The notes: generated from the sequence alone by a model not told the origin. A stretch of DNA of 64,000 nt from Chloroflexota bacterium (GCA_040758495.1 JBFLVL010000009.1:27516-91515); one strand, 5' to 3'. Positions 1-64,000 are shown, counted from the stretch's first letter. Translations and numbers: made by a program.

Positions 1-775
1 ACTATGGCTAAATCTGCCTCAGTTGTAATGGTGGTATTTTCCTGCACGGTGTTGTTCCCGGTATTGGGGTCAGTCGTAGTACTGCTGACCTCGGCAGCGT
101 TTTGAACCACACCCAATCCAGCACCAGCATCCACGTCTGTGGTAATCGTCACCCCTGCGGTGGCACTCACGGGGAGTGTACCTAGAGTACAGGTCACCAC
201 GCCACCCGCATGGCTGCAGGACCCCTGGCTGGCAGTGGCCTGATTATAGAGCATTTCCACGGGTAACGTGTCGGTGACTACGACCGTGAGGGCGTCGGAT
301 GGACCGTTGTTGGTGATATCCAACGTGTAGGTTATCGGGTTGCCAGCGAGTACCGGATCGGGTGAATCTGACTTGGTTATGCTTAAATCCGCTCTGGTGT
401 TAATCGTGGTCGTCTCGGTATCCGTGTTGTTGCTCTGTACAGGGTCGGGTGTATCTGTGTCAACCTGGACCAGGTTATCTACTGATCCCAGAAGGTTGGG
501 GCTTGTATCTACAGTGAGCGTTACTGTTGCCGTATCACTCACGCCCATGTCACCCAATTCGCAGGTCACCACTCCACCTGCGTGGTTACAGGCTCCCTGG
601 CTGGATACTGCCTGATCGAACGTCACACCAGCCGGTAGCGTATCGGTCATTGTAACCAGAGTACCCGTGTAATTCCCGGTGTTGGTTACAGTTATCGTGT
701 AGGTAAGCGTTTCGCCAGCCACGACCGGATTGGGACTGCCAGCTTTTGAAACTTCCATATCCGCATACAGGAGCT
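1..775 (-). repeat. In-frame tandem repeat, period 372 bp (124 aa), encoding DUF11-like 'conserved repeat' domains within the protease gene
   Basis: The anchor 'ggtcaccac..cc.cc.gc.tgg' occurs at 192 and again at 564, which are 372 bp apart. The repeat units start with ADMEVSKAGSPNP (~772), ADLSITKSDSPDP (~400) and ADLAI (~28). At least 2.1 copies are visible. Confidence 0.75.
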
Positions 776-2429
776 GTAAGTTCATCGTAGCGCCACAAGC
801 TATGCTGAGCACTTGCACACCAACCCCACTGTAGCTGCCGTTATACAGTTTGCTGTTAGGATAAGAAGTGTTGGTAAACCAGAAGTTCGTACTGGACCCT
901 GGATACGGGTCACCATCATCACCCCGATTACTCCCATGATACAAATGGTCCTGTCCATCGGCTTCTTCCAGGTCTACCAGGGGATGATCCTCATCCGCAT
1001 TCGCTGAATTGGTGGAAGTCACGGATTCGTCAATATGCCAGATCAGTAGACCGCATCCAGGTAAGCCAGCATCGTAACCTACATATCTCCGGTTTTCAAT
1101 CAAGAAATACTCCCCTGTCCCCGACTGGTTATAAAAATTCCAATCCACCCCGTTAGGATTAGGTAATAACTGAACCACATCGGGATTGGCCTCCACTTGA
1201 GAAAGGGAAATGACCCCAGTATCCAGCTCCTGGGTGGAGGTCATCACCAGGGTGGGTGTAACCCAACCCTGATACCATTTGCTAAAGGCGTCTGGATGAG
1301 AAGGTTTATCCCCCGAATACTGCCCTCCAGACAACCAGGATCCGGAGCCCATCACACTCCAATAACCTATTCCTTGTGAAGAACCATCCGTATCGTAAAG
1401 GTCTGGCCAATTGATATCATGTCCTAACTCATGAACCATGATCCCAATGGTTGCCATGTGGCCAGGTTGGTCATAGATTTTATAGCAGTGGTATTCCCCA
1501 AATTGGGTATATCCCCCACCGACAGACCAGTGACCGATGATGACACCATCCAGGTTGGGCGCATCAACACCACCCCACCCAAGATCCCACTGATGCCCCC
1601 AAACACTTGGCTCACAAGCGTTAACCGATCCGCCGTAAGCTGTCTCGTAGCCTGCGGCTACAATCACTACATGCAATTCTTTAGGAGTGATGTAACCATC
1701 CGTGTCCGTATCGTAGCTCGAATAATTAATATAGGGGTCTGCAGCCACCAGAGCATCGTGGGTAAGTTGTCGGTTGGCAGTACCTGTGGAACCTCGGGTG
1801 TCAATATGGTTATAGCCAATATTCAACCAACCGATAATGCCATCGTTCACTACACCATCCACCCCGTCTGTAAAGGTCTCGTTGGCGGGGATTAAACCCA
1901 GGTTTCCATAAGAAACTTCGTTGTAATAATCCTTTACGCTATTACTGGCACCGAAAAAGCGTGCATTCCACTGCCCCGCGGTGGTCCCAACTGAGGCTTG
2001 GTCGGTAAATTCAACCAGTATTACTAAAACAGACTGATTGCCTGAGCTGCCCGGCCAGGGAGCTCTCGAAACGGGGGTCGTGTAGGCGAGGCCAAGATCA
2101 GCCGAAACCTTCGGACGCAGGTGGGGCGAAATACCCGCAGGGGCATCCAACCCAACCCGGAAATGGCTGGGCACCAACTCGCCCCGTCTGTTCAACATAG
2201 CATAGTGCCAAAAACCTGTCTCTGGATTCTGGATGATCGTAAATCCGTCCAGCGTCTCATATCCATTCACCCACTCATTACCAAACGAAACCGCAGGAAA
2301 TTGCGTTCCATCTGGCTGTTCAAATGTGAATTCATCTGGAAGAGCTGGCGCTGCCAACCCCACCGCAGGAAGCCCCAAAGCGAATGTGATAACGATGAAA
2401 GTTGTGATAAGCCGCTTAATTAGCTCCAT
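1..2429 (-). CDS. Secreted M6-family (immune-inhibitor-A-like) zinc metalloprotease with C-terminal DUF11-type repeat domains; the C-terminus runs off the window
   Basis: This gene is absent from the ORF track because it has no stop inside the window. The minus frame is open from ATG 2429-2427 to position 1. A GGAGG SD lies at 2437-2441 (complement), 7 nt upstream. The N-terminus is a signal peptide (MELIKRLITTFIVITFALGLPAVGLAAP). An HExxH zinc site (MVHELGHD) is encoded near 1420-1440. The C-terminal part contains repeats ending in ...SQG[AS]C[NS]HAGGVVTC.LG. Confidence 0.8.
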   Translation of the reverse strand, partial: MELIKRLITTFIVITFALGLPAVGLAAPALPDEFTFEQPDGTQFPAVSFGNEWVNGYETLDGFTIIQNPETGFWHYAMLNRRGELVPSHFRVGLDAPAGISPHLRPKVSADLGLAYTTPVSRAPWPGSSGNQSVLVILVEFTDQASVGTTAGQWNARFFGASNSVKDYYNEVSYGNLGLIPANETFTDGVDGVVNDGIIGWLNIGYNHIDTRGSTGTANRQLTHDALVAADPYINYSSYDTDTDGYITPKELHVVIVAAGYETAYGGSVNACEPSVWGHQWDLGWGGVDAPNLDGVIIGHWSVGGGYTQFGEYHCYKIYDQPGHMATIGIMVHELGHDINWPDLYDTDGSSQGIGYWSVMGSGSWLSGGQYSGDKPSHPDAFSKWYQGWVTPTLVMTSTQELDTGVISLSQVEANPDVVQLLPNPNGVDWNFYNQSGTGEYFLIENRRYVGYDAGLPGCGLLIWHIDESVTSTNSANADEDHPLVDLEEADGQDHLYHGSNRGDDGDPYPGSSTNFWFTNTSYPNSKLYNGSYSGVGVQVLSIACGATMNLQLLYADMEVSKAGSPNPVVAGETLTYTITVTNTGNYTGTLVTMTDTLPAGVTFDQAVSSQGACNHAGGVVTCELGDMGVSDTATVTLTVDTSPNLLGSVDNLVQVDTDTPDPVQSNNTDTETTTINTRADLSITKSDSPDPVLAGNPITYTLDITNNGPSDALTVVVTDTLPVEMLYNQATASQGSCSHAGGVVTCTLGTLPVSATAGVTITTDVDAGAGLGVVQNAAEVSSTTTDPNTGNNTVQENTTITTEADLAI

Positions 2430-2556
2430 CTTTTGGCCTCCACTTGAGTCTCTGGTGCAATTGTAACACCCAATGACCAAACTTGCAGGAACTTCCGCCT
2501 CATGCTATAACTGCTTTGTCTTTAACCGTCCTACCTCTTTATCAAGGGAGGGTATC

Positions 2557-3651
2557 GTGACCGTCTCAGGCAAAGGCTACTATCTCTGGAAAATCCTCAA
2601 TTGTGAGGGTGGAAATGTTGAATCTATCGCCAGGCTGGCACAAGAAGCTCAACTCAGCCATTTATTACTGAAAATAGCCGATGGTGTAAATCCATATAAC
2701 TACGACCGAAATGTTGATCTCCTCCCACCTCTGGTTCAAACCTTGCGCAAAAAAGGCATCCAGGCCTGGGGATGGCATTACGTTTATGGAGATAATCCCC
2801 TTAGTGAAGCCCGGATCGCCATCCAGCGGATAGAAGATCTCGGACTGGATGGGTACGTGATTGACGCCGAAGAACAATACAAACAACCTGGAAAAGATAC
2901 GGCTGCAAAAAGGTTTATGCGCGAATTACGTGTTTCGTTGCCGGATTTCCCTATAGCTTTGAGTTCGTACCGTTATCCATCTTACCACCCTCAATTACCC
3001 TGGAGTCAGTTCCTGGAGAAGTGTGATATCAACATGCCCCAGGTATACTGGATGTTTGCCAACAATCCCGGGGCTCAGTTAAACCGCTGCGTTCGTGAAT
3101 TTAAGGGGATGAGTCCAGCTCGACCGATCATTCCTACTGGGGCAGCATTCTCGGAACATGGATGGACGCCACAACCGAACGAAATCACCGAATTTTTACG
3201 CACAGCACAAGAACTCAATCTCACCGCGGTTAATTTTTGGGAGTGGTCTACAGCTCGGAGCATTCCTACAGTTTGGAAAGCCATCAAGGACTTCGAATGG
3301 CCTCTTCCCTGCCCTGAAAAAGACATAACCGAAAAATACATTGATGCATTAAATTCATCCTCTCCCGAAGCAGTAACTGCGTTATACACTCCCGCGGCTG
3401 TACATATCACCTACAGCCGCACAGTGCAGGGACCGGAAGCCATCAAAGCCTGGTATCAAAACCTGTTCACCCAACTTTTACCCCAGGCAAAATACACATT
3501 GACCGGGTTCACGGGAACTGGAAACTCACGACACCTAACCTGGACAGCAACTTCCCCCAATGGCACAGTAGAAAATGGGAACGATACCTTCGGTTTAATC
3601 GAAGCAAAGATCGCCTATCACTATACTTTCTTCACCATTTCACCGATATGA
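2557..3651 (+). CDS. Putative glycoside-hydrolase-like TIM-barrel protein with a C-terminal NTF2/SnoaL-like domain
   Basis: This is the 2473..3651 frame from the ORF track. I prefer GTG 2557 because a strong SD (AGGGAGGG, 2545-2552) sits 4-5 nt upstream, whereas ATG 2473 has no SD. The functional call rests only on a general resemblance: ...LLLKIADGVNPYNY..., WGWHYVYG, DGYVIDAE, and a C-terminal segment ~110 aa long that looks NTF2-like. Confidence 0.55.
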   Translation: MTVSGKGYYLWKILNCEGGNVESIARLAQEAQLSHLLLKIADGVNPYNYDRNVDLLPPLVQTLRKKGIQAWGWHYVYGDNPLSEARIAIQRIEDLGLDGYVIDAEEQYKQPGKDTAAKRFMRELRVSLPDFPIALSSYRYPSYHPQLPWSQFLEKCDINMPQVYWMFANNPGAQLNRCVREFKGMSPARPIIPTGAAFSEHGWTPQPNEITEFLRTAQELNLTAVNFWEWSTARSIPTVWKAIKDFEWPLPCPEKDITEKYIDALNSSSPEAVTALYTPAAVHITYSRTVQGPEAIKAWYQNLFTQLLPQAKYTLTGFTGTGNSRHLTWTATSPNGTVENGNDTFGLIEAKIAYHYTFFTISPI

Positions 3652-4886
3652 AGTACTCCCATGGGGTAAAAGCCAGCTATTTTGTGCGTAAAAGGATAAG
3701 GTTTATCCCCCCCTGGCGCTTCTTATTACTGGTTACCCTGTTCGCTTGCACAACACAACCCACGCTCCTGGAGGCTTCTGTTGAGCCTCAACCCCAACGG
3801 ACGACTTCAAGCACATTCACCCTTACAAGTCCCTCTTATCCTCTACCCTCAACACAACCCAATCCAACCCAAACGCATCCCATTCTCACTGCTCCCAATG
3901 CGGGACTGACACCCACACCCTGGCAGGCCACCAGCACTGCCACCCCCATAATCATCGAAACTTTGCCTGCTTTCACCACCTCGATTTTGCGAAGCGGTGT
4001 ACTCCCACAATCCTACATTACAGATACGTGCAAATACTTACGCCTGCGTTGGACACCCACGAACAGCCTCCCAGGAACCGTAGTGGTTCCCATCTTCTTC
4101 CACGCTATCCGTCCCACTGGAGAAGAATTGTACGACCCATCTTTCATCAGCGCTGACCAATTCCAGGCTATCATTAACCGTGCAGTCCAACTGGGCTTCA
4201 AAACGATTACTACAGCTCAATTGCTCGACTTTTTAACAAAAAACGCACGCATCCCCTCAAGGTCTATGCTGCTTATCCTGGACGATAGGCGCCCGGGAAC
4301 ACTGGAAGAGTACTTTATCCCCGTGGCTGAAAAATACAACTGGACGATCACTTTAGGTTGGATTATAGCTGACACCCGACCCAGCCTCTGGACTCGAATG
4401 GAGAATCTGGCTGCCACGGGTTACCTGGATGTCCAATCCCATGGGTATTGGCACTACTACATCACAGAGACCACACCCGAAGAAACTATCCGGGAGGAAT
4501 TGTTCAACCCTATCCCGGTTCTTGAGGCACACTTTGGAACGCGACCAATAGCGATCATCTGGCCGGGAGGAAATTTCACTCAACTCGCCGTCCGCATCGC
4601 CCGGGAGGCAGAATATGAATTGGGTTTCAGCACGCATTCGCGAGGTCCGTTGATGTTCAACTGGATCCCACTGGGGGAAGCGGAGAGAAATATTCAGGAC
4701 TCCTTAATGGTTCTTCCCCGTTTTTGGAGCACGTCCGCAATCCTAAATCTGGAACAGGCGGCCAATATTAACCAGACCGCCTACTCCTTTGCCCTAAGCA
4801 ATTACCAGAACGAAGCCTCCTGGTATCGAACCTATTGCGGTGGTGAACTGCCCATCCAATCATCAGAAATACACGAATTTAAGTAG
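3648..4886 (+). CDS. Membrane-anchored polysaccharide deacetylase (NodB/CE4-like)
   Basis: The 412-aa ORF has an ATGA overlap with the upstream gene. It has an N-terminal TM segment and a Pro/Thr-rich linker. The deacetylase-like core shows ...LLILDDRRPGT..., ...DVQSHGYWH... and ...IIWPGGNF.... Confidence 0.7.
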   Translation: MKYSHGVKASYFVRKRIRFIPPWRFLLLVTLFACTTQPTLLEASVEPQPQRTTSSTFTLTSPSYPLPSTQPNPTQTHPILTAPNAGLTPTPWQATSTATPIIIETLPAFTTSILRSGVLPQSYITDTCKYLRLRWTPTNSLPGTVVVPIFFHAIRPTGEELYDPSFISADQFQAIINRAVQLGFKTITTAQLLDFLTKNARIPSRSMLLILDDRRPGTLEEYFIPVAEKYNWTITLGWIIADTRPSLWTRMENLAATGYLDVQSHGYWHYYITETTPEETIREELFNPIPVLEAHFGTRPIAIIWPGGNFTQLAVRIAREAEYELGFSTHSRGPLMFNWIPLGEAERNIQDSLMVLPRFWSTSAILNLEQAANINQTAYSFALSNYQNEASWYRTYCGGELPIQSSEIHEFK

Positions 4887-4914
4887 AGACATTGTTTTTA
4901 ATGGCTAATGACCA

Positions 4915-7359
4915 CTATCGCTTGAAAAACCTTGACATGTCAAGTGGGTCAGTAAAAACGACGATCTGGTCGCCAGCTTTCACCGGAATGATTTCCTTCC
5001 CACCAGCCATACGTCCCTGTAATGGAGCTGCATCCAATCGTGTGGACTTCGCAGCTCTTTTCTTCAGGTGTGCTATTACCTGATGAGTCCCTTTACCCAC
5101 GGCTACCCCAACCAGTCGCTGCCTCTTGGATAACTTCCAGGCTATAACCCCCAAACCATACCTTCCCTGGGTAGGAACTTGATCCAAAGCCACACGTTTT
5201 CCACCGCCATCACTTGCCAGGAAGAACACCTCGTCAACATCTCGTAACACAATCCCACCTACGACACAATCCTCATCACGCAATTTAATCCCACCAACCC
5301 CAGCAGCGATCAATCCCATCGGTCGGACATCCGACTCATTAAATCGAATGCACATTCCATCGGCAGTCACCAAAAAGACATCATCCTGACCACGGCTAAA
5401 GCCAACCCAACCCAAGCAGTCACCCTCATTGACCCTCGCCAATGTAAACGTTTGAGCACTTGGTCCGGGGAGCTCCTTCCAATCTGTCTTTTTGACCATG
5501 CCACATTTAGTGAAAGTCAAGATATATCCATCCCCCCTTGCATCTTCTTCCGCAGGCGGGCTAAAAATGGATGCCAGGGGTTTATCTTCCGGCAGTGGTG
5601 TTATTCGCGCAAAGTGCACACCATCTGATGGCGTCTCAGCTACAGGCAAGGAGTGAACTGCAATGGGGGCTGCCTCGCCCTGAAGGTTGACCAGATAAAG
5701 CGTGTCGTGGGTATGGACGCGCACCAACAACCTCGGAGCCGCAGTACCGCTGATTCGCGGCTTCTTATCCGTCCTTGTACAGGAAACTAACCCTTCCGCG
5801 GTCACAGAAACCCAAACAACTTTGGGGGTCACCACATCTTTGGCGGTTAGTACGGTAGACTTATCCTCATCTTCTTCCAGAGTAACTATATGCGTGCGGC
5901 GCCTGTCTGCGTACGTGGACTTTATCACTGACAATTCCTCAGCCACTAAATTTCGGATCTTTTTGGGCGAAGCGAGTAGATTTACAAGTTTCTTTATCCT
6001 GGCAAGAAGTTCCTTATACTCCGAAGTGATTTTCTTGCGCTCCAAGGAGGCTAATCTACGCAAAGGGAGGTCTAGGATGGCACTGGCCTGTTCCTCGGTT
6101 AGTTTGAACTGACGTCGTAATCGGGAGTGTGCCTTAGTAACATTTGGAGATTGTCGGATGGTATTAATCACCTCATCCAGATGATCCAAAGCGACCTGTA
6201 ACCCCTCCAAAACATGGGCTCGTTTACGGGCACGATCTAACTCATACTTACTCCTGCGACGAACGACCGTCAGACGATGTTCCAGGTAAACGCGCAACGC
6301 CTGTTTCAAACTCAACAAGCGCGGCTCCCCATCTACAAGAGCGAGCATAATAATGCCAAACGTCATCTGAAGGCTTGTACGGCTGTAAAGGACTTTCAAT
6401 ACCTCTTCTGGGTCTGCAGTCTTTGTCAATTCAAGCACTATTCGCAACCCCTGACGATCAGACTCATCGCGCAGGTCAGATAACCCCTCTAGATGTCCTT
6501 CCCTGGATAATTGGGCGATGCGCTCGATCAGGGAAGCCTTGTTGGTCATGTATGGCAATTGTGAAACAACGATCCGCTTCCGTCCCCTCTCCATATCCTC
6601 CAAGTGGACCCGGGCTTGGAGGGTAATTCGCCCTCTGCCCGATCCATAGGCACTGGTAAGAGAAATCCCCTGGGATCCCTGAATGATCACTCCCCCAGTT
6701 GGGAAGTCAGGTCCTTTTATATAACGCATCAAATCTTCCACACTCACGTCATCTAACTTTGTCCATCTCTCCAACATGAAAATTAAAGCATCCACAATTT
6801 CCCCAAGGTTGTGCGGAGGTATGTTGGATGAATAACCGACCGCAATACCGGTACCTCCATTAACCATAAGGTTCGGAACGGCAGCAGGTAAAACCACAGG
6901 TTCCAGTAAGGTGCCATCAAAATTATCAACAAAATCAACTGTGTCCTTGTGGATATCATTTAACATTTCCCCAGCTAATGATTCTATCCGTGCTTCGGTG
7001 TATCGCATGGCAGCCGGTGGATCACCATCCATACTTCCAAAGTTTCCTTGTCCATCCACGAGCAGATAACGCATGGAAAAATCCTGAGCCATCCGAGCCA
7101 TGGCATCATACACCGCCATATCCCCATGTGGATGGAATTTTCCTAACACCTCACCAACGATACGGGCACTTTTTTTATAAGGAGAATCAGACCCTATGCC
7201 CATCTCGTGCATGGCATACAAAATCCTGCGGTGTACGGGTTTCAACCCATCACGGGCATCCGGCAAAGCCCGCGAAACAATCACGCTCATGGCGTAATCC
7301 ATGTATGCCTGTTGCATCTCTTCATCTATATCTACCCGCTGTACCATCCCTATTTCCAT
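4915..7359 (-). CDS. gyrA: DNA gyrase subunit A
   Basis: The 814-aa ORF carries ...[26 protein letters not shown]..., the active-site region [10 protein letters not shown] and a C-terminal beta-pinwheel-length tail. A GAGGAGGA SD lies before the ATG. Confidence 0.97.
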
Positions 7360-7430
7360 ACATCCTCCTCACTGAACCAGACAAATAATTTCTACAACCC
7401 GTCTTTATGCATGAGTAGACTTGTGGAGTT

Positions 7431-7459
7431 ATATTAAGACCAAACTGGGAACAAGTCAA
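7431..7459 (-). promoter_or_regulatory. Candidate sigma-A promoter for gyrA (TTGACT-17 nt-TAATAT)
   Basis: On the minus strand, TTGACT is the complement of 7454-7459 and TAATAT is the complement of 7431-7436, with a 17-nt spacer. The element lies ~70 nt upstream of the gyrA ATG and just downstream of the rpoC terminator. Confidence 0.45.
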
Positions 7460-7461
7460 CC

Positions 7462-7503
7462 AAAGGAAAACAAATTTGCCCCTGTCAATCAACAGGGGCA
7501 AAT
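7462..7503 (-). terminator. Rho-independent terminator after rpoC
   Basis: A perfect 12-bp stem (7474-7485 pairs with 7492-7503) has a 6-nt loop. On the minus strand it is followed by TTTGTTTTCC. It lies 38 nt after the rpoC stop. Confidence 0.8.
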
Positions 7504-7540
7504 CGTACTACTAGGGCACTCACTAAAAGATGGAGAAGTT

Positions 7541-10500
7541 TTAATCGGCTGAAGTAGGTTCTTCGATAGGTTTTTCAACTTGAACCTCTTCAACCACCTC
7601 GGCATCCTCTCCCCCTTCCTCAACGAGCTCCTCTTCCGGTTTCATGTCTGCTTCAAAACGATTTGGCACGAAGCCTGTCCCCGCAGGGATTAATTTTCCG
7701 ATGATCACGTTCTCCTTCAGCCCATACAATGGGTCCACACTTCCAGAAACAGCCGCGCTGGTCAATACCTTAATTGTATGCTGGAAGGAAGCTGCTGAAA
7801 GGAAGGACTCAGTATTCAGCGAAGCCTTGGTTATTCCTAATAATATTTCTTTATATTTGGCCGGTCGTTTGCCCTCGGCTAAAAATTGTTCGTTGACATT
7901 CTGAATCTCCAGGCGTCGAACTAAATCGCCGGGCAGATAATCGGTGTCACCAGAGGCTGTCACCTGTATCCTGGACATCATCTTCCGGATGATGATCTCA
8001 AAGTGCTTATCGTGGATGTTCTGACCCTGTGAACGATAAACCTTCTGAACCTCCGATAACAAATACATTTGGCAGGCTTCACGTCCTTGAATCCGAAGGA
8101 GACGGTGTGGGTTAAGAGATCCCTCCGTGAGCGGCTGTCCAGGTTCCACATGATCGCCATCTTTCACCAGCAATCGGGCATTACTCGGTATCTCGTACTC
8201 CTGCTCCTCTTTCTGCTCATAAGAAACGATAATCTTTCCTTTTTCAATACGTACACGACCAGCGTTATGAGCTGTGATGGTGGCATCTTCTTCAGAGGCT
8301 AATACCTCTCCTGGGTTAACTTCCGCCTCTTCTTTCACCTCAATCTTCCAACCTTTGGGGACACCGTACTCGTCGCTGACCATTTCACTGTGTTCAACAC
8401 GTACAACCCGCAAATCGCTATACCGGTCAGACCGTAGAACTTGCACCGTTCCAGCAATTTCAGATACTACTGCTTCACCCTTGGGTGCCTTACGGGCTTC
8501 AAATAACTCTTCAACGCGAGGCAGACCAGTAGTAATATCTCCTCCAGCAGCAACGCCACCCGTGTGGAATGTGCGTAAGGTGAGTTGTGTACCTGGTTCA
8601 CCAATAGACTGAGCCGCGACAATGCCTACTGCTGCGCCCAGCTCAACCATTTCACCTCGACCCAGATCTGTGCCGTAGCATTTCGCGCAGACTCCATGTA
8701 CAAGCCTGCATGTCAAAGGTGAGCGGACTTTTACAGCCTCGACTCCGCTCTTCATAATCTTGCGGACATCACCGCGATCTAACAAATCATCACGTTCGTT
8801 TAATACTTCACCTGTGTCGGGGTCCACCACCCTTTCGGCCACACAACGCCCAAACAGACGCAACTCCATAGACTCATCCACAACATCCCTCTCCCTCGGG
8901 ATGTAAATGCCATCTTCGGTACCGCAGTCTTCTTCATTCACAATGACGTCCTGAGCAATATCCACCAAACGCCGGGTGAGGTATCCCGCATCTGCGGTAC
9001 GCAAGGCGGTATCAGCAAGACCTTTGCGTGCCCCGTGTGTCGAAATGAAATACTCCAGAGAACTCAATCCCTCTCGGAAGTTAGATCGAATTGGCAAGGG
9101 GATAATTCTCCCTGCCGGGTCAGCCATCAAGCCACGCATACCAGCCAATTGAGCGATTGGTCCATACCCACCCTTTGTGGCGCCAGAATTTGCCATGGTT
9201 GCCAGGTTGCCATTTGGGTCCAGGGTATCACGAACAATATCTGATACTTCTCCAGTAGTCCGCTGCCAGATGTTGACCACCTGCTCATTCTGCTCCTGCT
9301 CAGTAAGTAGGCCACGACGAAAATCCCTTTGAACTGCCTCCACTTGCTCCAATGCCTGTTGTATAATCTCACGTTTCTCAGGAGGAACGGTGATATCACC
9401 CACAGCTATCGTGGTCCCAGATTTGGTCGCGTAGTTAAACCCGATGTCTTTGATCCGATCGGCAACTACAGTTGTTACCTTTGACCCACAAACCTCGTAG
9501 ATCTCTGTGAACAAATCCTTGAGATCACCTTTATCTAAAACTTTATTAACGAAGCGTACTTCTCCCGGTAGTATAAAATTAAACAGTACCCGTCCAACGG
9601 TTGTATCTAGCAGTAAATCCTGCTGCTCAGGTAATCGGTTGTATTTATCGTCGTACCAGCTTGGGGTTTTTATCTTGATCCTCGTGTGTACACCAACGTG
9701 ATTCAGGCTGTAAGCAAGCTCCACTTCATCAAAATGGGCAAAGATGCTTCCATCACCAGGGTGTTCCTTATCATCTTCCATAGTCAGGTAATAGACCCCT
9801 AACACCATGCACTTTGAGGGGCTGATGATCGGTTCGCCATCTGCGGGCTTCAATAAGTTTCGAGATGAAAGCATAAGCTCGCGCGCTTCCCATACTGCCT
9901 TCCGGGTCAGCGGAACATGTACAGCCATCTGGTCACCATCAAAGTCAGCGTTGAAAGCCGTCGTCACCAAGGGATGTAGCTGGATTGCTTTTCCTTCGAT
10001 CAGCACGGGTTCAAACGCCTGAATGCCCAGACGGTGCAGAGTTGGCGCACGGTTCAACAGTACCGGACGATCCATTATGACTTCTTCTAGTACCTCCCAT
10101 ACTTCAGGTCGATTTTGCTCAATGAAACGTTTTGCACCTTTGATGTTTTGTGCGTATCCGTTTTCCACCAAACGGGAGATAACGAAAGGACGGTACAACT
10201 CAAGGGCCATCGTTTTGGGTAAACCGCACTGATAAATCTTTAACTGCGGTCCTACAACGATTACAGAGCGTCCCGAGTAATCCACCCGCTTCCCTAGCAG
10301 GTTGCGGCGGAAACGGCCCTTCTTCCCCTTGAGCATATCGCTTAATGATTTGAGTTCTCTTCGTCCCCTTCTTGAGCGTGCTTTTCCTCTTTGCGAGTTA
10401 TCAATCAGCGAGTCCACAGCTTCCTGCAACATACGCTTTTCATTGCGGACGATTACATCTGGAGCCCCAAGTTCCAGTAACCTTTTCAGTCTATTATTAC

Positions 10501-11836
10501 GGTTAATGACCCGGCGATAGAGATCATTCAAATCGGAAGTTGCAAATCGGCCGCCATCCAGTTGCACCATGGGTCTCAGATCCGGTGGGATTACCGGCAG
10601 AACGGTCAATATCATCCACTCTGGTCTATTCCCTGAACGCAGTAAAGATTCAACCACTCTCAGGCGCTTAGTCGCTTTCTTTCTGCGTTGTTTGCTTCGC
10701 GTAGAACGGACCTCATACCATAATTCGTCCCTGGATTCCTCCAAGTCGAGCCGCCTGAGAATGTCATAAAAAGCCTCTGCGCCCATGTCGGCCCGGAAGA
10801 CCTGCCCCCACTTAGACTTCAATTCACGATAACGACTTTCCCCCATAAATGTCAAAGGTCGCAGGTGTAATAGCTCATCCCGCAGACGGTCTTTCTTGAC
10901 CCTCGCTGCGTATTCTTGATCTTCGTATTGATTACGCAATTCTTCAATAGTTAGATCTGCCCGCGCACGTATCTCTTCTTTCTGTATTTCCAACTGGTCA
11001 AGCTGAATTTGCTTCTCTTCACGCAATTCACCCTCAAGCGTATCTAACTTGTCTTTGATCACTTGTTGAACTTTGGACAGATGGTCACTGCTGATGGTTG
11101 CCCCCGCCTCAGCGATTAAAACATCTATTTCTTTGAAAAGAATTGGGGCTTTGACAGTCTTTCCAATCTTATCCTGTATTAACTTCTCTAAACGCTGACC
11201 TTCTATGATTATGGGTTCAAGGGAGGCAGCGATATTCTCCTCGTATTTTTTCTCTAATCCAGTTTTTTGCTTTGCTATATCCGCCAAGCTGTGATCGCGT
11301 TCAGATTTAATCGCCGCGATTCGGGCATTGATCTGAGCCGCGCGTTCGCTCTCCTCCTGAGCCAACTCCTCTTCCAGCCTGTTTAATGCCTTTTCCCGGG
11401 CATCCTCATCTACATAAGTCACAACGTATTGAGCGAAATACAGCACACGGTCAAGATCCCGCCGTGAAATATTCAACAACAAGCCCAATTGTGAAGGTAC
11501 ACGTCGCGTATACCAGACATGAGCCACTGGTGAGGCCAACTCTATGTGCCCCATGCGTTCACGCCGTACAGACGTTCGAGTAACCTCTACCCCACACTTA
11601 TCACAAACAATCCCCCTATACCGGATGTTCTTATATTTACCACAGTAACACTGGTAATCACGGCTTGGACCAAAAATCGCCTCACAAAATAGACCGTCTT
11701 TCTCAGGACGCAGGCGACGGTAGTTAATTGTCTCAGGCTTGGTCACCTCACCGTATGACCAACTGCGAATAATATCTGGAGATGCCAAACTGACCCGAAG
11801 TGCTTTTAGACCTTTTGTTTCCAAAGAAACCTCCAA
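7541..11836 (-). CDS. rpoC: DNA-directed RNA polymerase subunit beta'
   Basis: The 1431-aa ORF carries the Zn finger [15 protein letters not shown], the catalytic NADFDGDQM, and ...[25 protein letters not shown].... The track start is TTG 11836. A TTG at 11824 with a GGAGG SD (complement of 11830-11834) 5 nt upstream is the more likely true start. Confidence 0.97.
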
Positions 11837-11961
11837 GATTCAGATAGGAGAATGTAAGGGGTAATAGGTAATACAATAAATACCCCGCTCCACATGTTGG
11901 ATATTACCCATTCTCTCTAGGAAAACACCTGTAATTCAAAATGGAACAAATGTACTGTTCG

Positions 11962-12009
11962 GGAAACAAAAAAATAACAAGCGCATGAGAGCCCTCGCTT
12001 CTCAAGCGC
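11962..12009 (-). terminator. Intrinsic terminator/attenuator hairpin in the rpoC leader
   Basis: The minus-strand RNA reads GCGCUUGAGA-AGCGAGGGC-UCUCAUGCGC, a 10-bp stem with one mismatch, followed by UUGUUAUUUUUUUGUUUCC. An upstream 5-bp hairpin (GCGCU-GUACG-AGCGC, 12006-12020) shares 4 nt with the terminator's 5' arm. Confidence 0.6.
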
Positions 12010-12042
12010 TCGTACAGCGCCTATTTCCATATTTTCGCCGCT

Positions 12043-12070
12043 ATTATATGGATTTCTAGTTTGTTGTCAA
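12043..12070 (-). promoter_or_regulatory. Consensus sigma-A-type promoter (TTGACA-16 nt-TATAAT) between the kinase stop and rpoC
   Basis: On the minus strand, TTGACA is the complement of 12065-12070 and TATAAT is the complement of 12043-12048. Both hexamers match the consensus perfectly, with a 16-nt spacer. Confidence 0.55.
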
Positions 12071-12123
12071 GAGAAGCTAAAAATTCCCTTTTTTGATTAC
12101 CAGAACTACTGTAAGGTATGGCA

Positions 12124-15100
12124 TCACGTTTCATAGGACGGAGCAGATGTGGTGCTCTTGCCATTTTTCCCTTGTCGAAATGGCACTTCCAGGAAAAAAA
12201 CACTTCCCTTCCCTAATTCGCTCTCTACCCAAACCTTGCCATTGTGCCACTCAGCTACTGACTTCACAATGGCTAATCCCAACCCAAGGCTTTCCACCAC
12301 CCCTTCGCCAATGCGCTTGGCTCGGTAGAACTTTTCGAAAATATGCACTTGGTCTACAGGCGCAATTCCAGCACCGTTATCTATCACCTTAAAGAGCATA
12401 CCACTCGGTCTGCTTTCCACACAGATAGTTACTCTCTCGCCTGCGTTGGAAAATTTTATTGCATTGTCTAGAAGATTAAATAACGCCCGGTGTATAAATG
12501 TACGGTCGGCTTCGAAAACAGGGATGACATCAGATGGTATATCTTTACTAATCTGGATGTTGCGCTGAGCTGCCTCTGCCTTGAGATCATTCACAACTTG
12601 CTCAATTAACTCCGCCACACGCACAACCTCGAACTGCAAACCCAACCCTGCTTCAATACGTCTCATATCCAACAAGTTTGTAACCAACCGTGACATATCC
12701 TCGGCGCCCAACAATATTTTTTCCAAGCAGATTTTTTGTTGATTGTTCAACTCCCCTACTTTTTCTATCATTGAACTGTATCCCTTGATTACTCTAAGTG
12801 GGGTGCGCAGATCGTGACTTACCGTGTCCAGGAAATCGGATTTAAGCTTATCTAACTCCATCAGTCTGGTCACATCCCGTAACACACATACTCGTCCTTG
12901 ATTTTTCCCCTCAGACATAACACCCGATAATGAAATGAAATAATGCCGTTGGTCCGGAAGTTGTATCCTTACCGATTGTCTGTCTGGTACTGCGAGATGA
13001 AATAACTCCAATATGTCAGGAGAAGTTATTACTTGTTCTATTGGCTTTCCCTCGGCATCGCCAAACTTTGTCCCAAACACATTACAGGCTGCAGGGTTTA
13101 GAAGCAATATACATCCTTTTTCGTCTGTAACCAGTACGGGGTCGGGTGTTGACGATAGGATAGCGGCCAGTCGTTGCCGACCCACTTCTGCTCTTTGGTA
13201 CAACTGGGCGTTTGCCACTGCCACAGTAGCGTGACTCGCCAGGGTCGTCAGAAACCGGGTCTCCTCCGCAGAGAAGGCATGAGGTACTTTATAAGCGATC
13301 CATAATGCACCGTAGTACGTCTTTCGATTTCGCAAAGATAATCCCAAAAGGGCTCCAGGTAAAACAGTTGAGGATATCTTGGAAAAGATATGGGATTTTT
13401 CAGTGGAATTTACCACCAATCTTTCTTGTTTATTCAGCCATAAGAAGATTTGCTTATCCAGCACATGATATCGTTCTGCAGATTCGCCTAGCCCAAGCTG
13501 GACCTGCCCTTCTTTATTTAAATTTAATGGCAACACTTCAGGGTTCAGGACAACACGCGCGGAATCAGCACCCACGCTCAAAGCTGCCTCCAGCACCGGT
13601 CGCAAGGACGCCTCCACCTCCAAATTTGCCGCCACTCCCTGACTTACTACCAATAAACGATTTAATTCTCCCAATTGATTATGCAAACTTTGTCGCATTT
13701 GTTCAAATGCTTTGGCAAGCTGCCCAATCTCATCCTCTCCCTTGACAACGAGTGAACGATCAAGATGACCCCTGGCAACATACTTGGTTTCATCCACCAA
13801 AACACGCAAAGAACTGGTCGCTCGTGTGCCAGTAAAATACAAGGCAACAAAAACAAACGCGGCTAAAAATACTAACCACCCAAGTAATGGCGTAGCTATA
13901 TCGAAAGCCAATATCTTGGTGTATTTTCCAGGTATGCTCAAAACGATCGCCCAAGGTTGACCAACCGCGGGTTGATAATAGACAAATTGACGTGTGCCAT
14001 CAGAAGCAATATCTGGCATCAGCGAGGGGGTCGTTGAGGTCTCTCCAGTATATTCACTCATTAACAAACTTGGATCAGGATGATAGATGATTCTGCTTTG
14101 TTCATCTATTACGAAGCCTACACCTCCCGTATCATACAGACTATCTAAATTGTGTATAAAGGGATGAGTAAGGGGGTTGGTCACCAGATCTGTTCGACCC
14201 AGTAATGCACCTAAATAGGTCCCATCTGCTTTTTTCACCCCAGTCATAAATGAAATTTGGGCAGATGTTTCTCCAGGCACAGGAAGTACTATATACGTTA
14301 ACAATGGCACTCCCTGAAGCGATATACCAATGCCTTGGATTTCACCTACAGTGATGTTATCGGCTCGGATTTCTCGCAAAGGATAACCAGCTATATAATT
14401 TCCTTCGCGGTCCAAAATATACAATTGACGGAAAAATGGGACTTCCTGTATCTTTTCAGCTAACAGGTTAGGTAATTCTGCTTGTGGGGTAGTTGATAAC
14501 CGCTCGTCAGAGGCAATTAGCATCAGGAAATTCTGGCCGGCTTCAAAAAATAAAGGGATGGCCTCTGCAGCCGTTTGAGCCGTACCCCTTAACCGGGATG
14601 CTAACATCTCTCTAGCTGCACTATCCGCCCTGTTCCAAATACTCACAGATAGAATAATTAATGTTATGCCAAAAGAAATCCCAACTGGATAGGTTATTTG
14701 GTTTTGTAAACTATTTTCCAAAGGTGAAGTACGCCATGGCTTTTGGCCTCCCCAAGAATGAGGCCAAAACAAGGCTGCACTCTCAGCAATTACACCTGAA
14801 ACGAACAACTGCAATGCCATAGCAAGCATCGTCATTTCCAGTTGTACCTGGACGTAATCTAAACGTTCTATTAGCTGACCCCTTATCTCGAGTAACCTGG
14901 AAGCAAAAAACAATAATACATAACCACAGGGGATAATTAGGGCGTGGGTTATTGGATGGCGCAATGCTCTAAAGGAGAGTGTGCGATAGGATTGCCTGAG
15001 CATAGCCCCAATAACGGTACCTATAATCATCCACTCAAAAATGGTATATGTCGAGTGTGTCTCCCAGAAGCTTACAAGTAAACCAGAAAACGCTGCCAAT

Positions 15101-15444
15101 AATCCAGAATACAACGGGCCATAAAAACCCCCAGCCAACATCCATGGTAAAGAAACAAAAAGTAAAGCAAGGGGGCCTATGGTCTCAACTGACATACCAG
15201 GAGGTGACATAAAACCTGATGCCGGAAACCTCCAGGCAAAAAATAAACTGGTAAAAGGCGAAATGATACAAAGACCGATAAATCCCCCCCAATCACGAGT
15301 GTTTAATCTTCCGTTATAGCCTCGAAATCTCCATTGGAAAAAAAGAGCCAGTCCTAAAAATCCAAATAGCCCCAACCAACCAATCGCCTGGACGGGAAAA
15401 AGGATATACGCTGCATTATCAAGTAGGGAAAATATGAATTTCAT
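12124..15444 (-). CDS. Multi-domain membrane sensor histidine kinase (multi-TM N-terminus, Cache-like, HAMP, GAF, PAS, HisKA, HATPase_c)
   Basis: The 1106-aa ORF has the H-box FLDTVSHDLRTPL, the N-box LFNLLDNAIKFS, and the G-boxes VIDNGAGI and GLGLAIVK. About 8 hydrophobic helices lie in the first ~270 aa, and a second TM pair flanks a segment ~250 aa long that is predicted extracytoplasmic. No response regulator gene is adjacent. Confidence 0.9.
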   Translation of the reverse strand: MKFIFSLLDNAAYILFPVQAIGWLGLFGFLGLALFFQWRFRGYNGRLNTRDWGGFIGLCIISPFTSLFFAWRFPASGFMSPPGMSVETIGPLALLFVSLPWMLAGGFYGPLYSGLLAAFSGLLVSFWETHSTYTIFEWMIIGTVIGAMLRQSYRTLSFRALRHPITHALIIPCGYVLLFFASRLLEIRGQLIERLDYVQVQLEMTMLAMALQLFVSGVIAESAALFWPHSWGGQKPWRTSPLENSLQNQITYPVGISFGITLIILSVSIWNRADSAAREMLASRLRGTAQTAAEAIPLFFEAGQNFLMLIASDERLSTTPQAELPNLLAEKIQEVPFFRQLYILDREGNYIAGYPLREIRADNITVGEIQGIGISLQGVPLLTYIVLPVPGETSAQISFMTGVKKADGTYLGALLGRTDLVTNPLTHPFIHNLDSLYDTGGVGFVIDEQSRIIYHPDPSLLMSEYTGETSTTPSLMPDIASDGTRQFVYYQPAVGQPWAIVLSIPGKYTKILAFDIATPLLGWLVFLAAFVFVALYFTGTRATSSLRVLVDETKYVARGHLDRSLVVKGEDEIGQLAKAFEQMRQSLHNQLGELNRLLVVSQGVAANLEVEASLRPVLEAALSVGADSARVVLNPEVLPLNLNKEGQVQLGLGESAERYHVLDKQIFLWLNKQERLVVNSTEKSHIFSKISSTVLPGALLGLSLRNRKTYYGALWIAYKVPHAFSAEETRFLTTLASHATVAVANAQLYQRAEVGRQRLAAILSSTPDPVLVTDEKGCILLLNPAACNVFGTKFGDAEGKPIEQVITSPDILELFHLAVPDRQSVRIQLPDQRHYFISLSGVMSEGKNQGRVCVLRDVTRLMELDKLKSDFLDTVSHDLRTPLRVIKGYSSMIEKVGELNNQQKICLEKILLGAEDMSRLVTNLLDMRRIEAGLGLQFEVVRVAELIEQVVNDLKAEAAQRNIQISKDIPSDVIPVFEADRTFIHRALFNLLDNAIKFSNAGERVTICVESRPSGMLFKVIDNGAGIAPVDQVHIFEKFYRAKRIGEGVVESLGLGLAIVKSVAEWHNGKVWVESELGKGSVFFLEVPFRQGKNGKSTTSAPSYET

Positions 15445-15460
15445 GCGCTGGTTGCAAGCA

Positions 15461-16189
15461 TTATAGCATCTGAATGGTCTCTTCAGTAGCTTGCGTTAAA
15501 TCCTCATACACACCCCTCCTATCTTCTGGCAACATCCTGGCTACTACGTATAAAGCTTCATCGGTCATCTGACGTAACTGCTCCCTCCTGGCATCTCTTA
15601 GTTCCGGTCTAAAACGGAACGGTCGCCCAAAACATACAACCGCGCCTGATTGCCTCCAAACACGCGAAAGTGGCAATGCGGGGAAACCCTCTGTTCCCTC
15701 AATAGCAATAGGTATCACTGTAGCATTTGTACGGCTGGCCAAATACGCAAACCCTTCTTTGCCCCTCTGAAGTGTTTTATTCCGAGTACCCTCAGGTGCC
15801 ATCAACACGATCTCCCCACCATCAAGAACTGCCTTTGCCTGCCTGAGCGCCTTACGGTCAAACCCCATCCTCTGGACAGGGATGACCCCATAGAGCCGGG
15901 GAAAAATGCCCACTATGGGATAGTCATAAACCTCTTTCTTCGCCAGGGGAACGATATTGCGAGGCACAACATGCAGTACGACGATAGGGTCTACAAAAGC
16001 GATGTGATTCATGATCAAGATGGCGGGTCCTGTTTGAGGTACATTCTCCAAGCCTTCCACTCGTCTTAGTCTAACCAATAAGGTAAATCCAACAGTGCGT
16101 AACAAAAAACGCAAAACATTCCGTTGGGATTCCCATTGAACGTGATGGTACATTCCTTCTACTGCAATACTCGACATGTTGACCCTCAA
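15461..16189 (-). CDS. 1-acyl-sn-glycerol-3-phosphate acyltransferase family protein (PlsC-like), copy 3
   Basis: The 242-aa ORF has the HX4D block NHIAFVDP and the APEGTR block. It has a 4-nt overlap with the upstream gene. Confidence 0.85.
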   Translation of the reverse strand: MRVNMSSIAVEGMYHHVQWESQRNVLRFLLRTVGFTLLVRLRRVEGLENVPQTGPAILIMNHIAFVDPIVVLHVVPRNIVPLAKKEVYDYPIVGIFPRLYGVIPVQRMGFDRKALRQAKAVLDGGEIVLMAPEGTRNKTLQRGKEGFAYLASRTNATVIPIAIEGTEGFPALPLSRVWRQSGAVVCFGRPFRFRPELRDARREQLRQMTDEALYVVARMLPEDRRGVYEDLTQATEETIQML

Positions 16190-16956
16190 TTGGATTCCAC
16201 CCGATGAGCATACACCCCACGGTATTTCTCGGGTAGTTGCTGTGCTAACTTCAACATAATCCGCTCTGTGCCCCCTCGGATGGCTTCCTTACGATCATCC
16301 ATCCATTCCAGACGGAACGCGGGTCCCACGGTCATGCTAACAGGCGTTCGCCGCAAGCGCTTCATGTTCTGGTAGATGATTTTGTTCTCCGTCCCAGTAA
16401 AGGTCACAGGGACAATGGGGACATCCTCTCTCAAAGCAATAAACGCGGCACCGCCCGTACCCGTTTCAAGTGCACCGGTTAAACTTTCGCGTCCTTCTGG
16501 GGCGACCATTAACAACCGCCCCTCCTTCAACGCCTGTAATCCTGCAGATATTGCTTTCCTGTCAGCTCTTCCACGATGTACCCAAATTACTCCAAAGGCA
16601 TCCATTATCTTTCCCAGGACAGGAAAATCATACAATTCGGATTTGGCTAAGGCTTCAAAACTGACCCCTGCCTTGGCAACAAATAGCACCGAATCAACAT
16701 CACCCAGATGGTTGATCACAATCAGTGCTGGTCCTTGGTGAGGTAGATACTCAAGACCCCGCACCTCAGCGGTAGTGAACAACCATAGCAAAAAACGCGT
16801 GAGAATGTGTACAAACCATCGGAACCCTCTTCGCCATATTGTCAAACGTGGCAAACGGGTAATTTTTGGTCGTACAGTTTCACTCCTGGGTTTTGGCGGT
16901 ATCTCGGACATATTCACTGTACACTCCTCGATATTCTCTGGGCAGTAAAGCAGCAA
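16186..16956 (-). CDS. PlsC-like lysophospholipid acyltransferase, copy 2
   Basis: The ORF has an HX4D-like block INHLGDVDS and the block APEGRES. The start is uncertain. The track start at 16956 overlaps the upstream gene by 77 nt, so an internal GTG at 16917 or ATG at 16911 is more likely. Confidence 0.8.
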   Translation of the reverse strand: MLLYCPENIEECTVNMSEIPPKPRSETVRPKITRLPRLTIWRRGFRWFVHILTRFLLWLFTTAEVRGLEYLPHQGPALIVINHLGDVDSVLFVAKAGVSFEALAKSELYDFPVLGKIMDAFGVIWVHRGRADRKAISAGLQALKEGRLLMVAPEGRESLTGALETGTGGAAFIALREDVPIVPVTFTGTENKIIYQNMKRLRRTPVSMTVGPAFRLEWMDDRKEAIRGGTERIMLKLAQQLPEKYRGVYAHRVESN

Positions 16957-17581
16957 TGTGACTCATCACCAGGTCAGTGTTCCGCTGGCGGGCTTCGCGT
17001 AAATCCCTCCCGCGCCCCATTAACGGAGGCACCCTCAATGGCAGGCCAACGCGCATTTCTAACCGCGGTCTTTCGCCCCGCAAAGCGCGGGACAACACAT
17101 CATCCGTCGTGCCCACTACCCCTACTGGGATTAATGGCACGTTGCTTTTTTCCAGCAAATAAGCCACACCAGGTTTCCCCTGGCGCAATCCCGGTTCGTG
17201 CGAACGCCCGCCCTCTGGAGCTATTAACAACGGACGGCCAGCACGCAACACCCTGAGCATGTTATCAATCACGCGTCGGTCGTACATGCCGCGGTGAATC
17301 TGTAAACCTCCGTACATTTTGGCTAACAGTGATTGACCCGCCCTCTCCCACACCTCTGCAGCACCCGCAACCTCTGGAATAACCGGCCAAAAAGCTACCA
17401 CAAAAGGTGGGTCATATAAGGAAACATGGTTAGGACTGATAATGTATGCGCCCTCTTTGGGAACATGTTCCAGACCAGTGATCTGGATGCGGAACAATAC
17501 CCGGAACAACCCGCGAAAAATGACACGCAAGATGGAGCGACCTACACGGTTTCTCATTGGAACTTTATACGTTCTATCCAT
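16880..17581 (-). CDS. PlsC-like lysophospholipid acyltransferase, copy 1
   Basis: The 233-aa ORF has the blocks PNHVSLYDP and APEGGRS. Confidence 0.85.
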   Translation of the reverse strand: MDRTYKVPMRNRVGRSILRVIFRGLFRVLFRIQITGLEHVPKEGAYIISPNHVSLYDPPFVVAFWPVIPEVAGAAEVWERAGQSLLAKMYGGLQIHRGMYDRRVIDNMLRVLRAGRPLLIAPEGGRSHEPGLRQGKPGVAYLLEKSNVPLIPVGVVGTTDDVLSRALRGERPRLEMRVGLPLRVPPLMGRGRDLREARQRNTDLVMSHIAALLPREYRGVYSEYVRDTAKTQE

Positions 17582-17590
17582 ATTGCTTCC

Positions 17591-18274
17591 TCACTCTGTC
17601 CTGGCAGAAGATTTGAGGATGAGTTCTTTCGCCCTTTCAAACACCTGATCAGCGTTTAGATGGTTTGAGTTAAAGATAACCGCATCATCAGCGGGGCGCA
17701 ACGGTGCTACATCCCTACCAGAATCCAATGCATCTCGTTTCTGCATGGATTTCAGGATATCTTCATATCGAACACGTTCTTTGCGCGCCTGACACTCTAA
17801 ATAACGACGACGAGCTCTTTCATCCACAGAAGCATCCAGATAAATTTTCACCTCAGCCTCTGGTAATATTACAGTTCCGATGTCTCTACCCACCATCACT
17901 GTGTTCCCTCGAAGGCCTATGCGCCTCTGTTGGGCAGATAAGGCTTTACGTACCCCAGTGTACATAGAGGGATATGACACGTTGGCATCTACCTGGGAGG
18001 AGCGGATATCCCAGGTTACATCCTCCCCATTCAATAACACGTCATACATCCGACCGTCGTCCTTTGATGGTGGTAACACGTCAATTTCTATTTCGTTCGC
18101 CAGGGTTTGCAAAGCTGCCTCATCTTCCATGTGAATACCCCGCTGCAAGGCAGCCAAAGTAACCGCCCGGTACATCACCCCTGTATCAAAATACAAATAC
18201 CCGAAAGTTTCAGCCAACCTTCGGCCTAGCGTGGATTTTCCAGATGCCGCGGGCCCATCTATAGCTATAATCAT
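17591..18274 (-). CDS. cmk: Cytidylate kinase
   Basis: The 227-aa ORF has the P-loop IIAIDGPAASGKST and the motifs YFDTGVMYRA and VMVGRDIGTVILP. Confidence 0.93.
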   Translation of the reverse strand: MIIAIDGPAASGKSTLGRRLAETFGYLYFDTGVMYRAVTLAALQRGIHMEDEAALQTLANEIEIDVLPPSKDDGRMYDVLLNGEDVTWDIRSSQVDANVSYPSMYTGVRKALSAQQRRIGLRGNTVMVGRDIGTVILPEAEVKIYLDASVDERARRRYLECQARKERVRYEDILKSMQKRDALDSGRDVAPLRPADDAVIFNSNHLNADQVFERAKELILKSSARTE

Positions 18275-18335
18275 CCACCAACACCATATTTTTGATGCAA
18301 TTGCTAATGTCCTGAAAAAGGATCAACACAACCAA

Positions 18336-20102
18336 TCAACGGACAGGCTCCTCTAGCGGCTCCTCAACTGGTTGATGGGTCTCGCTCTCTACGGTGATCT
18401 CACCATTGGGGAACAGATCACCACGCACCCATAACACGAGGGCTTCTGTTCGGGTGGGTAACTCCCTCTGTGTGAGCCATCGGAGTATATTCGTAGACCA
18501 AAGCTCATTCCAGATCACAACGGAACGCCAGGCAAAATCCTGACCGCGGTACATCGCGGTTTGGCGTGGCTCTCCAGATTCTTTAGGCAACACAATCACT
18601 TCAGAGGCTGCACCCGTTTCCAGCCCAGATTGAAATCTGGCATTGGTGAAATCCCTTAAAACCCATCTCAAAGCTGGAGAATCTACATCCACTACCACAA
18701 CATTCACTGCTTCACGATCCCCTGTACGCCACTTGCTCAATTCACCCAGTGTCTGCAACAATAAATCTGCCTGTACAATTTCATCACCAGACCTCCACAA
18801 TGGGTTACTTGCCTGTGATCGAAGTTGAGAAGCTCCAAAGGACGCGCTCACAGTTAGAAGTGCCAACCCCACCCCAAATCCGAATGCGAAACCCCGCCGA
18901 GCTTCTGCCAGGGACCATCCCAAAGATACCAATAAAAACGATAACGTCTGGATGACCACCACCCCACCCAGCGCGATCCACCGCAGCCGGTACATTTCTA
19001 TCTGGGGAGACGTGCGTCCCAGAGAGACCAGATCCAACCAACCGAAGGCAAACAATACCAACGTCAACGCAGCCAGCCCCCACTCAACAGGTGAATGCCT
19101 CCACCTACGAAAAATACGAGCCAACCCAATCCCCGCCAGAGACCACAAAGGCACAAGTGACCAAGCCAGATCACCAAAATCCCTGGCCGGATAGGCTAAC
19201 GCTAAACCTGTTGCAACCACCCACCACAGGCACAACCACCTGCCCAACGCATGCCGTTCCCTCCAAACAACTATTGCCCCCACAACTCCAAACACAATTG
19301 CCAACGACTGGTCGCATAACACCATCAATAAATGGGAAGCAGGTTCACCGCCTCCCGTTCCCCACCCGCGCAGATAAGCAGGCAAGGAACCGACCATGGC
19401 ATTTATTCCATTAGGGAAAAAGAACAACATGGTACCAACAACTAGCAGAGTCGTTCCCCCGGCAATCAAACCTTTCCGGATAAATTCACCAAGGTCACGA
19501 TCGGACATCACGCCTGCTACCGTACCCACATCGGGGGACTCCACCTGGACGGGACCCAAAGCCCGCGCCACCCCCAGCGTGGTCGCCAACCCAATCACCC
19601 CCGGCCAGATTGCCGTCCCCGAGAGCAAAGCCCAAGCCCCCCATATACCTGTCCAGATCGCAGAACCACTCCACAAGGCCGTCAATGCAAACAAGGTAAA
19701 AGCTACCGCCAGTAACGGACTACCAGCCACCCGTGACAACGCCACCAGCCCAGGATCCAACGCCAGCCCAAAAGCAAGGATCAACCCTGCCACCCTTCCT
19801 AACCTATCCCGCCATAAATAGGGCACCCAAACCAGGGCACTGCCTGCCAGTACAGGCCACAACCTGGCCATGATAGCATTCGTACCAAAAAGGAAGAATA
19901 AAAAGGCAGTAGGTAGAACATACCCCGGTTGTGGACCCAGGAGGACTTCTTCACCCCGCACCAAAGCGAGGGCTTGTAAAGCCCAACTGGCCTCCACATC
20001 TGAAAGGGGTATTAAACCCAAATTGATTAACCGCACCCCCACAGCAAGCAAAAATGCCAGCAGATATAAAATGAGTTCGTTAGAGAAATTCCTTTTGTTC
20101 AT
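18336..20102 (-). CDS. Polytopic membrane protein, GT-C (PMT_2/ArnT-like) glycosyltransferase candidate with a C-terminal soluble domain
   Basis: The 588-aa ORF has more than 10 hydrophobic helices. The first loop motif RLINLGLIPLSDVEASWALQA resembles the D/E-containing first-loop motif of GT-C enzymes. The function is inferred. Confidence 0.6.
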   Translation of the reverse strand: MNKRNFSNELILYLLAFLLAVGVRLINLGLIPLSDVEASWALQALALVRGEEVLLGPQPGYVLPTAFLFFLFGTNAIMARLWPVLAGSALVWVPYLWRDRLGRVAGLILAFGLALDPGLVALSRVAGSPLLAVAFTLFALTALWSGSAIWTGIWGAWALLSGTAIWPGVIGLATTLGVARALGPVQVESPDVGTVAGVMSDRDLGEFIRKGLIAGGTTLLVVGTMLFFFPNGINAMVGSLPAYLRGWGTGGGEPASHLLMVLCDQSLAIVFGVVGAIVVWRERHALGRWLCLWWVVATGLALAYPARDFGDLAWSLVPLWSLAGIGLARIFRRWRHSPVEWGLAALTLVLFAFGWLDLVSLGRTSPQIEMYRLRWIALGGVVVIQTLSFLLVSLGWSLAEARRGFAFGFGVGLALLTVSASFGASQLRSQASNPLWRSGDEIVQADLLLQTLGELSKWRTGDREAVNVVVVDVDSPALRWVLRDFTNARFQSGLETGAASEVIVLPKESGEPRQTAMYRGQDFAWRSVVIWNELWSTNILRWLTQRELPTRTEALVLWVRGDLFPNGEITVESETHQPVEEPLEEPVR

Positions 20103-20203
20103 GATACCGTCAAATTATATCGTAATGCTACTGCCCGGTCAGTCGAAAGAGCAGGTATAACCACAGCTATAGGGCTCAATACCCAAAGAAGGGAAAAACA
20201 TCA

Positions 20204-20755
20204 TTAAACCATATGCGATATAACGATACGCATGCCAATCAAGATCACACTGCCAACTATCTGCATTCTTCTTCCGAATGCCCGTCCTAATCTTGATCCC
20301 ATGGCAACCCTGATGACTGAAACCAACAAAGTGACCAGACCAATAAATAAGCTGGGGGTTAACACCTTTATCCTCAACATGGCCAATCCCAACCCAATGG
20401 CCAGTGTATCAATACTCGTGGCAGTTGACAGCATTAATAACATTAATCCCCTCGTCGGATTACTGTGCATTGAGCTTACTTTTTTATCATCATTATCTCT
20501 AATCATACGAATGGCTACAAAAAGCAGGAGCACAAAAGCAACCCAATGATCATAGAGCGCGATGACAGGTTCAATCCATATTCCTAGCGACCATCCAAGG
20601 ACAGTCATAAAGAATTGAAAGAATCCGAAATGGAAGGATAGCCGAAGCATGGACTGGATTCCCGTAGCTTTCCCAGCACTCCCCACTGCCAGGGAAACCG
20701 CGAAAGAGTCCATAGACAAACCGATAGCTATTAATAATATCTCCCAAAATTCCAA
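20204..20755 (-). CDS. mntP: Manganese efflux pump MntP (DUF204 family)
   Basis: The 183-aa ORF has 6 TM segments and the duplicated signature LSMDSFAVS / TSIDTLAIG. Confidence 0.85.
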   Translation of the reverse strand: MEFWEILLIAIGLSMDSFAVSLAVGSAGKATGIQSMLRLSFHFGFFQFFMTVLGWSLGIWIEPVIALYDHWVAFVLLLFVAIRMIRDNDDKKVSSMHSNPTRGLMLLMLSTATSIDTLAIGLGLAMLRIKVLTPSLFIGLVTLLVSVIRVAMGSRLGRAFGRRMQIVGSVILIGMRIVISHMV

Positions 20756-20800
20756 ATCACAGTTCTCCTATTTGTGCCAACAGTTTTTAGGGAGCTGCGT

Positions 20801-23290
20801 CTACGGTTCACTGCCCAATTCCGTTGACCAGGCGTAAATCTTCGTCTGCCCCATTTGAAACACCAGCTCCATGTATCGCTGAAATTTCGTCTCGTTCACC
20901 GAATATGTACGACGCTCCAATGCGCCCACATACACATATCGGATATCATAACGTTCAAGGAGATCTCTTGTCGCACCCCAGTCGTTCGTAGAATATAACT
21001 GCATGATATCACTCTGGCGGGAGCCTAGCTCATCGGCGCTGCCTCGCCACTGGACTTCGTGCCCCGGCCAGTTGAGCACAGAGGGCAACCCGCTATGGGT
21101 AGCAATTCGACCATACTGACTATATGAATTACCCACCGCTTCCACAATGACACCCGCGGGTACGGTCTGTAGCCACTCGACTGCCATCCTGTCCTCGGCA
21201 GTAAGCAAGCCGGAGTTCAATGTGCCATCCAACGTCCAACCAACCGAAGGCTGGAAACCGTTCGTCTTCGTTACCAAGCCCATAGTCGGATACACCATGC
21301 CAGACACCAACACCAGTACGATTACCAGTCTGTAAACCAACCCCCAACCGCCCTTCACCTCCCGCAATAAGATGGCTGTTCCGTACGCAGCGGCACAACT
21401 CCACATCAACCATGACTGGTAGTAGAACTTGAAGATGGTGTTCATCCGGGTGCCAAACTGATCCCGAAGGTAAATAAATTCTGGTATCAGGGTTACCACC
21501 GTACCCAACAACACCATCCCTGTCACGAACACGTTTGGGTGGATATGGACTGTATTCTTCCCGCTTGTTTCAACTTTTTCCTGCGGCCAAAGCCCACTGA
21601 TTGCCAGGCTTAAGAAAAACGCCAGGGTAAGCCACCCGGCCGGGGTCGCCAACCGCCGCCGTATAGCTTCTACAAATAAGGCAAGCGCGCCCGCTTCTCC
21701 TGCTCCCAGATGGTCAAGGAAAAGCTCACCTAACACAGGCAGTCGGGTAATGGCCCAACCTAACATCAAAGAGAAGAACCAGAGTCCAACCACGAGGAGC
21801 AAGCCTAAGCCCATGGCGCACAACATTATCTTCCAATTCATCTGACGAACAACATACAGGAGGTATATTCCAATAGGGATTAGCAAGGTTCCAAACATGA
21901 CCCACAGATGTACGCCGCGTGTGGGGTTGAGCAGGTTAGGAAGTATCCCTCCCGCCTGGGAGGAAAAACCTAAATAAAAAGGTAAATAAATCAGACCACC
22001 TAAAACGCCCAGGGCAAGAACCAAGCCCAAGAACTCTCGTAAACGCCACCAACTCCATCCCGCATATCCCGAACGCTGTAAAACGAAGGTGCCCGCGAAC
22101 AGGGCTAAATAGATGGGAAAATCCCAGGCGTTGAGGGTGAACAGCGAGCCTAACACAAGTCCGCCAAAGAGAAAAGATTGAAGGTTTAACGGTATCCACC
22201 ACTTGCGCCAACCTGTCTCCCCTTGACCACCTCCAAAGTACAGGTTTATGGCCAGAGCGATCGCCAAGAGTCCAAACGGCATGGCCAAGACATGCGGATG
22301 CAAATCGCCCAACAGGTAGGAGAAAAAGGGAAATTCGTCAATCACCTCTCGCCAGACACCGGCAAAGTCGTAGTCCTGTACAACCCGCGAACCCCGCCAC
22401 CACCACCAATGACGCGTGGGTATCCAACCGAAGGGTTGCGAGGGTGGCAGGCTGAGTTCCTTCATGTCTAACCAGGTCCAGAATTTCGACACCATAGTTC
22501 CATCAGACGTCTTTTGCCAGAACAGGCCACGGGCGTGCAACACTTCGAGAACACCCTCGAAGTTGCTCACTATCAATAAAAACAGAGGGCCGAGCAACCC
22601 AAGCCATCCATCAGCCTCGTTCCTAACCGATGGAGAATCTGAACCTCTACATTCCCTTCCCCTTTTCAGAAGGTTATATACCACACCGTAACCCCCTATA
22701 GCGCTCAGAGCGAATACCAGCGCAAGTCCCAGGTTGAAAGCCACACCTGCAGCAGTGTTACTCACTTCTGCAAGCATGGCGACCAAAACATATCCAAAAT
22801 AGTAGTACGAGATAGCATATCCTGACAACCAGGGGTCATGTGGTGGGAAAGTTGGCGAGTGCATGATGGCATTGATAAATGCCAATTCCATCGGCTTCTC
22901 GGTTCCGAAAATTTCCGGGTTAACCGCACGCACAATTGTCCAACCAGCAAAGGCTAACAAAAACAACCATTCTACGAAGAAAACATATATTCGATGTCTT
23001 ACGAACCAGGTTTTGATCTCATCCCAGCCGACGCTTCGAAAAGCCCAACCACTGAGCACCAGCAGCAGGATAAAGGCAGTTAATAACCCTCCACTACTGT
23101 TCGTTAAAAAACCCAAGGAGGTCAACAACCAAAAAACATATCCCCACAGAAGCCACCCAAACGTTCGGCTGAAGGCATAACCACGTCCGGGCAGGGCAGG
23201 TAATAACCGATACAATATGGGAAAAGCAACTAACCCCAAAATGGAGATCAGCACATACCAGAGTACGAATGAGACAATATCGGTAATCAT
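20801..23290 (-). CDS. Large polytopic membrane protein of the YYY-motif family (DUF2298 / 'Chlor_Arch_YYY'-like, named from memory)
   Basis: The 829-aa ORF carries ...SPTFPPHDPWLSGYAISYYYFGYVLV.... It is paralogous to the C-terminal half of the upstream 1627-aa protein. It has a 4-nt start/stop overlap at 23287-23290. Confidence 0.8.
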   Translation of the reverse strand: MITDIVSFVLWYVLISILGLVAFPILYRLLPALPGRGYAFSRTFGWLLWGYVFWLLTSLGFLTNSSGGLLTAFILLLVLSGWAFRSVGWDEIKTWFVRHRIYVFFVEWLFLLAFAGWTIVRAVNPEIFGTEKPMELAFINAIMHSPTFPPHDPWLSGYAISYYYFGYVLVAMLAEVSNTAAGVAFNLGLALVFALSAIGGYGVVYNLLKRGRECRGSDSPSVRNEADGWLGLLGPLFLLIVSNFEGVLEVLHARGLFWQKTSDGTMVSKFWTWLDMKELSLPPSQPFGWIPTRHWWWWRGSRVVQDYDFAGVWREVIDEFPFFSYLLGDLHPHVLAMPFGLLAIALAINLYFGGGQGETGWRKWWIPLNLQSFLFGGLVLGSLFTLNAWDFPIYLALFAGTFVLQRSGYAGWSWWRLREFLGLVLALGVLGGLIYLPFYLGFSSQAGGILPNLLNPTRGVHLWVMFGTLLIPIGIYLLYVVRQMNWKIMLCAMGLGLLLVVGLWFFSLMLGWAITRLPVLGELFLDHLGAGEAGALALFVEAIRRRLATPAGWLTLAFFLSLAISGLWPQEKVETSGKNTVHIHPNVFVTGMVLLGTVVTLIPEFIYLRDQFGTRMNTIFKFYYQSWLMWSCAAAYGTAILLREVKGGWGLVYRLVIVLVLVSGMVYPTMGLVTKTNGFQPSVGWTLDGTLNSGLLTAEDRMAVEWLQTVPAGVIVEAVGNSYSQYGRIATHSGLPSVLNWPGHEVQWRGSADELGSRQSDIMQLYSTNDWGATRDLLERYDIRYVYVGALERRTYSVNETKFQRYMELVFQMGQTKIYAWSTELGSEP

Positions 23291-26200
23291 GGTTGCTTCA
23301 TCACTTCATAGATAACTGTATCCCCATCTCTATATACCGATTGCCAATAGATACCATCCCAGGCAGTAAACTTCTCCAGGCCAGGACCCGGGTAGGCGGC
23401 GCGTTCCAGTTGACCGACGATGATATACTGTACATCATATTCTCGCAGGAATTTCACCGCGGTACCAATATCCCCTGTCAGGTAAAACTCGTTGATTTGG
23501 GTTACACGCTCAGTGACTTTTTCTGGCGAAGCTGGACCCCGTTGTTGACGTTGATGCCAGTCCCACCCCACTACACCTGGGAGGCCAGTGTAAATGGTGA
23601 AGCGAGAGAACCAATGATACAGGTTGAGTGAATTGGCCTCAACAATCACCGGGGAACCTTTTACCTGATCTTGCATCCACCGAATAGCCCGGTAATCCTG
23701 GCTGAGATCAAGTTCCTTGTTGAGGTCAAAGTAGGTAGCATATTGCATATAAGCCATTCCGTCCAGTGTATGTGGAGCTTCTGAGGCCATGCGGTCTTGA
23801 ACCTTGGCTATCGTGCCTACGAAGGGAAAGAGCGCTGCCCCAGCTACCAGGAAAGCGAGTGCCAGTTGCCAGAATAACCTCCAGCCTGGTAGCCAGTATT
23901 TGAGATCACGCCATACTAAGCCAAGTGCCACGGCTGCACTCACCGAGAATAACACCCAGGCTTGAAGATAGAATTTAAACACTGTGTTCATCCGACCGAT
24001 ATCACCGCTAACCACGATGACCTCTACCATGAGCGTGAGTGTTAATCCCAACCCCACAAAGAAGAGCAAAACCCGTTTGGTATCCGATAACCCTGAACGA
24101 AGTAACAAAACCCCTACCCAAACGATCAGTGGTACCACTAACCAGGCTATATGTACCCCATAATACATCAATCCTGCAACACTTACGACCAACAATACCA
24201 CACCAATCTGGATAAGGCCAAAATACGGTCGGATTCTAGATAACGCCGATAAGGGCGTGGAGGCCAACCACTGGCGCGTTTCCCAGATTATCCAACCCAC
24301 AATCACAAACAGGAACAAACCCCAATGGGTTAAATAGGCACCCGATGGGGTCCGTGGCCCCTTCCAAAAATCAACCGTCCGGTAACCTTGAGCGTACCAG
24401 TAAGCATACGGTTGATAAAGCAGTATGGCTAAACCTGCTAGAACAGCCATTCCCAGTAAGATGACTAACACGAGCTTGACCACCCTGATTAACCGCTCCG
24501 ATAAATCCGTAGGATTTTGACCTACCTGAATATCCCTATCTTCGTTTCGATACCACCACAATGTATACGCCACCGCAACCATGCCCAGGGGGAGATAGGA
24601 GTAGATATCGGACAGGTTGATGGGATAAAGAGCACCGATAATCAAGCCACCGAACATGAAACCCCACGCTATCTGCCCAATAGAGCGTCGGCTTTGTCCT
24701 TCCCTCTTCCAGGCACGGCCGAAAACAAATGATAACGCCCAGGCTATCGCCAGCAATGCCACGGGAATAGCAATGAGATGTGCATGTAAATCCGCATACA
24801 AAACAGTAAAAAATGGGAACTCTGTGATGGGCTCCACATCCCCTTGGGGTGGGATCACACGGCTGGGATTCCAATACCATTCATCGGCACGATAAGGCAA
24901 TTTCGCTCCCGACAGCGTCTCGAAAAATCCACGCGCAGCCCAAAACCAACGGATTAACACCCCTCCACCTTCCAATGAACCGGTTGGAGATCCCAGTTGC
25001 TGCAACCCGTGGAAGATCATGCGCACCACACCCAGGTTGCCCAGAACAGCCAACCCTAACCCCGCGGCTATCCCGACAAAAAATGTCATTCCTTTCCAGG
25101 GTTTAGCCCACCGCATGGCCTGAGAGGCAGCATCCTTGTTTTTAGGGAAAACCAGATTCCACCCGATGGAAAAAGCGCCCATGGCCATCAGACTGAATAT
25201 GCTGGGGATAACCAAATTGTACACCACTGTCGGGCTGATACCTAACAGCTTGATCCATACACCCACAAGCACAAATCCGTAGTAGTAATAGTTGATGTAA
25301 CCACCGGCATACCAAGGATCATAGGGCGGGAATGTGGTGCTCTTCATCACAGCATTCAAATAGGAAAAATCCATCGGTTTTTCGCCACCCTTGTATGGGT
25401 GCCATAAATCCGAGTTGCCCAAACGGATAAAGAGGTCGAAGAGGAAAAACGCCAGCATGAGAGCCTCTACCATAAGGAAGTACTTCTTGCGTTCCCTCCA
25501 TTCTTGTCGCAACGCCTCCCTTTGGCAATACGCCAGAATCCCGGACACCAACATGAAACCAAGGAACACCCCCAGGATCGTCAACCGAGTGGCAGGAACA
25601 CCCAGAGACCCTCCCAGCCACACCGGATATGCAAACATCAACAATCCGGCTATCCGCGCCAGAGGATAGCCCCTATCTGCCAACCCGCTCAAAGCCAGAC
25701 GGATGATCGGGTAGGCAAGCAAGCCTAAAATCAGTACGCTCACATACCAGAAGATGGCTCCCAGTGCGGGGTAGAGATTAATTATCCAATCTGAGGGGAA
25801 TAATTCCGCCCAGGTGCCGCCCTCTCGCTGTTCAACCAAACGTCCTTCGGGGAGCATCAGACTCTTCAGAACAACCTTACTGGCTTCCTCGGTCGCGCTC
25901 GCACGGACACTCGAGAGGTCTACGCTACCCAAGATTGCAGCTACTGCTTCGGGATCATAATCCGAGGATTTACGGAAGATGAACACCTTGGGGTGGTCAT
26001 ACACCGTAAAGGATTCTTCTGCAAACTGGTCGTTTATGCGCCATGAACCCAGATTAGGATCGGACTGAAATACTTTAATCAAGTCAAATCCTAAATCCCC
26101 CTCAAAACTACCCACCTGAGCAATGTTGTAACACCACTCCAAAGTATGGCCTTGCGGACATCCCATCAGGTGCTGGTAATACGCCCAGGTGAGAGGGTAA

Positions 26201-28170
26201 TGTCCAGGCAGACGCGTGATGCTACCCCACTGACGGCTCGAAGAAATTATCAGGTATTCCGCATGGTCAAGGATGTTGATAAACCTGGCTAATTTATCGG
26301 AGTTGTCCTCCCAATACAGTTCGAAGGTTAGGCCATTCTGATAGATTCCACCGAAACCATCGTAACCATCTATTCGCAGAGGCAAGCCGTCATCCCAGGA
26401 AGACTCGTTGGCAATTGACGCTCCAGATAAAGCCAGGGCTCCGTCGCCTTCCACCAAAGCCAGGTTAAGGTAGTAACTCTGATCCTGGCTCAAAGCCACC
26501 GGAGAATCAAGAGGCAGCCAGTATCCTTGCCCGAGCTGGTCATCATTCACCAGAAAATCGCTCTTCACGTGAGCCTCTCCGATGGGGCCACCGTCCAGTC
26601 GGGTTGAAACTGTAAATTGCAGCGTCTTTTGTTCAGGGATGGCTTCTTTATCTACCACATGGGGTAAATACATACCCTCCAGAACAGCGTCAACTTGTGG
26701 TGTGATTCCCCGGGTGTATGGTAAATCAGGGGTAATCGTGTAATCATACGGAAAGGCAACAGGTTGGTTGACCTGCCCTTCAGTAGTGACTAATTGCAGA
26801 TTGATAGCTCCCGGTATGTTTGCAAAAATCCAGCGGGAGGCTTCGATGCGGGTAACAGAGCGGGTGTAAATGCGCGAAAAAGCCCAGGCCCAGGCAAAAG
26901 TACTGACCAGGACTGATACACCCACCACAATTGCCACAGACCGCCGGAAGAGCTGACCTTTTCCGCCCCAGGCAAACCTGGCCACTACCCAGGCAGCGAA
27001 GATCGCTAACGTTGGATACACGGGCAGTTGATAGCGCATCATGGGGTTGAAAATGGAGGATTGCCAGACGAAATAAACCGCTGTCCATGACCACAGGATT
27101 GCATGTTGTCTCCATTCCCCGCGCAACATCCTCCAACCAGCAAACAAAAATCCGCACCATGCCAGCAACCCCAAAGGCATCCCCAAACCCCATCTCACCA
27201 TGTTGATCCAGGCGAACCACATGGGACGGTTTGCCCACTGCAAAGAGGGTGGAAACGTATAAACAGAATCTGCACTTGCCAGCCGTTTCAACTCCTGCAA
27301 GTTCCCTATCCATTGTGGGTTCAGCTTTATGCCCCAAAAGCCCGGACCACTGAATGCATACGGTTGCAGCACACGGAAGGTTACTAAAGCGGTGATCGCA
27401 GCCAGGACAAGGTGAACCAGTGCTGCCGGGAAAGTCCGTCTTTGTTCTTCGGGCGAAGTCTTGCTCGCGCGTATCCACTCTGCCAGGAGCAGGACGAACG
27501 CCACGGGAGCTGCGTTCACCTTCGAGGCCACTGCCATTCCCAAAGCCACTCCGAACAATACATACAAAAGAGTGAAGTTGCCAAACAATCCCCGCAACTG
27601 TTTACTGAGTTGAGAACTACCATCTGACGGCCGTTCGTCCGTAGCTACCCTTACCGCAAAGTATACGGTCAGCAAAGCAAAGAAGGCCATAAAAGTGTCT
27701 TCTTTGAAGAAGTGAGAGAGCTGGATGTCCAGGACAGAAAAAGCTAAAAACGCAGCCGCCAACAAACCCACCCAGCGGTTGTACAACCGCCTGGCGATCA
27801 GGTATACCAGCAATACCATCCCCAGGTCCACCAGCGCGGATATCGGTCGGCCCACAAGGTGGATCTGACCGTAATCGGCCTTGTCCAACCATTCTGCCAG
27901 GTAGCGCACCAGAAAGATGGGGAAGGTGCCATACACGAAAAATGGGTGACCGCGGTTATGAGGGTTCAATGTCGAATTGGCTGTATCGAAATATTCCCCC
28001 AAAGACTTTACCGGTTCCAGGCTGGATTCAACCATCATCAGAAACCGCTCATCGGGATGCAGATATACTGCTTCATCCCAATTTAATCCTGCCAGCCGAA
28101 GATACCCCCCCACTATCAGGACTAAAAGCAGACAGATATGTACTATCCACTCGCTTGAGCGTTTACCCAA
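23287..28170 (-). CDS. Giant (1627 aa) fusion membrane protein: N-terminal GT-C (PMT_2-like) module, central extracytoplasmic domain, C-terminal YYY-motif module
   Basis: The N-terminal loop is ...GLNWDEAVYLHPDERFLMM.... The middle ~340 aa are non-hydrophobic. The C-terminal half carries ...STTFPPYDPWYAGGYINYYYYGFVLV... and a C-terminal tail similar to that of the 829-aa paralog. Confidence 0.8.
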   Translation of the reverse strand: MGKRSSEWIVHICLLLVLIVGGYLRLAGLNWDEAVYLHPDERFLMMVESSLEPVKSLGEYFDTANSTLNPHNRGHPFFVYGTFPIFLVRYLAEWLDKADYGQIHLVGRPISALVDLGMVLLVYLIARRLYNRWVGLLAAAFLAFSVLDIQLSHFFKEDTFMAFFALLTVYFAVRVATDERPSDGSSQLSKQLRGLFGNFTLLYVLFGVALGMAVASKVNAAPVAFVLLLAEWIRASKTSPEEQRRTFPAALVHLVLAAITALVTFRVLQPYAFSGPGFWGIKLNPQWIGNLQELKRLASADSVYTFPPSLQWANRPMWFAWINMVRWGLGMPLGLLAWCGFLFAGWRMLRGEWRQHAILWSWTAVYFVWQSSIFNPMMRYQLPVYPTLAIFAAWVVARFAWGGKGQLFRRSVAIVVGVSVLVSTFAWAWAFSRIYTRSVTRIEASRWIFANIPGAINLQLVTTEGQVNQPVAFPYDYTITPDLPYTRGITPQVDAVLEGMYLPHVVDKEAIPEQKTLQFTVSTRLDGGPIGEAHVKSDFLVNDDQLGQGYWLPLDSPVALSQDQSYYLNLALVEGDGALALSGASIANESSWDDGLPLRIDGYDGFGGIYQNGLTFELYWEDNSDKLARFINILDHAEYLIISSSRQWGSITRLPGHYPLTWAYYQHLMGCPQGHTLEWCYNIAQVGSFEGDLGFDLIKVFQSDPNLGSWRINDQFAEESFTVYDHPKVFIFRKSSDYDPEAVAAILGSVDLSSVRASATEEASKVVLKSLMLPEGRLVEQREGGTWAELFPSDWIINLYPALGAIFWYVSVLILGLLAYPIIRLALSGLADRGYPLARIAGLLMFAYPVWLGGSLGVPATRLTILGVFLGFMLVSGILAYCQREALRQEWRERKKYFLMVEALMLAFFLFDLFIRLGNSDLWHPYKGGEKPMDFSYLNAVMKSTTFPPYDPWYAGGYINYYYYGFVLVGVWIKLLGISPTVVYNLVIPSIFSLMAMGAFSIGWNLVFPKNKDAASQAMRWAKPWKGMTFFVGIAAGLGLAVLGNLGVVRMIFHGLQQLGSPTGSLEGGGVLIRWFWAARGFFETLSGAKLPYRADEWYWNPSRVIPPQGDVEPITEFPFFTVLYADLHAHLIAIPVALLAIAWALSFVFGRAWKREGQSRRSIGQIAWGFMFGGLIIGALYPINLSDIYSYLPLGMVAVAYTLWWYRNEDRDIQVGQNPTDLSERLIRVVKLVLVILLGMAVLAGLAILLYQPYAYWYAQGYRTVDFWKGPRTPSGAYLTHWGLFLFVIVGWIIWETRQWLASTPLSALSRIRPYFGLIQIGVVLLVVSVAGLMYYGVHIAWLVVPLIVWVGVLLLRSGLSDTKRVLLFFVGLGLTLTLMVEVIVVSGDIGRMNTVFKFYLQAWVLFSVSAAVALGLVWRDLKYWLPGWRLFWQLALAFLVAGAALFPFVGTIAKVQDRMASEAPHTLDGMAYMQYATYFDLNKELDLSQDYRAIRWMQDQVKGSPVIVEANSLNLYHWFSRFTIYTGLPGVVGWDWHQRQQRGPASPEKVTERVTQINEFYLTGDIGTAVKFLREYDVQYIIVGQLERAAYPGPGLEKFTAWDGIYWQSVYRDGDTVIYEVMKQP

Positions 28171-28183
28171 ACCTCACTCCTTG

Positions 28184-30310
28184 TCAGGGCACAAGAAAAA
28201 TCATGAAATCCTTCCCCTCAACCGCAGAGACATATCGCTGGAGAATACCCGAAGGATACATATCCGTCAACAAGATACCGGTTAGCTCGTCCTCGGGTTT
28301 ATAAATAAACAGCTTCGGAGGGGGGATCTCAAGGGTCGCGGGTAAATCCTTCCCCCATAGGGCATAGTCCTTCTCTGGCAAACCCACGTTGATTCCCACC
28401 ACGCGGGTATCCACCCAATGGGGAAAGGGTACGACCCAGGCAGTTTCCGCCTCACCGATCGAATCAGCGTACGAACGGATGACATGTCCGATTTCGCTCG
28501 TGTTCCATGTGTTTTGCCTCATCTGGCGGAAATATTGATCGAATACCAGATCATAATTCTGGATAGAGGACCACGATAAAAGGAGGAAGACTGCTCCCCA
28601 GAGGATTCCACCCCCCGCGCGGGTTTTCACCGCGGATTTCAGGCTGGTCAAAAAACCCTCAAACAGAATCCCCACCACAACAAAGACCGGCACAATTGCC
28701 CCACCTGTACGATTCAGAGAAGGATTCTCAGCCGGAAACGCCAATGAAAGCACAGAAGGCATCAACAGCATAGGTATGGATAATAATAAAAAGGCGTCTT
28801 CCCATTGCCGCCTGCGGATGTAGCGAGTTAAGAGAAATACTACTCCCAAAAAGAACAACGCCCCCGAAACAACATCCAACGCCGGACGATGGGTAACGGA
28901 GTGCACCCAGGTCGAGCCGTCGTCCCAAAAGAACATGGTCACCGCCCCCCACAGGTTATCAAAAAAGATGCGAACAGGAGAATCGGGGTAACTCCGCTCC
29001 ATCGTACCAATTCGGGTTAGCGTTCGATAGGAAAAGTTAGCCGGCTCTGCCAGAGCATAACGCAGCAGAGGGAGAAAGACGACAAAAGAAACCAACACCA
29101 GAGCCACCAAAGCCCAGATGGTTTGTACGCGAGCGCCCTTAGACACTCTATGCAACAGATACAAACCTACACCCAATAACACTAAGAAAGGTACAAAACG
29201 GAAAGGGCTGTATCCGTGTAACCCTAAACCTAACGCCAACCCTGCCAACAGCAAATCATTACGGTTCCGGTTTCGCAACCCTCGTATCAGGTAATATAGA
29301 GTTGGAGCGACAAACAGAGGATAAAAAGCAAAGCGTAAGGCGATACGAGAAATCACATTTGGCCAGTAAGCAATGCCCGCGAACAGCATGGCCCATAAAC
29401 CCACCCGTTTTCCCCCCACTTCCTTCCCTAGCAGGTACACATAAGGTAAAGTCAAAACACCTGCTAAAGCTGTACCAATTTTTAAGCTGAGGTATGTCAG
29501 GCCAGTCCCCAACACTCTGGCCACCAGCGCGGTCACGACCATTTGTATGGCCTCCCGTCCGGTGTTGCGAGGGAAGAACACCCACCAGTTACCCCGGAGC
29601 ACATCAGCAACATCCAGCAATTTCTCAGCATGGTCACTGATCATCTCCGGAGGGACATCTCCCAGACGATAAAAGCGGAAAAACACTGCCAGACCAAAAA
29701 CCCCCACCCAGGAAATAGCCCAGGGAGTGATACGCACCCACCAGGTACGTTGAGCAATTCCCTCGCGCAACCTCGCAAACCAATCCCTAAAGGACAAGCC
29801 TCGCGACACCCAAAACGTTTTTAACAAGGCTACAACGGTCAATAACCACAGGAAGAGGTTTAAGCCATCAAAGCGCAAGCTACCAAAAGCTAAAAACGTG
29901 AAAACCGCCAGGGGAATAAAAATGTAGAACCAGTTACTTTTGATGGTCAAAGGGTCTTCCATGTGCAGGCTGGGGGGAATATCTGGGCCTGACCACTCCC
30001 CTCGCCAGATTAACCAGACCAACAACAAACCAGCCAGTGCATAAAAAGTTATCCCTACCCAGATGTTCCTGTCCCCTGGTTCTAGGGAACGCTGGGCGAT
30101 AAGAGCCAACGCTACAGGCAGCCACATATACCAGATAACTGCTGGCCTCTTCCCTTCCCTCCCAGGAGGTAGACCACCAGGTTCAGGAAACCCCTCCTCC
30201 ATAGCCTCACGTTTGGGAATGTCAGGCGCGGGACCCTTCCAGGGGGTTAACTTCGCCTTGAGGTAATCTAATACGCTTGGTTCTGGTTGTCCGTTTTCCT
30301 TCATCATCAT
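28184..30310 (-). CDS. Glycosyltransferase family 39-like (ArnT/PMT-like) membrane protein
   Basis: The 708-aa ORF has more than 10 TM segments and the loop FYRLGDVPPEMISDHAEKLLD. The track start overlaps the methyltransferase gene by 89 nt. An internal ATG at 30202 (MEEGFPE...) would remove the overlap. Confidence 0.7.
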   Translation of the reverse strand: MMMKENGQPEPSVLDYLKAKLTPWKGPAPDIPKREAMEEGFPEPGGLPPGREGKRPAVIWYMWLPVALALIAQRSLEPGDRNIWVGITFYALAGLLLVWLIWRGEWSGPDIPPSLHMEDPLTIKSNWFYIFIPLAVFTFLAFGSLRFDGLNLFLWLLTVVALLKTFWVSRGLSFRDWFARLREGIAQRTWWVRITPWAISWVGVFGLAVFFRFYRLGDVPPEMISDHAEKLLDVADVLRGNWWVFFPRNTGREAIQMVVTALVARVLGTGLTYLSLKIGTALAGVLTLPYVYLLGKEVGGKRVGLWAMLFAGIAYWPNVISRIALRFAFYPLFVAPTLYYLIRGLRNRNRNDLLLAGLALGLGLHGYSPFRFVPFLVLLGVGLYLLHRVSKGARVQTIWALVALVLVSFVVFLPLLRYALAEPANFSYRTLTRIGTMERSYPDSPVRIFFDNLWGAVTMFFWDDGSTWVHSVTHRPALDVVSGALFFLGVVFLLTRYIRRRQWEDAFLLLSIPMLLMPSVLSLAFPAENPSLNRTGGAIVPVFVVVGILFEGFLTSLKSAVKTRAGGGILWGAVFLLLSWSSIQNYDLVFDQYFRQMRQNTWNTSEIGHVIRSYADSIGEAETAWVVPFPHWVDTRVVGINVGLPEKDYALWGKDLPATLEIPPPKLFIYKPEDELTGILLTDMYPSGILQRYVSAVEGKDFMIFLVP

Positions 30311-31118
30311 CTACCAGTTGATGGATTTGTCCTCTCAACCGAGTGATATAAAACGTATACACGCCCTCCGGCTGAGGGACGGGCTCATTATAATGTGGCT
30401 CTACCAAACCGCGGGTTAGTGCCAAGTTCCACCGAAAAGGAGCAATAATCCAGCGACCAAACAGCCATTTACAGACCAGGGATGGAAACTCGAAAAAATG
30501 CCCCCACTCCAACACAGCCAAGGCCTCGGGAGAGAAATAATGCCAGTATTGTTCAATCTCATAGCCAGCCCATTCCAACCTGTTTCGCCAAACCTCTACA
30601 GAATCACAGTGATGATGTCGGGAGATTCGGTTGAAAGCTGCTCGATAGCCATTTCCCAACCAGCGCAGACCCACTTTATCGAAAAACCGTCCTATTGAGA
30701 GCTTGGGCAGAAATAAGTGGTTAGGAACACTGAATACAAACCTCGACCCCTGCTTCAACACCCTGGCAATTTCCCTGAGCATCGCATCTACATCACATAC
30801 ATGCTCCAACACAGAATTACTGACCACACTGCAGAAATAGGCCGTTGGAAAAGGAAGGTGACACCCATTCGATTGGATCCTGTACTGGTAAGCCCGGTAC
30901 CCGGCAGCTTCTTGAAGTACCGAGAAATCGCAATCCAAACCTACCTCTAGTGTCCTCTGAAATGCGTTACTGGCGAAATGCCCATCACCACAACCCAGAT
31001 CCAGGGTCGGTGGGTGCAAGGGGATATCCCGATAAAAAACGGCCTCTTTGGCTCGCAGTAATCCGCGGAAATACGGCAGATCGCGGAGATGCATCCATAG
31101 CAGATCTTCGTTCTTCAT
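30222..31118 (-). CDS. Class I SAM-dependent methyltransferase
   Basis: The 298-aa ORF has motif I, LDLGCGDGHF, and the later motif GSRFVFSVPN. Confidence 0.8.
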   Translation of the reverse strand: MKNEDLLWMHLRDLPYFRGLLRAKEAVFYRDIPLHPPTLDLGCGDGHFASNAFQRTLEVGLDCDFSVLQEAAGYRAYQYRIQSNGCHLPFPTAYFCSVVSNSVLEHVCDVDAMLREIARVLKQGSRFVFSVPNHLFLPKLSIGRFFDKVGLRWLGNGYRAAFNRISRHHHCDSVEVWRNRLEWAGYEIEQYWHYFSPEALAVLEWGHFFEFPSLVCKWLFGRWIIAPFRWNLALTRGLVEPHYNEPVPQPEGVYTFYITRLRGQIHQLVDDDEGKRTTRTKRIRLPQGEVNPLEGSRA

Positions 31119-33109
31119 GTGCTGTGTAGGTCATTAACTATGGTTACCTTCTCTGCAGGCTTACTACCTCCAGGAATTCGCCACAGATAAATACACAAGA
31201 CGACACCCACAACAGATATCACCAACCCCAGGACAACATCCCAGGGTAAATAGCGGAAAATAATTGTATGGTTACCTGCTGGCACCTCGACTTCCAACCA
31301 GTTATCTCCCTGCAACATTACCCGCTCACCGTCTCGCCAGGCTTTCCATCCTGACCACATGTTCTCCTTGACTACCAACCGACCGTTCTCTTGTGCTTGG
31401 CAAGAGACTTCAATGTAACCTCCTGCCCCCTGAGCAGTGCAAGGATATTGTGCTTCACCAGCAACCACCGCAGCATAAGGCTGGTCGTTTCGGGCATAGA
31501 TGGGGATACCGTCAATTTCATTCACTTGTTCGACTGGCCCAGGAGGAGGGCCAGCACGGTTGGCCTCCAATACCGGTATAGGAAATTCGCGGTCTTTCCA
31601 GCGCCAGCTCATAATGCCTGGGCTGAGCTTAAAACCCATAGATATAGCCGGTTCAACATAAAAATGCTCTCCAAACGGCGGCTCCACCCATTGCAGATCA
31701 GGCGTTTCTAAACCCCCCAACAAATCATAGATAGGCTGCTCCCAGCAGGATGTGGTGTACCACACCCTTGAAAAGATGTAATTACTGTGCAAACTCAGTA
31801 CCAGTGGGATAACCAACACCCACACTGCGGAAACCCTCCACTGCTCTGTTCTCCCGCTTTTCTTAAAATCCATCCATAACACTGGCCAGTCAAGTCGCAG
31901 CAACCTTTCCAATCCGTAAGCTGCTAACCCCAAAATCAACGGTACTGCTAAAGCCGCAATCTGAGGAGGATGACGGACACCTGCAACCGAGGGAAAAACT
32001 TTCACCAATAAACGCAATACCTCCCCGCTGGCCACCAGGAACTGTAAGAGAATGGCCCCCGAAAAGACATACAACAATCGCCTGTCCTTCGAACGTCCGG
32101 ATGCCACACCAATCACCGCCAAAACCACCGCCACCCAACCGATGTAATTGGCGTATAAATGAGGGTAAGGGAATTTTGACAATGCCTCATCCCAATAAAA
32201 ATCAATTTCATTGATGACCAGATTCAGAGGCACATAGGCTAACGGTTGCGCAGATCGAAACGTCGGATCCGTTTCTTTGACAAAATTTGGCAAGAAATGC
32301 AATGTGGGAATCAAAAAGATTCCCGCCAGGAGCAAAGCTAACCCAACCGCCAATAAAAACTCTTTCCACACCGGTTTCAGGTTAAAACCATCATCGAAGA
32401 GCAGAAAAAAGAAAGCCGGGACGGTTACCAATAGACCGATTTGAATATACCCCTGCCCGGCCACTATGGCGGAGGCGATTGTCACACCCAACAGAACCAT
32501 CGTCCTTCTACCGCCCCTTCGTGCAACCGCAACCACTGCTGGATACACCAGGCTGCACATTGCGATAGAAAGTACAACACCAAACGCACCCAACTCCATG
32601 CGAGCAGACAAATACCCTCCAAATACCGCCATCAGAGAACTCCACAACCTGGGTATTCGAGAAAGTCCCAGCTCGCGTGAAAGCCACCATTGACCCACAC
32701 CCGCGAACCAGATGGCCATCACTAACATAAGTTTTACCCCATTGACCACACCTAACAATAAAGTTAACCCCATCACCAGGGGATGCAACATGCTTCCATG
32801 CAGATCAACAAAGGCTGGATATCCACCTCGCTCAAATCCATTCCATAAGGCACAAATCCCACATTGCTTAAACAGCGTCCAGATATGATGCGTCTGAATC
32901 GCGCTGCCAAATTCACGACCGTTAGCCACAACGCGGGGGGTTAGGTTCAGGTACTCTCTACCCACCCACATTGCAGCTAGGGCCAGAAGTGACAACTCCA
33001 AGGCGGGAACAACCCAGGTTCTGGCACCTAAAAGAAAGCGTTCCCAAAACAGTAGTAGTTGAGTGTTTCTACACATGACTTCTTTTATCCTCTTTCCCCT
33101 TGGTCTCAA
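31115..33109 (-). CDS. Polytopic membrane protein with a C-terminal extracytoplasmic domain and a terminal TM; function unknown (possible GT-C/YfhO-like)
   Basis: The 664-aa ORF has ~12 hydrophobic helices followed by a soluble region ~170 aa long and a final TM segment. It has 4-nt overlaps on both sides. I did not recognise a diagnostic motif. Confidence 0.6.
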   Translation of the reverse strand: MRPRGKRIKEVMCRNTQLLLFWERFLLGARTWVVPALELSLLALAAMWVGREYLNLTPRVVANGREFGSAIQTHHIWTLFKQCGICALWNGFERGGYPAFVDLHGSMLHPLVMGLTLLLGVVNGVKLMLVMAIWFAGVGQWWLSRELGLSRIPRLWSSLMAVFGGYLSARMELGAFGVVLSIAMCSLVYPAVVAVARRGGRRTMVLLGVTIASAIVAGQGYIQIGLLVTVPAFFFLLFDDGFNLKPVWKEFLLAVGLALLLAGIFLIPTLHFLPNFVKETDPTFRSAQPLAYVPLNLVINEIDFYWDEALSKFPYPHLYANYIGWVAVVLAVIGVASGRSKDRRLLYVFSGAILLQFLVASGEVLRLLVKVFPSVAGVRHPPQIAALAVPLILGLAAYGLERLLRLDWPVLWMDFKKSGRTEQWRVSAVWVLVIPLVLSLHSNYIFSRVWYTTSCWEQPIYDLLGGLETPDLQWVEPPFGEHFYVEPAISMGFKLSPGIMSWRWKDREFPIPVLEANRAGPPPGPVEQVNEIDGIPIYARNDQPYAAVVAGEAQYPCTAQGAGGYIEVSCQAQENGRLVVKENMWSGWKAWRDGERVMLQGDNWLEVEVPAGNHTIIFRYLPWDVVLGLVISVVGVVLCIYLWRIPGGSKPAEKVTIVNDLHST

Positions 33110-34302
33110 CGTCGCAGCTCTTTTAACAGATTTCCGAAAAGTACCTCATAGGCCTCAGCAGGTACATCAGGACTGAAACGACGCCTCACCTCCGCGGGGT
33201 TGCCTTTATATGCCTTAGGGTTGCGTAAAACTTTCAGCAAACCAGCGGCCAAACTTTGGGCATCTCCAATTTCAGTCATCTCACCCATCCCGGTAATTCG
33301 TACAGGCTGGCGCACACCGGGTAGGTTCGAGGCCACTACCGGCACACCGTTCATCATCGCCTCAATCTGCACCAGACCAAACGACTCGGTTGCGTTCAAA
33401 CTTGACACAACCAGGACATCCAGATTGGGGTAAAAAGCAGCCATCTCACCAGGAGTCAAGACACCTAGAAACTCCCAATGTCCGGAAGACCGGTAAGCGG
33501 CTAATCTAGGTTCCAGCTTCTTGTAGTATGCCTCTTCACCCAACACATCTTGATATTGACCGGCAAACAGCACCCGTGCATGCGGGTACACTTCCAGGAT
33601 GTACGGCAAGGCGTCGAGAAGCACTTCCACCCCTTTTTCAGCAGCCAGACGGGCAGCCATCCCGATGATGGGCTGCCGTCCTTCCGGGTTGTGTCGCTGC
33701 TTAAACTGTTTTATCTCCGCCGGTGTAACCTCGGGTAGTTCGACCGGAGGCGTGATGATGTGAACTTTATCTGCAAAGCCCTGTAAATAGGGTGAATGAT
33801 CGGCGAAATCCTGGGTGTAGGCTACGATACGATGTGTAAATATGGCCGCCAGATAATTCATCACATGCACAACCTGATTCACCACGCGGTTGAAAATCCC
33901 GGGTGGTAATGTCAGATCACAATGATAAGTAATCACCGTGGGCTTTTTCAGTAATCTGCCTCGCAACGCAATCCCCGCGGCGTCAAACTGTGGCAAATGA
34001 AGATGTACAACATCGTTTTGTAAGACCAACTTCGTAGCTAATAACCCAATAGTGGGCATAATGACCCCCTTGCTGATCCGTAGAATAACCGGAGCGCGCA
34101 CGACGCGCACACCATCCTTCACTTCATCCCGCGGCAAAGAATGGTCATACTGGGAGGTCAACACCGTGACCTGATGCCCACGACGGGCAAGCGCTCTGGT
34201 CAACCGTTCAACATAGATGGTCAACCCGCTGGTATGCGGTCGGTAATAGGTTAGAGCGGTAAGAATTCGCATGAGATCCTGGTCCCCGGAAACCGGTTTC
34301 AA
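33106..34302 (-). CDS. GT4-family (group 1) glycosyltransferase
   Basis: The 398-aa ORF has an EX7E region ESFGLVQIEAMMNG and the N-terminal segment MRILTALTYYRPHTSGL. Confidence 0.85.
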   Translation of the reverse strand: MKPVSGDQDLMRILTALTYYRPHTSGLTIYVERLTRALARRGHQVTVLTSQYDHSLPRDEVKDGVRVVRAPVILRISKGVIMPTIGLLATKLVLQNDVVHLHLPQFDAAGIALRGRLLKKPTVITYHCDLTLPPGIFNRVVNQVVHVMNYLAAIFTHRIVAYTQDFADHSPYLQGFADKVHIITPPVELPEVTPAEIKQFKQRHNPEGRQPIIGMAARLAAEKGVEVLLDALPYILEVYPHARVLFAGQYQDVLGEEAYYKKLEPRLAAYRSSGHWEFLGVLTPGEMAAFYPNLDVLVVSSLNATESFGLVQIEAMMNGVPVVASNLPGVRQPVRITGMGEMTEIGDAQSLAAGLLKVLRNPKAYKGNPAEVRRRFSPDVPAEAYEVLFGNLLKELRR

Positions 34303-35327
34303 GTAAACAAATTCCGGTTTTCAACCACCCAATTATACAGACTTTCCACCCCTTGTCCGACAGATATCCTTGGTCGCCAACCTAGCTCGCTACTAACTTT
34401 GCGGATATCGGATATGTACACCCGTTGATCCCCCGGACGGCTCGGCCCCCATTCCACTTCGATCCGCCTGCCCAAACATTTCTCCAGTAGAGGGCTGAAT
34501 TCAATCCAGATAGATAATGTATTGTCTACACCTCCGCCGACGTTGTACGCTTTTCCGGAGGCAACTCCAATTTTCTGGACGGCTATGTCGTACAAGTCAA
34601 GAAGGTCATCTATGTGCAGCACGTCACGCACTTGTTTGCCACTGCCGTATATCGAAATCGGTCTGCCGGTCACCACAGCAATCGTAAACCAGGCCAACCA
34701 TCCCTGATCTTCGATCCCAAACTGACGTGGCCCGTAGATACAGCTCTGCCGGAATACCACCGTACGCAGACCGTAGATACGATGAAAATCCATCGTGTAC
34801 TGGTCACCCGCACCTTTAGAACAACCATACGGCGAATGAAAATCCAGGGGATGCGTTTCTGATACTCCGTAGGGCAGCTTGGCAAAGCTGTATCGTGTTG
34901 GCTGTTCTATAACTCCCACGGCCTCCAGGGCGCCATAGACTTTGTTGGTGGAAGCATACAAGACAATGGGATCCCGGTCGGATATTCGTGCGGCCTCCAG
35001 CACATTCAACGTCCCTAGAGCATTAACCTCGAAATCCTCGCGTGGTCGGGCTATGGAAGTAGTAACCGCCACCTGTCCCGCCAGATGGAGGATGACATCC
35101 GCATCCTTTACAACCCGAGAAACCAAGTCTTCGTCACGGATATCTCCAACCACCATCTCAAAGGATTGCTGACCAAATGTGCCCATCAGCCACTCCACAT
35201 TCCGGTTTGCTCCAGGTCGCGAAAGGTCATCTAACACGGTAGCGCGTTCTCCGCGGCTCAATAACCGGTAAACATAATTCGAACCAATGAAACCAGCCCC
35301 ACCAGTTACAAGGTACTTCTTCTGCAT
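34299..35327 (-). CDS. NAD-dependent sugar epimerase/dehydratase (extended SDR)
   Basis: The ORF has the Rossmann motif YLVTGGAGFIGSN and the catalytic SPYGCSK (YxxxK). I placed the start at ATG 35327 (MQKKYLVTGG...) because it has a GGGAAGGG SD. The track start at 35381 would overlap the upstream gene. Confidence 0.85.
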   Translation of the reverse strand: MQKKYLVTGGAGFIGSNYVYRLLSRGERATVLDDLSRPGANRNVEWLMGTFGQQSFEMVVGDIRDEDLVSRVVKDADVILHLAGQVAVTTSIARPREDFEVNALGTLNVLEAARISDRDPIVLYASTNKVYGALEAVGVIEQPTRYSFAKLPYGVSETHPLDFHSPYGCSKGAGDQYTMDFHRIYGLRTVVFRQSCIYGPRQFGIEDQGWLAWFTIAVVTGRPISIYGSGKQVRDVLHIDDLLDLYDIAVQKIGVASGKAYNVGGGVDNTLSIWIEFSPLLEKCLGRRIEVEWGPSRPGDQRVYISDIRKVSSELGWRPRISVGQGVESLYNWVVENRNLFT

Positions 35328-35352
35328 ACAACCCTTCCCATACAAAACAAGT

Positions 35353-36315
35353 TTATTCCGAGGAACCCATTCTGGATTCACGCACTATCCTGAAAAGCCC
35401 AAGCATGGATTCACCCTCTCGGGTTAAACCATACAACCCCAGAGGGATAGTGACCAAGAAATATACCAGGTGATTCGTCAGTGCATACGCTAAGGCCACT
35501 TCAGGTCGGACACCAAACACAGCCAGCGCACCCATCATCGAAGCCTCAACTACGCCGATAAACCCTGGAGATGAAGGCACGACCACACCTAAGGCGCCGA
35601 TACCCAAGGCAAAAGCTCCCCATAACCAGGTGGCTTCTGGAATAAAAGCACGCAATAACAAGGTGTATTCAACCAACAATGCACCCCAGACAACCGCCAT
35701 GGCAAACAGCACAACACCAAACTGTCGAATGTCGGTGAGTATCTCCAAACCGGTGACAAATGCCCTCAACCGCCCGACTCCCAGACGTCCAATCCACTTC
35801 CAGCGTGCAGCAACACCATCTAACCAGTTGAAGAATTTTTCCTGATAGCGCGCCAGAAAGTGTAACATCACCAATCCCAGAACCACGACCCCTCCCAAAC
35901 TCATGGCCACATTTCTTGCCCAGGTGGTGCCAACCACAAAGGGTACCGAAGCAAGCAAAATTCCGGCAGCATAGAGAATATCAAAACCCCGTTCAAGCAA
36001 AATGGTCGAAGCGACCCTCCAGAATTCCAGAGGGGTCACCAGGCTGAGCAACACCGCCCGACTTACCTCTCCAACACGGAAGGGCAGCAGGTTGTTAAAT
36101 AGATATCCTACATTGATGGTGAAAAAAAGGCGTGACCAACTAACCTGTCTGTGTAACATCATTCTCCAGGCCAAACTGCGCACGAACAGGGAAAACACAA
36201 ACACAACCGTGCCTGCCAGGATAAAGACAACATTTGCTTCTCGCAAACTGCGGCCTACCTCCGGCAAATCTACGAACCAGAGGATGAGCACGATAGCCAG
36301 AACTGTGATGGCCAC
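35353..36315 (-). CDS. Flippase-like / lysylphosphatidylglycerol-synthase-TM-region family membrane protein
   Basis: The 320-aa ORF has ~8 TM segments and carries ...INVGYLFNNLLPFRVGEVSRAVLLS..., the R.GE..R signature of this family as I recall it. Confidence 0.7.
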   Translation of the reverse strand: MAITVLAIVLILWFVDLPEVGRSLREANVVFILAGTVVFVFSLFVRSLAWRMMLHRQVSWSRLFFTINVGYLFNNLLPFRVGEVSRAVLLSLVTPLEFWRVASTILLERGFDILYAAGILLASVPFVVGTTWARNVAMSLGGVVVLGLVMLHFLARYQEKFFNWLDGVAARWKWIGRLGVGRLRAFVTGLEILTDIRQFGVVLFAMAVVWGALLVEYTLLLRAFIPEATWLWGAFALGIGALGVVVPSSPGFIGVVEASMMGALAVFGVRPEVALAYALTNHLVYFLVTIPLGLYGLTREGESMLGLFRIVRESRMGSSE

Positions 36316-36358
36316 CCCTACCAGCGCTCTGCGCCAGCTTCGCTTCCCAGTAACTGCT

Positions 36359-37201
36359 TTAATTTTTATCCTCCCTTAATCGGCTAGCTTCCACTAATAC
36401 CCTGTCAACGAGTGTCTCTAGATCAACACCTCTCCTTCCAGGCAAACATAAGTGGGTCAGGAACTCAACATTTCCCTTAGGCCCCAGTATTGGTGAGACG
36501 GCCAAGTTCTCGACACCATATCCGTTATCATGCGCCCGTTCCAACACCTCAAAAAGAACTCTCCGGTGTATCTGTGGGTCTCGGATAACACCTTTCCCCT
36601 GGGCAGCCTCCCGGCGGCCTGCTTCAAATTGGGGTTTGATCAAGGCGATAACCTCGCCTCCTTCGGGCGAAAACCAACCGCGAATAACTGGCAGGATATG
36701 TTTCACGGAAATGAAAGACACATCTACTGTGACCAAACTGACTGGCTCTGCCAACCTTTGCAGATAACGGGCGTTCGTCCTTTCCATGGCGACCACGCGT
36801 GGGTCATTGCGTAATTCCCAATGTAATAACCCGTAACCCACATCAATGGCATACACCCGCACGGCTCCCTGTTTTAACAGACAACCGGTAAACCCACCCG
36901 TTGAAGCTCCAACATCCGCGCATACTTTTCCGGTCACATCAATATGAAAAGCCTCCAACGCGGCTTGCAGCTTCTGACCTGCTCGCGAGAAGAACTCCTT
37001 ATCGCTCTCTATAACAATCTCCACATCCGGGGAAACGGTGAGGGAGGGTTTGGCAACGATTTGGTCATCCATGCGCACCTGACCTGCCATTATCAAACGT
37101 TGAGCCAGAGAACGGGTTTCAGCCAGGCCCCTCTCTACCAATAACCTATCCACACGTATCTTCTTTATTGGGGGATTCATCGGGGCGTATTTTATCACCA
37201 T
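36359..37201 (-). CDS. tlyA: TlyA-family rRNA (cytidine-2'-O)-methyltransferase
   Basis: The 280-aa ORF has an S4 domain (RVDRLLVERGLAETRSLAQRLIMAGQV) and an FtsJ-type methyltransferase motif (CADVGASTGGFT). Confidence 0.88.
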   Translation of the reverse strand: MVIKYAPMNPPIKKIRVDRLLVERGLAETRSLAQRLIMAGQVRMDDQIVAKPSLTVSPDVEIVIESDKEFFSRAGQKLQAALEAFHIDVTGKVCADVGASTGGFTGCLLKQGAVRVYAIDVGYGLLHWELRNDPRVVAMERTNARYLQRLAEPVSLVTVDVSFISVKHILPVIRGWFSPEGGEVIALIKPQFEAGRREAAQGKGVIRDPQIHRRVLFEVLERAHDNGYGVENLAVSPILGPKGNVEFLTHLCLPGRRGVDLETLVDRVLVEASRLREDKN

Positions 37202-37252
37202 TCAGGTATCCCCATTTCGCTATCGGTTATCCGCTATTACAGTGTATTGTTG

Positions 37253-37281
37253 TTCAGCGTTCAGCAAACCTCATGTATAAT
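37253..37281 (+). promoter_or_regulatory. Possible promoter giving a leaderless UbiA-family mRNA
   Basis: A perfect TATAAT at 37276-37281 ends 7 nt before ATG 37289, and that ATG has no SD. The -35 element is weak (TTCAGC, 37253-37258). Confidence 0.3.
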
Positions 37282-37288
37282 CACCCCC

Positions 37289-38164
37289 ATGAAAACCTTC
37301 ACCGCCTTGATCAAAACCATGCGTCCGCATCAATGGATAAAAAACGGCTTTCTCTTTGCTGCCCTGATATTCGACCGTCAACTCACCAACCTCCCGGCCA
37401 TGTTGTGCACGGTTGCTGGTTCGGTGATCTTTTGCCTGCTATCCGGCTCGGTGTACATCGTCAACGACTTGATAGACCTGGAAGCCGATAGGAACCATCC
37501 CACCAAACGCAGCCGACCCCTGCCATCGGGGCAACTTCCTATATCCTTAGCCAGGACAACCGCTGTACTGATCCCCCTCCTCACCCTGCCCCTGGCAATG
37601 TCCCTCTCCTGGAGCTTTGGCCTGATTAGCATGCTGTACATGGCGCTAAACCTATCTTACTCAAGGTGGTTCAAACACATCCCCATCCTGGATGTGCTCA
37701 TCCTGGCAAGTTTCTACGTACTGCGTGTGGGTGCTGGGGTAGCCCTGATAGAAGTCGAACGCTTCTCCCCCTGGTTGTATGTATTCACCATTTTCTTAGC
37801 CTTGTTTTTAGGTATCGGGAAACGCCGCGCAGAGCTTGCTCTGTTAGCTGAAAACGCCAACGCCCACCGCCGGGTGCTCGAAGGTTACACCATCCCCCTC
37901 CTCGATCACCTGATCACTATCGTAACCGGAATAACTATCGTTACCTACAGCTTGTATACCTTTTCCGCACCTAATCTGCCCACCAACCACGCCATGATGC
38001 TCACCATTCCCTTCGTCATCTACGGCATCTTCCGCTATCTGTATCTCATCCACGTGAACAAAATTGGTGGTGCTCCTGAAAACGTGCTCTTCACTGATCG
38101 CCCCTTGCAGATTGACCTCGCACTTTGGGGAATAGCTATACTCATCATCTTCTACATCTTCTAG
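37289..38164 (+). CDS. UbiA-family polyprenyl-phosphate transferase, decaprenyl-phosphate phosphoribosyltransferase-like
   Basis: The N-terminus carries MRPHQWIKNGFLF, comparable to the RPRQWVKN of mycobacterial UbiA/Rv3806c as I recall it. The Asp-rich motif is NDLIDLEADRNHPTKRSRPLPSG. There are ~8 TM segments. The track start is TTG 37247, and I prefer ATG 37289. Confidence 0.75.
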   Translation: MKTFTALIKTMRPHQWIKNGFLFAALIFDRQLTNLPAMLCTVAGSVIFCLLSGSVYIVNDLIDLEADRNHPTKRSRPLPSGQLPISLARTTAVLIPLLTLPLAMSLSWSFGLISMLYMALNLSYSRWFKHIPILDVLILASFYVLRVGAGVALIEVERFSPWLYVFTIFLALFLGIGKRRAELALLAENANAHRRVLEGYTIPLLDHLITIVTGITIVTYSLYTFSAPNLPTNHAMMLTIPFVIYGIFRYLYLIHVNKIGGAPENVLFTDRPLQIDLALWGIAILIIFYIF

Positions 38165-38173
38165 ACTGCTTGG

Positions 38174-39130
38174 ATGACCAGGAAAGATATGCCTGCTACC
38201 TCCGCATCCGCCCCCGCAAAAATCATCCTCTTCGGTGAACATGCCGTAGTATATGGACGCCCGGCCATCGCCGTGCCCATATCGAGTGTTATGGCCAAAG
38301 TTTTCATCCGACCAGTTTTGAACGCACCCTCCGGATACATCCACATCCTTTCACCAGGGATTGAGCTGGACACAGACTTATCGGCACTTTCGGACGACCA
38401 TCCGCTTGCTCTCGTTATTCATCACGTTTTCTCGTCCCTGGGAGTGACGCGCCCCCCAGCCATGAAAATCCGCATCACATCCACAATCCCCATCGCCAGT
38501 GGTCTGGGTTCAGGAGCTGCGGTTTCCGTAGCTCTGGCGCGGGCTCTGTCTGCTTTCCTCGGTCATCCCCTGACCAAAGAACAGGTATCCGCCATCGCCT
38601 TCGAAGCTGACAAAATCTATCACCATACCCCCTCAGGTATAGACAACACAGTGATAACCTACCAACAGCCGGTATACTTTATCAAAAACCAGCCTGTACA
38701 AACCTTCAAAGCCTATGAACCCTTCACGATAGTGATTGCTGATACCGGCATACCCTGCCCCACCATGGAGACCGTCCGAGACGTGAGACACGGATGGCAA
38801 GCGAACCCCGGACGCTACGACAAATTATTCGACTCTATCGGTTGTATCGTTGAAAAAGCCCACAAACTGATTCAAACAGGTCATAATGAGGATTTGGGTC
38901 CACTGATGGATGAAAACCACCAACTCCTGTGTGCTCTAGGCGTCTCCTCCCAGGAACTTGATCGCCTGATCGAAATCGCACGGGCTGCCGGGGCGTTAGG
39001 AGCAAAGCTGTCCGGCGGAGGACGTGGAGGCAACATGATTGCCCTTACCGGACGCTTGAATGCGCCAACCATTGCCAAAGCTTTGCAGGAAGCCGGTGCA
39101 GTACACACGATTACCACCACTATACGTTGA
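38174..39130 (+). CDS. mvk: Mevalonate kinase (GHMP kinase)
   Basis: The 318-aa ORF has KIILFGEHAVVYGRPAIAVPI and the GHMP motif PIASGLGSGAAVSVA. It starts 9 nt after the UbiA-family stop. Confidence 0.85.
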   Translation: MTRKDMPATSASAPAKIILFGEHAVVYGRPAIAVPISSVMAKVFIRPVLNAPSGYIHILSPGIELDTDLSALSDDHPLALVIHHVFSSLGVTRPPAMKIRITSTIPIASGLGSGAAVSVALARALSAFLGHPLTKEQVSAIAFEADKIYHHTPSGIDNTVITYQQPVYFIKNQPVQTFKAYEPFTIVIADTGIPCPTMETVRDVRHGWQANPGRYDKLFDSIGCIVEKAHKLIQTGHNEDLGPLMDENHQLLCALGVSSQELDRLIEIARAAGALGAKLSGGGRGGNMIALTGRLNAPTIAKALQEAGAVHTITTTIR

Positions 39131-39133
39131 GAC

Positions 39134-39955
39134 ATGCGGGAAAACCTACAGATTACCTCCAACCTATATTTTCTCAAACTGGGTGGCTCGCTGATCACCG
39201 ATAAAAACACCCCGCAAACACCCCGACGAGAGGTTATCAACCGCACCGCCCAGGAAATCGCTTCCAGCCTGAAACAAAACCCAGAACTACGTCTCCTCAT
39301 TGGGCACGGTTCTGGCTCATTCGGTCACGTTCCGGCACAGAAGTACGGTACACATCAAGGTGTTCGCACCTTCGAACAATGGCAAGGCTTTGTAGAAGTC
39401 TGGCACACCGCCTCCCTTCTCAACCGGTTAGTGGTAGAGGCATTACACCGCGCGGGTGCTCCGGCCATAATTTTTCCCCCCTCGGCAATGGTAACCACCA
39501 ACAACAGAGAGATTGCCTCTTGGGACCTCACACCAATTCGCCTCAGCCTGGAGAAGGGTTTAATCCCTATCATTTATGGTGATGTGGTCTTTGATACGCA
39601 ACTAGGAGGCACGATCCTATCAACTGAGAACCTGTTTGGTTACCTGGCACAATCACTTCATCCTCAACGCATCCTTTTCGCCGGGCATGACCACGGTGTA
39701 TTTTGGGATTATCCCCAATCCAAGCGGCTCATAGACGAGATCACACCTTCCACCCTTTCTGAAGTTCTGCCTGCCCTGGAGGGCTCCTCGGCCACCGATG
39801 TAACCGGAGGTATGGCCAGCAAAGTCCAACAGATGACTGAGCTGGTCAAAGTACTTCCCTCCCTGGAAGTGGTCATCTTCTCAGGCGCAGAAACAGGGGC
39901 TGTAAAACGGGCTTTAGAGGGTGACGTCAGCGGCACAGTCATCCGCTCAGGTTAA
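39134..39955 (+). CDS. ipk: Isopentenyl phosphate kinase (amino-acid-kinase fold)
   Basis: The 273-aa ORF has FLKLGGSLITDK and IGHGSGSFGH. It starts 3 nt after mvk. Confidence 0.8.
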   Translation: MRENLQITSNLYFLKLGGSLITDKNTPQTPRREVINRTAQEIASSLKQNPELRLLIGHGSGSFGHVPAQKYGTHQGVRTFEQWQGFVEVWHTASLLNRLVVEALHRAGAPAIIFPPSAMVTTNNREIASWDLTPIRLSLEKGLIPIIYGDVVFDTQLGGTILSTENLFGYLAQSLHPQRILFAGHDHGVFWDYPQSKRLIDEITPSTLSEVLPALEGSSATDVTGGMASKVQQMTELVKVLPSLEVVIFSGAETGAVKRALEGDVSGTVIRSG

Positions 39956-39962
39956 GGCAGCC

Positions 39963-40634
39963 ATGAATATGGATGCAGAAGATATTGTGTTCTACGAAGA
40001 CCAGACTCTGATTGCGGTCAACAAACCCTCCCAGGTGCTCACCCTTCCGGATGGCTACGATCCACACCTGCCCTATCTACGCAGCCTCTTAGAACCCCTC
40101 TTTGGACCTCTATACATTGTCCACCGTCTGGATCGGGATACCAGTGGGGTTTTACTCCTCGCCCGGACACCAGATGCTCATCGCGCCTTAAACCAGCAAT
40201 TCCAGGAACATGCCGTAAACAAGGTATACCATGCGCTCACCCACAATAATCCTCCCTGGGAGAGCATCACGATAGACTACCCCCTTCGTCCCAACGGAGA
40301 CCGTCATCACCGTACGATAGTTGACCACCAGCATGGTAAAGAAGCGATCACCGAATTTCGAGTGCTCAAACGATTTGAAAGGGTCTGCCTCCTGGAAGCT
40401 CGACCACTCACAGGACGACGACACCAGATACGGGTCCACCTAGCAAGCATAAATCTCCCCATCCTCGCTGATCAGCTCTATGGTCAGGAGTCCTCTCAGG
40501 GTATCATCCAACGTCTGGCTCTCCACGCCTTTTCAATTCGCATCCTCCATCCCACCACAAATGAAACGACCTCGTTTGAAGCCCCCTATCCCCCAGACTT
40601 CGCTCACGCCTTGCGAAGCGCGGGTTCTCTCTAG
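39963..40634 (+). CDS. RluA-family pseudouridine synthase
   Basis: The catalytic motif is HRLDRDTSGVLLLA. ATG 39963 avoids the overlap with ipk that the track start at 39921 would create. Confidence 0.88.
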   Translation: MNMDAEDIVFYEDQTLIAVNKPSQVLTLPDGYDPHLPYLRSLLEPLFGPLYIVHRLDRDTSGVLLLARTPDAHRALNQQFQEHAVNKVYHALTHNNPPWESITIDYPLRPNGDRHHRTIVDHQHGKEAITEFRVLKRFERVCLLEARPLTGRRHQIRVHLASINLPILADQLYGQESSQGIIQRLALHAFSIRILHPTTNETTSFEAPYPPDFAHALRSAGSL

Positions 40635-40635
40635 G

Positions 40636-42717
40636 ATGCCTATGGTTGACCTGTTCACCTACATCACCAAAAAGCTGTGGCCAGGCCTGGAAACCTTACC
40701 CGATGAACGGCAGCAAATCGGGATCAGCGAAGTAATTACCTTCCTTTACACCACTCCTCTGGCAATTGCTGGCCTGATATGGCTGGCAAGTACGACCGAT
40801 TGGTCAAACCTAGGGAAAAATATTGCTTTCCTGCTGGTGCACGCCCTGTTCTTGATGTTCTTCAACAGGTTTAAGTATTTCGTCATTATCGAATTGCGCA
40901 CAGATCGTTATGGCAGCTCCGAGGGAACGTTGACCAACATCATATTATGGTCAACCACTTTGCTCATCGGACCCTCTGCGTTGTGGCTGGCTGTCGCCTG
41001 GACGACTGTCCTTTTCATCCGGAACTGGATAGGGGCAAAATCTGTTGCTGCGCGCTGGCCTCTATTACGCAACCTTACCACCGACCTGGCTACTAATTCA
41101 TTCGTGTTTCTCTTATCTCTTAGCCTCTATCAGGCCATCGGAGGAAGTTATCCACCGAAAACGTTAGAACCAATCCTGATCATACAACTCTTCGGAGTTA
41201 TGACTTCATTTTTTGTTTTTTCATTAGTCCTGTGGTTGGGTTACATGGCATTTGGGGTAGGGATTCAAAAGCGGTTTGCTCACTCCAATCCTATTCGTCC
41301 CCTCGTCACCTTCTTTGCCCTGGCACTCAGTCTGCCCCACCTGGTCTCACCTTTCGCTATTATTTCCTCCAGCTTATACGCTCAGAGCGGTATTTTCGCC
41401 TATCTATTCTTTTTGAGTGGTTTTTGTGTCATCGCCCTGGCTACTCATCAACTAAGTTGGGCAGCCGAGACCAGCCGGGTACAATCTCGAGCTTTAGAGA
41501 AATTAGAAAAGTTAGGAAGGAATATCATTAATTCTTTCCCCGACAGGGCTTCCCTACAGGAGATCTTGCAGGAAAACGTGGCCAACATGTTCCCCTCCGG
41601 ATTCCTGGCTATCTGGACAGTTTACGACGAACTGCTCCGCAAACAACCGGATTATTGGGAAGCCGAGATTGAAAAAATATTACCCTGGGCAATGCCCCTC
41701 GAGGAGGCGCGCTGCTTTACAGCCAACGAAACCCTCCCCTGGGAAGAGGAGGGAAAGAAGGATCATAATCCCATTATCCTGGCTCCCATTCAGGATTCTG
41801 AGGGGGAAACTTCCATCGGATTTATCTACCTGGAATTACGCTTGCTGGCCCAACCCTGGACACACAAAGCCCTCCAAAACCTGCTTCCGGCTGTTCAGGC
41901 ATTAGCCTCACTCATCACTTCCGCTGACCACCAAGCCCACACGTATTCACAAAACCTGGAATATCAACGCTTGACGCAGGAATTGAAACTGGCTGCCCGC
42001 ATCCAGTACAGCCTGCTCCCCTCCAGAGTGCCAACCATCCCTGGCTGGCAGCTCGCGGTCACCTTCGATCCGGTGGGTGAAACTTCCGGCGACTTCTTCG
42101 ACATCATACCGCTGTCTGAAGGGAGAATTGGCCTGGTAGTGGCAGATGTTGCCGATAAGGGTTTTGGCCCCGCTCTTTTCATGGCGATCAGCCGGACGCT
42201 GTTGCGTACCTATGCTTATGAATTCGAAACCCAACCCGAGATGATCATCCGGGCTACTAACGAGCGCATTCTAAGAGATAGCCGTGCCGGTCTCTTTGTC
42301 ACTGTCTTTTTCAGCATTTTAGACCAGGAAACCAGGACGCTGAGCTACGCCAACGCCGGTCACCATCCTCCCATCTTACACAGTGCTCACAACCAGGTAA
42401 AAACCCAGGTGCTTATGAACACTGGCATCCCCGTTGGCATTGATGAGAAAGCTACCTGGGGGTGTGAGAGCGTCAAGATGTTCCCTGGTGACCTCTTGGT
42501 TCTCTACACGGATGGACTAACCGATGCGCAAAATGCCCACGGTAAGTTCTACGGGCAAGAGAACCTGATATACTCGATTATTGAAAATCATGGTAAGCCT
42601 GCCGACGAAGTTCAAAAGAACATTCTGGATAGCGTGTACCAATTTACCAGCGAGGCTCCCCAGTTCGATGACATCACCCTGATGGTATTGTGCAGGAACT
42701 TTGCTGAAGAGGTGTGA
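40636..42717 (+). CDS. Membrane-bound PP2C/SpoIIE-family serine phosphatase with a multi-TM N-terminus and a GAF-like middle region
   Basis: The PP2C blocks are GDFFD, VADVADKGFGPALFM, NAGHHPP, LYTDGLTDA and FDDITLMV. About 8 TM segments precede them. ATG 40636 immediately follows the rluA-family stop, and the track's 52-aa N-terminal extension overlaps that gene. Confidence 0.85.
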   Translation: MPMVDLFTYITKKLWPGLETLPDERQQIGISEVITFLYTTPLAIAGLIWLASTTDWSNLGKNIAFLLVHALFLMFFNRFKYFVIIELRTDRYGSSEGTLTNIILWSTTLLIGPSALWLAVAWTTVLFIRNWIGAKSVAARWPLLRNLTTDLATNSFVFLLSLSLYQAIGGSYPPKTLEPILIIQLFGVMTSFFVFSLVLWLGYMAFGVGIQKRFAHSNPIRPLVTFFALALSLPHLVSPFAIISSSLYAQSGIFAYLFFLSGFCVIALATHQLSWAAETSRVQSRALEKLEKLGRNIINSFPDRASLQEILQENVANMFPSGFLAIWTVYDELLRKQPDYWEAEIEKILPWAMPLEEARCFTANETLPWEEEGKKDHNPIILAPIQDSEGETSIGFIYLELRLLAQPWTHKALQNLLPAVQALASLITSADHQAHTYSQNLEYQRLTQELKLAARIQYSLLPSRVPTIPGWQLAVTFDPVGETSGDFFDIIPLSEGRIGLVVADVADKGFGPALFMAISRTLLRTYAYEFETQPEMIIRATNERILRDSRAGLFVTVFFSILDQETRTLSYANAGHHPPILHSAHNQVKTQVLMNTGIPVGIDEKATWGCESVKMFPGDLLVLYTDGLTDAQNAHGKFYGQENLIYSIIENHGKPADEVQKNILDSVYQFTSEAPQFDDITLMVLCRNFAEEV

Positions 42718-42812
42718 GACTGCTAAGCCGAACGACTTGAGCCAAGCCGACGTCCTCGTTGGCGGCTGTACCGATAAAAATGTAATTACACGATTAATAC
42801 CTGGAGGAGACT

Positions 42813-43748
42813 ATGAAAATTGCAATAATGGGTACTGGGGGAGTAGGTGGTTATTACGGCGGCCTACTGGCCCTTAAAGGACATGATGTGACCTTCATCG
42901 CTCGCGGCGCGCACCTTGAAGCCATCCTCAAGTATGGTCTGCAGGTCAAAAGCATCCACGGGGACTTTACAATTTCTCCCTCCAAGGCCACAGAAGACCC
43001 GACCGAAATCGGAACGGTAGACCTGGTTTTGTTCTGTGTGAAAACCTACAGCACAGACCAAGCCGCGCAGGCCATCAGACCGATTGTTGGCTCAAAGACG
43101 ACAGTGATGAGCCTGCAGAATGGGATTGACGCCATTGAGCGGATCGGGGCAGTCATCGGGATGAAGCACATGGTTGGTGGTGCGACGTGGATCTCGTCAA
43201 CGGTCGAAGCGCCAGGGATAATCAAGCAAGTCTCACAATTTCGACGCATCGTAATAGGCGAGTTAGATGGCAGCCTAAGCCCGAGGGTGGAGACAATCGT
43301 GGAGGCCTTCAAACCAACCGGCATTACTATTGAAACCACAGACGATATCCAGAAAATTTTATGGACAAAGTTCGTTTTCATATCAGCTATAAGCGGTATC
43401 GGCTCCCTCGTCCGATTGGAGGTGGGTGACTACCGATTCGTCCCGGAGACGCGCACCCTGCTGGAAAATCTGATGCGCGAAGTAGTTTCCCTGGCGCGCG
43501 CTTCAGCAGTCAACCTTGACACAAACGTGGTTGAACAATCTATGGCGTTCATTGATAATGCCGCGCCTCACATCAAACCTTCCATGCAACGTGATATTGA
43601 ATCAGGTCGCCAATCTGAACTGGAATCCATGATTGGTCTGATCGGGCATAAGGGGCGTGCGTTAGGCATCCTAACCCCAACAGCCAACGTGATATATGCG
43701 TTGCTTTTGCCCTGCGATTTGAAAGCCCGTCAGGGAACCACCACATAG
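42813..43748 (+). CDS. panE: 2-dehydropantoate 2-reductase (ketopantoate reductase)
   Basis: The 311-aa ORF has an N-terminal Rossmann motif MKIAIMGTGGVGGYYGG, length and layout typical of ApbA/PanE, and a GGAGGAG SD. Confidence 0.75.
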   Translation: MKIAIMGTGGVGGYYGGLLALKGHDVTFIARGAHLEAILKYGLQVKSIHGDFTISPSKATEDPTEIGTVDLVLFCVKTYSTDQAAQAIRPIVGSKTTVMSLQNGIDAIERIGAVIGMKHMVGGATWISSTVEAPGIIKQVSQFRRIVIGELDGSLSPRVETIVEAFKPTGITIETTDDIQKILWTKFVFISAISGIGSLVRLEVGDYRFVPETRTLLENLMREVVSLARASAVNLDTNVVEQSMAFIDNAAPHIKPSMQRDIESGRQSELESMIGLIGHKGRALGILTPTANVIYALLLPCDLKARQGTTT

Positions 43749-44552
43749 TAGTGATAATAGTACGTATCGCATAGGAAGTGAAAATTCATCTATAATCCAC
43801 TTTAAATTTGATTTATAATAAGCAAGAATAATAGCAACGATCTCTCCAAAAAAGTGTTTCTATATACGACAAAGCATCCTGGGCCAAAAGCTAACAGTCA
43901 ATGTATGCTCTATATTCATGCTTTTGCCAAAAGACCATAGCGGATTGGCACATGGGGGTTACCAATCCGAGGGTTGTTGTACGTATTAACGTCAATGAGC
44001 GTTAATTGCTCTTGGCGTTTTTGTTTTATTGGTTTTGGAGCGGCACCTTTCAAGCGTAGCCTCAGCGTGGCGAGCATATACAGAAGCAGGCCAGACATCT
44101 AGCACGGCATTAAATTCTACCCTGGCACGTGCACTCATGTTCTTACGAAGGTAAGCCACACCGAGGTTGTAGTGCGCAGCAGCCTCATTACGCCTAAATA
44201 CCCCTGGTTATCCTGCTGCAAAACATCAGTGAACAAGGTAGTGGTTTCTTCTAATCACCTGAGCAGTGATACTCCTCCAAACAGGACTACGTAGTAGAAA
44301 CCTTCAAGTAAAAGAATTACAAGCAGACTCACAATACCACTAATGTTATCCAGAATTATTCATCAGTATGCCTGCCTTATCAAGATCAAGTGTATCAATG
44401 GAAGATTGGATGAATGAAAAGGAGGTGAGCATATCGGAGAACTACGTATTGAATACACCTTTTCATCGTGGCATAAGCCCGAGTTATGCGGGTGAATGCT
44501 AACCAAATACCATCATTTTTTTTGTACAATCTTTTTCTATAAGGAGAAAAAT

Positions 44553-46268
44553 ATGAATTCCCTTCTTGTTCTAATTTTGGCAGCCCTTGGTATCGGTATT
44601 GGATATGGCATCTATGCCAAGAACGTCGACAAAAAGATCGTCGAACCCAATCCAGATAAAGCAACGCCGGCAAAGATGTACATGGACGGGGTAGACTTCA
44701 CCCCAGCTACCCGTAATGTGTTGTTTGGTTACCAGTTCAAATCTGTGGCAGCGTTGGCGCCTCTCACAGGGCCTGTCATTGCCGTTCAATGGGGCTGGCT
44801 ACCCGCGCTGCTGTGGATCATCCTGGGCGTCTTCTTCATTGGTTGGGTGCAGGACTACGGTGCCATGATCATGGGCGTACGCCGCGAAGGAGAGACCATG
44901 GGAGCGTTAAGCTACAAGCTGATTTCTCCACGCGCACGCACCATCCTGATGATCTTCATCTACTTCTACCTGCTGCTGATCATGGGCGCTTTCGGCAACG
45001 CAGTCGGAAAGACCTTGATGGTCAAACCCACGGTGCCGTTCGGCATTATTGCCCTTGTGCTGATGGGCGTGCTGGCTGGGCAGATGACCTACCGCTGGAA
45101 GCAAGACATCATTCTTACATCCATCGTCACCGTCATCTTGACTTTCGTTGGCATCTGGCTCGGTACCACTGAGGCTGTCTCAAATTTCTTTGGCGCTCTC
45201 TATGGTCTTCCCGAATCACCCCAGTGGTTCCTGGGCAATACCCAGGCGGCTGTGCTGGGCACCATCCTGATGGTTATCTTCTGTTATCTCGGCGCGGTAT
45301 TGCCTATCTGGAGCTTCGCCCAGCCGGTTAACTATGTGTCCTTCTGGATCGTGACGTTGGGTATGATCAGCGCTGTGCTTGGTCTGTTGATCTGGCGTCC
45401 CGGCATGGGAGATTTCCCAATCTTCACCCAGTTCACCACCGCCAGCGGACCGCTATGGCCGATGCTCTTCGTTACCATCGCCTGTGGTGCCATCTCCGGC
45501 TGGCATAGCCTGGTTTCCACCTCAGGTACGGCGCGCCAGCTCGAAAAAGAGACCGATGCCCTGCCGGTTGGCGGCGGAGCCATGTTTATGGAAGCCGCTT
45601 TCGCTGTTGTCGCTTTCCTGACCGCCACAGTCGCCTTTGGCAGCTTCCAGGGATATATGGATGCCGGCGGCCCAGGCGCAGCGTTGGGGGTCTTTGCCAA
45701 AGGGCTTGCTGCTTTCATGAACAGGGTTGGCGTCCCTGAAACCTTCGGTGTGGCTTACGGCTCCGTTTTCCTGACCATCATGGCGATTACAATCATGCAA
45801 TTGGTGGTGCGCTTCATGCGAGTGGCCAGCGCTGAGTTGCTTGGCGATAAAATGCCAGTGATGAAAAATGTGCATGTGGGCACCATCATAGCATTGCTTC
45901 TGACCCTGCTGTTCGTCTGGATCATCCCCTGGTTGGCAATCTGGGGCGCCTTCGGCGCGGCTAACCAGTTGATGGCCGGGCTGGCCTTGCTGTTGATCGC
46001 CCTGTGGTTGAAGTCGGAGGGCAGGAAGAATGGCTGGGCGCTCTATCCGGCCATCTTCATGATCGTCACAGACATGGCCGCCCTGATCTTCCTGGCGTAT
46101 GTAAACTTCAAGAAGCTGGCTACTCCCGAGATCACCACACAGGCTTTCATCGCCTCCATACTCCTGGGGATCATCGCGGTGGTTCTGATCGTCGCAGCGG
46201 CCATTCTGATCATCGATGCCTGGAAGGCACTGCGCGCCCCAACAAAAGAGGTTGCCAGGGCAGCCTGA
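44553..46268 (+). CDS. cstA: Carbon starvation protein A-family transporter
   Basis: The ORF has more than 14 TM segments and carries ...TPAKMYMDGVDFTPATRNVLFGYQFKSVAALAPLTGPVIAVQWGWLPALLWI.... ATG 44553 is preceded by AAGGAG at 44541-44546. The track's 19-aa extension is rejected. Confidence 0.85.
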   Translation: MNSLLVLILAALGIGIGYGIYAKNVDKKIVEPNPDKATPAKMYMDGVDFTPATRNVLFGYQFKSVAALAPLTGPVIAVQWGWLPALLWIILGVFFIGWVQDYGAMIMGVRREGETMGALSYKLISPRARTILMIFIYFYLLLIMGAFGNAVGKTLMVKPTVPFGIIALVLMGVLAGQMTYRWKQDIILTSIVTVILTFVGIWLGTTEAVSNFFGALYGLPESPQWFLGNTQAAVLGTILMVIFCYLGAVLPIWSFAQPVNYVSFWIVTLGMISAVLGLLIWRPGMGDFPIFTQFTTASGPLWPMLFVTIACGAISGWHSLVSTSGTARQLEKETDALPVGGGAMFMEAAFAVVAFLTATVAFGSFQGYMDAGGPGAALGVFAKGLAAFMNRVGVPETFGVAYGSVFLTIMAITIMQLVVRFMRVASAELLGDKMPVMKNVHVGTIIALLLTLLFVWIIPWLAIWGAFGAANQLMAGLALLLIALWLKSEGRKNGWALYPAIFMIVTDMAALIFLAYVNFKKLATPEITTQAFIASILLGIIAVVLIVAAAILIIDAWKALRAPTKEVARAA

Positions 46269-46301
46269 TCGGTTCAGTCTTATCTAATCAATATCCTTAA
46301 T

Positions 46302-46329
46302 AAGGGAGGGTAGTTGCCTACCCTCCCTT
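46302..46329 (+). terminator. Strong hairpin after cstA (12-bp perfect stem, 4-nt loop)
   Basis: The sequence AAGGGAGGGTAG-TTGC-CTACCCTCCCTT lies 34 nt after the cstA stop. The U-tract is poor (T then ATAAAAA), so termination efficiency is uncertain. Confidence 0.5.
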
Positions 46330-46377
46330 TATAAAAAGCATTTCGGAGTAGCTACTCAACCTGATGTAAATGCTTCC

Positions 46378-46422
46378 GAAAATGGTAAACGAAGGGGAGG
46401 GACCCCTTCGTTACCATTTTTA
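46378..46422. terminator. Bidirectional intrinsic terminator
   Basis: The sequence GAAAATGGTAAACGAAGGGG-AGGGA-CCCCTTCGTTACCATTTTT forms a stem of ~18 bp with one bulged A. It is flanked by an A-tract on the 5' side and a T-tract on the 3' side. Confidence 0.7.
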
Positions 46423-46464
46423 TGAGTAATTCTGTTCCATAATTTCTTCGAGTGCGATATCGTT

Positions 46465-46839
46465 ATGCCCAAACCAATAAAACTGGAAATCCTTTCGCTG
46501 GTGCCCATGACGTACAAACAGTGACCGCACTGCGAAAAGTTATATGACCAATCGGGCATTGGGCAACAGGTACACAATCAAATACTGGCGGAATATCCTC
46601 AGGACCTTCTCGAAGATCATCATCGACTCTCCTCTCTGGTGGTAGAATTAAGTAGTCGCTTCAAAGATGACATTGTTATTTCTGTTATCGATCCCCAATC
46701 ATTGCCGGGAATCTTCAAATCGTTCCGTTACCGGGTACGAAAGTATCCCACTTTTATCATAGACGGACAGGAATTAGTTACCGGTTGGGATCGGGCAGCA
46801 TTGGATCGTGCGCTGGAATCTCGGCTTTCGTCTCCATAG
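46465..46839 (+). CDS. Thioredoxin/glutaredoxin-fold protein with an in-frame TGA (46522-46524) at the first position of a U/C-P-H-C motif; candidate selenoprotein
   Basis: The track calls only a GTG-started 66-aa ORF (46639..46839). The same frame is open back to ATG 46465 apart from one TGA. The translation is MPKPIKLEILSLVPMTYKQ-[TGA]-PHCEKLYDQ...KYPTFIIDGQELVTGWDRAALDRALESRL. This gives a beta1 strand, the redox motif, and a cis-Pro/beta3-beta4/alpha3 signature. There is no clear SD at 46465. Confidence 0.5.
46545..46565 (+). other. Candidate bacterial SECIS hairpin
   Basis: The hairpin UG(A)CCAAU-CGGGC-AUUGG(G)CA has 7 bp plus one mismatch and a G-rich 5-nt apical loop that starts 28 nt after the UGA. 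Confidence 0.35.
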
Positions 46840-46890
46840 AGGATTGAGCTGAGAGTACAATCAGTTCAGCTATGGAAAGCTAAGGAGTTC

Positions 46891-47178
46891 ATGTTCTCTC
46901 AAGCGAAAACCTGCGTAAAGAACGCGCTACAAACCATCCGTGAAGTCTTATACGGCATGACCATATACGATTGGGCGCGCGAACTCGAAAGGGCCCGCAA
47001 CGAACGTGATCGTCTCTTCACAATGATCGCATACGGAGAACTGCTCGGTATTCCTATCCTGCCTCCCTATTACATCTTACGCCTGATACCCTATATTGTG
47101 CCAGACTTCCCAAGCTGGCAGCGAAGTATGTTGCGCGAACGAGATCTCACCGATCTCTTCGATCAAGAAATTGGATAA
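46891..47178 (+). CDS. Small protein A (95 aa), unassigned family; paralog of the next gene
   Basis: An AAGGAG SD lies at 46882-46887. The C-terminal half is ...GELLGIPILPPYYILRLIPYIVPDFPSWQRSMLRERDLTDLF. Confidence 0.75.
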   Translation: MFSQAKTCVKNALQTIREVLYGMTIYDWARELERARNERDRLFTMIAYGELLGIPILPPYYILRLIPYIVPDFPSWQRSMLRERDLTDLFDQEIG

Positions 47179-47197
47179 ATATAAGGAGAACTTCACC

Positions 47198-47476
47198 ATG
47201 ACAGAAGAAGAACGACAAAATATCCTCAAGAGAGCAGGAAAATCGGCCATCGAATTCATCTATGGCATGGCCGGTCACGATATGACTCGCTTCGCCCTGA
47301 AAACCAGGGGGAGTATGGAGCATTTGTTTATCCTGATCACCATGGGTGACTTGCTCGGTGTGCCCATCCTGCCACCTTATTATTCGCTGCGGTTGCTGCC
47401 ATATGTCGTTCCACAAATTTCGACCTGGAAACGGCGCATGTTGCGCGAGCGCGACCTGACCGATGCCCTGGCTTAG
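47198..47476 (+). CDS. Small protein B (92 aa), paralog of small protein A
   Basis: An AAGGAG SD lies at 47183-47188. The C-terminal half is ...GDLLGVPILPPYYSLRLLPYVVPQISTWKRRMLRERDLTDAL. The track's extension to 47096 overlaps gene A and is rejected. Confidence 0.75.
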   Translation: MTEEERQNILKRAGKSAIEFIYGMAGHDMTRFALKTRGSMEHLFILITMGDLLGVPILPPYYSLRLLPYVVPQISTWKRRMLRERDLTDALA

Positions 47477-47490
47477 AAGGGAGCTGATGC

Positions 47491-48492
47491 ATGTCTCTGG
47501 CACGCATTTTTGACGAACATCCAGAACGACGCTACATTATGTTTGGCGGCAAGGGCGGCCTGGGAAAGACCACCTTTTCGGCTGCCACGGCCTATTATCT
47601 GGCCAAAAAAGGCCATAAGGTGTTAGTTTTTTCCGTAGATCCCCAGGCTTCCCTCTCCGACATCTTCGAGCGCGACATCTTTGGACAGGGGGCAGTGGAG
47701 ATTATGCCCAACCTCTACGCCCAGGAGATCGACGCCGACCGTCACATCAAGGAATACCAGGACGAAATCCGCCAGAAGATCTTCGATATGTACGGCCTGG
47801 AGGAAATCCCTGAAGAGATCGAAAGTTATATCCAGGCTGCCGCGGCCGAACCGGCCATGGAAGAGAGCGCCATCTTCGACCAGGTGGTTGATATCGTGGT
47901 CAGCGCAGAATATGACTACTATATCTACGACCTGGTACCTCTCGGTCACGCGCTTTATTACCTGAGCATGGCCAGCGTGTACGACGAGTGGATCGACAAG
48001 ATCACCAAGCTTCGCCAGGAGATGGAGGAATACAGCAAGGTGGCCTCACTTATCAAGCGCGAAAAAGAATTCGAAGAGGATATGATCCTCCAAGAATTGC
48101 TCGATATCAAATACCGCATCAACACCTCCTCCGGTATCCTGACAGATAAAGATAAGACGGCCTTCTTTTTTGTGATCATCCCGGAAGAGATGGCCTTGCT
48201 GGACACCCAAAAAGCAGCCGGTTTGTTTGCCAAATACCAAGTGCCCCTAAGCGGTTACGTGGTAAACCGGGTCATTCCACCCGAATTAGAGCAGCAAAAT
48301 ATCCCCGATTATTTACGTCATCGCTTGGATATGCAAGGAGGCTATCTAAAACGAATTGACGACCTATTCAAAGAGAATGTGTTGGCCCGAATCCCTGAGT
48401 TCGAGCGCGACATCACTGGGCTGCCAATGATTCGCAAAGTTGCCGAGGCGATGTTTGGCACGATACCAGCAGACGAAGGAGCATTGTCATGA
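47491..48492 (+). CDS. ArsA/Get3-family P-loop ATPase, paralog 1
   Basis: The 333-aa ORF has the deviant Walker A FGGKGGLGKTT, the switch-I-like SVDPQASLSD, and the switch-II position YDLVPLGHA, which keeps GH but has lost TAPT. An AAGGGAG SD is present. Confidence 0.85.
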   Translation: MSLARIFDEHPERRYIMFGGKGGLGKTTFSAATAYYLAKKGHKVLVFSVDPQASLSDIFERDIFGQGAVEIMPNLYAQEIDADRHIKEYQDEIRQKIFDMYGLEEIPEEIESYIQAAAAEPAMEESAIFDQVVDIVVSAEYDYYIYDLVPLGHALYYLSMASVYDEWIDKITKLRQEMEEYSKVASLIKREKEFEEDMILQELLDIKYRINTSSGILTDKDKTAFFFVIIPEEMALLDTQKAAGLFAKYQVPLSGYVVNRVIPPELEQQNIPDYLRHRLDMQGGYLKRIDDLFKENVLARIPEFERDITGLPMIRKVAEAMFGTIPADEGALS

Positions 48493-49466
48493 TTGAGAAG
48501 TCAATGCAAGATTATTTAAAAGAGAATCCCCGGCTGAAATACACCTTTTTCGGTGGTAAGGGTGGTGTTGGAAAGACGGTTCTGGCAGGTGCGATGGCCT
48601 TGGGATATGCCAGGCAGGGTAAGAGCACCATCCTGGCCTCCACAAACCCTGTTCACAGTCTCACCAGCCTGCTCGATCAAGATGTCTTCGGAAAACCAAC
48701 GCTTGTCTCTGGTGTACCCAATCTGACAGCTTATGAGATCGACACGCGTGATACCATCGAACGGTCGAAGCTGGAAATCCGCGAGAAGATCAGCTGGTTC
48801 CTCAAATTCGCCGACATCAAAACCAAGGCTGATGAATTCGTCGAATCGGCTACAATGAATCCTGCATTCGAAGAGTCGGCCATGTTCGAAAACATGATAG
48901 ACCTGATGTTCAAAGACGAGTATGAAGTCTATGTCTTCGATACGGCTCCGACCGCCAATGCACGTCGCTTGCTAGGCATGTCATCGGTCTATTCGATGTG
49001 GGTCAACAAGATGGTCAAAAGCCGCGAAGAGGCAAGGTCGTTGCGCGAACTGCTATCGTATAGCAAAAAGAAAGAGGAAAAGGATCCTCTTATGGAATAT
49101 CTCCTCAACCTCCAAGATCGGATGGGACGCGCTAAAAACCTGCTTACCAATCCCGCGTTGACTGCCTTCTTCTTCGTCACCCTTCCCGAAGCGCTGCCGA
49201 TTGCCGTGATTACCCGTTTCATCAATTGGTTCGAGGAATTCGGCATTCCAGTTGGGGGGGTAGTGGTTAATATGCTTATTGACAAAGACAGCGTTGCTGA
49301 GGACGCGCCCGAGTTTGTGAGAAACCGGGTCAAGATGCAGGCAAACTATATGAACGAGATATGGAAAATATTCAATGGAAGCGTTCGCTCGCTTGTGCCA
49401 TTATACGAAACTGAGGTGCGCGGCGTCGAGATGCTAGAGAGAACCGCCGACTCCCTGTTCGCTTGA
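48489..49466 (+). CDS. ArsA/Get3-family P-loop ATPase, paralog 2
   Basis: The 325-aa ORF has a 4-nt overlap with paralog 1. It has FGGKGGVGKTV, the switch-I position STNPVHSLTS (D replaced by N), and switch II FDTAPTANA, which keeps DTAPT but has lost GH. Confidence 0.85.
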   Translation: MIEKSMQDYLKENPRLKYTFFGGKGGVGKTVLAGAMALGYARQGKSTILASTNPVHSLTSLLDQDVFGKPTLVSGVPNLTAYEIDTRDTIERSKLEIREKISWFLKFADIKTKADEFVESATMNPAFEESAMFENMIDLMFKDEYEVYVFDTAPTANARRLLGMSSVYSMWVNKMVKSREEARSLRELLSYSKKKEEKDPLMEYLLNLQDRMGRAKNLLTNPALTAFFFVTLPEALPIAVITRFINWFEEFGIPVGGVVVNMLIDKDSVAEDAPEFVRNRVKMQANYMNEIWKIFNGSVRSLVPLYETEVRGVEMLERTADSLFA

Positions 49467-49490
49467 GGAGGAGCGGGTGATCTATGAGAA

Positions 49491-49524
49491 ATGCCCTGGA
49501 CCTCGACCAGGCCAGGGCGTTTTC
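49491..49524 (+). terminator. Possible attenuator hairpin between ArsA paralog 2 and the TPR gene
   Basis: The hairpin GCCCTGG-(12 nt)-CCAGGGC is followed by GTTTTC. The stem is only 7 bp and the T-tract is short. Confidence 0.3.
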
Positions 49525-49544
49525 ATTGACAAAAAGGTTTACTT

Positions 49545-50162
49545 ATGAACCCATACTTGATGATCCTGCTAATCGGGTTGTTCTATATTGTCCTTTTCGG
49601 AGGATTATCCTTGCTTCGCCGCGAGGGCCTGTCGCTCCAATTTGCCTTCGAGGTGTTGGGCGTTACCGCACTGGTCGAGGCCTTCGCCATCCTGACAGGA
49701 ATACCGATCAACCCGCTCATTTTCATAATAATCATCTACCTGATCTCGATGCGGGTTCGTCTGATTGTCGATCTGGCTAATGTGCTTTCAAACCGCGGGC
49801 GTCAGCGAGATGCAATAAACCTGTTGCAATTTGCCTTGCGCCTGTACCCCGACCACAGCGCCCGCCTGGTTGTCTACGTCAATATGGGCATCGTTCAATT
49901 ACGCAGGCAGAATCCCGAAAGCGCCAGAGACCTCTTCGATCAAGCTCTAGAAGAATCCCAACAGGGGGGCCTGGGGATCAAGTACGAAGCGGCCTGTCGC
50001 TACAACCTGGCTCTGGCACTGCAACACCTGGGCAAAGAGGCAGAAGCTGTGCGCCAATTCAACGAAACGATCGTCATTTTCCCCAATTCGATCTACGGCA
50101 GAGCAGCCGAGCGCGCCCTGGAAAAGCACCGCCATCGGCACCGCGGGGAGAGTCAGGAATGA
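49545..50162 (+). CDS. Membrane protein with 3 N-terminal TM helices and a cytoplasmic TPR domain
   Basis: The 205-aa ORF has a hydrophobic N-terminus (MILLIGLFYIVLFGG..., ...LIFIIIIYLISM). TPR-like repeats follow (...AINLLQFALRLYPDH..., ...ARDLFDQALEE..., ...ACRYNLALALQHLGKEAEAVRQFNETIVIFP). Confidence 0.75.
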   Translation: MNPYLMILLIGLFYIVLFGGLSLLRREGLSLQFAFEVLGVTALVEAFAILTGIPINPLIFIIIIYLISMRVRLIVDLANVLSNRGRQRDAINLLQFALRLYPDHSARLVVYVNMGIVQLRRQNPESARDLFDQALEESQQGGLGIKYEAACRYNLALALQHLGKEAEAVRQFNETIVIFPNSIYGRAAERALEKHRHRHRGESQE

Positions 50163-50228
50163 AACCGATCTAAAAATAGACACCAGGGGGGCATCCATCC
50201 GGCATCTCTTTTTAGGGTTCATCTATCC

Positions 50229-50900
50229 CTACGCTTTGACTAAACTTATACTTTGCAACCAGGCCTGTAAGGATGAAAAGAATTCTTCCGAAGGACTACT
50301 CATCAAAGGGGAGATGAATACTCGCACAGCCAGATGAGGCGCCTTACGCCCCAAGGAAATCCTTTGCACCGTCGCCCCTTCTCGCGCCATAAATGCCTCT
50401 AGTTTCTCCAGGCTTTCAGGATTGGCCTTGCCTCGATAAGCAATCTGAAATTGCTCCAGGCCAGATACAAGCTGGAAGGGACGCTTAGGATCATGCGCTA
50501 ATAATTTCGCGAAAGATCGATCGCGTTTCCGGGCTACCTCCAATTCCAGAGGCGGTGAATTTCGCAACCAGGCTTTTAAAATCATCTCGTCACGCTTGTT
50601 TCTCAACAGATTGAACAACCACAATGGCAACAACTCGCGCGACTCCAACAGAAAAACCACCTCAATCTTTTGAAAAGGGGCTGTTGCTCTTTTTACTGCA
50701 ATCTGAGCGCCAGATCCCGATGAGCCAATCCAGCTCACTTCTGATAGCTTGCCAATTTTTTCTAACCCATCACGTATCCACCGGTAAATCAGGATGCCCC
50801 GTTTGCGGTTCAGGTAGGCAGCCACCACATACCAGGCTAGCAGGAAAATACACAATCCGATGACAATCCACTGTCCTAAATCCCATTCTCCGAAATTCAT
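50229..50900 (-). CDS. Hypothetical protein with a single N-terminal TM helix
   Basis: The 223-aa ORF is convergent with the TPR gene. I recognised no motif. Confidence 0.6.
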   Translation of the reverse strand: MNFGEWDLGQWIVIGLCIFLLAWYVVAAYLNRKRGILIYRWIRDGLEKIGKLSEVSWIGSSGSGAQIAVKRATAPFQKIEVVFLLESRELLPLWLFNLLRNKRDEMILKAWLRNSPPLELEVARKRDRSFAKLLAHDPKRPFQLVSGLEQFQIAYRGKANPESLEKLEAFMAREGATVQRISLGRKAPHLAVRVFISPLMSSPSEEFFSSLQAWLQSISLVKA

Positions 50901-51033
50901 AGCAGCCTACTTATATCAATGATGGATCTCAAAAATTATGCATAGTTTAGCCCAGGGAGGCGGGTGTGTCAAAGCCTCTCGCAATCCTGGATCGCTTACA
51001 CAATACGAAAGGAAAAAAATGGAACTCCAATAA

Positions 51034-51180
51034 AACGATAAAGTCGCCGTAGTAGTGACTGCCGCATCGAAAGTCGTGGGAAAGGCTGCGGCACTGGCCT
51101 TCGCTCGTGAGGGAGCGGCAGTGGCGATGAGCACCCGCAGCGAAACCCTCAACCTCGCCGCTATGAATCGCGAAACCCCT
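51034..51180 (+). pseudogene. Relic of a short-chain dehydrogenase/reductase N-terminus (no start codon, degenerate Gly motif)
   Basis: The frame opens directly after a TAA. It reads NDKVAVVVTAASKVVGKAAALAFAREGAAVAMSTRSETL, compared with the SDR pattern K.A.VTGAS.GIG.A.A..FA.EGA.V. Both glycines of TGxxxGxG are lost. The frame runs into the 3' end of the opposite-strand gene. Confidence 0.3.
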
Positions 51181-51598
51181 AATCAAATCTCTTCACCATG
51201 GTTAATTCATTTCCCTTATCTGTAAACTCATAAGAAACCTCATCCATTATCTGGCGCATTAAAAACAAACCTACACCCCTTGGGGAAACTTCATGGAGGG
51301 ATTTCTTTATTTCCGGTTCTGGGACAAGTGTGGGATCAAACCTGTTCCCCTGATCTCTCAACCGAACCGTCAACCCCTCCTCGGTTATTTGACAGGTACA
51401 CTCAATGTCCCCCAACCCCTCTCCACCATAGGCATGGTCAATAATGTTCGTAAAGGCTTCATCTACCGCCAGGATAACCCTATAAATTACCTTGTCAACA
51501 AATCCTGCTTGTTTAGCCAACTCAGCCACAAAATCACGAACCTGGGAGAGATTCTCATATCGGGCAGGATATATCATGGTGGGCATTATCAAAGTCAA
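51179..51598 (-). CDS. Anti-sigma regulatory factor Ser/Thr kinase (RsbW/SpoIIAB-like, HATPase_c_2)
   Basis: The 139-aa ORF carries ...ILAVDEAFTNIIDHAYGG... and ...RGVGLFLMRQIMDEVSY.... Confidence 0.8.
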   Translation of the reverse strand: MTLIMPTMIYPARYENLSQVRDFVAELAKQAGFVDKVIYRVILAVDEAFTNIIDHAYGGEGLGDIECTCQITEEGLTVRLRDQGNRFDPTLVPEPEIKKSLHEVSPRGVGLFLMRQIMDEVSYEFTDKGNELTMVKRFD

Positions 51599-51604
51599 AA
51601 CCGG

Positions 51605-51940
51605 TTAGAAACTGCCAACTGCGTCTGTTACACTATCGTACATTTTGAAATACTTTTGTAGCCCCACTAATCTCAATGAGTCACGGATTTCATCGCTGAT
51701 ACCCACCAACACCAATTCCCCCCGGTTGTAGCGTTTACACAGCTTCTGGGTTTCAATTAAAACCCACCATCCCCTACTGGATATGAAGTCAACATCGCTT
51801 AAATCAAAAACCAGTCGGTAGCGACCTTCCTCAGCTTTCTGTTGAAATGCCTGCTCTAAATAGGGTGAGTTAAAACTATCAATCCTCCCTGAGGTCCTGA
51901 TTACTGAGCAACGCTTATAATCAGTGGTAACAACATCCAT
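51605..51940 (-). CDS. STAS-domain anti-sigma-factor antagonist
   Basis: The ORF carries ...RTSGRIDSFNSPYLEQ...LVFDLSDVDFISSRGWWVL...LVLVGISDEIRDSLRLVGL.... I prefer ATG 51940 because of a GGAG SD 9 nt upstream. ATG 51955 is possible. The track start at 52072 is rejected. Confidence 0.78.
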   Translation of the reverse strand: MDVVTTDYKRCSVIRTSGRIDSFNSPYLEQAFQQKAEEGRYRLVFDLSDVDFISSRGWWVLIETQKLCKRYNRGELVLVGISDEIRDSLRLVGLQKYFKMYDSVTDAVGSF

Positions 51941-52090
51941 GGTGTTACGCTCCATTTTTTTCAAGATGTTAGCTAATTTTGGGAACACTTTTCTCAGCTT
52001 TTGATACTGAAAGTATAACACAGCATATGTTCCTTGGTGCGGAGCAGGATAGTGGTTGGGTAACAGAACCACCTTACTTTATAATATACG

Positions 52091-52119
52091 TTGACAACCC
52101 ATAGTGCCTGCATTAGACT
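52091..52119 (+). promoter_or_regulatory. Candidate promoter for the dgt-like gene (TTGACA-17 nt-TAGACT)
   Basis: A perfect -35 lies at 52091-52096 and a 4/6 -10 at 52114-52119. The track's GTG start at 52104 lies inside this spacer, which supports ATG 52161 as the true start. Confidence 0.4.
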
Positions 52120-52160
52120 CCCAAGCACCTAATAGCAAGTCTATCAGAAAGGTCAGCAAC

Positions 52161-53312
52161 ATGTATTTCGATCGCCAACAACTGGAAGATATCGAAGACC
52201 GCTATCTTGCACCTTATGGTTGCCGGAGCAAATTCTCTCAAGGGCGAGAATTTTCTGAAGAAGAACCTACATACCGTACTGCATTCCAGCGTGACCGCGA
52301 TCGCATCTTACATACTACAGCTTTCCGACGTCTTGAATACAAAACACAGGTCTTTATCAACTACGAAGGTGATTACTACCGAACCCGGCTAACCCATACT
52401 CTAGAAGTTGCCCAGATCGCTCGTACAATTGCCCGAACCCTGGGGGTCAACGAAGATCTGGTGGAAGCGATATCTCTGGCCCACGACCTTGGACATCCCC
52501 CCTTCGGTCATTCAGGCGAAGTGGCATTAAACAGAATGATGAAAGACTTTGGCGGATTCGACCATAACAAACAATCCCTGCGTATCGTTACTGAATTAGA
52601 AAAACGTTTTAACCACTTCCCTGGCCTTAACCTGACCTGGGAGTTGCGGGAGGGCATTGTCAAACACGAAACAGAATACGACGTGTCAGACGCCAAAGAT
52701 TACAACCCCGATCTGCGCGGAAATACTGAAACACAAATAGCCAACCTTGCCGATGAGCTGGCTTACACCGCCCACGATTTAGATGATGGCCTGCGATCCA
52801 ATATGCTCACCCCCAATATGCTCGCAGGACGGGAAACTTGGGAAATATTGTGTCAAACTGTTGGATGGCAAGGGGAGGTCCTTGATGAACTTACCCGACA
52901 TAAAATCATCCGCCAATTAATAGGTATGGAGGTCACAGACATCGTCACCACTTCTGCCCAAAAACTGAAAGTAAGTAGGGTTCGATCAGTTGAGGCTGTG
53001 CAACAACTACCTTATAATGTAATCAGCTTCAGCGAAGATACAATTCGTCGTAACCGAGAATTAAAAGACCTCCTTTATTCAAAGCTCTATCGCCACCATC
53101 GCATCGTGCGAATGGCTGTCAAAGCCGAGCGGATCATAAAGGATTTGTTCACCTCATACCTTTCCGAACCTGAAACCCTACCCGAACACGTGCAATCGCG
53201 CATAAAAGACACCGGTTTGGAGCGAACGATCTGCGATCATATCGCTGGGATGACAGATCGCTTTGCCATCCAAGAACACGAAAAATTATTCAACGTCACC
53301 CGAAGGACGTAG
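52161..53312 (+). CDS. dgt: dGTP triphosphohydrolase-like HD-domain protein
   Basis: The ORF carries FQRDRDRILHTTAFRRLEYKTQVF, RTRLTHTLEVAQIAR and HDLGHPPFGH. Confidence 0.88.
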   Translation: MYFDRQQLEDIEDRYLAPYGCRSKFSQGREFSEEEPTYRTAFQRDRDRILHTTAFRRLEYKTQVFINYEGDYYRTRLTHTLEVAQIARTIARTLGVNEDLVEAISLAHDLGHPPFGHSGEVALNRMMKDFGGFDHNKQSLRIVTELEKRFNHFPGLNLTWELREGIVKHETEYDVSDAKDYNPDLRGNTETQIANLADELAYTAHDLDDGLRSNMLTPNMLAGRETWEILCQTVGWQGEVLDELTRHKIIRQLIGMEVTDIVTTSAQKLKVSRVRSVEAVQQLPYNVISFSEDTIRRNRELKDLLYSKLYRHHRIVRMAVKAERIIKDLFTSYLSEPETLPEHVQSRIKDTGLERTICDHIAGMTDRFAIQEHEKLFNVTRRT

Positions 53313-53380
53313 GTCCACACCTTTAACGCAAGTGCGATTACCAGTTTATCTAACAGCAATATTCCACATTGGAGTACTCC

Positions 53381-53851
53381 ATGAATACCGATGAAATTTA
53401 TCTAACTGCCGATGGCGCTCGACAACTGCGCAAAGAATTACAAGATCTCACCGGTCCAAAACGTAAAGAACTCGCTGACCGACTGCGGGTGGCCATACAA
53501 CAAGGTGATCTCACCGAAAATGCGGATTACATTACCACGAAAGAAGAACAGGGTTTTCTGGAAGGCCGTATCCAGGAAATTGAATACCTCCTGCGTAATG
53601 CGGTCATAGTTGAGCAACCAACCGAAAAACAAGATGAGGTTTCACTGGGAGTGCGTGTTACCATACAAATAGACGACTCGCCAGCCGAAACCTATCAGCT
53701 TGTGGGTATTAAAGAAGCAAACCCCAAAAATGGTTGTATCTCGTACGAATCCCCCATCGGCAAGGCACTTATTGGCAAACGTGAAGGTGACCAGTTTTTA
53801 GTAGAAACCCCCGGGGGTGAAATTAACATCAAAATCCTCGAGATAGATTGA
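53381..53851 (+). CDS. greA: Transcription elongation factor GreA
   Basis: The ORF carries LTADGARQLRKELQDL...RLRVAIQQGDLTENADY and a C-terminal ISYESPIGKALIGKREGD. ATG 53381 is preceded by GGAG. Confidence 0.92.
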   Translation: MNTDEIYLTADGARQLRKELQDLTGPKRKELADRLRVAIQQGDLTENADYITTKEEQGFLEGRIQEIEYLLRNAVIVEQPTEKQDEVSLGVRVTIQIDDSPAETYQLVGIKEANPKNGCISYESPIGKALIGKREGDQFLVETPGGEINIKILEID

Positions 53852-53972
53852 CCTGCAAGTTGTAACCATCTTGTTATCATATCGTACAGGCACCTGCCAT
53901 AACCACCCTGGCAACATGTCAAATCGTCTCACGAAATTAAATATCATAGAAAACCCGAAGTGCAATTCTAAT

Positions 53973-55991
53973 ATGCCCGTGAAAAGGCCGTCGCATTATT
54001 TAATAATAACTGGCTTGATACTCGCCCTGTTCTTATCGGCGTGTTCATCTGCGGGAACAGCTGCCCTCCCGACCGAAGACCACATTGAGACAGTAACTAC
54101 CAGCCTTGTAGAAAATGAGGAAGAAGAGCGAATCATCGGAATCATCACTGCGGTGATCGGACTTTTACTCATGGCCTCCCTGGTTGGCATCGTCACCAAC
54201 CAGTTACGTTTGCCGTACACGGTAGGATTGGTGCTCATTGGGCTTGCCCTGTCACTGCGGGGTCAGGAAAGAATATACATTCCACCTGAAATATTTCTGG
54301 GCTTACTTGTACCACCCCTGATATTCGAGGCTGCCTTCCATATCAAAATAAGAGACCTGCAAAGGGACCTAATGCCCATACTTACCCTGGCTATCCCCGG
54401 TGTGTTGATCACCACATTACTTGTAGGCGGTGTCGTAGCCTGGGGCACAGGCTTCCCACTGGCAGTAGCTCTCGTCTTCGGAGCCTTGGTGGCAGCCACC
54501 GACCCAGTAGCTGTAGTGGCACTCTTCCGAACATTGGGAGTTCCTAAACGACTACAGGTACTTCTGGAGGGCGAGAGCCTCTTCAATGATGGTACAGCCA
54601 TTGTTGTCTTCAACTTGATGACGGTTATAGCGGTGAGCGGGGTTTTCGAACCTCTGAGGAGTATGATGGATTTCGTCATTGTTTCCGGGGGAGGTTTAGC
54701 TGTCGGTTTCGTGTTGGGTATATTCATCTCCCAGGCCATCAGCCTCTTCCACAATCCCATGATCGAAACCACATTGACCACCGTCCTTGCGTTCGGAGCT
54801 TATATCGTCGCCGAGCAACTGCATGTCAGCGGCGTATTAGCTGTTGTAGCTGCCGGCCTGGTCAGCGGGAACATTGGCCCACGCGGCATGTCACCATCTA
54901 CACGTATTTTAGTATTCAACTTTTGGGAATACGCTGCTTTTTTAGCCAACTCGATTGTCTTTTTGTTGATTGGTTTTCAAATCAACTTGCAGGTGTTGTT
55001 GGTCAACTGGCAGGTCACAACCTGGGCGATACTGGCAGTGTTAGTCGCTCGCGCCGTAAGTGTATACGGGCTCTCAGGGGTTGGTCCAGGGGTGCCAAAG
55101 CGCTATAAACACGTTCTATATTGGGGAGGATTACGTGGTGCTATTTCGCTGGCACTGGCTCTCAGCATCCCCACCTCTTTGGGTGCCCCCAGAGACGAAA
55201 TTCAAACCATGGCCTTTGGTGTGGTGCTTTTTACCCTCCTGGTGCAAGGTCTGACGATGAAACCTTTGATCACCAAAATGGGCCTCATTCAACGCACCAG
55301 AGCCCAGGAGGAGTACCAACGCCGTCACGCCCGTGCCATAATGGCCCGGGCTGCGTATGACCGCCTGGAGTACATGTATAAGGAGGGGTTGCTCTCCAAC
55401 CACGTCTGGGGGTTGTTATCCGAACCCATCCGGTTACACGCTGAAGGCTTGGCAAGCGCGGTGACTGAAGTCCTGCAAGCTGATCCAGGTTTAGAAGCTG
55501 AAGAAGTGGACTCGGCGTTGCGAGATCTGCTGCAAACCCAACGCAGTTCACTGACTACCATGCTCAGGGACGGGTTGATCTCCGAAGACACATTCTCACA
55601 GCTCGTCATGGAGGTAGACACAGCGTTAACCGAACAACGTTCAAACTTGATCGAACTCCTGGTGTACAGAACCAGCCGAGCTATCCATGGGCTGATGGCC
55701 ATTGTTTTACAGGAAGCAGATGTAGAGAACGTGGTCGCGGCACTGAGCCGCCAGGGTCTACCCACAACCAGACTATCCAGCATCGGTGGCTTCCTGCACC
55801 AGAAAAACACCACTCTGTTAGTGGGAGTACCGGAAGGACAAGAGGATGCCATCCTTAAAACCGTCACCAAAACCAGCCGCCAGCGGGTTGAATCGTTCCG
55901 CGTCTCCGCGGATGGCATCGACACTTCTCCTCCTGTCACTGTGGGTTCAACGATCTTCGTCTTTGACGTCGAGCGATATGAGGAACTCTGA
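53973..55991 (+). CDS. CPA1 (NhaP-type) Na+(K+)/H+ antiporter with a long cytoplasmic tail ending in a PII-like cyclic-di-AMP-receptor (DarA/PstA-like) domain
   Basis: The core has ~12 TM segments with ...FGALVAATDPVAV... and ...LEGESLFNDGTAIV.... The C-terminal ~105 aa are LMAIVLQEADVENVVAALSRQGLPTTRLSSIGGFLHQKNTTLLVGVPEG...GSTIFVFDVERYEEL. The start was placed at ATG 53973 (MPVKRPSHYLIITGLILALFLSAC). Confidence 0.85.
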   Translation: MPVKRPSHYLIITGLILALFLSACSSAGTAALPTEDHIETVTTSLVENEEEERIIGIITAVIGLLLMASLVGIVTNQLRLPYTVGLVLIGLALSLRGQERIYIPPEIFLGLLVPPLIFEAAFHIKIRDLQRDLMPILTLAIPGVLITTLLVGGVVAWGTGFPLAVALVFGALVAATDPVAVVALFRTLGVPKRLQVLLEGESLFNDGTAIVVFNLMTVIAVSGVFEPLRSMMDFVIVSGGGLAVGFVLGIFISQAISLFHNPMIETTLTTVLAFGAYIVAEQLHVSGVLAVVAAGLVSGNIGPRGMSPSTRILVFNFWEYAAFLANSIVFLLIGFQINLQVLLVNWQVTTWAILAVLVARAVSVYGLSGVGPGVPKRYKHVLYWGGLRGAISLALALSIPTSLGAPRDEIQTMAFGVVLFTLLVQGLTMKPLITKMGLIQRTRAQEEYQRRHARAIMARAAYDRLEYMYKEGLLSNHVWGLLSEPIRLHAEGLASAVTEVLQADPGLEAEEVDSALRDLLQTQRSSLTTMLRDGLISEDTFSQLVMEVDTALTEQRSNLIELLVYRTSRAIHGLMAIVLQEADVENVVAALSRQGLPTTRLSSIGGFLHQKNTTLLVGVPEGQEDAILKTVTKTSRQRVESFRVSADGIDTSPPVTVGSTIFVFDVERYEEL

Positions 55992-55993
55992 CC

Positions 55994-56260
55994 ATGAAAA
56001 TGATCGTTGCTATTGTTGACGATACCAAATGTACCGAAATCACTCAGGCCTTGTTAGAGGCAAACTTCCGTATCACTCGCCTGGCCTCCACGGGTAGTCT
56101 GCTGCGGGTGGGCATGACCACTCTCATGGTGGGTACGGAAGACGAACAATTAGACCAAGCTCTGAACGTGATACGGGAAAGATTTCCCCCCTCCTCAGAC
56201 CCCAACAATACACAGGCTACCGTTTATGTCCTCAACGTAACGGGATACAAACGGGTATAG
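55994..56260 (+). CDS. Short stand-alone PII-like DarA/PstA-family protein, copy 1 (degenerate ligand-loop signature)
   Basis: The 88-aa protein begins MKMIVAIVDDTKCTEITQALLEANFRITRLASTGSLLRVGMTTLMVGTED.... It starts 2 nt after the antiporter stop. Confidence 0.8.
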   Translation: MKMIVAIVDDTKCTEITQALLEANFRITRLASTGSLLRVGMTTLMVGTEDEQLDQALNVIRERFPPSSDPNNTQATVYVLNVTGYKRV

Positions 56261-56283
56261 AACATGTATGGGAGATCGAGCCA

Positions 56284-56550
56284 ATGAAGATGATTGTCGC
56301 CATCCTCGACGACGAAGACGCAGAAGTTGTTATCCAGGCTCTACATGAAGCTGATTTCATCGTTTCTTGCATTGATTCCACCGGAGGCTTCCTCCGCCAG
56401 GGAACCAGCACGCTCATGATTGGCTCAGACGAAACCCGCATAGACCAGGCAATTCAAATTATCAACACACATTGCGCCCCTACCATCGAGCCCATACAGC
56501 GCAAAGCAACAATATTCGTCCTCCATGCAGAACATTTTGAGCAAATGTAA
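56284..56550 (+). CDS. Short stand-alone PII-like DarA/PstA-family protein, copy 2
   Basis: The 88-aa protein begins MKMIVAILDDEDAEVVIQALHEADFIVSCIDSTGGFLRQGTSTLMIGSDE.... Confidence 0.8.
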   Translation: MKMIVAILDDEDAEVVIQALHEADFIVSCIDSTGGFLRQGTSTLMIGSDETRIDQAIQIINTHCAPTIEPIQRKATIFVLHAEHFEQM

Positions 56551-56623
56551 CCAGGGATTACATTAAGAGCGCGTTATGAACCTGACAAAGCGCCAATAAT
56601 TTTTCTAATCCTTCTTACCCCTT

Positions 56624-57631
56624 TTACATCACCGGAGGATTCTGCCACACTGCCATTTCCAAGGTCACACGGGAGAAAAAGCTCTCTGGGGGTAACGCTC
56701 CTTCTCCATATTTCATATCCACAACGCGTGCCACCAGTTGCAGTGCTCTTGTTTCCAATACAATCTGTATCCCGGGTTCGACCAATATCGGTTCGCCTTT
56801 AGCTGATAAGCGTTCCCGGGTAGCTTCATCATTGAACAGATGAGCCGACATACAAACCTTGGTTACTGTTTGAATATCATTCTTATCAAAAAGCCACAAC
56901 TCGAATGCACTCACCTTCTTGGGGTCACCTACTCCAATGGTCTCAGATATCCCCACCCCACATTCGCCCAGGAACTCCCCCGAAGGCGAATCAATAGCAA
57001 ACGAGTTGTCGTACAAATCATCTCCCAACTCATATGTGGTCATAAATTGCGCCAGGGGAGGTTCCTGTGAGACCTCTTCCTCAGATAAAAACGACTCGGC
57101 CATATCTAATGAAGGCTCTCTCCCTGGAGAAACCACCTGAGTAGGGCGAGCCCCACCTTTTCGCTTGCGTAAATAGAAAATACCCAACAAAGCAGCAGCA
57201 AACAATAAGGTTATCCCACACATCCAGGGTAACCATACTTTTGGACTGGCTACACCCTCTACTGCCTCTTCGGTTGGTATCTCCCCCACCAGCAGAGCAC
57301 CAGTAACCATAGACTTAAAGGCAGCAATTGCAGCCTCACTCTGCAATCCCGGATTCTCCTCAACCTTCGCCAACAATAGTGGAGCCTCTTCCCCTAAATC
57401 ATTCCACCGCCTCTTAGCAACCTCTAAATCCATATTCGTGGAAAACGAGTCGATCGCCATGCGCAAGTAGTCTTCTTTTAAATCTTCTCGTAGATGGGCT
57501 GGCGCTGCATCCATCCATTGTACAGGCATCAGCCACCACCCAAGCACAACCAGGCCAATCACCACCCCAATCGCAAACCCCATCCCGAGTGCAATCCAAG
57601 GATTTTTCAAGTACTCACGAATCTTGTCCAT
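56624..57631 (-). CDS. Hypothetical bitopic membrane protein (2 TM segments, acidic linker, C-terminal globular domain)
   Basis: The 335-aa ORF has TM segments at about aa 12-35 and aa 150-170. I recognised no family motif. Confidence 0.6.
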   Translation of the reverse strand: MDKIREYLKNPWIALGMGFAIGVVIGLVVLGWWLMPVQWMDAAPAHLREDLKEDYLRMAIDSFSTNMDLEVAKRRWNDLGEEAPLLLAKVEENPGLQSEAAIAAFKSMVTGALLVGEIPTEEAVEGVASPKVWLPWMCGITLLFAAALLGIFYLRKRKGGARPTQVVSPGREPSLDMAESFLSEEEVSQEPPLAQFMTTYELGDDLYDNSFAIDSPSGEFLGECGVGISETIGVGDPKKVSAFELWLFDKNDIQTVTKVCMSAHLFNDEATRERLSAKGEPILVEPGIQIVLETRALQLVARVVDMKYGEGALPPESFFSRVTLEMAVWQNPPVM

Positions 57632-57787
57632 TTTTCCTCTCCTTCACATTGGCGACGGGTAATTTACAGATAACAGCTACACCAAGGGGGTAAAAATACC
57701 CTGAAGTAAAACACCGAAGGTATGTTGCCATATTTTAGACTACCCTAAAGAAAATCGCAATCTGCTAACTTGCAAGTTTCATGCCTG

Positions 57788-60148
57788 TCACGTTTCACTA
57801 ACTTCCGACACCTCTTCTTTTAATGAATACTCTGTCTCACATACCAGACATTGGGAGGTGCGCTTATTCTTCACCACCAACAGACCACCACAATCTGGGC
57901 AGGAGGTAGGCAATGGTCGGTTCCAGGTAGAGAAGTCACATTCAGGGTATTTCGCACATCCATAAAAAATGCGCCCTTTGCGCGTCTTGCGGACAACCAG
58001 CTCGCCTCCATCCTGGGGACATTGCACCCCTATTTTCTCCAGCCAGGCTTCGGTATATCTACAATCTGGAAAACTGCTGCAACTGACAAACTTACCATAT
58101 CGCCCCCAGCGGATGACCAGATCGTGGTTACATTTCGGGCACTCTCGACCAATTTTCTCCAGTTCGGCTTTCTCCACGGGGATAAGCTGTTCCGCCCGAG
58201 ATACTCGCTTTGAAAAGGGAGCATAAAACGTCTCTACAACCGTTACCCACTCACGATCTCCAGAAGCTATACGATCCAGGTCCTCTTCCATTTTGGCTGT
58301 AAAACCAACGTCCATGACATCCGAAAAGTACTCCACCAACATGTTGTTGACGCGTACACCGATCTCTGTGGGGCATAATTGTTTACCTTCCCGGATGACA
58401 TAACCTCGTTTGCGCAAGGTACTTAAAATGGGTGCATAGGTTGATGGTCTACCAATGCCGTTTTCCTCCAGAGCGCGCACCAGCGTAGCTTCACTATACC
58501 TTGGAGGTGGTTTGGTAAAGTGTTGTTCTGGAAACAAGTCAATCAACTTCTGCCTTTGATCTTCCCGAATATCAGGCGGGATTTCAGCCTGCTCTTCCTC
58601 CTCGGGCTGATCCTCGTCCTTGATATCCTCATACACCGACAAGAAACCCGGAAATTGCAACCGTGATCCAGACACCCGGAGCAGGTACTCATGCGCTTCT
58701 GTCTTACCAACTATGTCCACCGAGATCGTTTCATACACTGCCGGGTTCATCTGAGAAGCCACGAACCGCTTCCAGATCAACTGATAAAGGCGATGCTGAT
58801 CCCGGCTGAGAAATGGCTTAATCTCCTCAGGGAGGCGTAAAACAGAAGTTGGACGAATGGCTTCATGGGCTTCCTGAGCACTACGTGCTCGTGTACGGTA
58901 TATTGGCGCAGCCTCCGGAAGATAATCCTTTCCAAAAGCTTGAAGAATATACGTACGCGCTTCCTCCTGTGCCTGCTGGGAAACACTGTAAGAATCCGTA
59001 CGCATATAAGTTATCAGACCAGTAGACCCACTATCGCCAATGTCTATACCCTCATAGAGCTGTTGGGCTATTGCCATGGTACGACCAGCCGTAAAACCCA
59101 ACCGACGAGAGGCTTCCTGCTGCAAGGTGCTGGTGGCAAATGGAGCGGATGGCTTACGACGTCTTTGACCTCGTTTGATCTTCGTAAGTATGTATTCCCC
59201 CTTATGCATATCTTCCAGGATGGGTTGAACCTGAGCCTCGTTGGGTAACTCTGGCTTTTCACCATCTACCTGGGCAAGTTTTGCACGATAAGTTGTATTT
59301 CCTCCTTCAGGTAGGAACTCCGCCTCTATCGTCCAGTATTCCTGGGGCACGAAGGCTTCAATCTCGCTTTCTCGTTCGACAATCAAGCGCAAGGCCACTG
59401 ACTGCACTCTGCCAGCCGACAAGCGACCCCGGATCTTGCGCCACAGCAAAGGGCTGAGACTATACCCCACCAAGCGATCCAATACCCGACGGGCTTGTTG
59501 TGCATCTACCAGATCCGAGTTAATTTCTCGGGGGTGATTGAAAGCTTCAGCGATGGCTGGTTTTGTTATCTCGTGAAACACAACACGGCGCGCCTGCTCG
59601 GCCTCCATATCGGTCACCTCTTTCAGGTGCCAGGCGATGGCCTCCCCTTCTCTATCCGGATCAGTCGCCAGGTATACCTCTTCAGCCGTTTCTACAGCCG
59701 ACTTAATCTCTTTGACCACCTCGCGTTTTTCATTGGGCACGCGGTACTGAGGTTTGAATCCGTTCTCCACATCCACCGATAACTTCGAGCGCAATAAATC
59801 ACGTACATGCCCCAGAGAAGCCTTTACCTGATATTCCTTGCCCAGGAAGCGACCGACTGTGCGTGCCTTTGCCGGGGATTCAACAATCACCAGCTTCCCT
59901 TTTCTCATTTGAGATTTTTTATTTTTTCGTTCTTCTGGGGTCGGAGGCACAAGACCTTCGTGGTCAGAGGTATATCCCATACGAAACACATTGGTTCCAC
60001 AAACTGAGCACACGCCTCGCGTACCAGGTGTGCCCCTATCCGTAAACACCGCTTCAGGGTTTTGCATTTCCCGTTTCTCTCTACATTTCACACAATAAGC
60101 TTCCAAAATTGACTCCTTATCATTGGCATAAACCATCAATAACTTCAC
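57788..60148 (-). CDS. topA: DNA topoisomerase I with an extra N-terminal zinc ribbon and three C-terminal zinc ribbons
   Basis: The TOPRIM region carries KLVIVESPAKA and ATDPDREGEAIAWH, and the active-site Tyr is in ITYMRTDS. The C-terminus has CPKC..C..C, CPQDGG..C..C and CPDCGG..C..C. The N-terminal extension is CVKC...CSVC. Confidence 0.95.
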   Translation of the reverse strand: MKLLMVYANDKESILEAYCVKCREKREMQNPEAVFTDRGTPGTRGVCSVCGTNVFRMGYTSDHEGLVPPTPEERKNKKSQMRKGKLVIVESPAKARTVGRFLGKEYQVKASLGHVRDLLRSKLSVDVENGFKPQYRVPNEKREVVKEIKSAVETAEEVYLATDPDREGEAIAWHLKEVTDMEAEQARRVVFHEITKPAIAEAFNHPREINSDLVDAQQARRVLDRLVGYSLSPLLWRKIRGRLSAGRVQSVALRLIVERESEIEAFVPQEYWTIEAEFLPEGGNTTYRAKLAQVDGEKPELPNEAQVQPILEDMHKGEYILTKIKRGQRRRKPSAPFATSTLQQEASRRLGFTAGRTMAIAQQLYEGIDIGDSGSTGLITYMRTDSYSVSQQAQEEARTYILQAFGKDYLPEAAPIYRTRARSAQEAHEAIRPTSVLRLPEEIKPFLSRDQHRLYQLIWKRFVASQMNPAVYETISVDIVGKTEAHEYLLRVSGSRLQFPGFLSVYEDIKDEDQPEEEEQAEIPPDIREDQRQKLIDLFPEQHFTKPPPRYSEATLVRALEENGIGRPSTYAPILSTLRKRGYVIREGKQLCPTEIGVRVNNMLVEYFSDVMDVGFTAKMEEDLDRIASGDREWVTVVETFYAPFSKRVSRAEQLIPVEKAELEKIGRECPKCNHDLVIRWGRYGKFVSCSSFPDCRYTEAWLEKIGVQCPQDGGELVVRKTRKGRIFYGCAKYPECDFSTWNRPLPTSCPDCGGLLVVKNKRTSQCLVCETEYSLKEEVSEVSET

Positions 60149-60172
60149 TCATAAAATCAAACCAACAGCCTT

Positions 60173-61282
60173 TTAAATGTAACCCCCATGGTTAATGTGT
60201 AAATCTTTGACTACCTGTCGGATTTTCTGGGCTTGCCCTTTATCACACACCAACAATACATCGCCTGTGTCAACGACGATAACATCGTTTATCCCGATAG
60301 TCACGATCAACCTATCCACATCGCTCGAATATACCAGAGAATTGTTCGTTTCCATAGCGATGTGGGAACCCCCTAAGAGCAGATTACCATGTTCATCAAC
60401 AGGCAGGACATTGAAGAGCGAATCCCAACTTCCAACATCGTGCCATCCCAAATCAGAAGCCGGGACAACCGCTACCTTTTGAGCCCCTTCCATCACCCCA
60501 TAATCAATGGTCTGCTCCTCCAAACCAGACCATACCTCCTCTATCACTTTGGTCTGTCCGGAGGTGCCCCAAGAGGCAGCAATCCGCTGTAAACCAACGG
60601 CTAAACCAGGCATCTGTTGGGTTATTTCCTCAAGGACGCGAGAAGCCTTCCAGATGAACATGCCAGAATTCCAAAGGTGGTCTCCCGCCTGGAGCATGAT
60701 GACTGCCCGGGACGCATCTGGTTTCTCTTTAAACCGTAGCACGCGAAATGCCGGATTGTCCCTGTACACCCCAATCTGATTTCCCTTTTGAATGTAACCA
60801 TATCCTGTAGCCGGATAGGTGGGCGTTATCCCTAAGGTCACCAAATAATCTTCCAGCGCAACTTCATATGCAGTGTACAAGATTTCAAGAAAGCTATCTT
60901 CTCTATGAATGATGTGGTCTGCAGGCAACACAGCCATTACCGCCTGAGGGTCAAGCCGGCTCATGGCAACTGCAGCCAATCCGACAACCGAGGCAGTGCC
61001 CTTGGGCCCGGGTTCAATCAAGTAATTTTGGCTGGGGATATGTGGACAATCCCTTTGCAAGGCGGCAACCTGGTTCTCCACTGAGACCACGAATACTTGC
61101 TCGGGAGCAAACAATCCTTCCAAGCGATCCACGGTTGTCTGAAATAACGTGCGGTTGTCAATCAACCGAAGCAACTGTTTTGGACAAGATTGGCGGGAGA
61201 GGGGCCATAAACGAGTCCCGCCTCCCCCCGCCATGATTACTGCGTAATAATGTTCACTCATCTTCTTCCACACTGTATTCAT
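60173..61282 (-). CDS. manC: Mannose-1-phosphate guanylyltransferase (nucleotidyltransferase, no PMI domain)
   Basis: The 369-aa ORF has the N-terminal AVIMAGGGGTRLWPLSR. The start is uncertain: either 61282 or ATG 61261. Either start overlaps the 3' end of dprA. Confidence 0.8.
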   Translation of the reverse strand: MNTVWKKMSEHYYAVIMAGGGGTRLWPLSRQSCPKQLLRLIDNRTLFQTTVDRLEGLFAPEQVFVVSVENQVAALQRDCPHIPSQNYLIEPGPKGTASVVGLAAVAMSRLDPQAVMAVLPADHIIHREDSFLEILYTAYEVALEDYLVTLGITPTYPATGYGYIQKGNQIGVYRDNPAFRVLRFKEKPDASRAVIMLQAGDHLWNSGMFIWKASRVLEEITQQMPGLAVGLQRIAASWGTSGQTKVIEEVWSGLEEQTIDYGVMEGAQKVAVVPASDLGWHDVGSWDSLFNVLPVDEHGNLLLGGSHIAMETNNSLVYSSDVDRLIVTIGINDVIVVDTGDVLLVCDKGQAQKIRQVVKDLHINHGGYI

Positions 61283-62375
61283 CCCTTCGTTCCATGACAG
61301 CCATATAGTTCATCCCTCCGAGTGAACGTACCATACCCTTTAGCTCCATCAACGCTAAGGTTGAAGAAACTTCCTCAACCATCCAACCTGTCCGTTCGCA
61401 AAGCTCGTCCACATGGTAGGGTTCGTTACGTAACAGTTCCATCAATTGGGCCTCTTTTGCGTCCGCGGGTAGTAAGGTACGGGCTTCCATAAAAGCTGGT
61501 AATTGGGTCAGGTTTAGAACATCCAAGACATCTTGCGGATCAAGCAAAGGCCGGGCTCCCTGTTGTATCAGGTGATTGGTTCCCTTGCTTTGTGGTGCAA
61601 TGATATTACCGGGGACAGCAAAGACTTCACGCCCTTGTTCAGCAGCAAAACTGGCCGTAATCAGGGCTCCACTCTTCTTGCCAGCCTCAACCACAATGAC
61701 TGCCTTTGACAATCCAGAAATAATCCGGTTGCGTGGTGGAAAATTTGAACTTTCAGGAGGGGTGCCAGGAGGGTAATCACTGATCAGAGCTCCACACTCG
61801 ATGATGCGCTGGGCTAAACGCCGGTGTTCCGGCGGATAGATGATATCCACACCATTTCCAAGCACTGCTATCGTTCTTCCACCAACCTGTAATGCCGCTT
61901 CGTGAGCCACAGAATCAATCCCGCGCGCTAATCCACTAATTATGGTGACGCCGCGACTGGCGAGATAAGAGGCGACATCCGTAGCCACCTGACGGCCGTA
62001 ACCCGTCATCCGCCTGGTGCCAACCATTGCCACCGCCCAGTCATCGTCGGGAAGCAATTCTCCGCGAATGTACAACACTGGTGGAGAATAATCCAGGTCC
62101 TTCAGCCTTCGTGGATAATTTTCATCTATCCAGGTTATCACTCCTACATTTTTTGCCTCGATGGAAGCCCAAATCTGCTCGAGGTCAATCTCCTCACGCA
62201 CCTGCACCATCTGTTCAAAAATCTGTGTACCTAACCCTGCCTCGCGCAGGTCGGACACGGAAGCCTTCCACGCGGTTTCGGCATCCCCAAAAACATCCAG
62301 CAGGGCGCGCAAGCGTGCGGGTCCAATCCCTTTCACCAGATTGAATCCAACCCAATACTTTCTAGAATCGTTCAT
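61254..62375 (-). CDS. dprA: DNA processing protein DprA
   Basis: The ORF carries ...GLARGIDSVAHEAAL..., ...FPPRNRIISGLS... and a C-terminal winged-helix tail. ATG 62375 has a GGGGA SD and is preferred over the track's TTG at 62387. Confidence 0.9.
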   Translation of the reverse strand: MNDSRKYWVGFNLVKGIGPARLRALLDVFGDAETAWKASVSDLREAGLGTQIFEQMVQVREEIDLEQIWASIEAKNVGVITWIDENYPRRLKDLDYSPPVLYIRGELLPDDDWAVAMVGTRRMTGYGRQVATDVASYLASRGVTIISGLARGIDSVAHEAALQVGGRTIAVLGNGVDIIYPPEHRRLAQRIIECGALISDYPPGTPPESSNFPPRNRIISGLSKAVIVVEAGKKSGALITASFAAEQGREVFAVPGNIIAPQSKGTNHLIQQGARPLLDPQDVLDVLNLTQLPAFMEARTLLPADAKEAQLMELLRNEPYHVDELCERTGWMVEEVSSTLALMELKGMVRSLGGMNYMAVMERRDEYSVEEDE

Positions 62376-62493
62376 AACTATCCCCAACTCAGGCTACACC
62401 CAACGGAACATGGCCTCACATGTTTTCTTCATGTCAAATTACCGGTCAAGGAGATTTGGAAAATTTTTACAAGACACGCGCTACTGAAAACCT

Positions 62494-63057
62494 CTACTCC
62501 GGTAATATACCAGGAAGAATGTGCACACGCATGATGCCATTTTCTATATCTACATCCAATATTACAGAGTCAATCGCCGGTAATAACACCTCTGAACCAT
62601 TATCTCGCTTAACCACATATACATCATTAGCACCAGTCACCATAATCTCATCCAGAATGCCCAGAGTTTTATTATCATCGGTAATAACTTCTATCCCCAG
62701 CAATTCGTGGTGATAATATTCTCCTTCGGGTAGAGAGGGACGATCATCACTACGAACATACAAAAATTCATTAACCAACTCCCGAGCCATCTCCGGATTT
62801 GAGAATCCCTCGAAACGTAAAATAAGCAATTTGGTGTGCCATCGAACAGTTTTTATACCTAAGGGGCGATAATCCTCACCAAGATACACCACAGTTCCTG
62901 GTGTCAATCGTTCTGGAAAATCGGTCAGCACCCTAACCTGCAGCTCTCCTCTCACACCATGAGGCCTGAGCACCTTACCAACTGCCAAGAATACAGGCCC
63001 GCCAGTCGGCGAGCCTGATGGCTTTCTTTTTCCGCGAGGAGGGTGCTGAGTTCTCAC
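62494..63057 (-). CDS. rimM: 16S rRNA processing protein RimM
   Basis: The 187-aa ORF carries LAVGKVLRPHGVRGELQVRVLTDFPERL and a PRC-barrel C-terminus. Confidence 0.9.
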   Translation of the reverse strand: MRTQHPPRGKRKPSGSPTGGPVFLAVGKVLRPHGVRGELQVRVLTDFPERLTPGTVVYLGEDYRPLGIKTVRWHTKLLILRFEGFSNPEMARELVNEFLYVRSDDRPSLPEGEYYHHELLGIEVITDDNKTLGILDEIMVTGANDVYVVKRDNGSEVLLPAIDSVILDVDIENGIMRVHILPGILPE

Positions 63058-63290
63058 CTCGGTTCAACAATTTCCAGATAAGCACGTTTTCCCAGACGCA
63101 CAGCAGCTACCTGTAACAGGGTGCGCATTGCCTCCGCAACGCGACCGCCTCTACCAATCACCCTGCCCATATCTTCTTTCGCTACTCGCAGGTCTATATT
63201 TATCCCATTCCGCCCTGGATACTCAGTTACCTGTACTTGTGTTGGGTCTTCCACCAACGAACAGGCGATGTACTCGATTAATTCTTTCAT
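63054..63290 (-). CDS. KH-domain RNA-binding protein (YlqC/UPF0109 family)
   Basis: The protein reads MKELIEYIACSLVEDP...RVIGRGGRVAEAMRTLL, which contains the GxxG loop. The track's N-terminal extension to 63359 is hydrophobic and is rejected. Confidence 0.85.
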   Translation of the reverse strand: MKELIEYIACSLVEDPTQVQVTEYPGRNGINIDLRVAKEDMGRVIGRGGRVAEAMRTLLQVAAVRLGKRAYLEIVEPR

Positions 63291-63379
63291 TACGGACGTC
63301 CCTTGCTGTTTTAGGGTGGATACAAACAATAACCAAACTACTACCCTGGTGCTAATCACAACCGGGGTAAGAAGATGCT

Positions 63380-63763
63380 CTATTCTTTTTCCTTACCCTT
63401 CTTTTCAGACTGTTGAGGGGATTCTCTGCGAGTTTTGGGATCTACCTCTCTCTCAGCCAGGGCGGTTTCTGCTTCTTGAAGCAACTTTTCTATCGGCTCC
63501 CCTGCTACGAAGCGAGCATACCGATCTAAAGTACCCATGGTGTTAAAGATTTTTTTTACCGTATCACTCGGCTGAGCTCCTTTGCTCAACCAGTCATAGA
63601 CACGGTCTTCTTTTATCTGAATCGTTTCGGGTTCCGTGCGCGGATTGTAGAACCCCAGCACTTCCAAAAATCGCCCGTCCCTAGGACTCTCCCTATCCGC
63701 TGCCACAATGCGGTAACTGGCCTGCTTTTTTGTACCAACTCTGCGTAGTCGAATACGAACCAT
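63380..63763 (-). CDS. rpsP: 30S ribosomal protein S16 with a ~45-aa C-terminal extension
   Basis: The protein begins MVRIRLRRVGTKKQASYRIVAADRESPRDGRFLEVLGFYNP. A GGAG SD is present. Confidence 0.95.
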   Translation of the reverse strand: MVRIRLRRVGTKKQASYRIVAADRESPRDGRFLEVLGFYNPRTEPETIQIKEDRVYDWLSKGAQPSDTVKKIFNTMGTLDRYARFVAGEPIEKLLQEAETALAEREVDPKTRRESPQQSEKKGKEKE

Positions 63764-63845
63764 TAGTGTCTTTCTCCTTCTGTTTCAATGCTTTCTTCGA
63801 AAAAGTTCAATGCCATTTTCGAGATTTTATCTGTCCGGTTATTTT

Positions 63846-64000
63846 CTAACCCAATCTGCTTAATAAGCTGTTCAAACCCGATTTCTGCATGCGCTTGATC
63901 AATTTGCGCATTTCATTATATTCCATAATTAAACGATTGACATCCTGAACCTGGGAACCTGAACCTTTAGCAATTCGCCGTCTTCTACTGGCATTGAGCA
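63846..64000 (-). CDS. ffh: Signal recognition particle protein Ffh, C-terminal end only (5' part lies outside the window)
   Basis: The minus frame reads ...RRRRIAKGSGSQVQDVNRLIMEYNEMRKLIKRMQKSGLNSLLSRLG* with TAG at 63846-63848. The ffh-rpsP-KH-rimM order is the classic arrangement. Confidence 0.85.
   Translation of the reverse strand, partial: LNASRRRRIAKGSGSQVQDVNRLIMEYNEMRKLIKRMQKSGLNSLLSRLG

Follow-up and report, generated by a model that had tools for sequence, protein, structure and literature searches.

PstA and DarA are one of the most conserved kinds of c-di-AMP receptor. Each forms a homotrimer that has three identical sites at its subunit interfaces, and neither has a known target. 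According to reviews from 2023 and 2026, extensive efforts have yet to identify the interaction partner, in line with a remark in the first-pass annotation of the present DNA that the targets of this family are poorly defined. A long B' loop (about residues 68-93) separates PstA from classical PII proteins. Mutation of T28, GGFL, or N41 in S. aureus PstA abolishes or weakens c-di-AMP binding, and Listeria PstA, with G26 at that position, can dispense with Arg26.

The same second messenger controls the K+/H+ antiporters CpaA and KhtT, and the sign of this regulation differs between reports. In B. subtilis without c-di-AMP, gain-of-function NhaK and loss of DarA are both suppressors, and apo-DarA is inhibitory. 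Here we describe a locus from a Chloroflexota bacterium in which an antiporter and a PstA/DarA-type domain are encoded as one protein, followed by two short genes of the same receptor family. No paper on such a fusion was found in the literature.

Three adjacent genes encode an antiporter and two free subunits

Throughout, the window is the whole 64-kb stretch of DNA that was analysed. The following features define the gene layout:

53973..55991, + strand: antiporter gene with a C-terminal PstA/DarA-type domain (ORF, 672 aa from the ATG at 53973)
55980..55985, + strand: Shine-Dalgarno-like GAGGAA in the end of the antiporter gene, 8 nt 5' of the copy A ATG (sequence)
55994..56260, + strand: free short subunit A, 88 aa, no B' loop (ORF, PF06153)
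56270..56275, + strand: Shine-Dalgarno-like GGGAGA, 8 nt 5' of the copy B ATG (sequence)
56284..56550, + strand: free short subunit B, 88 aa, no B' loop (ORF, PF06153)

ORF calling recovered all three genes at the positions first claimed for them, including two 88-aa paralogs that both start with MKMIVAI. The antiporter ORF spans 53871/53973..55991 (+). NCBI places its start at a GTG two codons further in (53979), and the resulting 670-aa protein (P0001, 'MAG: Na+/H+ antiporter [Chloroflexota bacterium]') is 100% identical to the window antiporter. Intergenic gaps are 2 nt between the antiporter and A and 23 nt between A and B, with both Shine-Dalgarno-like sites lying 8-14 nt upstream of the start codons. 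At the first junction the stop codon TGA is followed by CC and then by the ATG of copy A, an arrangement that suggests translational coupling. No PF06153-like domain other than the tethered one, A, and B occurs in the 64-kb window; given this, the short gaps, and the Shine-Dalgarno-like sites, their proximity is not due to chance.

The antiporter appears complete and carries a receptor-family domain

Four features were distinguished along the antiporter:

54027..54044, + strand: lipobox-like LFLSAC, residues 19-24, at the end of an N-terminal signal-like helix (sequence)
54168..55274, + strand: transmembrane antiporter core, residues 66-434 (PF00999 Na_H_Exchanger, E 2e-72)
55299..55631, + strand: cytoplasmic linker of four long helices, residues 443-553 (AlphaFold)
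55683..55991, + strand: tethered PstA/DarA-type domain, here called F, residues 571-672 (PF06153, PDB matches, AlphaFold)

Beyond PF00999, the protein matched TIGR00831 (a_cpa1) at 303.5 bits against a cut-off of 279.6, with residues 61-550 covering profile positions 3-518 of 525, a span that takes in both the membrane core and the cytoplasmic region C-terminal to it. Electroneutral CPA1 exchangers (PaNhaP/NhaP1) bind ions through TD and ND motifs. The window antiporter has ATDP at 175-178 and FNDG at 204-207; D177, N205, and D206 were invariant in 28 homologues, and both motif types were present in 107/120 database matches. A Foldseek search with its AlphaFold model matched SLC9C1, SOS1, NHE1, NHE9, and PaNhaP. 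Because the a_cpa1 score exceeds its cut-off, the TD and ND motifs are invariant, and the fold is that of a CPA1 exchanger, the antiporter looks complete. The two profiles thus uphold its initial identification as a CPA1 antiporter, and we classify it from sequence as NhaP/NhaK-type, a predicted cation/proton exchanger.

The AlphaFold model of the full protein is of moderate quality (pLDDT 70.9, pTM 0.56), with parts of the tail below 50. At the N-terminus it shows a helix at 6-23 and a low-confidence stretch at 21-51, and an L-x-[AG]-C motif occurs within the first 60 residues of 60/119 full-length homologues. The linker helices span 443-470, 476-503, 505-532, and 538-553 (pLDDT about 75-85). 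Since the a_cpa1 profile reaches residue 550, the linker is assigned to the ordinary antiporter family. No RCK_C/TrkA_C or RCK family was among the Pfam matches at E <= 1 for the antiporter and free copies.

Domain F and both free copies belong to PF06153, the PstA/DarA family, rather than to GlnB, CutA, or another PII-like family. Residues 575-670 of the antiporter matched PF06153 (CdAMP_rec) at 51.4 bits (cut-off 27; profile 4-107 of 109), and the tail alone scored 56.1 bits. Copies A and B scored 71.8 and 72.5 bits, matching only profile positions 1-63 and 1-65 of 109, respectively. Scores of all three against classical P-II (PF00543) were below its cut-off of 25, at 13.6-17.5 bits, and the ATP-binding B-loop motif TGxxGDGKI is absent from F, A, and B, as it is from PstA. 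The best sequence matches among solved structures were L. monocytogenes PstA, B. subtilis DarA/YaaQ, and S. aureus PstA (E 1e-11 to 1e-6; 1e-7 for domain F and 4e-11 for copy B). Copy A was modelled as a compact PII-like fold (pLDDT 88.7) with strands at 2-9, 26-32, 41-48, and 75-81 and helices at 10-22 and 50-63. Its top Foldseek matches were the PstA/DarA structures 4rww, 4wk1, 4d3h, and 4rle, ahead of classical PII. Domain F was modelled as strand-helix-strand-strand-helix, a disordered loop, and a strand, the same order of elements as in copy A at lower confidence. The PF06153-type assignment originally proposed for these domains therefore holds by Pfam, PDB sequence matches, and the fold of copy A, and the DarA motif cited with it is present in the alignment to 4rle. 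Against the NCBIfam DarA equivalog NF058593 (cut-off 140), scores were 54.2 bits for the full antiporter, 58.8 for its tail, 74.8 for A, and 70.7 for B, indicating family members as opposed to DarA orthologues.

Ligand-contact residues are divided among the three domains

To compare the binding sites, we mapped ligand contacts from the S. aureus PstA complex and mutagenesis, numbering the contact residues as in PstA. The loops in question are located as follows:

55785-55796, + strand: domain F T' loop, GGFL (sequence)
55803-55814, + strand: domain F KNTT (sequence)
55887-55946, + strand: domain F B' loop VESFRVSADGIDTSPPVTVG, residues 639-658 (aligned to PstA B' loop)
56093-56104, + strand: copy A degenerate T' loop, GSLL (sequence)
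56383-56394, + strand: copy B T' loop, GGFL (sequence)

Residues at PstA positions 24, 26, 28, 47, 108 / 34-37, 41, 99 are:

Domain F: G P T G E / GGFL N F
Copy A: N R T G R / GSLL M Y
Copy B: D I S G Q / GGFL T F

The T' motif TKLxxxGGFLxxGNTT, with T28, GGFL, and N41, is present in the fused copy (TRLSSIGGFLHQKNTT), partial in copy B (SCIDSTGGFLRQGTST; S28, T41), and retains T28 without GGFL or N41 in copy A (TRLASTGSLLRVGMTT). Domain F keeps the GGFL/N41/F99 side along with T28 and G47, but it has no R26 and E replaces Q108. Hence, the early description of the fused signature loop as intact is correct for GGFL and N41 and does not extend to R26 and Q108. Copy A has an intact R26/T28/G47 side and a degenerate T' loop side (GSLL, M41, Y99). 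Copy B has GGFL, T41, F99, and Q108 on the T' loop side and an altered R26/T28 side (D24, I26, S28). The grading already given to the free copies, with the first degenerate and the second mostly intact, agrees with these residues.

The B' loop has 20 residues in F, 6 in each of A and B, and 26 in PstA. These lengths identify the short loop, as read from the alignment, as a deletion in the free copies and not an insertion in F. The stretch of about 20 aa reported as missing from the free copies is thus a genuine difference, although its interpretation as an insertion in the fused copy is not.

The fusion and both free lineages are conserved

The antiporter-receptor fusion noted at first reading is widespread among its relatives. 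PF00999 and PF06153 were fused in 119/119 full-length proteins among the 120 best database matches, the single exception being a protein annotated as partial. Across 83 loci, comprising the window, two further loci (L001 and L002), and 80 species-representative genomes, 71 had the fused gene, and every one carried an Anaerolineales or Chloroflexota label. Loci had 0, 1, 2, or 3 free paralogs, with a second fused antiporter in some, and 11 fusion-only loci had more than 1.3 kb of downstream sequence and no partner gene. Because of this variation and the partnerless loci, one fused plus two free subunits, the arrangement first taken to imply a trimer, is not a rule of the family.

We considered whether the free genes could be functionless decaying duplicates or gene-calling artefacts. 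The degenerate signature loop of copy A would fit decay, as would the length of A and B, which are shorter than the 109-aa family profile. However, A-type orthologues from the window, L001, and L002 are 57-61% identical and B-type orthologues 61-62%, versus about 40% between A and B, which marks the free copies as conserved orthologous lineages by sequence. At least 16 species-level genomes have intact A and B ORFs of 86-93 aa in this order, with identities of 53-67%, making these lineages as conserved as the tethered domain. A profile of the 88-aa subunits matched 6557 proteins at E <= 1e-5, and among the best 120 of these almost every protein is 88 aa long. Together with the confident compact model of copy A and the Shine-Dalgarno-like sites preceding both genes, this conservation contradicts decay or artefact, which we regard as extremely improbable.

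Variants of the locus also separate or merge these parts. Five genomes have an antiporter ORF that terminates directly after the linker and is followed by a separate PF06153 long-loop gene (111-122 aa) and then a short one (86-93 aa). At three other loci (L083-L085) the long and short genes stay and the antiporter is missing from the syntenic site. Among the best 150 representative matches, 37 are tandem proteins that combine one long-loop with one short-loop domain. By core identity, F and the free long-loop domains resemble the N-domain of these tandem proteins and the short subunits resemble the C-domain. Such split versions and tandem fusions show, at the level of sequence, a recurring unit of one long-loop plus one short-loop domain that probably acts as a pair.

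Residue counts favor a mixed ring

We next counted contact residues by subunit type over these related loci, which are not phylogenetically independent:

Fused domains (n=74): R26 1, T28 52, Q108 0, F36 63, N41 69, F99 72
Free long-loop domains (n=16): R26 0, T28 3, Q108 3, F36 16, N41 16, F99 16
Short free subunits (n=93): R26 67, T28 90, Q108 64, F36 68, N41 35, F99 65

In the window's clade (16 loci), the first short subunit (A-type) had R26 in 16/16 and N41 in 0/16, and the second (B-type) had R26 in 0/16 with GGFL mostly kept. Where a fused domain is followed by two short subunits, or fused and short genes alternate twice (n=20), R26 was present in 17/20 first and 4/20 second subunits, and N41 in 3/20 first subunits. 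Loci with one free subunit retained R26 in 23/27, T28 in 27/27, Q108 in 24/27, F36 in 24/27, and N41 in 17/27. At three loci with one fused and one short gene (L057, L061, and L074) the T' loop of F is destroyed, and partner R26 is lost in four such loci, including these three. The three look like a single lineage, and the covariation between T' loop and R26 amounts to roughly one event. Selection would have reason to keep half of a site only where a different type of subunit provides the rest, and the asymmetry between tethered and free residues favors a putative mixed ring with one dead A-B site.

The principal competing explanation is that the free subunits form their own homotrimers, or trimers of A and B only, acting as soluble c-di-AMP receptors or buffers, with any antiporter contact made by docking or stacking on F instead of in a shared ring. 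Single free subunits usually keep both half-sites, so a homotrimer could bind ligand. F itself retains T28, G47, GGFL, N41, and F99, and in principle a homotypic F ring could do the same. Tandem proteins imply a 1:1 ratio, and both of their domains keep both half-sites and are fully canonical; two stacked homotypic rings would fit them at least as well as mixed rings. Long/short gene pairs and tandem proteins were also found without an adjacent antiporter. Conversely, the sites of both A (GSLL/M41) and B (D24/I26/S28/T41) in the window are incomplete, but the half that each retains is conserved across the clade. In F, the T' loop side hardly varies, but the R26/Q108 side has been lost, as expected if a partner supplies the latter. 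Moreover, building a homotypic F ring would take the tails of three antiporter chains, and CPA1 exchangers are dimeric. On balance, we judge separate rings to be rather unlikely.

A different objection is that the module does not sense c-di-AMP. It may have been taken over for a structural, autoinhibitory, or assembly role in the antiporter, or its ligand may be a different one, for example an adenine nucleotide or, as in SbtB, cAMP, with the degenerate free copies serving as ligand-independent scaffolds. F, A, and B score 54-75 bits against the DarA equivalog cut-off of 140, and in each at least one contact residue is not that of canonical PstA. The T' loop motif is wholly lost in the three loci mentioned above, and PII-like transporter caps can serve other ligands, as suggested for AexB. 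Sequence searches of the window and fetched loci returned no diadenylate cyclase, c-di-AMP phosphodiesterase, or c-di-AMP riboswitch. In opposition, T28, GGFL, and N41 are the most strongly conserved residues once spread over subunit types, PF06153 is the best family by both sequence and fold, and the 2-oxoglutarate/ATP motifs of classical PII are absent from the PstA family. DAC genes are reported in most bacteria. We therefore consider a module unrelated to c-di-AMP sensing unlikely, slightly more so than separate rings.

A proposed mechanism for antiporter regulation

We give about even chances to the reading in which the three genes form an operon whose products F, A, and B co-assemble as a mixed c-di-AMP-sensing trimer that regulates the antiporter. 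Most likely, one such PII-like trimer would sit beneath each antiporter protomer, with a favored ring order of F-A-B and a presumed 1:1:1 stoichiometry. c-di-AMP, the predicted ligand, would occupy two interfaces, both flanking the tethered F. Site 1 would combine the R26/T28/G47 side of A with the GGFL/N41/F99 side of F, and site 2 the T28/G47 side of F with the GGFL/F99 side of B. The A-B interface, having lost both halves, would be dead. Once ligand is bound, the T' loop would be reordered, as would the ring's single B' loop, contributed by F, and the change would pass through the four-helix linker to alter antiport activity. Cation/proton exchange, whichever cation is carried, would thereby be coupled to the c-di-AMP signal of potassium and osmotic state. 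Analogues are no guide to the direction of the presumed effect: a recent report has c-di-AMP inactivating CpaA rather than activating it.

The model faces a symmetry mismatch, because CPA antiporters assemble as dimers and PII-like proteins as trimers. A mixed ring, if correct, would be one way for a trimeric sensor to be coupled to a dimeric transporter, with each protomer of the two-fold transporter served by a three-fold sensor. It would also be the first PII-superfamily sensor obligately built from different gene products with divided ligand sites.

An antiporter-PstA-type fusion kept across a bacterial order, along with split and tandem versions, constitutes "Rosetta stone" evidence for functional partnership. 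It points to cation/proton antiporters as a target of a receptor family whose target has been unknown for more than a decade. A broader proposal is that CPA1 antiporters of the NhaP/NhaK type are the PstA/DarA target class, with a mixed trimer of two live sites in Anaerolineales and with apo-DarA restraining NhaK-type K+ export in Bacillus. We hold this proposal to be possible but doubtful. The connection between the NhaK and DarA suppressor results is our own inference and not that of the original authors; if valid, restraint by apo-DarA would explain why DarA loss or gain-of-function NhaK rescues cells lacking c-di-AMP. The open question of the PstA/DarA target becomes concrete: binding to NhaK/NhaP-type antiporters, and gating of transport by the tail and free subunits. 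Should the module prove not to bind c-di-AMP, the finding would amount only to a regulatory tail confined to one lineage.

Comparison with known systems

CpaA (S. aureus) and KhtTU (B. subtilis) resemble the present system in joining an antiporter to a cytoplasmic c-di-AMP module, fused in CpaA and separate in KhtT. Theirs is an RCK_C/TrkA_C domain on a CPA2-type antiporter, whereas here a CPA1 antiporter carries a predicted PII-like sensor. In GlnK-AmtB and SbtB-SbtA, the gene for a trimeric PII-fold sensor adjoins that of a transporter, which the sensor binds according to nucleotide state, and SbtB also binds c-di-AMP. There the targets are trimeric and match in symmetry a free homotrimeric sensor, which acts through a long T loop in place of a B' loop; neither a covalent tether nor loop-less accessory subunits are part of those systems.

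AexB, of the YitT type, likewise has a PII-like domain fused to the C-terminus of a transporter as a predicted cap. It differs in being a predicted trimeric channel with a homotrimeric cap from another PII-like family, no free paralogs, and no link to c-di-AMP. SLC9C1 and SOS1 were the best structural matches to the AlphaFold model, aligning over 548-609 columns and into the cytoplasmic helices. They too combine an exchanger with a nucleotide-sensing tail, in which a helical domain precedes a cyclic-nucleotide-binding(-like) domain. Both are eukaryotic CPA1 exchangers whose dimeric CNBD binds cAMP or cGMP, and they involve no PII fold or extra subunits.

PstA and DarA themselves share the Pfam family and fold with the domains described here. 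The tethered copy has the T' signature TxLxxxGGFLxxxNTT, and the contacts T28, G47, F36, L37, N41, and F99 are present. Unlike PstA and DarA, all copies fall below the DarA equivalog cut-off, contact residues are divided among gene products, and the free copies are without the long B' loop, a proposed partner-binding element, while one copy is covalently joined to a membrane transporter.

An antiporter gene fused to a PstA-like domain and followed by two short subunits

ORF calling recovered three genes on the same strand, at exactly the positions proposed by the first-pass annotation:

53973-55991, + strand: antiporter-PstA fusion gene (ORF call; alternative upstream TTG at 53871; NCBI model start at 53979)
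55994-56260, + strand: free copy A, an 88-codon ORF
56284-56550, + strand: free copy B, an 88-codon ORF

The junction between the antiporter and A reads TGA-CC-ATG and the spacer between A and B is 23 nt. Shine-Dalgarno-like sequences, GAGGAA ahead of A and GGGAGA ahead of B, lie 8 nt 5' of the respective ATG. All three genes are almost certainly transcribed as one unit, and their translation is probably coupled.

The long protein matches PF00999 over residues 66-434 (E 2e-72, Pfam) and passes TIGR00831, the bacterial CPA1 antiporter equivalog, at 303.5 bits versus a curated cut-off of 279.6 (NCBIfam). The latter match extends to residue 550, which identifies the helical "linker" as the cytoplasmic region that this family normally has. 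Both ion-site motifs, TD and ND, are present and do not vary among homologues. An AlphaFold model of the full-length fusion (pLDDT 70.9, pTM 0.56) comprises a membrane core, four long helices (443-553), and a tail in PII order with a disordered loop at 637-659. Its best structural neighbours are SLC9C1, SOS1, NHE1, NHE9, and PaNhaP, all CPA1 exchangers with regulatory cytoplasmic tails. The protein opens (residues 1-26, window 53973-54050) with a signal-like helix that terminates in LFLSAC, which resembles a lipobox; a low-complexity acidic stretch comes next. The feature was noted at this N-terminus and at those of database proteins P0002-P0026, and 60 of the 119 full-length homologues have a comparable L-x-[AG]-C motif. 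Such a putative lipoprotein-type signal would be unusual on a polytopic exchanger.

Profile searches upheld the proposed PF06153 (CdAMP_rec) assignment, with all three copies above the cut-off of 27 bits. The tethered domain scored 51 bits over residues 575-670 of the long protein, and A and B scored 72 bits each, with matches that start at profile position 1 and stop at 63-65 of 109. The DarA equivalog cut-off of 140 bits was far out of reach (54-75 bits, NCBIfam), and by this measure the three copies are family members, not DarA orthologues. Classical PII, ACT, and HisG-C identities were rejected, as every one fell under its cut-off in Pfam and NCBIfam. The nearest solved structures by sequence were Listeria PstA, S. 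aureus PstA, and B. subtilis DarA, and their alignment showed that the DarA motif given in the first-pass annotation is correct. Copy A, modeled with 58 homologues, gave a compact beta-alpha-beta-beta-alpha-beta fold (pLDDT 88.7, pTM 0.77) for which Foldseek ranked PstA/DarA structures best and classical PII behind.

The fused copy had been credited with a loop insertion that the free copies lack. This segment is instead the family's B' loop (approximately residues 68-93 of PstA), which spans 20 residues in the fused copy and 6 in A and B, making the free copies loop-deleted forms. We rejected a pseudogene reading of these copies given their conserved orthologous lineages, the many 88-aa relatives, and the confident fold of copy A. 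A-type subunits are 57-61% identical to each other, B-types 61-62%, and A versus B about 40%; within the window's clade, sequence identity marks the two types as distinct conserved lineages. Overall, the reported arrangement of an antiporter-PstA fusion with two free paralogs was borne out by ORFs, Pfam, NCBIfam, and conservation, and there is good support both for the family assignment of the PstA-like domains and for their link to the antiporter.

The window as a whole is ordinary core chromosome: among the products encoded nearby are GyrA, RpoC, a sensor kinase, a glycosyltransferase cluster, PanE, CstA, GreA, TopA, and DprA. A mobile-element or defence setting was rejected because the surrounding genes are core ones (GreA, a dGTPase-like HD protein, TopA, DprA, GyrA, RpoC). 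Two ORFs have no Pfam match and begin with a hydrophobic TM-like segment: 50229-50900 (-), of 223 aa, and 56624-57631 (-), of 335 aa, which is oriented towards the 3' end of the antiporter operon. Ahead of an rpoC-like gene (1431 aa, 7541-11836, -), on the same strand, lies a Cache/HAMP/PAS histidine kinase (12124-15444, -) rather than rpoB, and the customary rpoB-rpoC adjacency seems broken. Very large membrane proteins are encoded one after another at 20801-30310 (-), probably as a cell-envelope glycosylation cluster. This stretch contains two DUF2298 paralogs (829 and 1627 aa), the larger bearing a PMT_2 glycosyltransferase domain, as well as another PMT_2 protein (708 aa) and a weak YfhO-like protein nearby. 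At 47096-49466 (+), a 126-aa ORF without a Pfam match precedes two adjoining ArsA/Get3-type ATPase paralogs (333 and 325 aa).

Distribution and architectures of the fusion

Of the 120 best database matches (56-72% identical), the 119 full-length ones all carry both PF00999 and PF06153; the remaining one is annotated as partial. One fused antiporter (P0077, 62% identical, on a 4.3-kb contig) is labelled 'Desulfovibrio sp. S3730MH75'; all other named matches are Chloroflexota, which makes a binning error the probable source of this label, not a second phylum. Scanning one genome per species gave 587 relatives, and the labels of the best 80 are without exception Anaerolineales, Anaerolineae, Chloroflexia, or Chloroflexota. 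We called ORFs in these 80 loci, two further loci (L001 and L002), and the window, and ran a profile made from ten of the domains against them.

Table. Architectures among the surveyed loci (F, fused antiporter; S, short free subunit; L, long free subunit).
F-S: 27 loci
F-S-S (window among them): 17 loci
F alone: 13 loci
F-S-L-S: 8 loci
L-S behind an unfused antiporter: 5 loci
F-S-F-S: 3 loci
F-L-S: 3 loci
S-S: 1 locus
Antiporter, PstA-like domain absent nearby: 6 loci

In 11 of the 13 loci with F alone, the sequence extends more than 1.3 kb past the 3' end of the fused gene. The proposed composition of one fused plus two free domains describes the window's clade; given the varied architecture counts, it is not a rule for the family. 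Three genomes carry another antiporter-PstA fusion, paralogous to the first, between the A-type and B-type genes (L001 8337-10193, L007 4944-6806, L015 6134-7999). These second fusions are degenerate on the side of the T' loop, the GGFL-bearing signature loop (DRLL, GGLL/I41, and GGFL/I41), and match Pfam weakly (32 bits in L001). The window's F-A-B order may descend from this layout.

The two domain types also recur outside the fusion. At five loci (L032, L050, L058, L060, L066), the antiporter ORF (516-521 aa) stops directly past the linker and is followed by a full-length PF06153 gene of 111-122 aa with its own start, then by a short gene of 86-93 aa, a layout borne out by Pfam on L058. L083-L085 share a conserved syntenic position (glycoside hydrolase ... 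AMMECR1) at which only a long-type gene of 141 aa and a short gene of 88 aa occur, with the antiporter missing. At L034, a long/short pair lies 3' of a second, unfused Na_H_Exchanger gene, with one 120-aa ORF between. Searching the full library with the tethered domain returned 750 representatives at E <= 1e-3, and 37 of the best 150 had two domains and measured 161-260 aa, with a single one shorter than 206 aa. Their B' loop is long in the N-domain (median 27) and short in the C-domain (median 10), and core identities pair F and L with the former and S with the latter. Both domains keep the canonical c-di-AMP contact residues. The tandem proteins examined (P0245-P0384; L088 6001-6711, L089 6001-6711, L090 6001-6657) lie in unrelated contexts with no antiporter. 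Hence, a long-loop and short-loop pair recurs in three forms: two separate genes, a single chain, or a long member fused to an antiporter. These patterns are good evidence that the two types act jointly and, in Anaerolineales, that the antiporter is what the pair acts on.

Two further features accompany these loci. The block at L034 5861-9845 (also in L026, L039, and L040), 3' of a fused antiporter, encodes a CBS-pair protein, a CitMHS/ArsB-type transporter, and the unfused Na_H_Exchanger (421 aa), then the 120-aa ORF without a Pfam match and the long and short PF06153 pair; this ion-transport neighbourhood may hold further targets. A conserved ORF, 407-452 aa where complete and ending in ...DG(R/Q)...(MK/LK)WGP, repeatedly lies 3' of the short PF06153 gene in split and F-L-S loci (L058 2568-3926, L032 3832-4353, L048 6445-7668, L060 6407-7675, L066 6483-7718, L026 8351-9658). 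Some copies have a signal-like N-terminus, and the single copy scanned (L058) gave no Pfam match.

Putative ligand half-sites appear divided among subunits

In the S. aureus PstA complex, every c-di-AMP sits between two subunits. We defined the A-side as N24, R26, T28, G47, and Q108 from one subunit and the B-side as F36 and L37 of GGFL, N41, and F99 from the other. In that protein, T28A and GGFL>AAAA each abolish binding, N41A weakens it 26-fold, and c-di-AMP is still bound after deletion of the B' loop.

Table. Conservation of half-sites, numbered as in S. aureus PstA; counts are not phylogenetically independent.
Fused domains (n = 74): A-side R26 1, T28 52, G47 72, Q108 0 (E in 54); B-side GGFL 63-70, N41 69, F99 72
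Free long-loop domains (n = 16): R26 0, T28 3, Q108 3; B-side canonical in 16/16
Short free subunits (n = 93): A-side R26 67, T28 90, G47 88, Q108 64; B-side F36 68, N41 35, F99 65
Window F: 24/26/28/47/108 = G P T G E; 34-37/41/99 = GGFL N F
Window A: 24/26/28/47/108 = N R T G R; 34-37/41/99 = GSLL M Y
Window B: 24/26/28/47/108 = D I S G Q; 34-37/41/99 = GGFL T F

Across the 16 loci of the window's clade, A-type subunits have R26 in 16/16 and N41 in 0/16, and B-types have R26 in none and keep GGFL in most. Among the 20 F-S-S and F-S-F-S loci, the first short subunit has R26 in 17 and N41 in 3, and the second has R26 in 4. As a homotrimer cannot use a site of which only one half is conserved, the simplest reading is a mixed PII-like ring, and we infer that the order F-A-B would fit best. 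In such a ring, A's intact A-side would meet F's invariant B-side, and F's A-side, with the essential T28 and G47 kept, would meet B's intact B-side. The degenerate A-side of B and B-side of A would then face each other as one dead site. At loci with a single partner the short subunit keeps both sides, so one tethered plus two identical free subunits fits better there than two tethered plus one free.

Several points weaken the mixed-ring argument. R26 is dispensable in Listeria PstA, and some loci encode only the fusion. Stacked homotypic rings would fit the tandem proteins, both domains of which keep both sides. At L057, L061, and L074, where F has lost its T' loop, the partner has lost R26 too, but this covariation is not decisive because the three loci appear to be one lineage and the partner's own T' loop changed as well. 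A heterotrimer is plausible, with indirect support for the window's clade from its residue pattern, and is not a rule for the family.

Candidate ligand and regulation

Conservation of exactly those residues validated by mutation favours c-di-AMP as the ligand of the F/A/B module. No c-di-AMP cyclase, phosphodiesterase, or riboswitch was found in the window or the searched parts of the fetched loci. Specifically, no diadenylate cyclase was found with a DGA/RHR motif regular expression in all six frames of the window, or by tblastn of the window and L001-L082 with a CdaA query. For a c-di-AMP riboswitch, Rfam at the gathering threshold returned no match of any kind in the window, and in 14 related loci (148 kb) it reported just two tRNAs. 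According to a recent paper, cyclases occur in most bacteria.

Control of K+/H+ antiporters by c-di-AMP via RCK_C domains is established. A 2026 preprint reports that c-di-AMP inactivates CpaA rather than activating it, and because this reverses the sign, we do not commit to a sign of regulation here. In B. subtilis without c-di-AMP, a gain-of-function NhaK cation/proton antiporter relieves potassium toxicity, and adapting to complex medium also needs loss of DarA or DarB, apo-DarA being inhibitory. Speculatively, a DarA-NhaK link would connect these suppressor results; the authors of that study suggested glutamate metabolism instead.

Relation to known systems

Public databases already record both Pfam domains on these proteins. 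The fusion is named just "Na+/H+ antiporter" (the identical deposited protein is "MAG: Na+/H+ antiporter [Chloroflexota bacterium]") and the short genes "cyclic-di-AMP receptor" or "YaaQ". Campeotto et al. listed three PstA orthologues in two Chloroflexi (Sphaerobacter thermophilus and Thermomicrobium roseum) and did not mention a fusion. We found no description of a PF00999 and PF06153 fusion, of loop-less paralogs, or of divided sites in the literature searched, which did not cover some relevant reviews. The closest known systems are PstA/DarA, the c-di-AMP-linked CpaA and KhtTU, the pairs GlnK-AmtB and SbtB-SbtA, AexB, and the exchangers SLC9C1 and SOS1.
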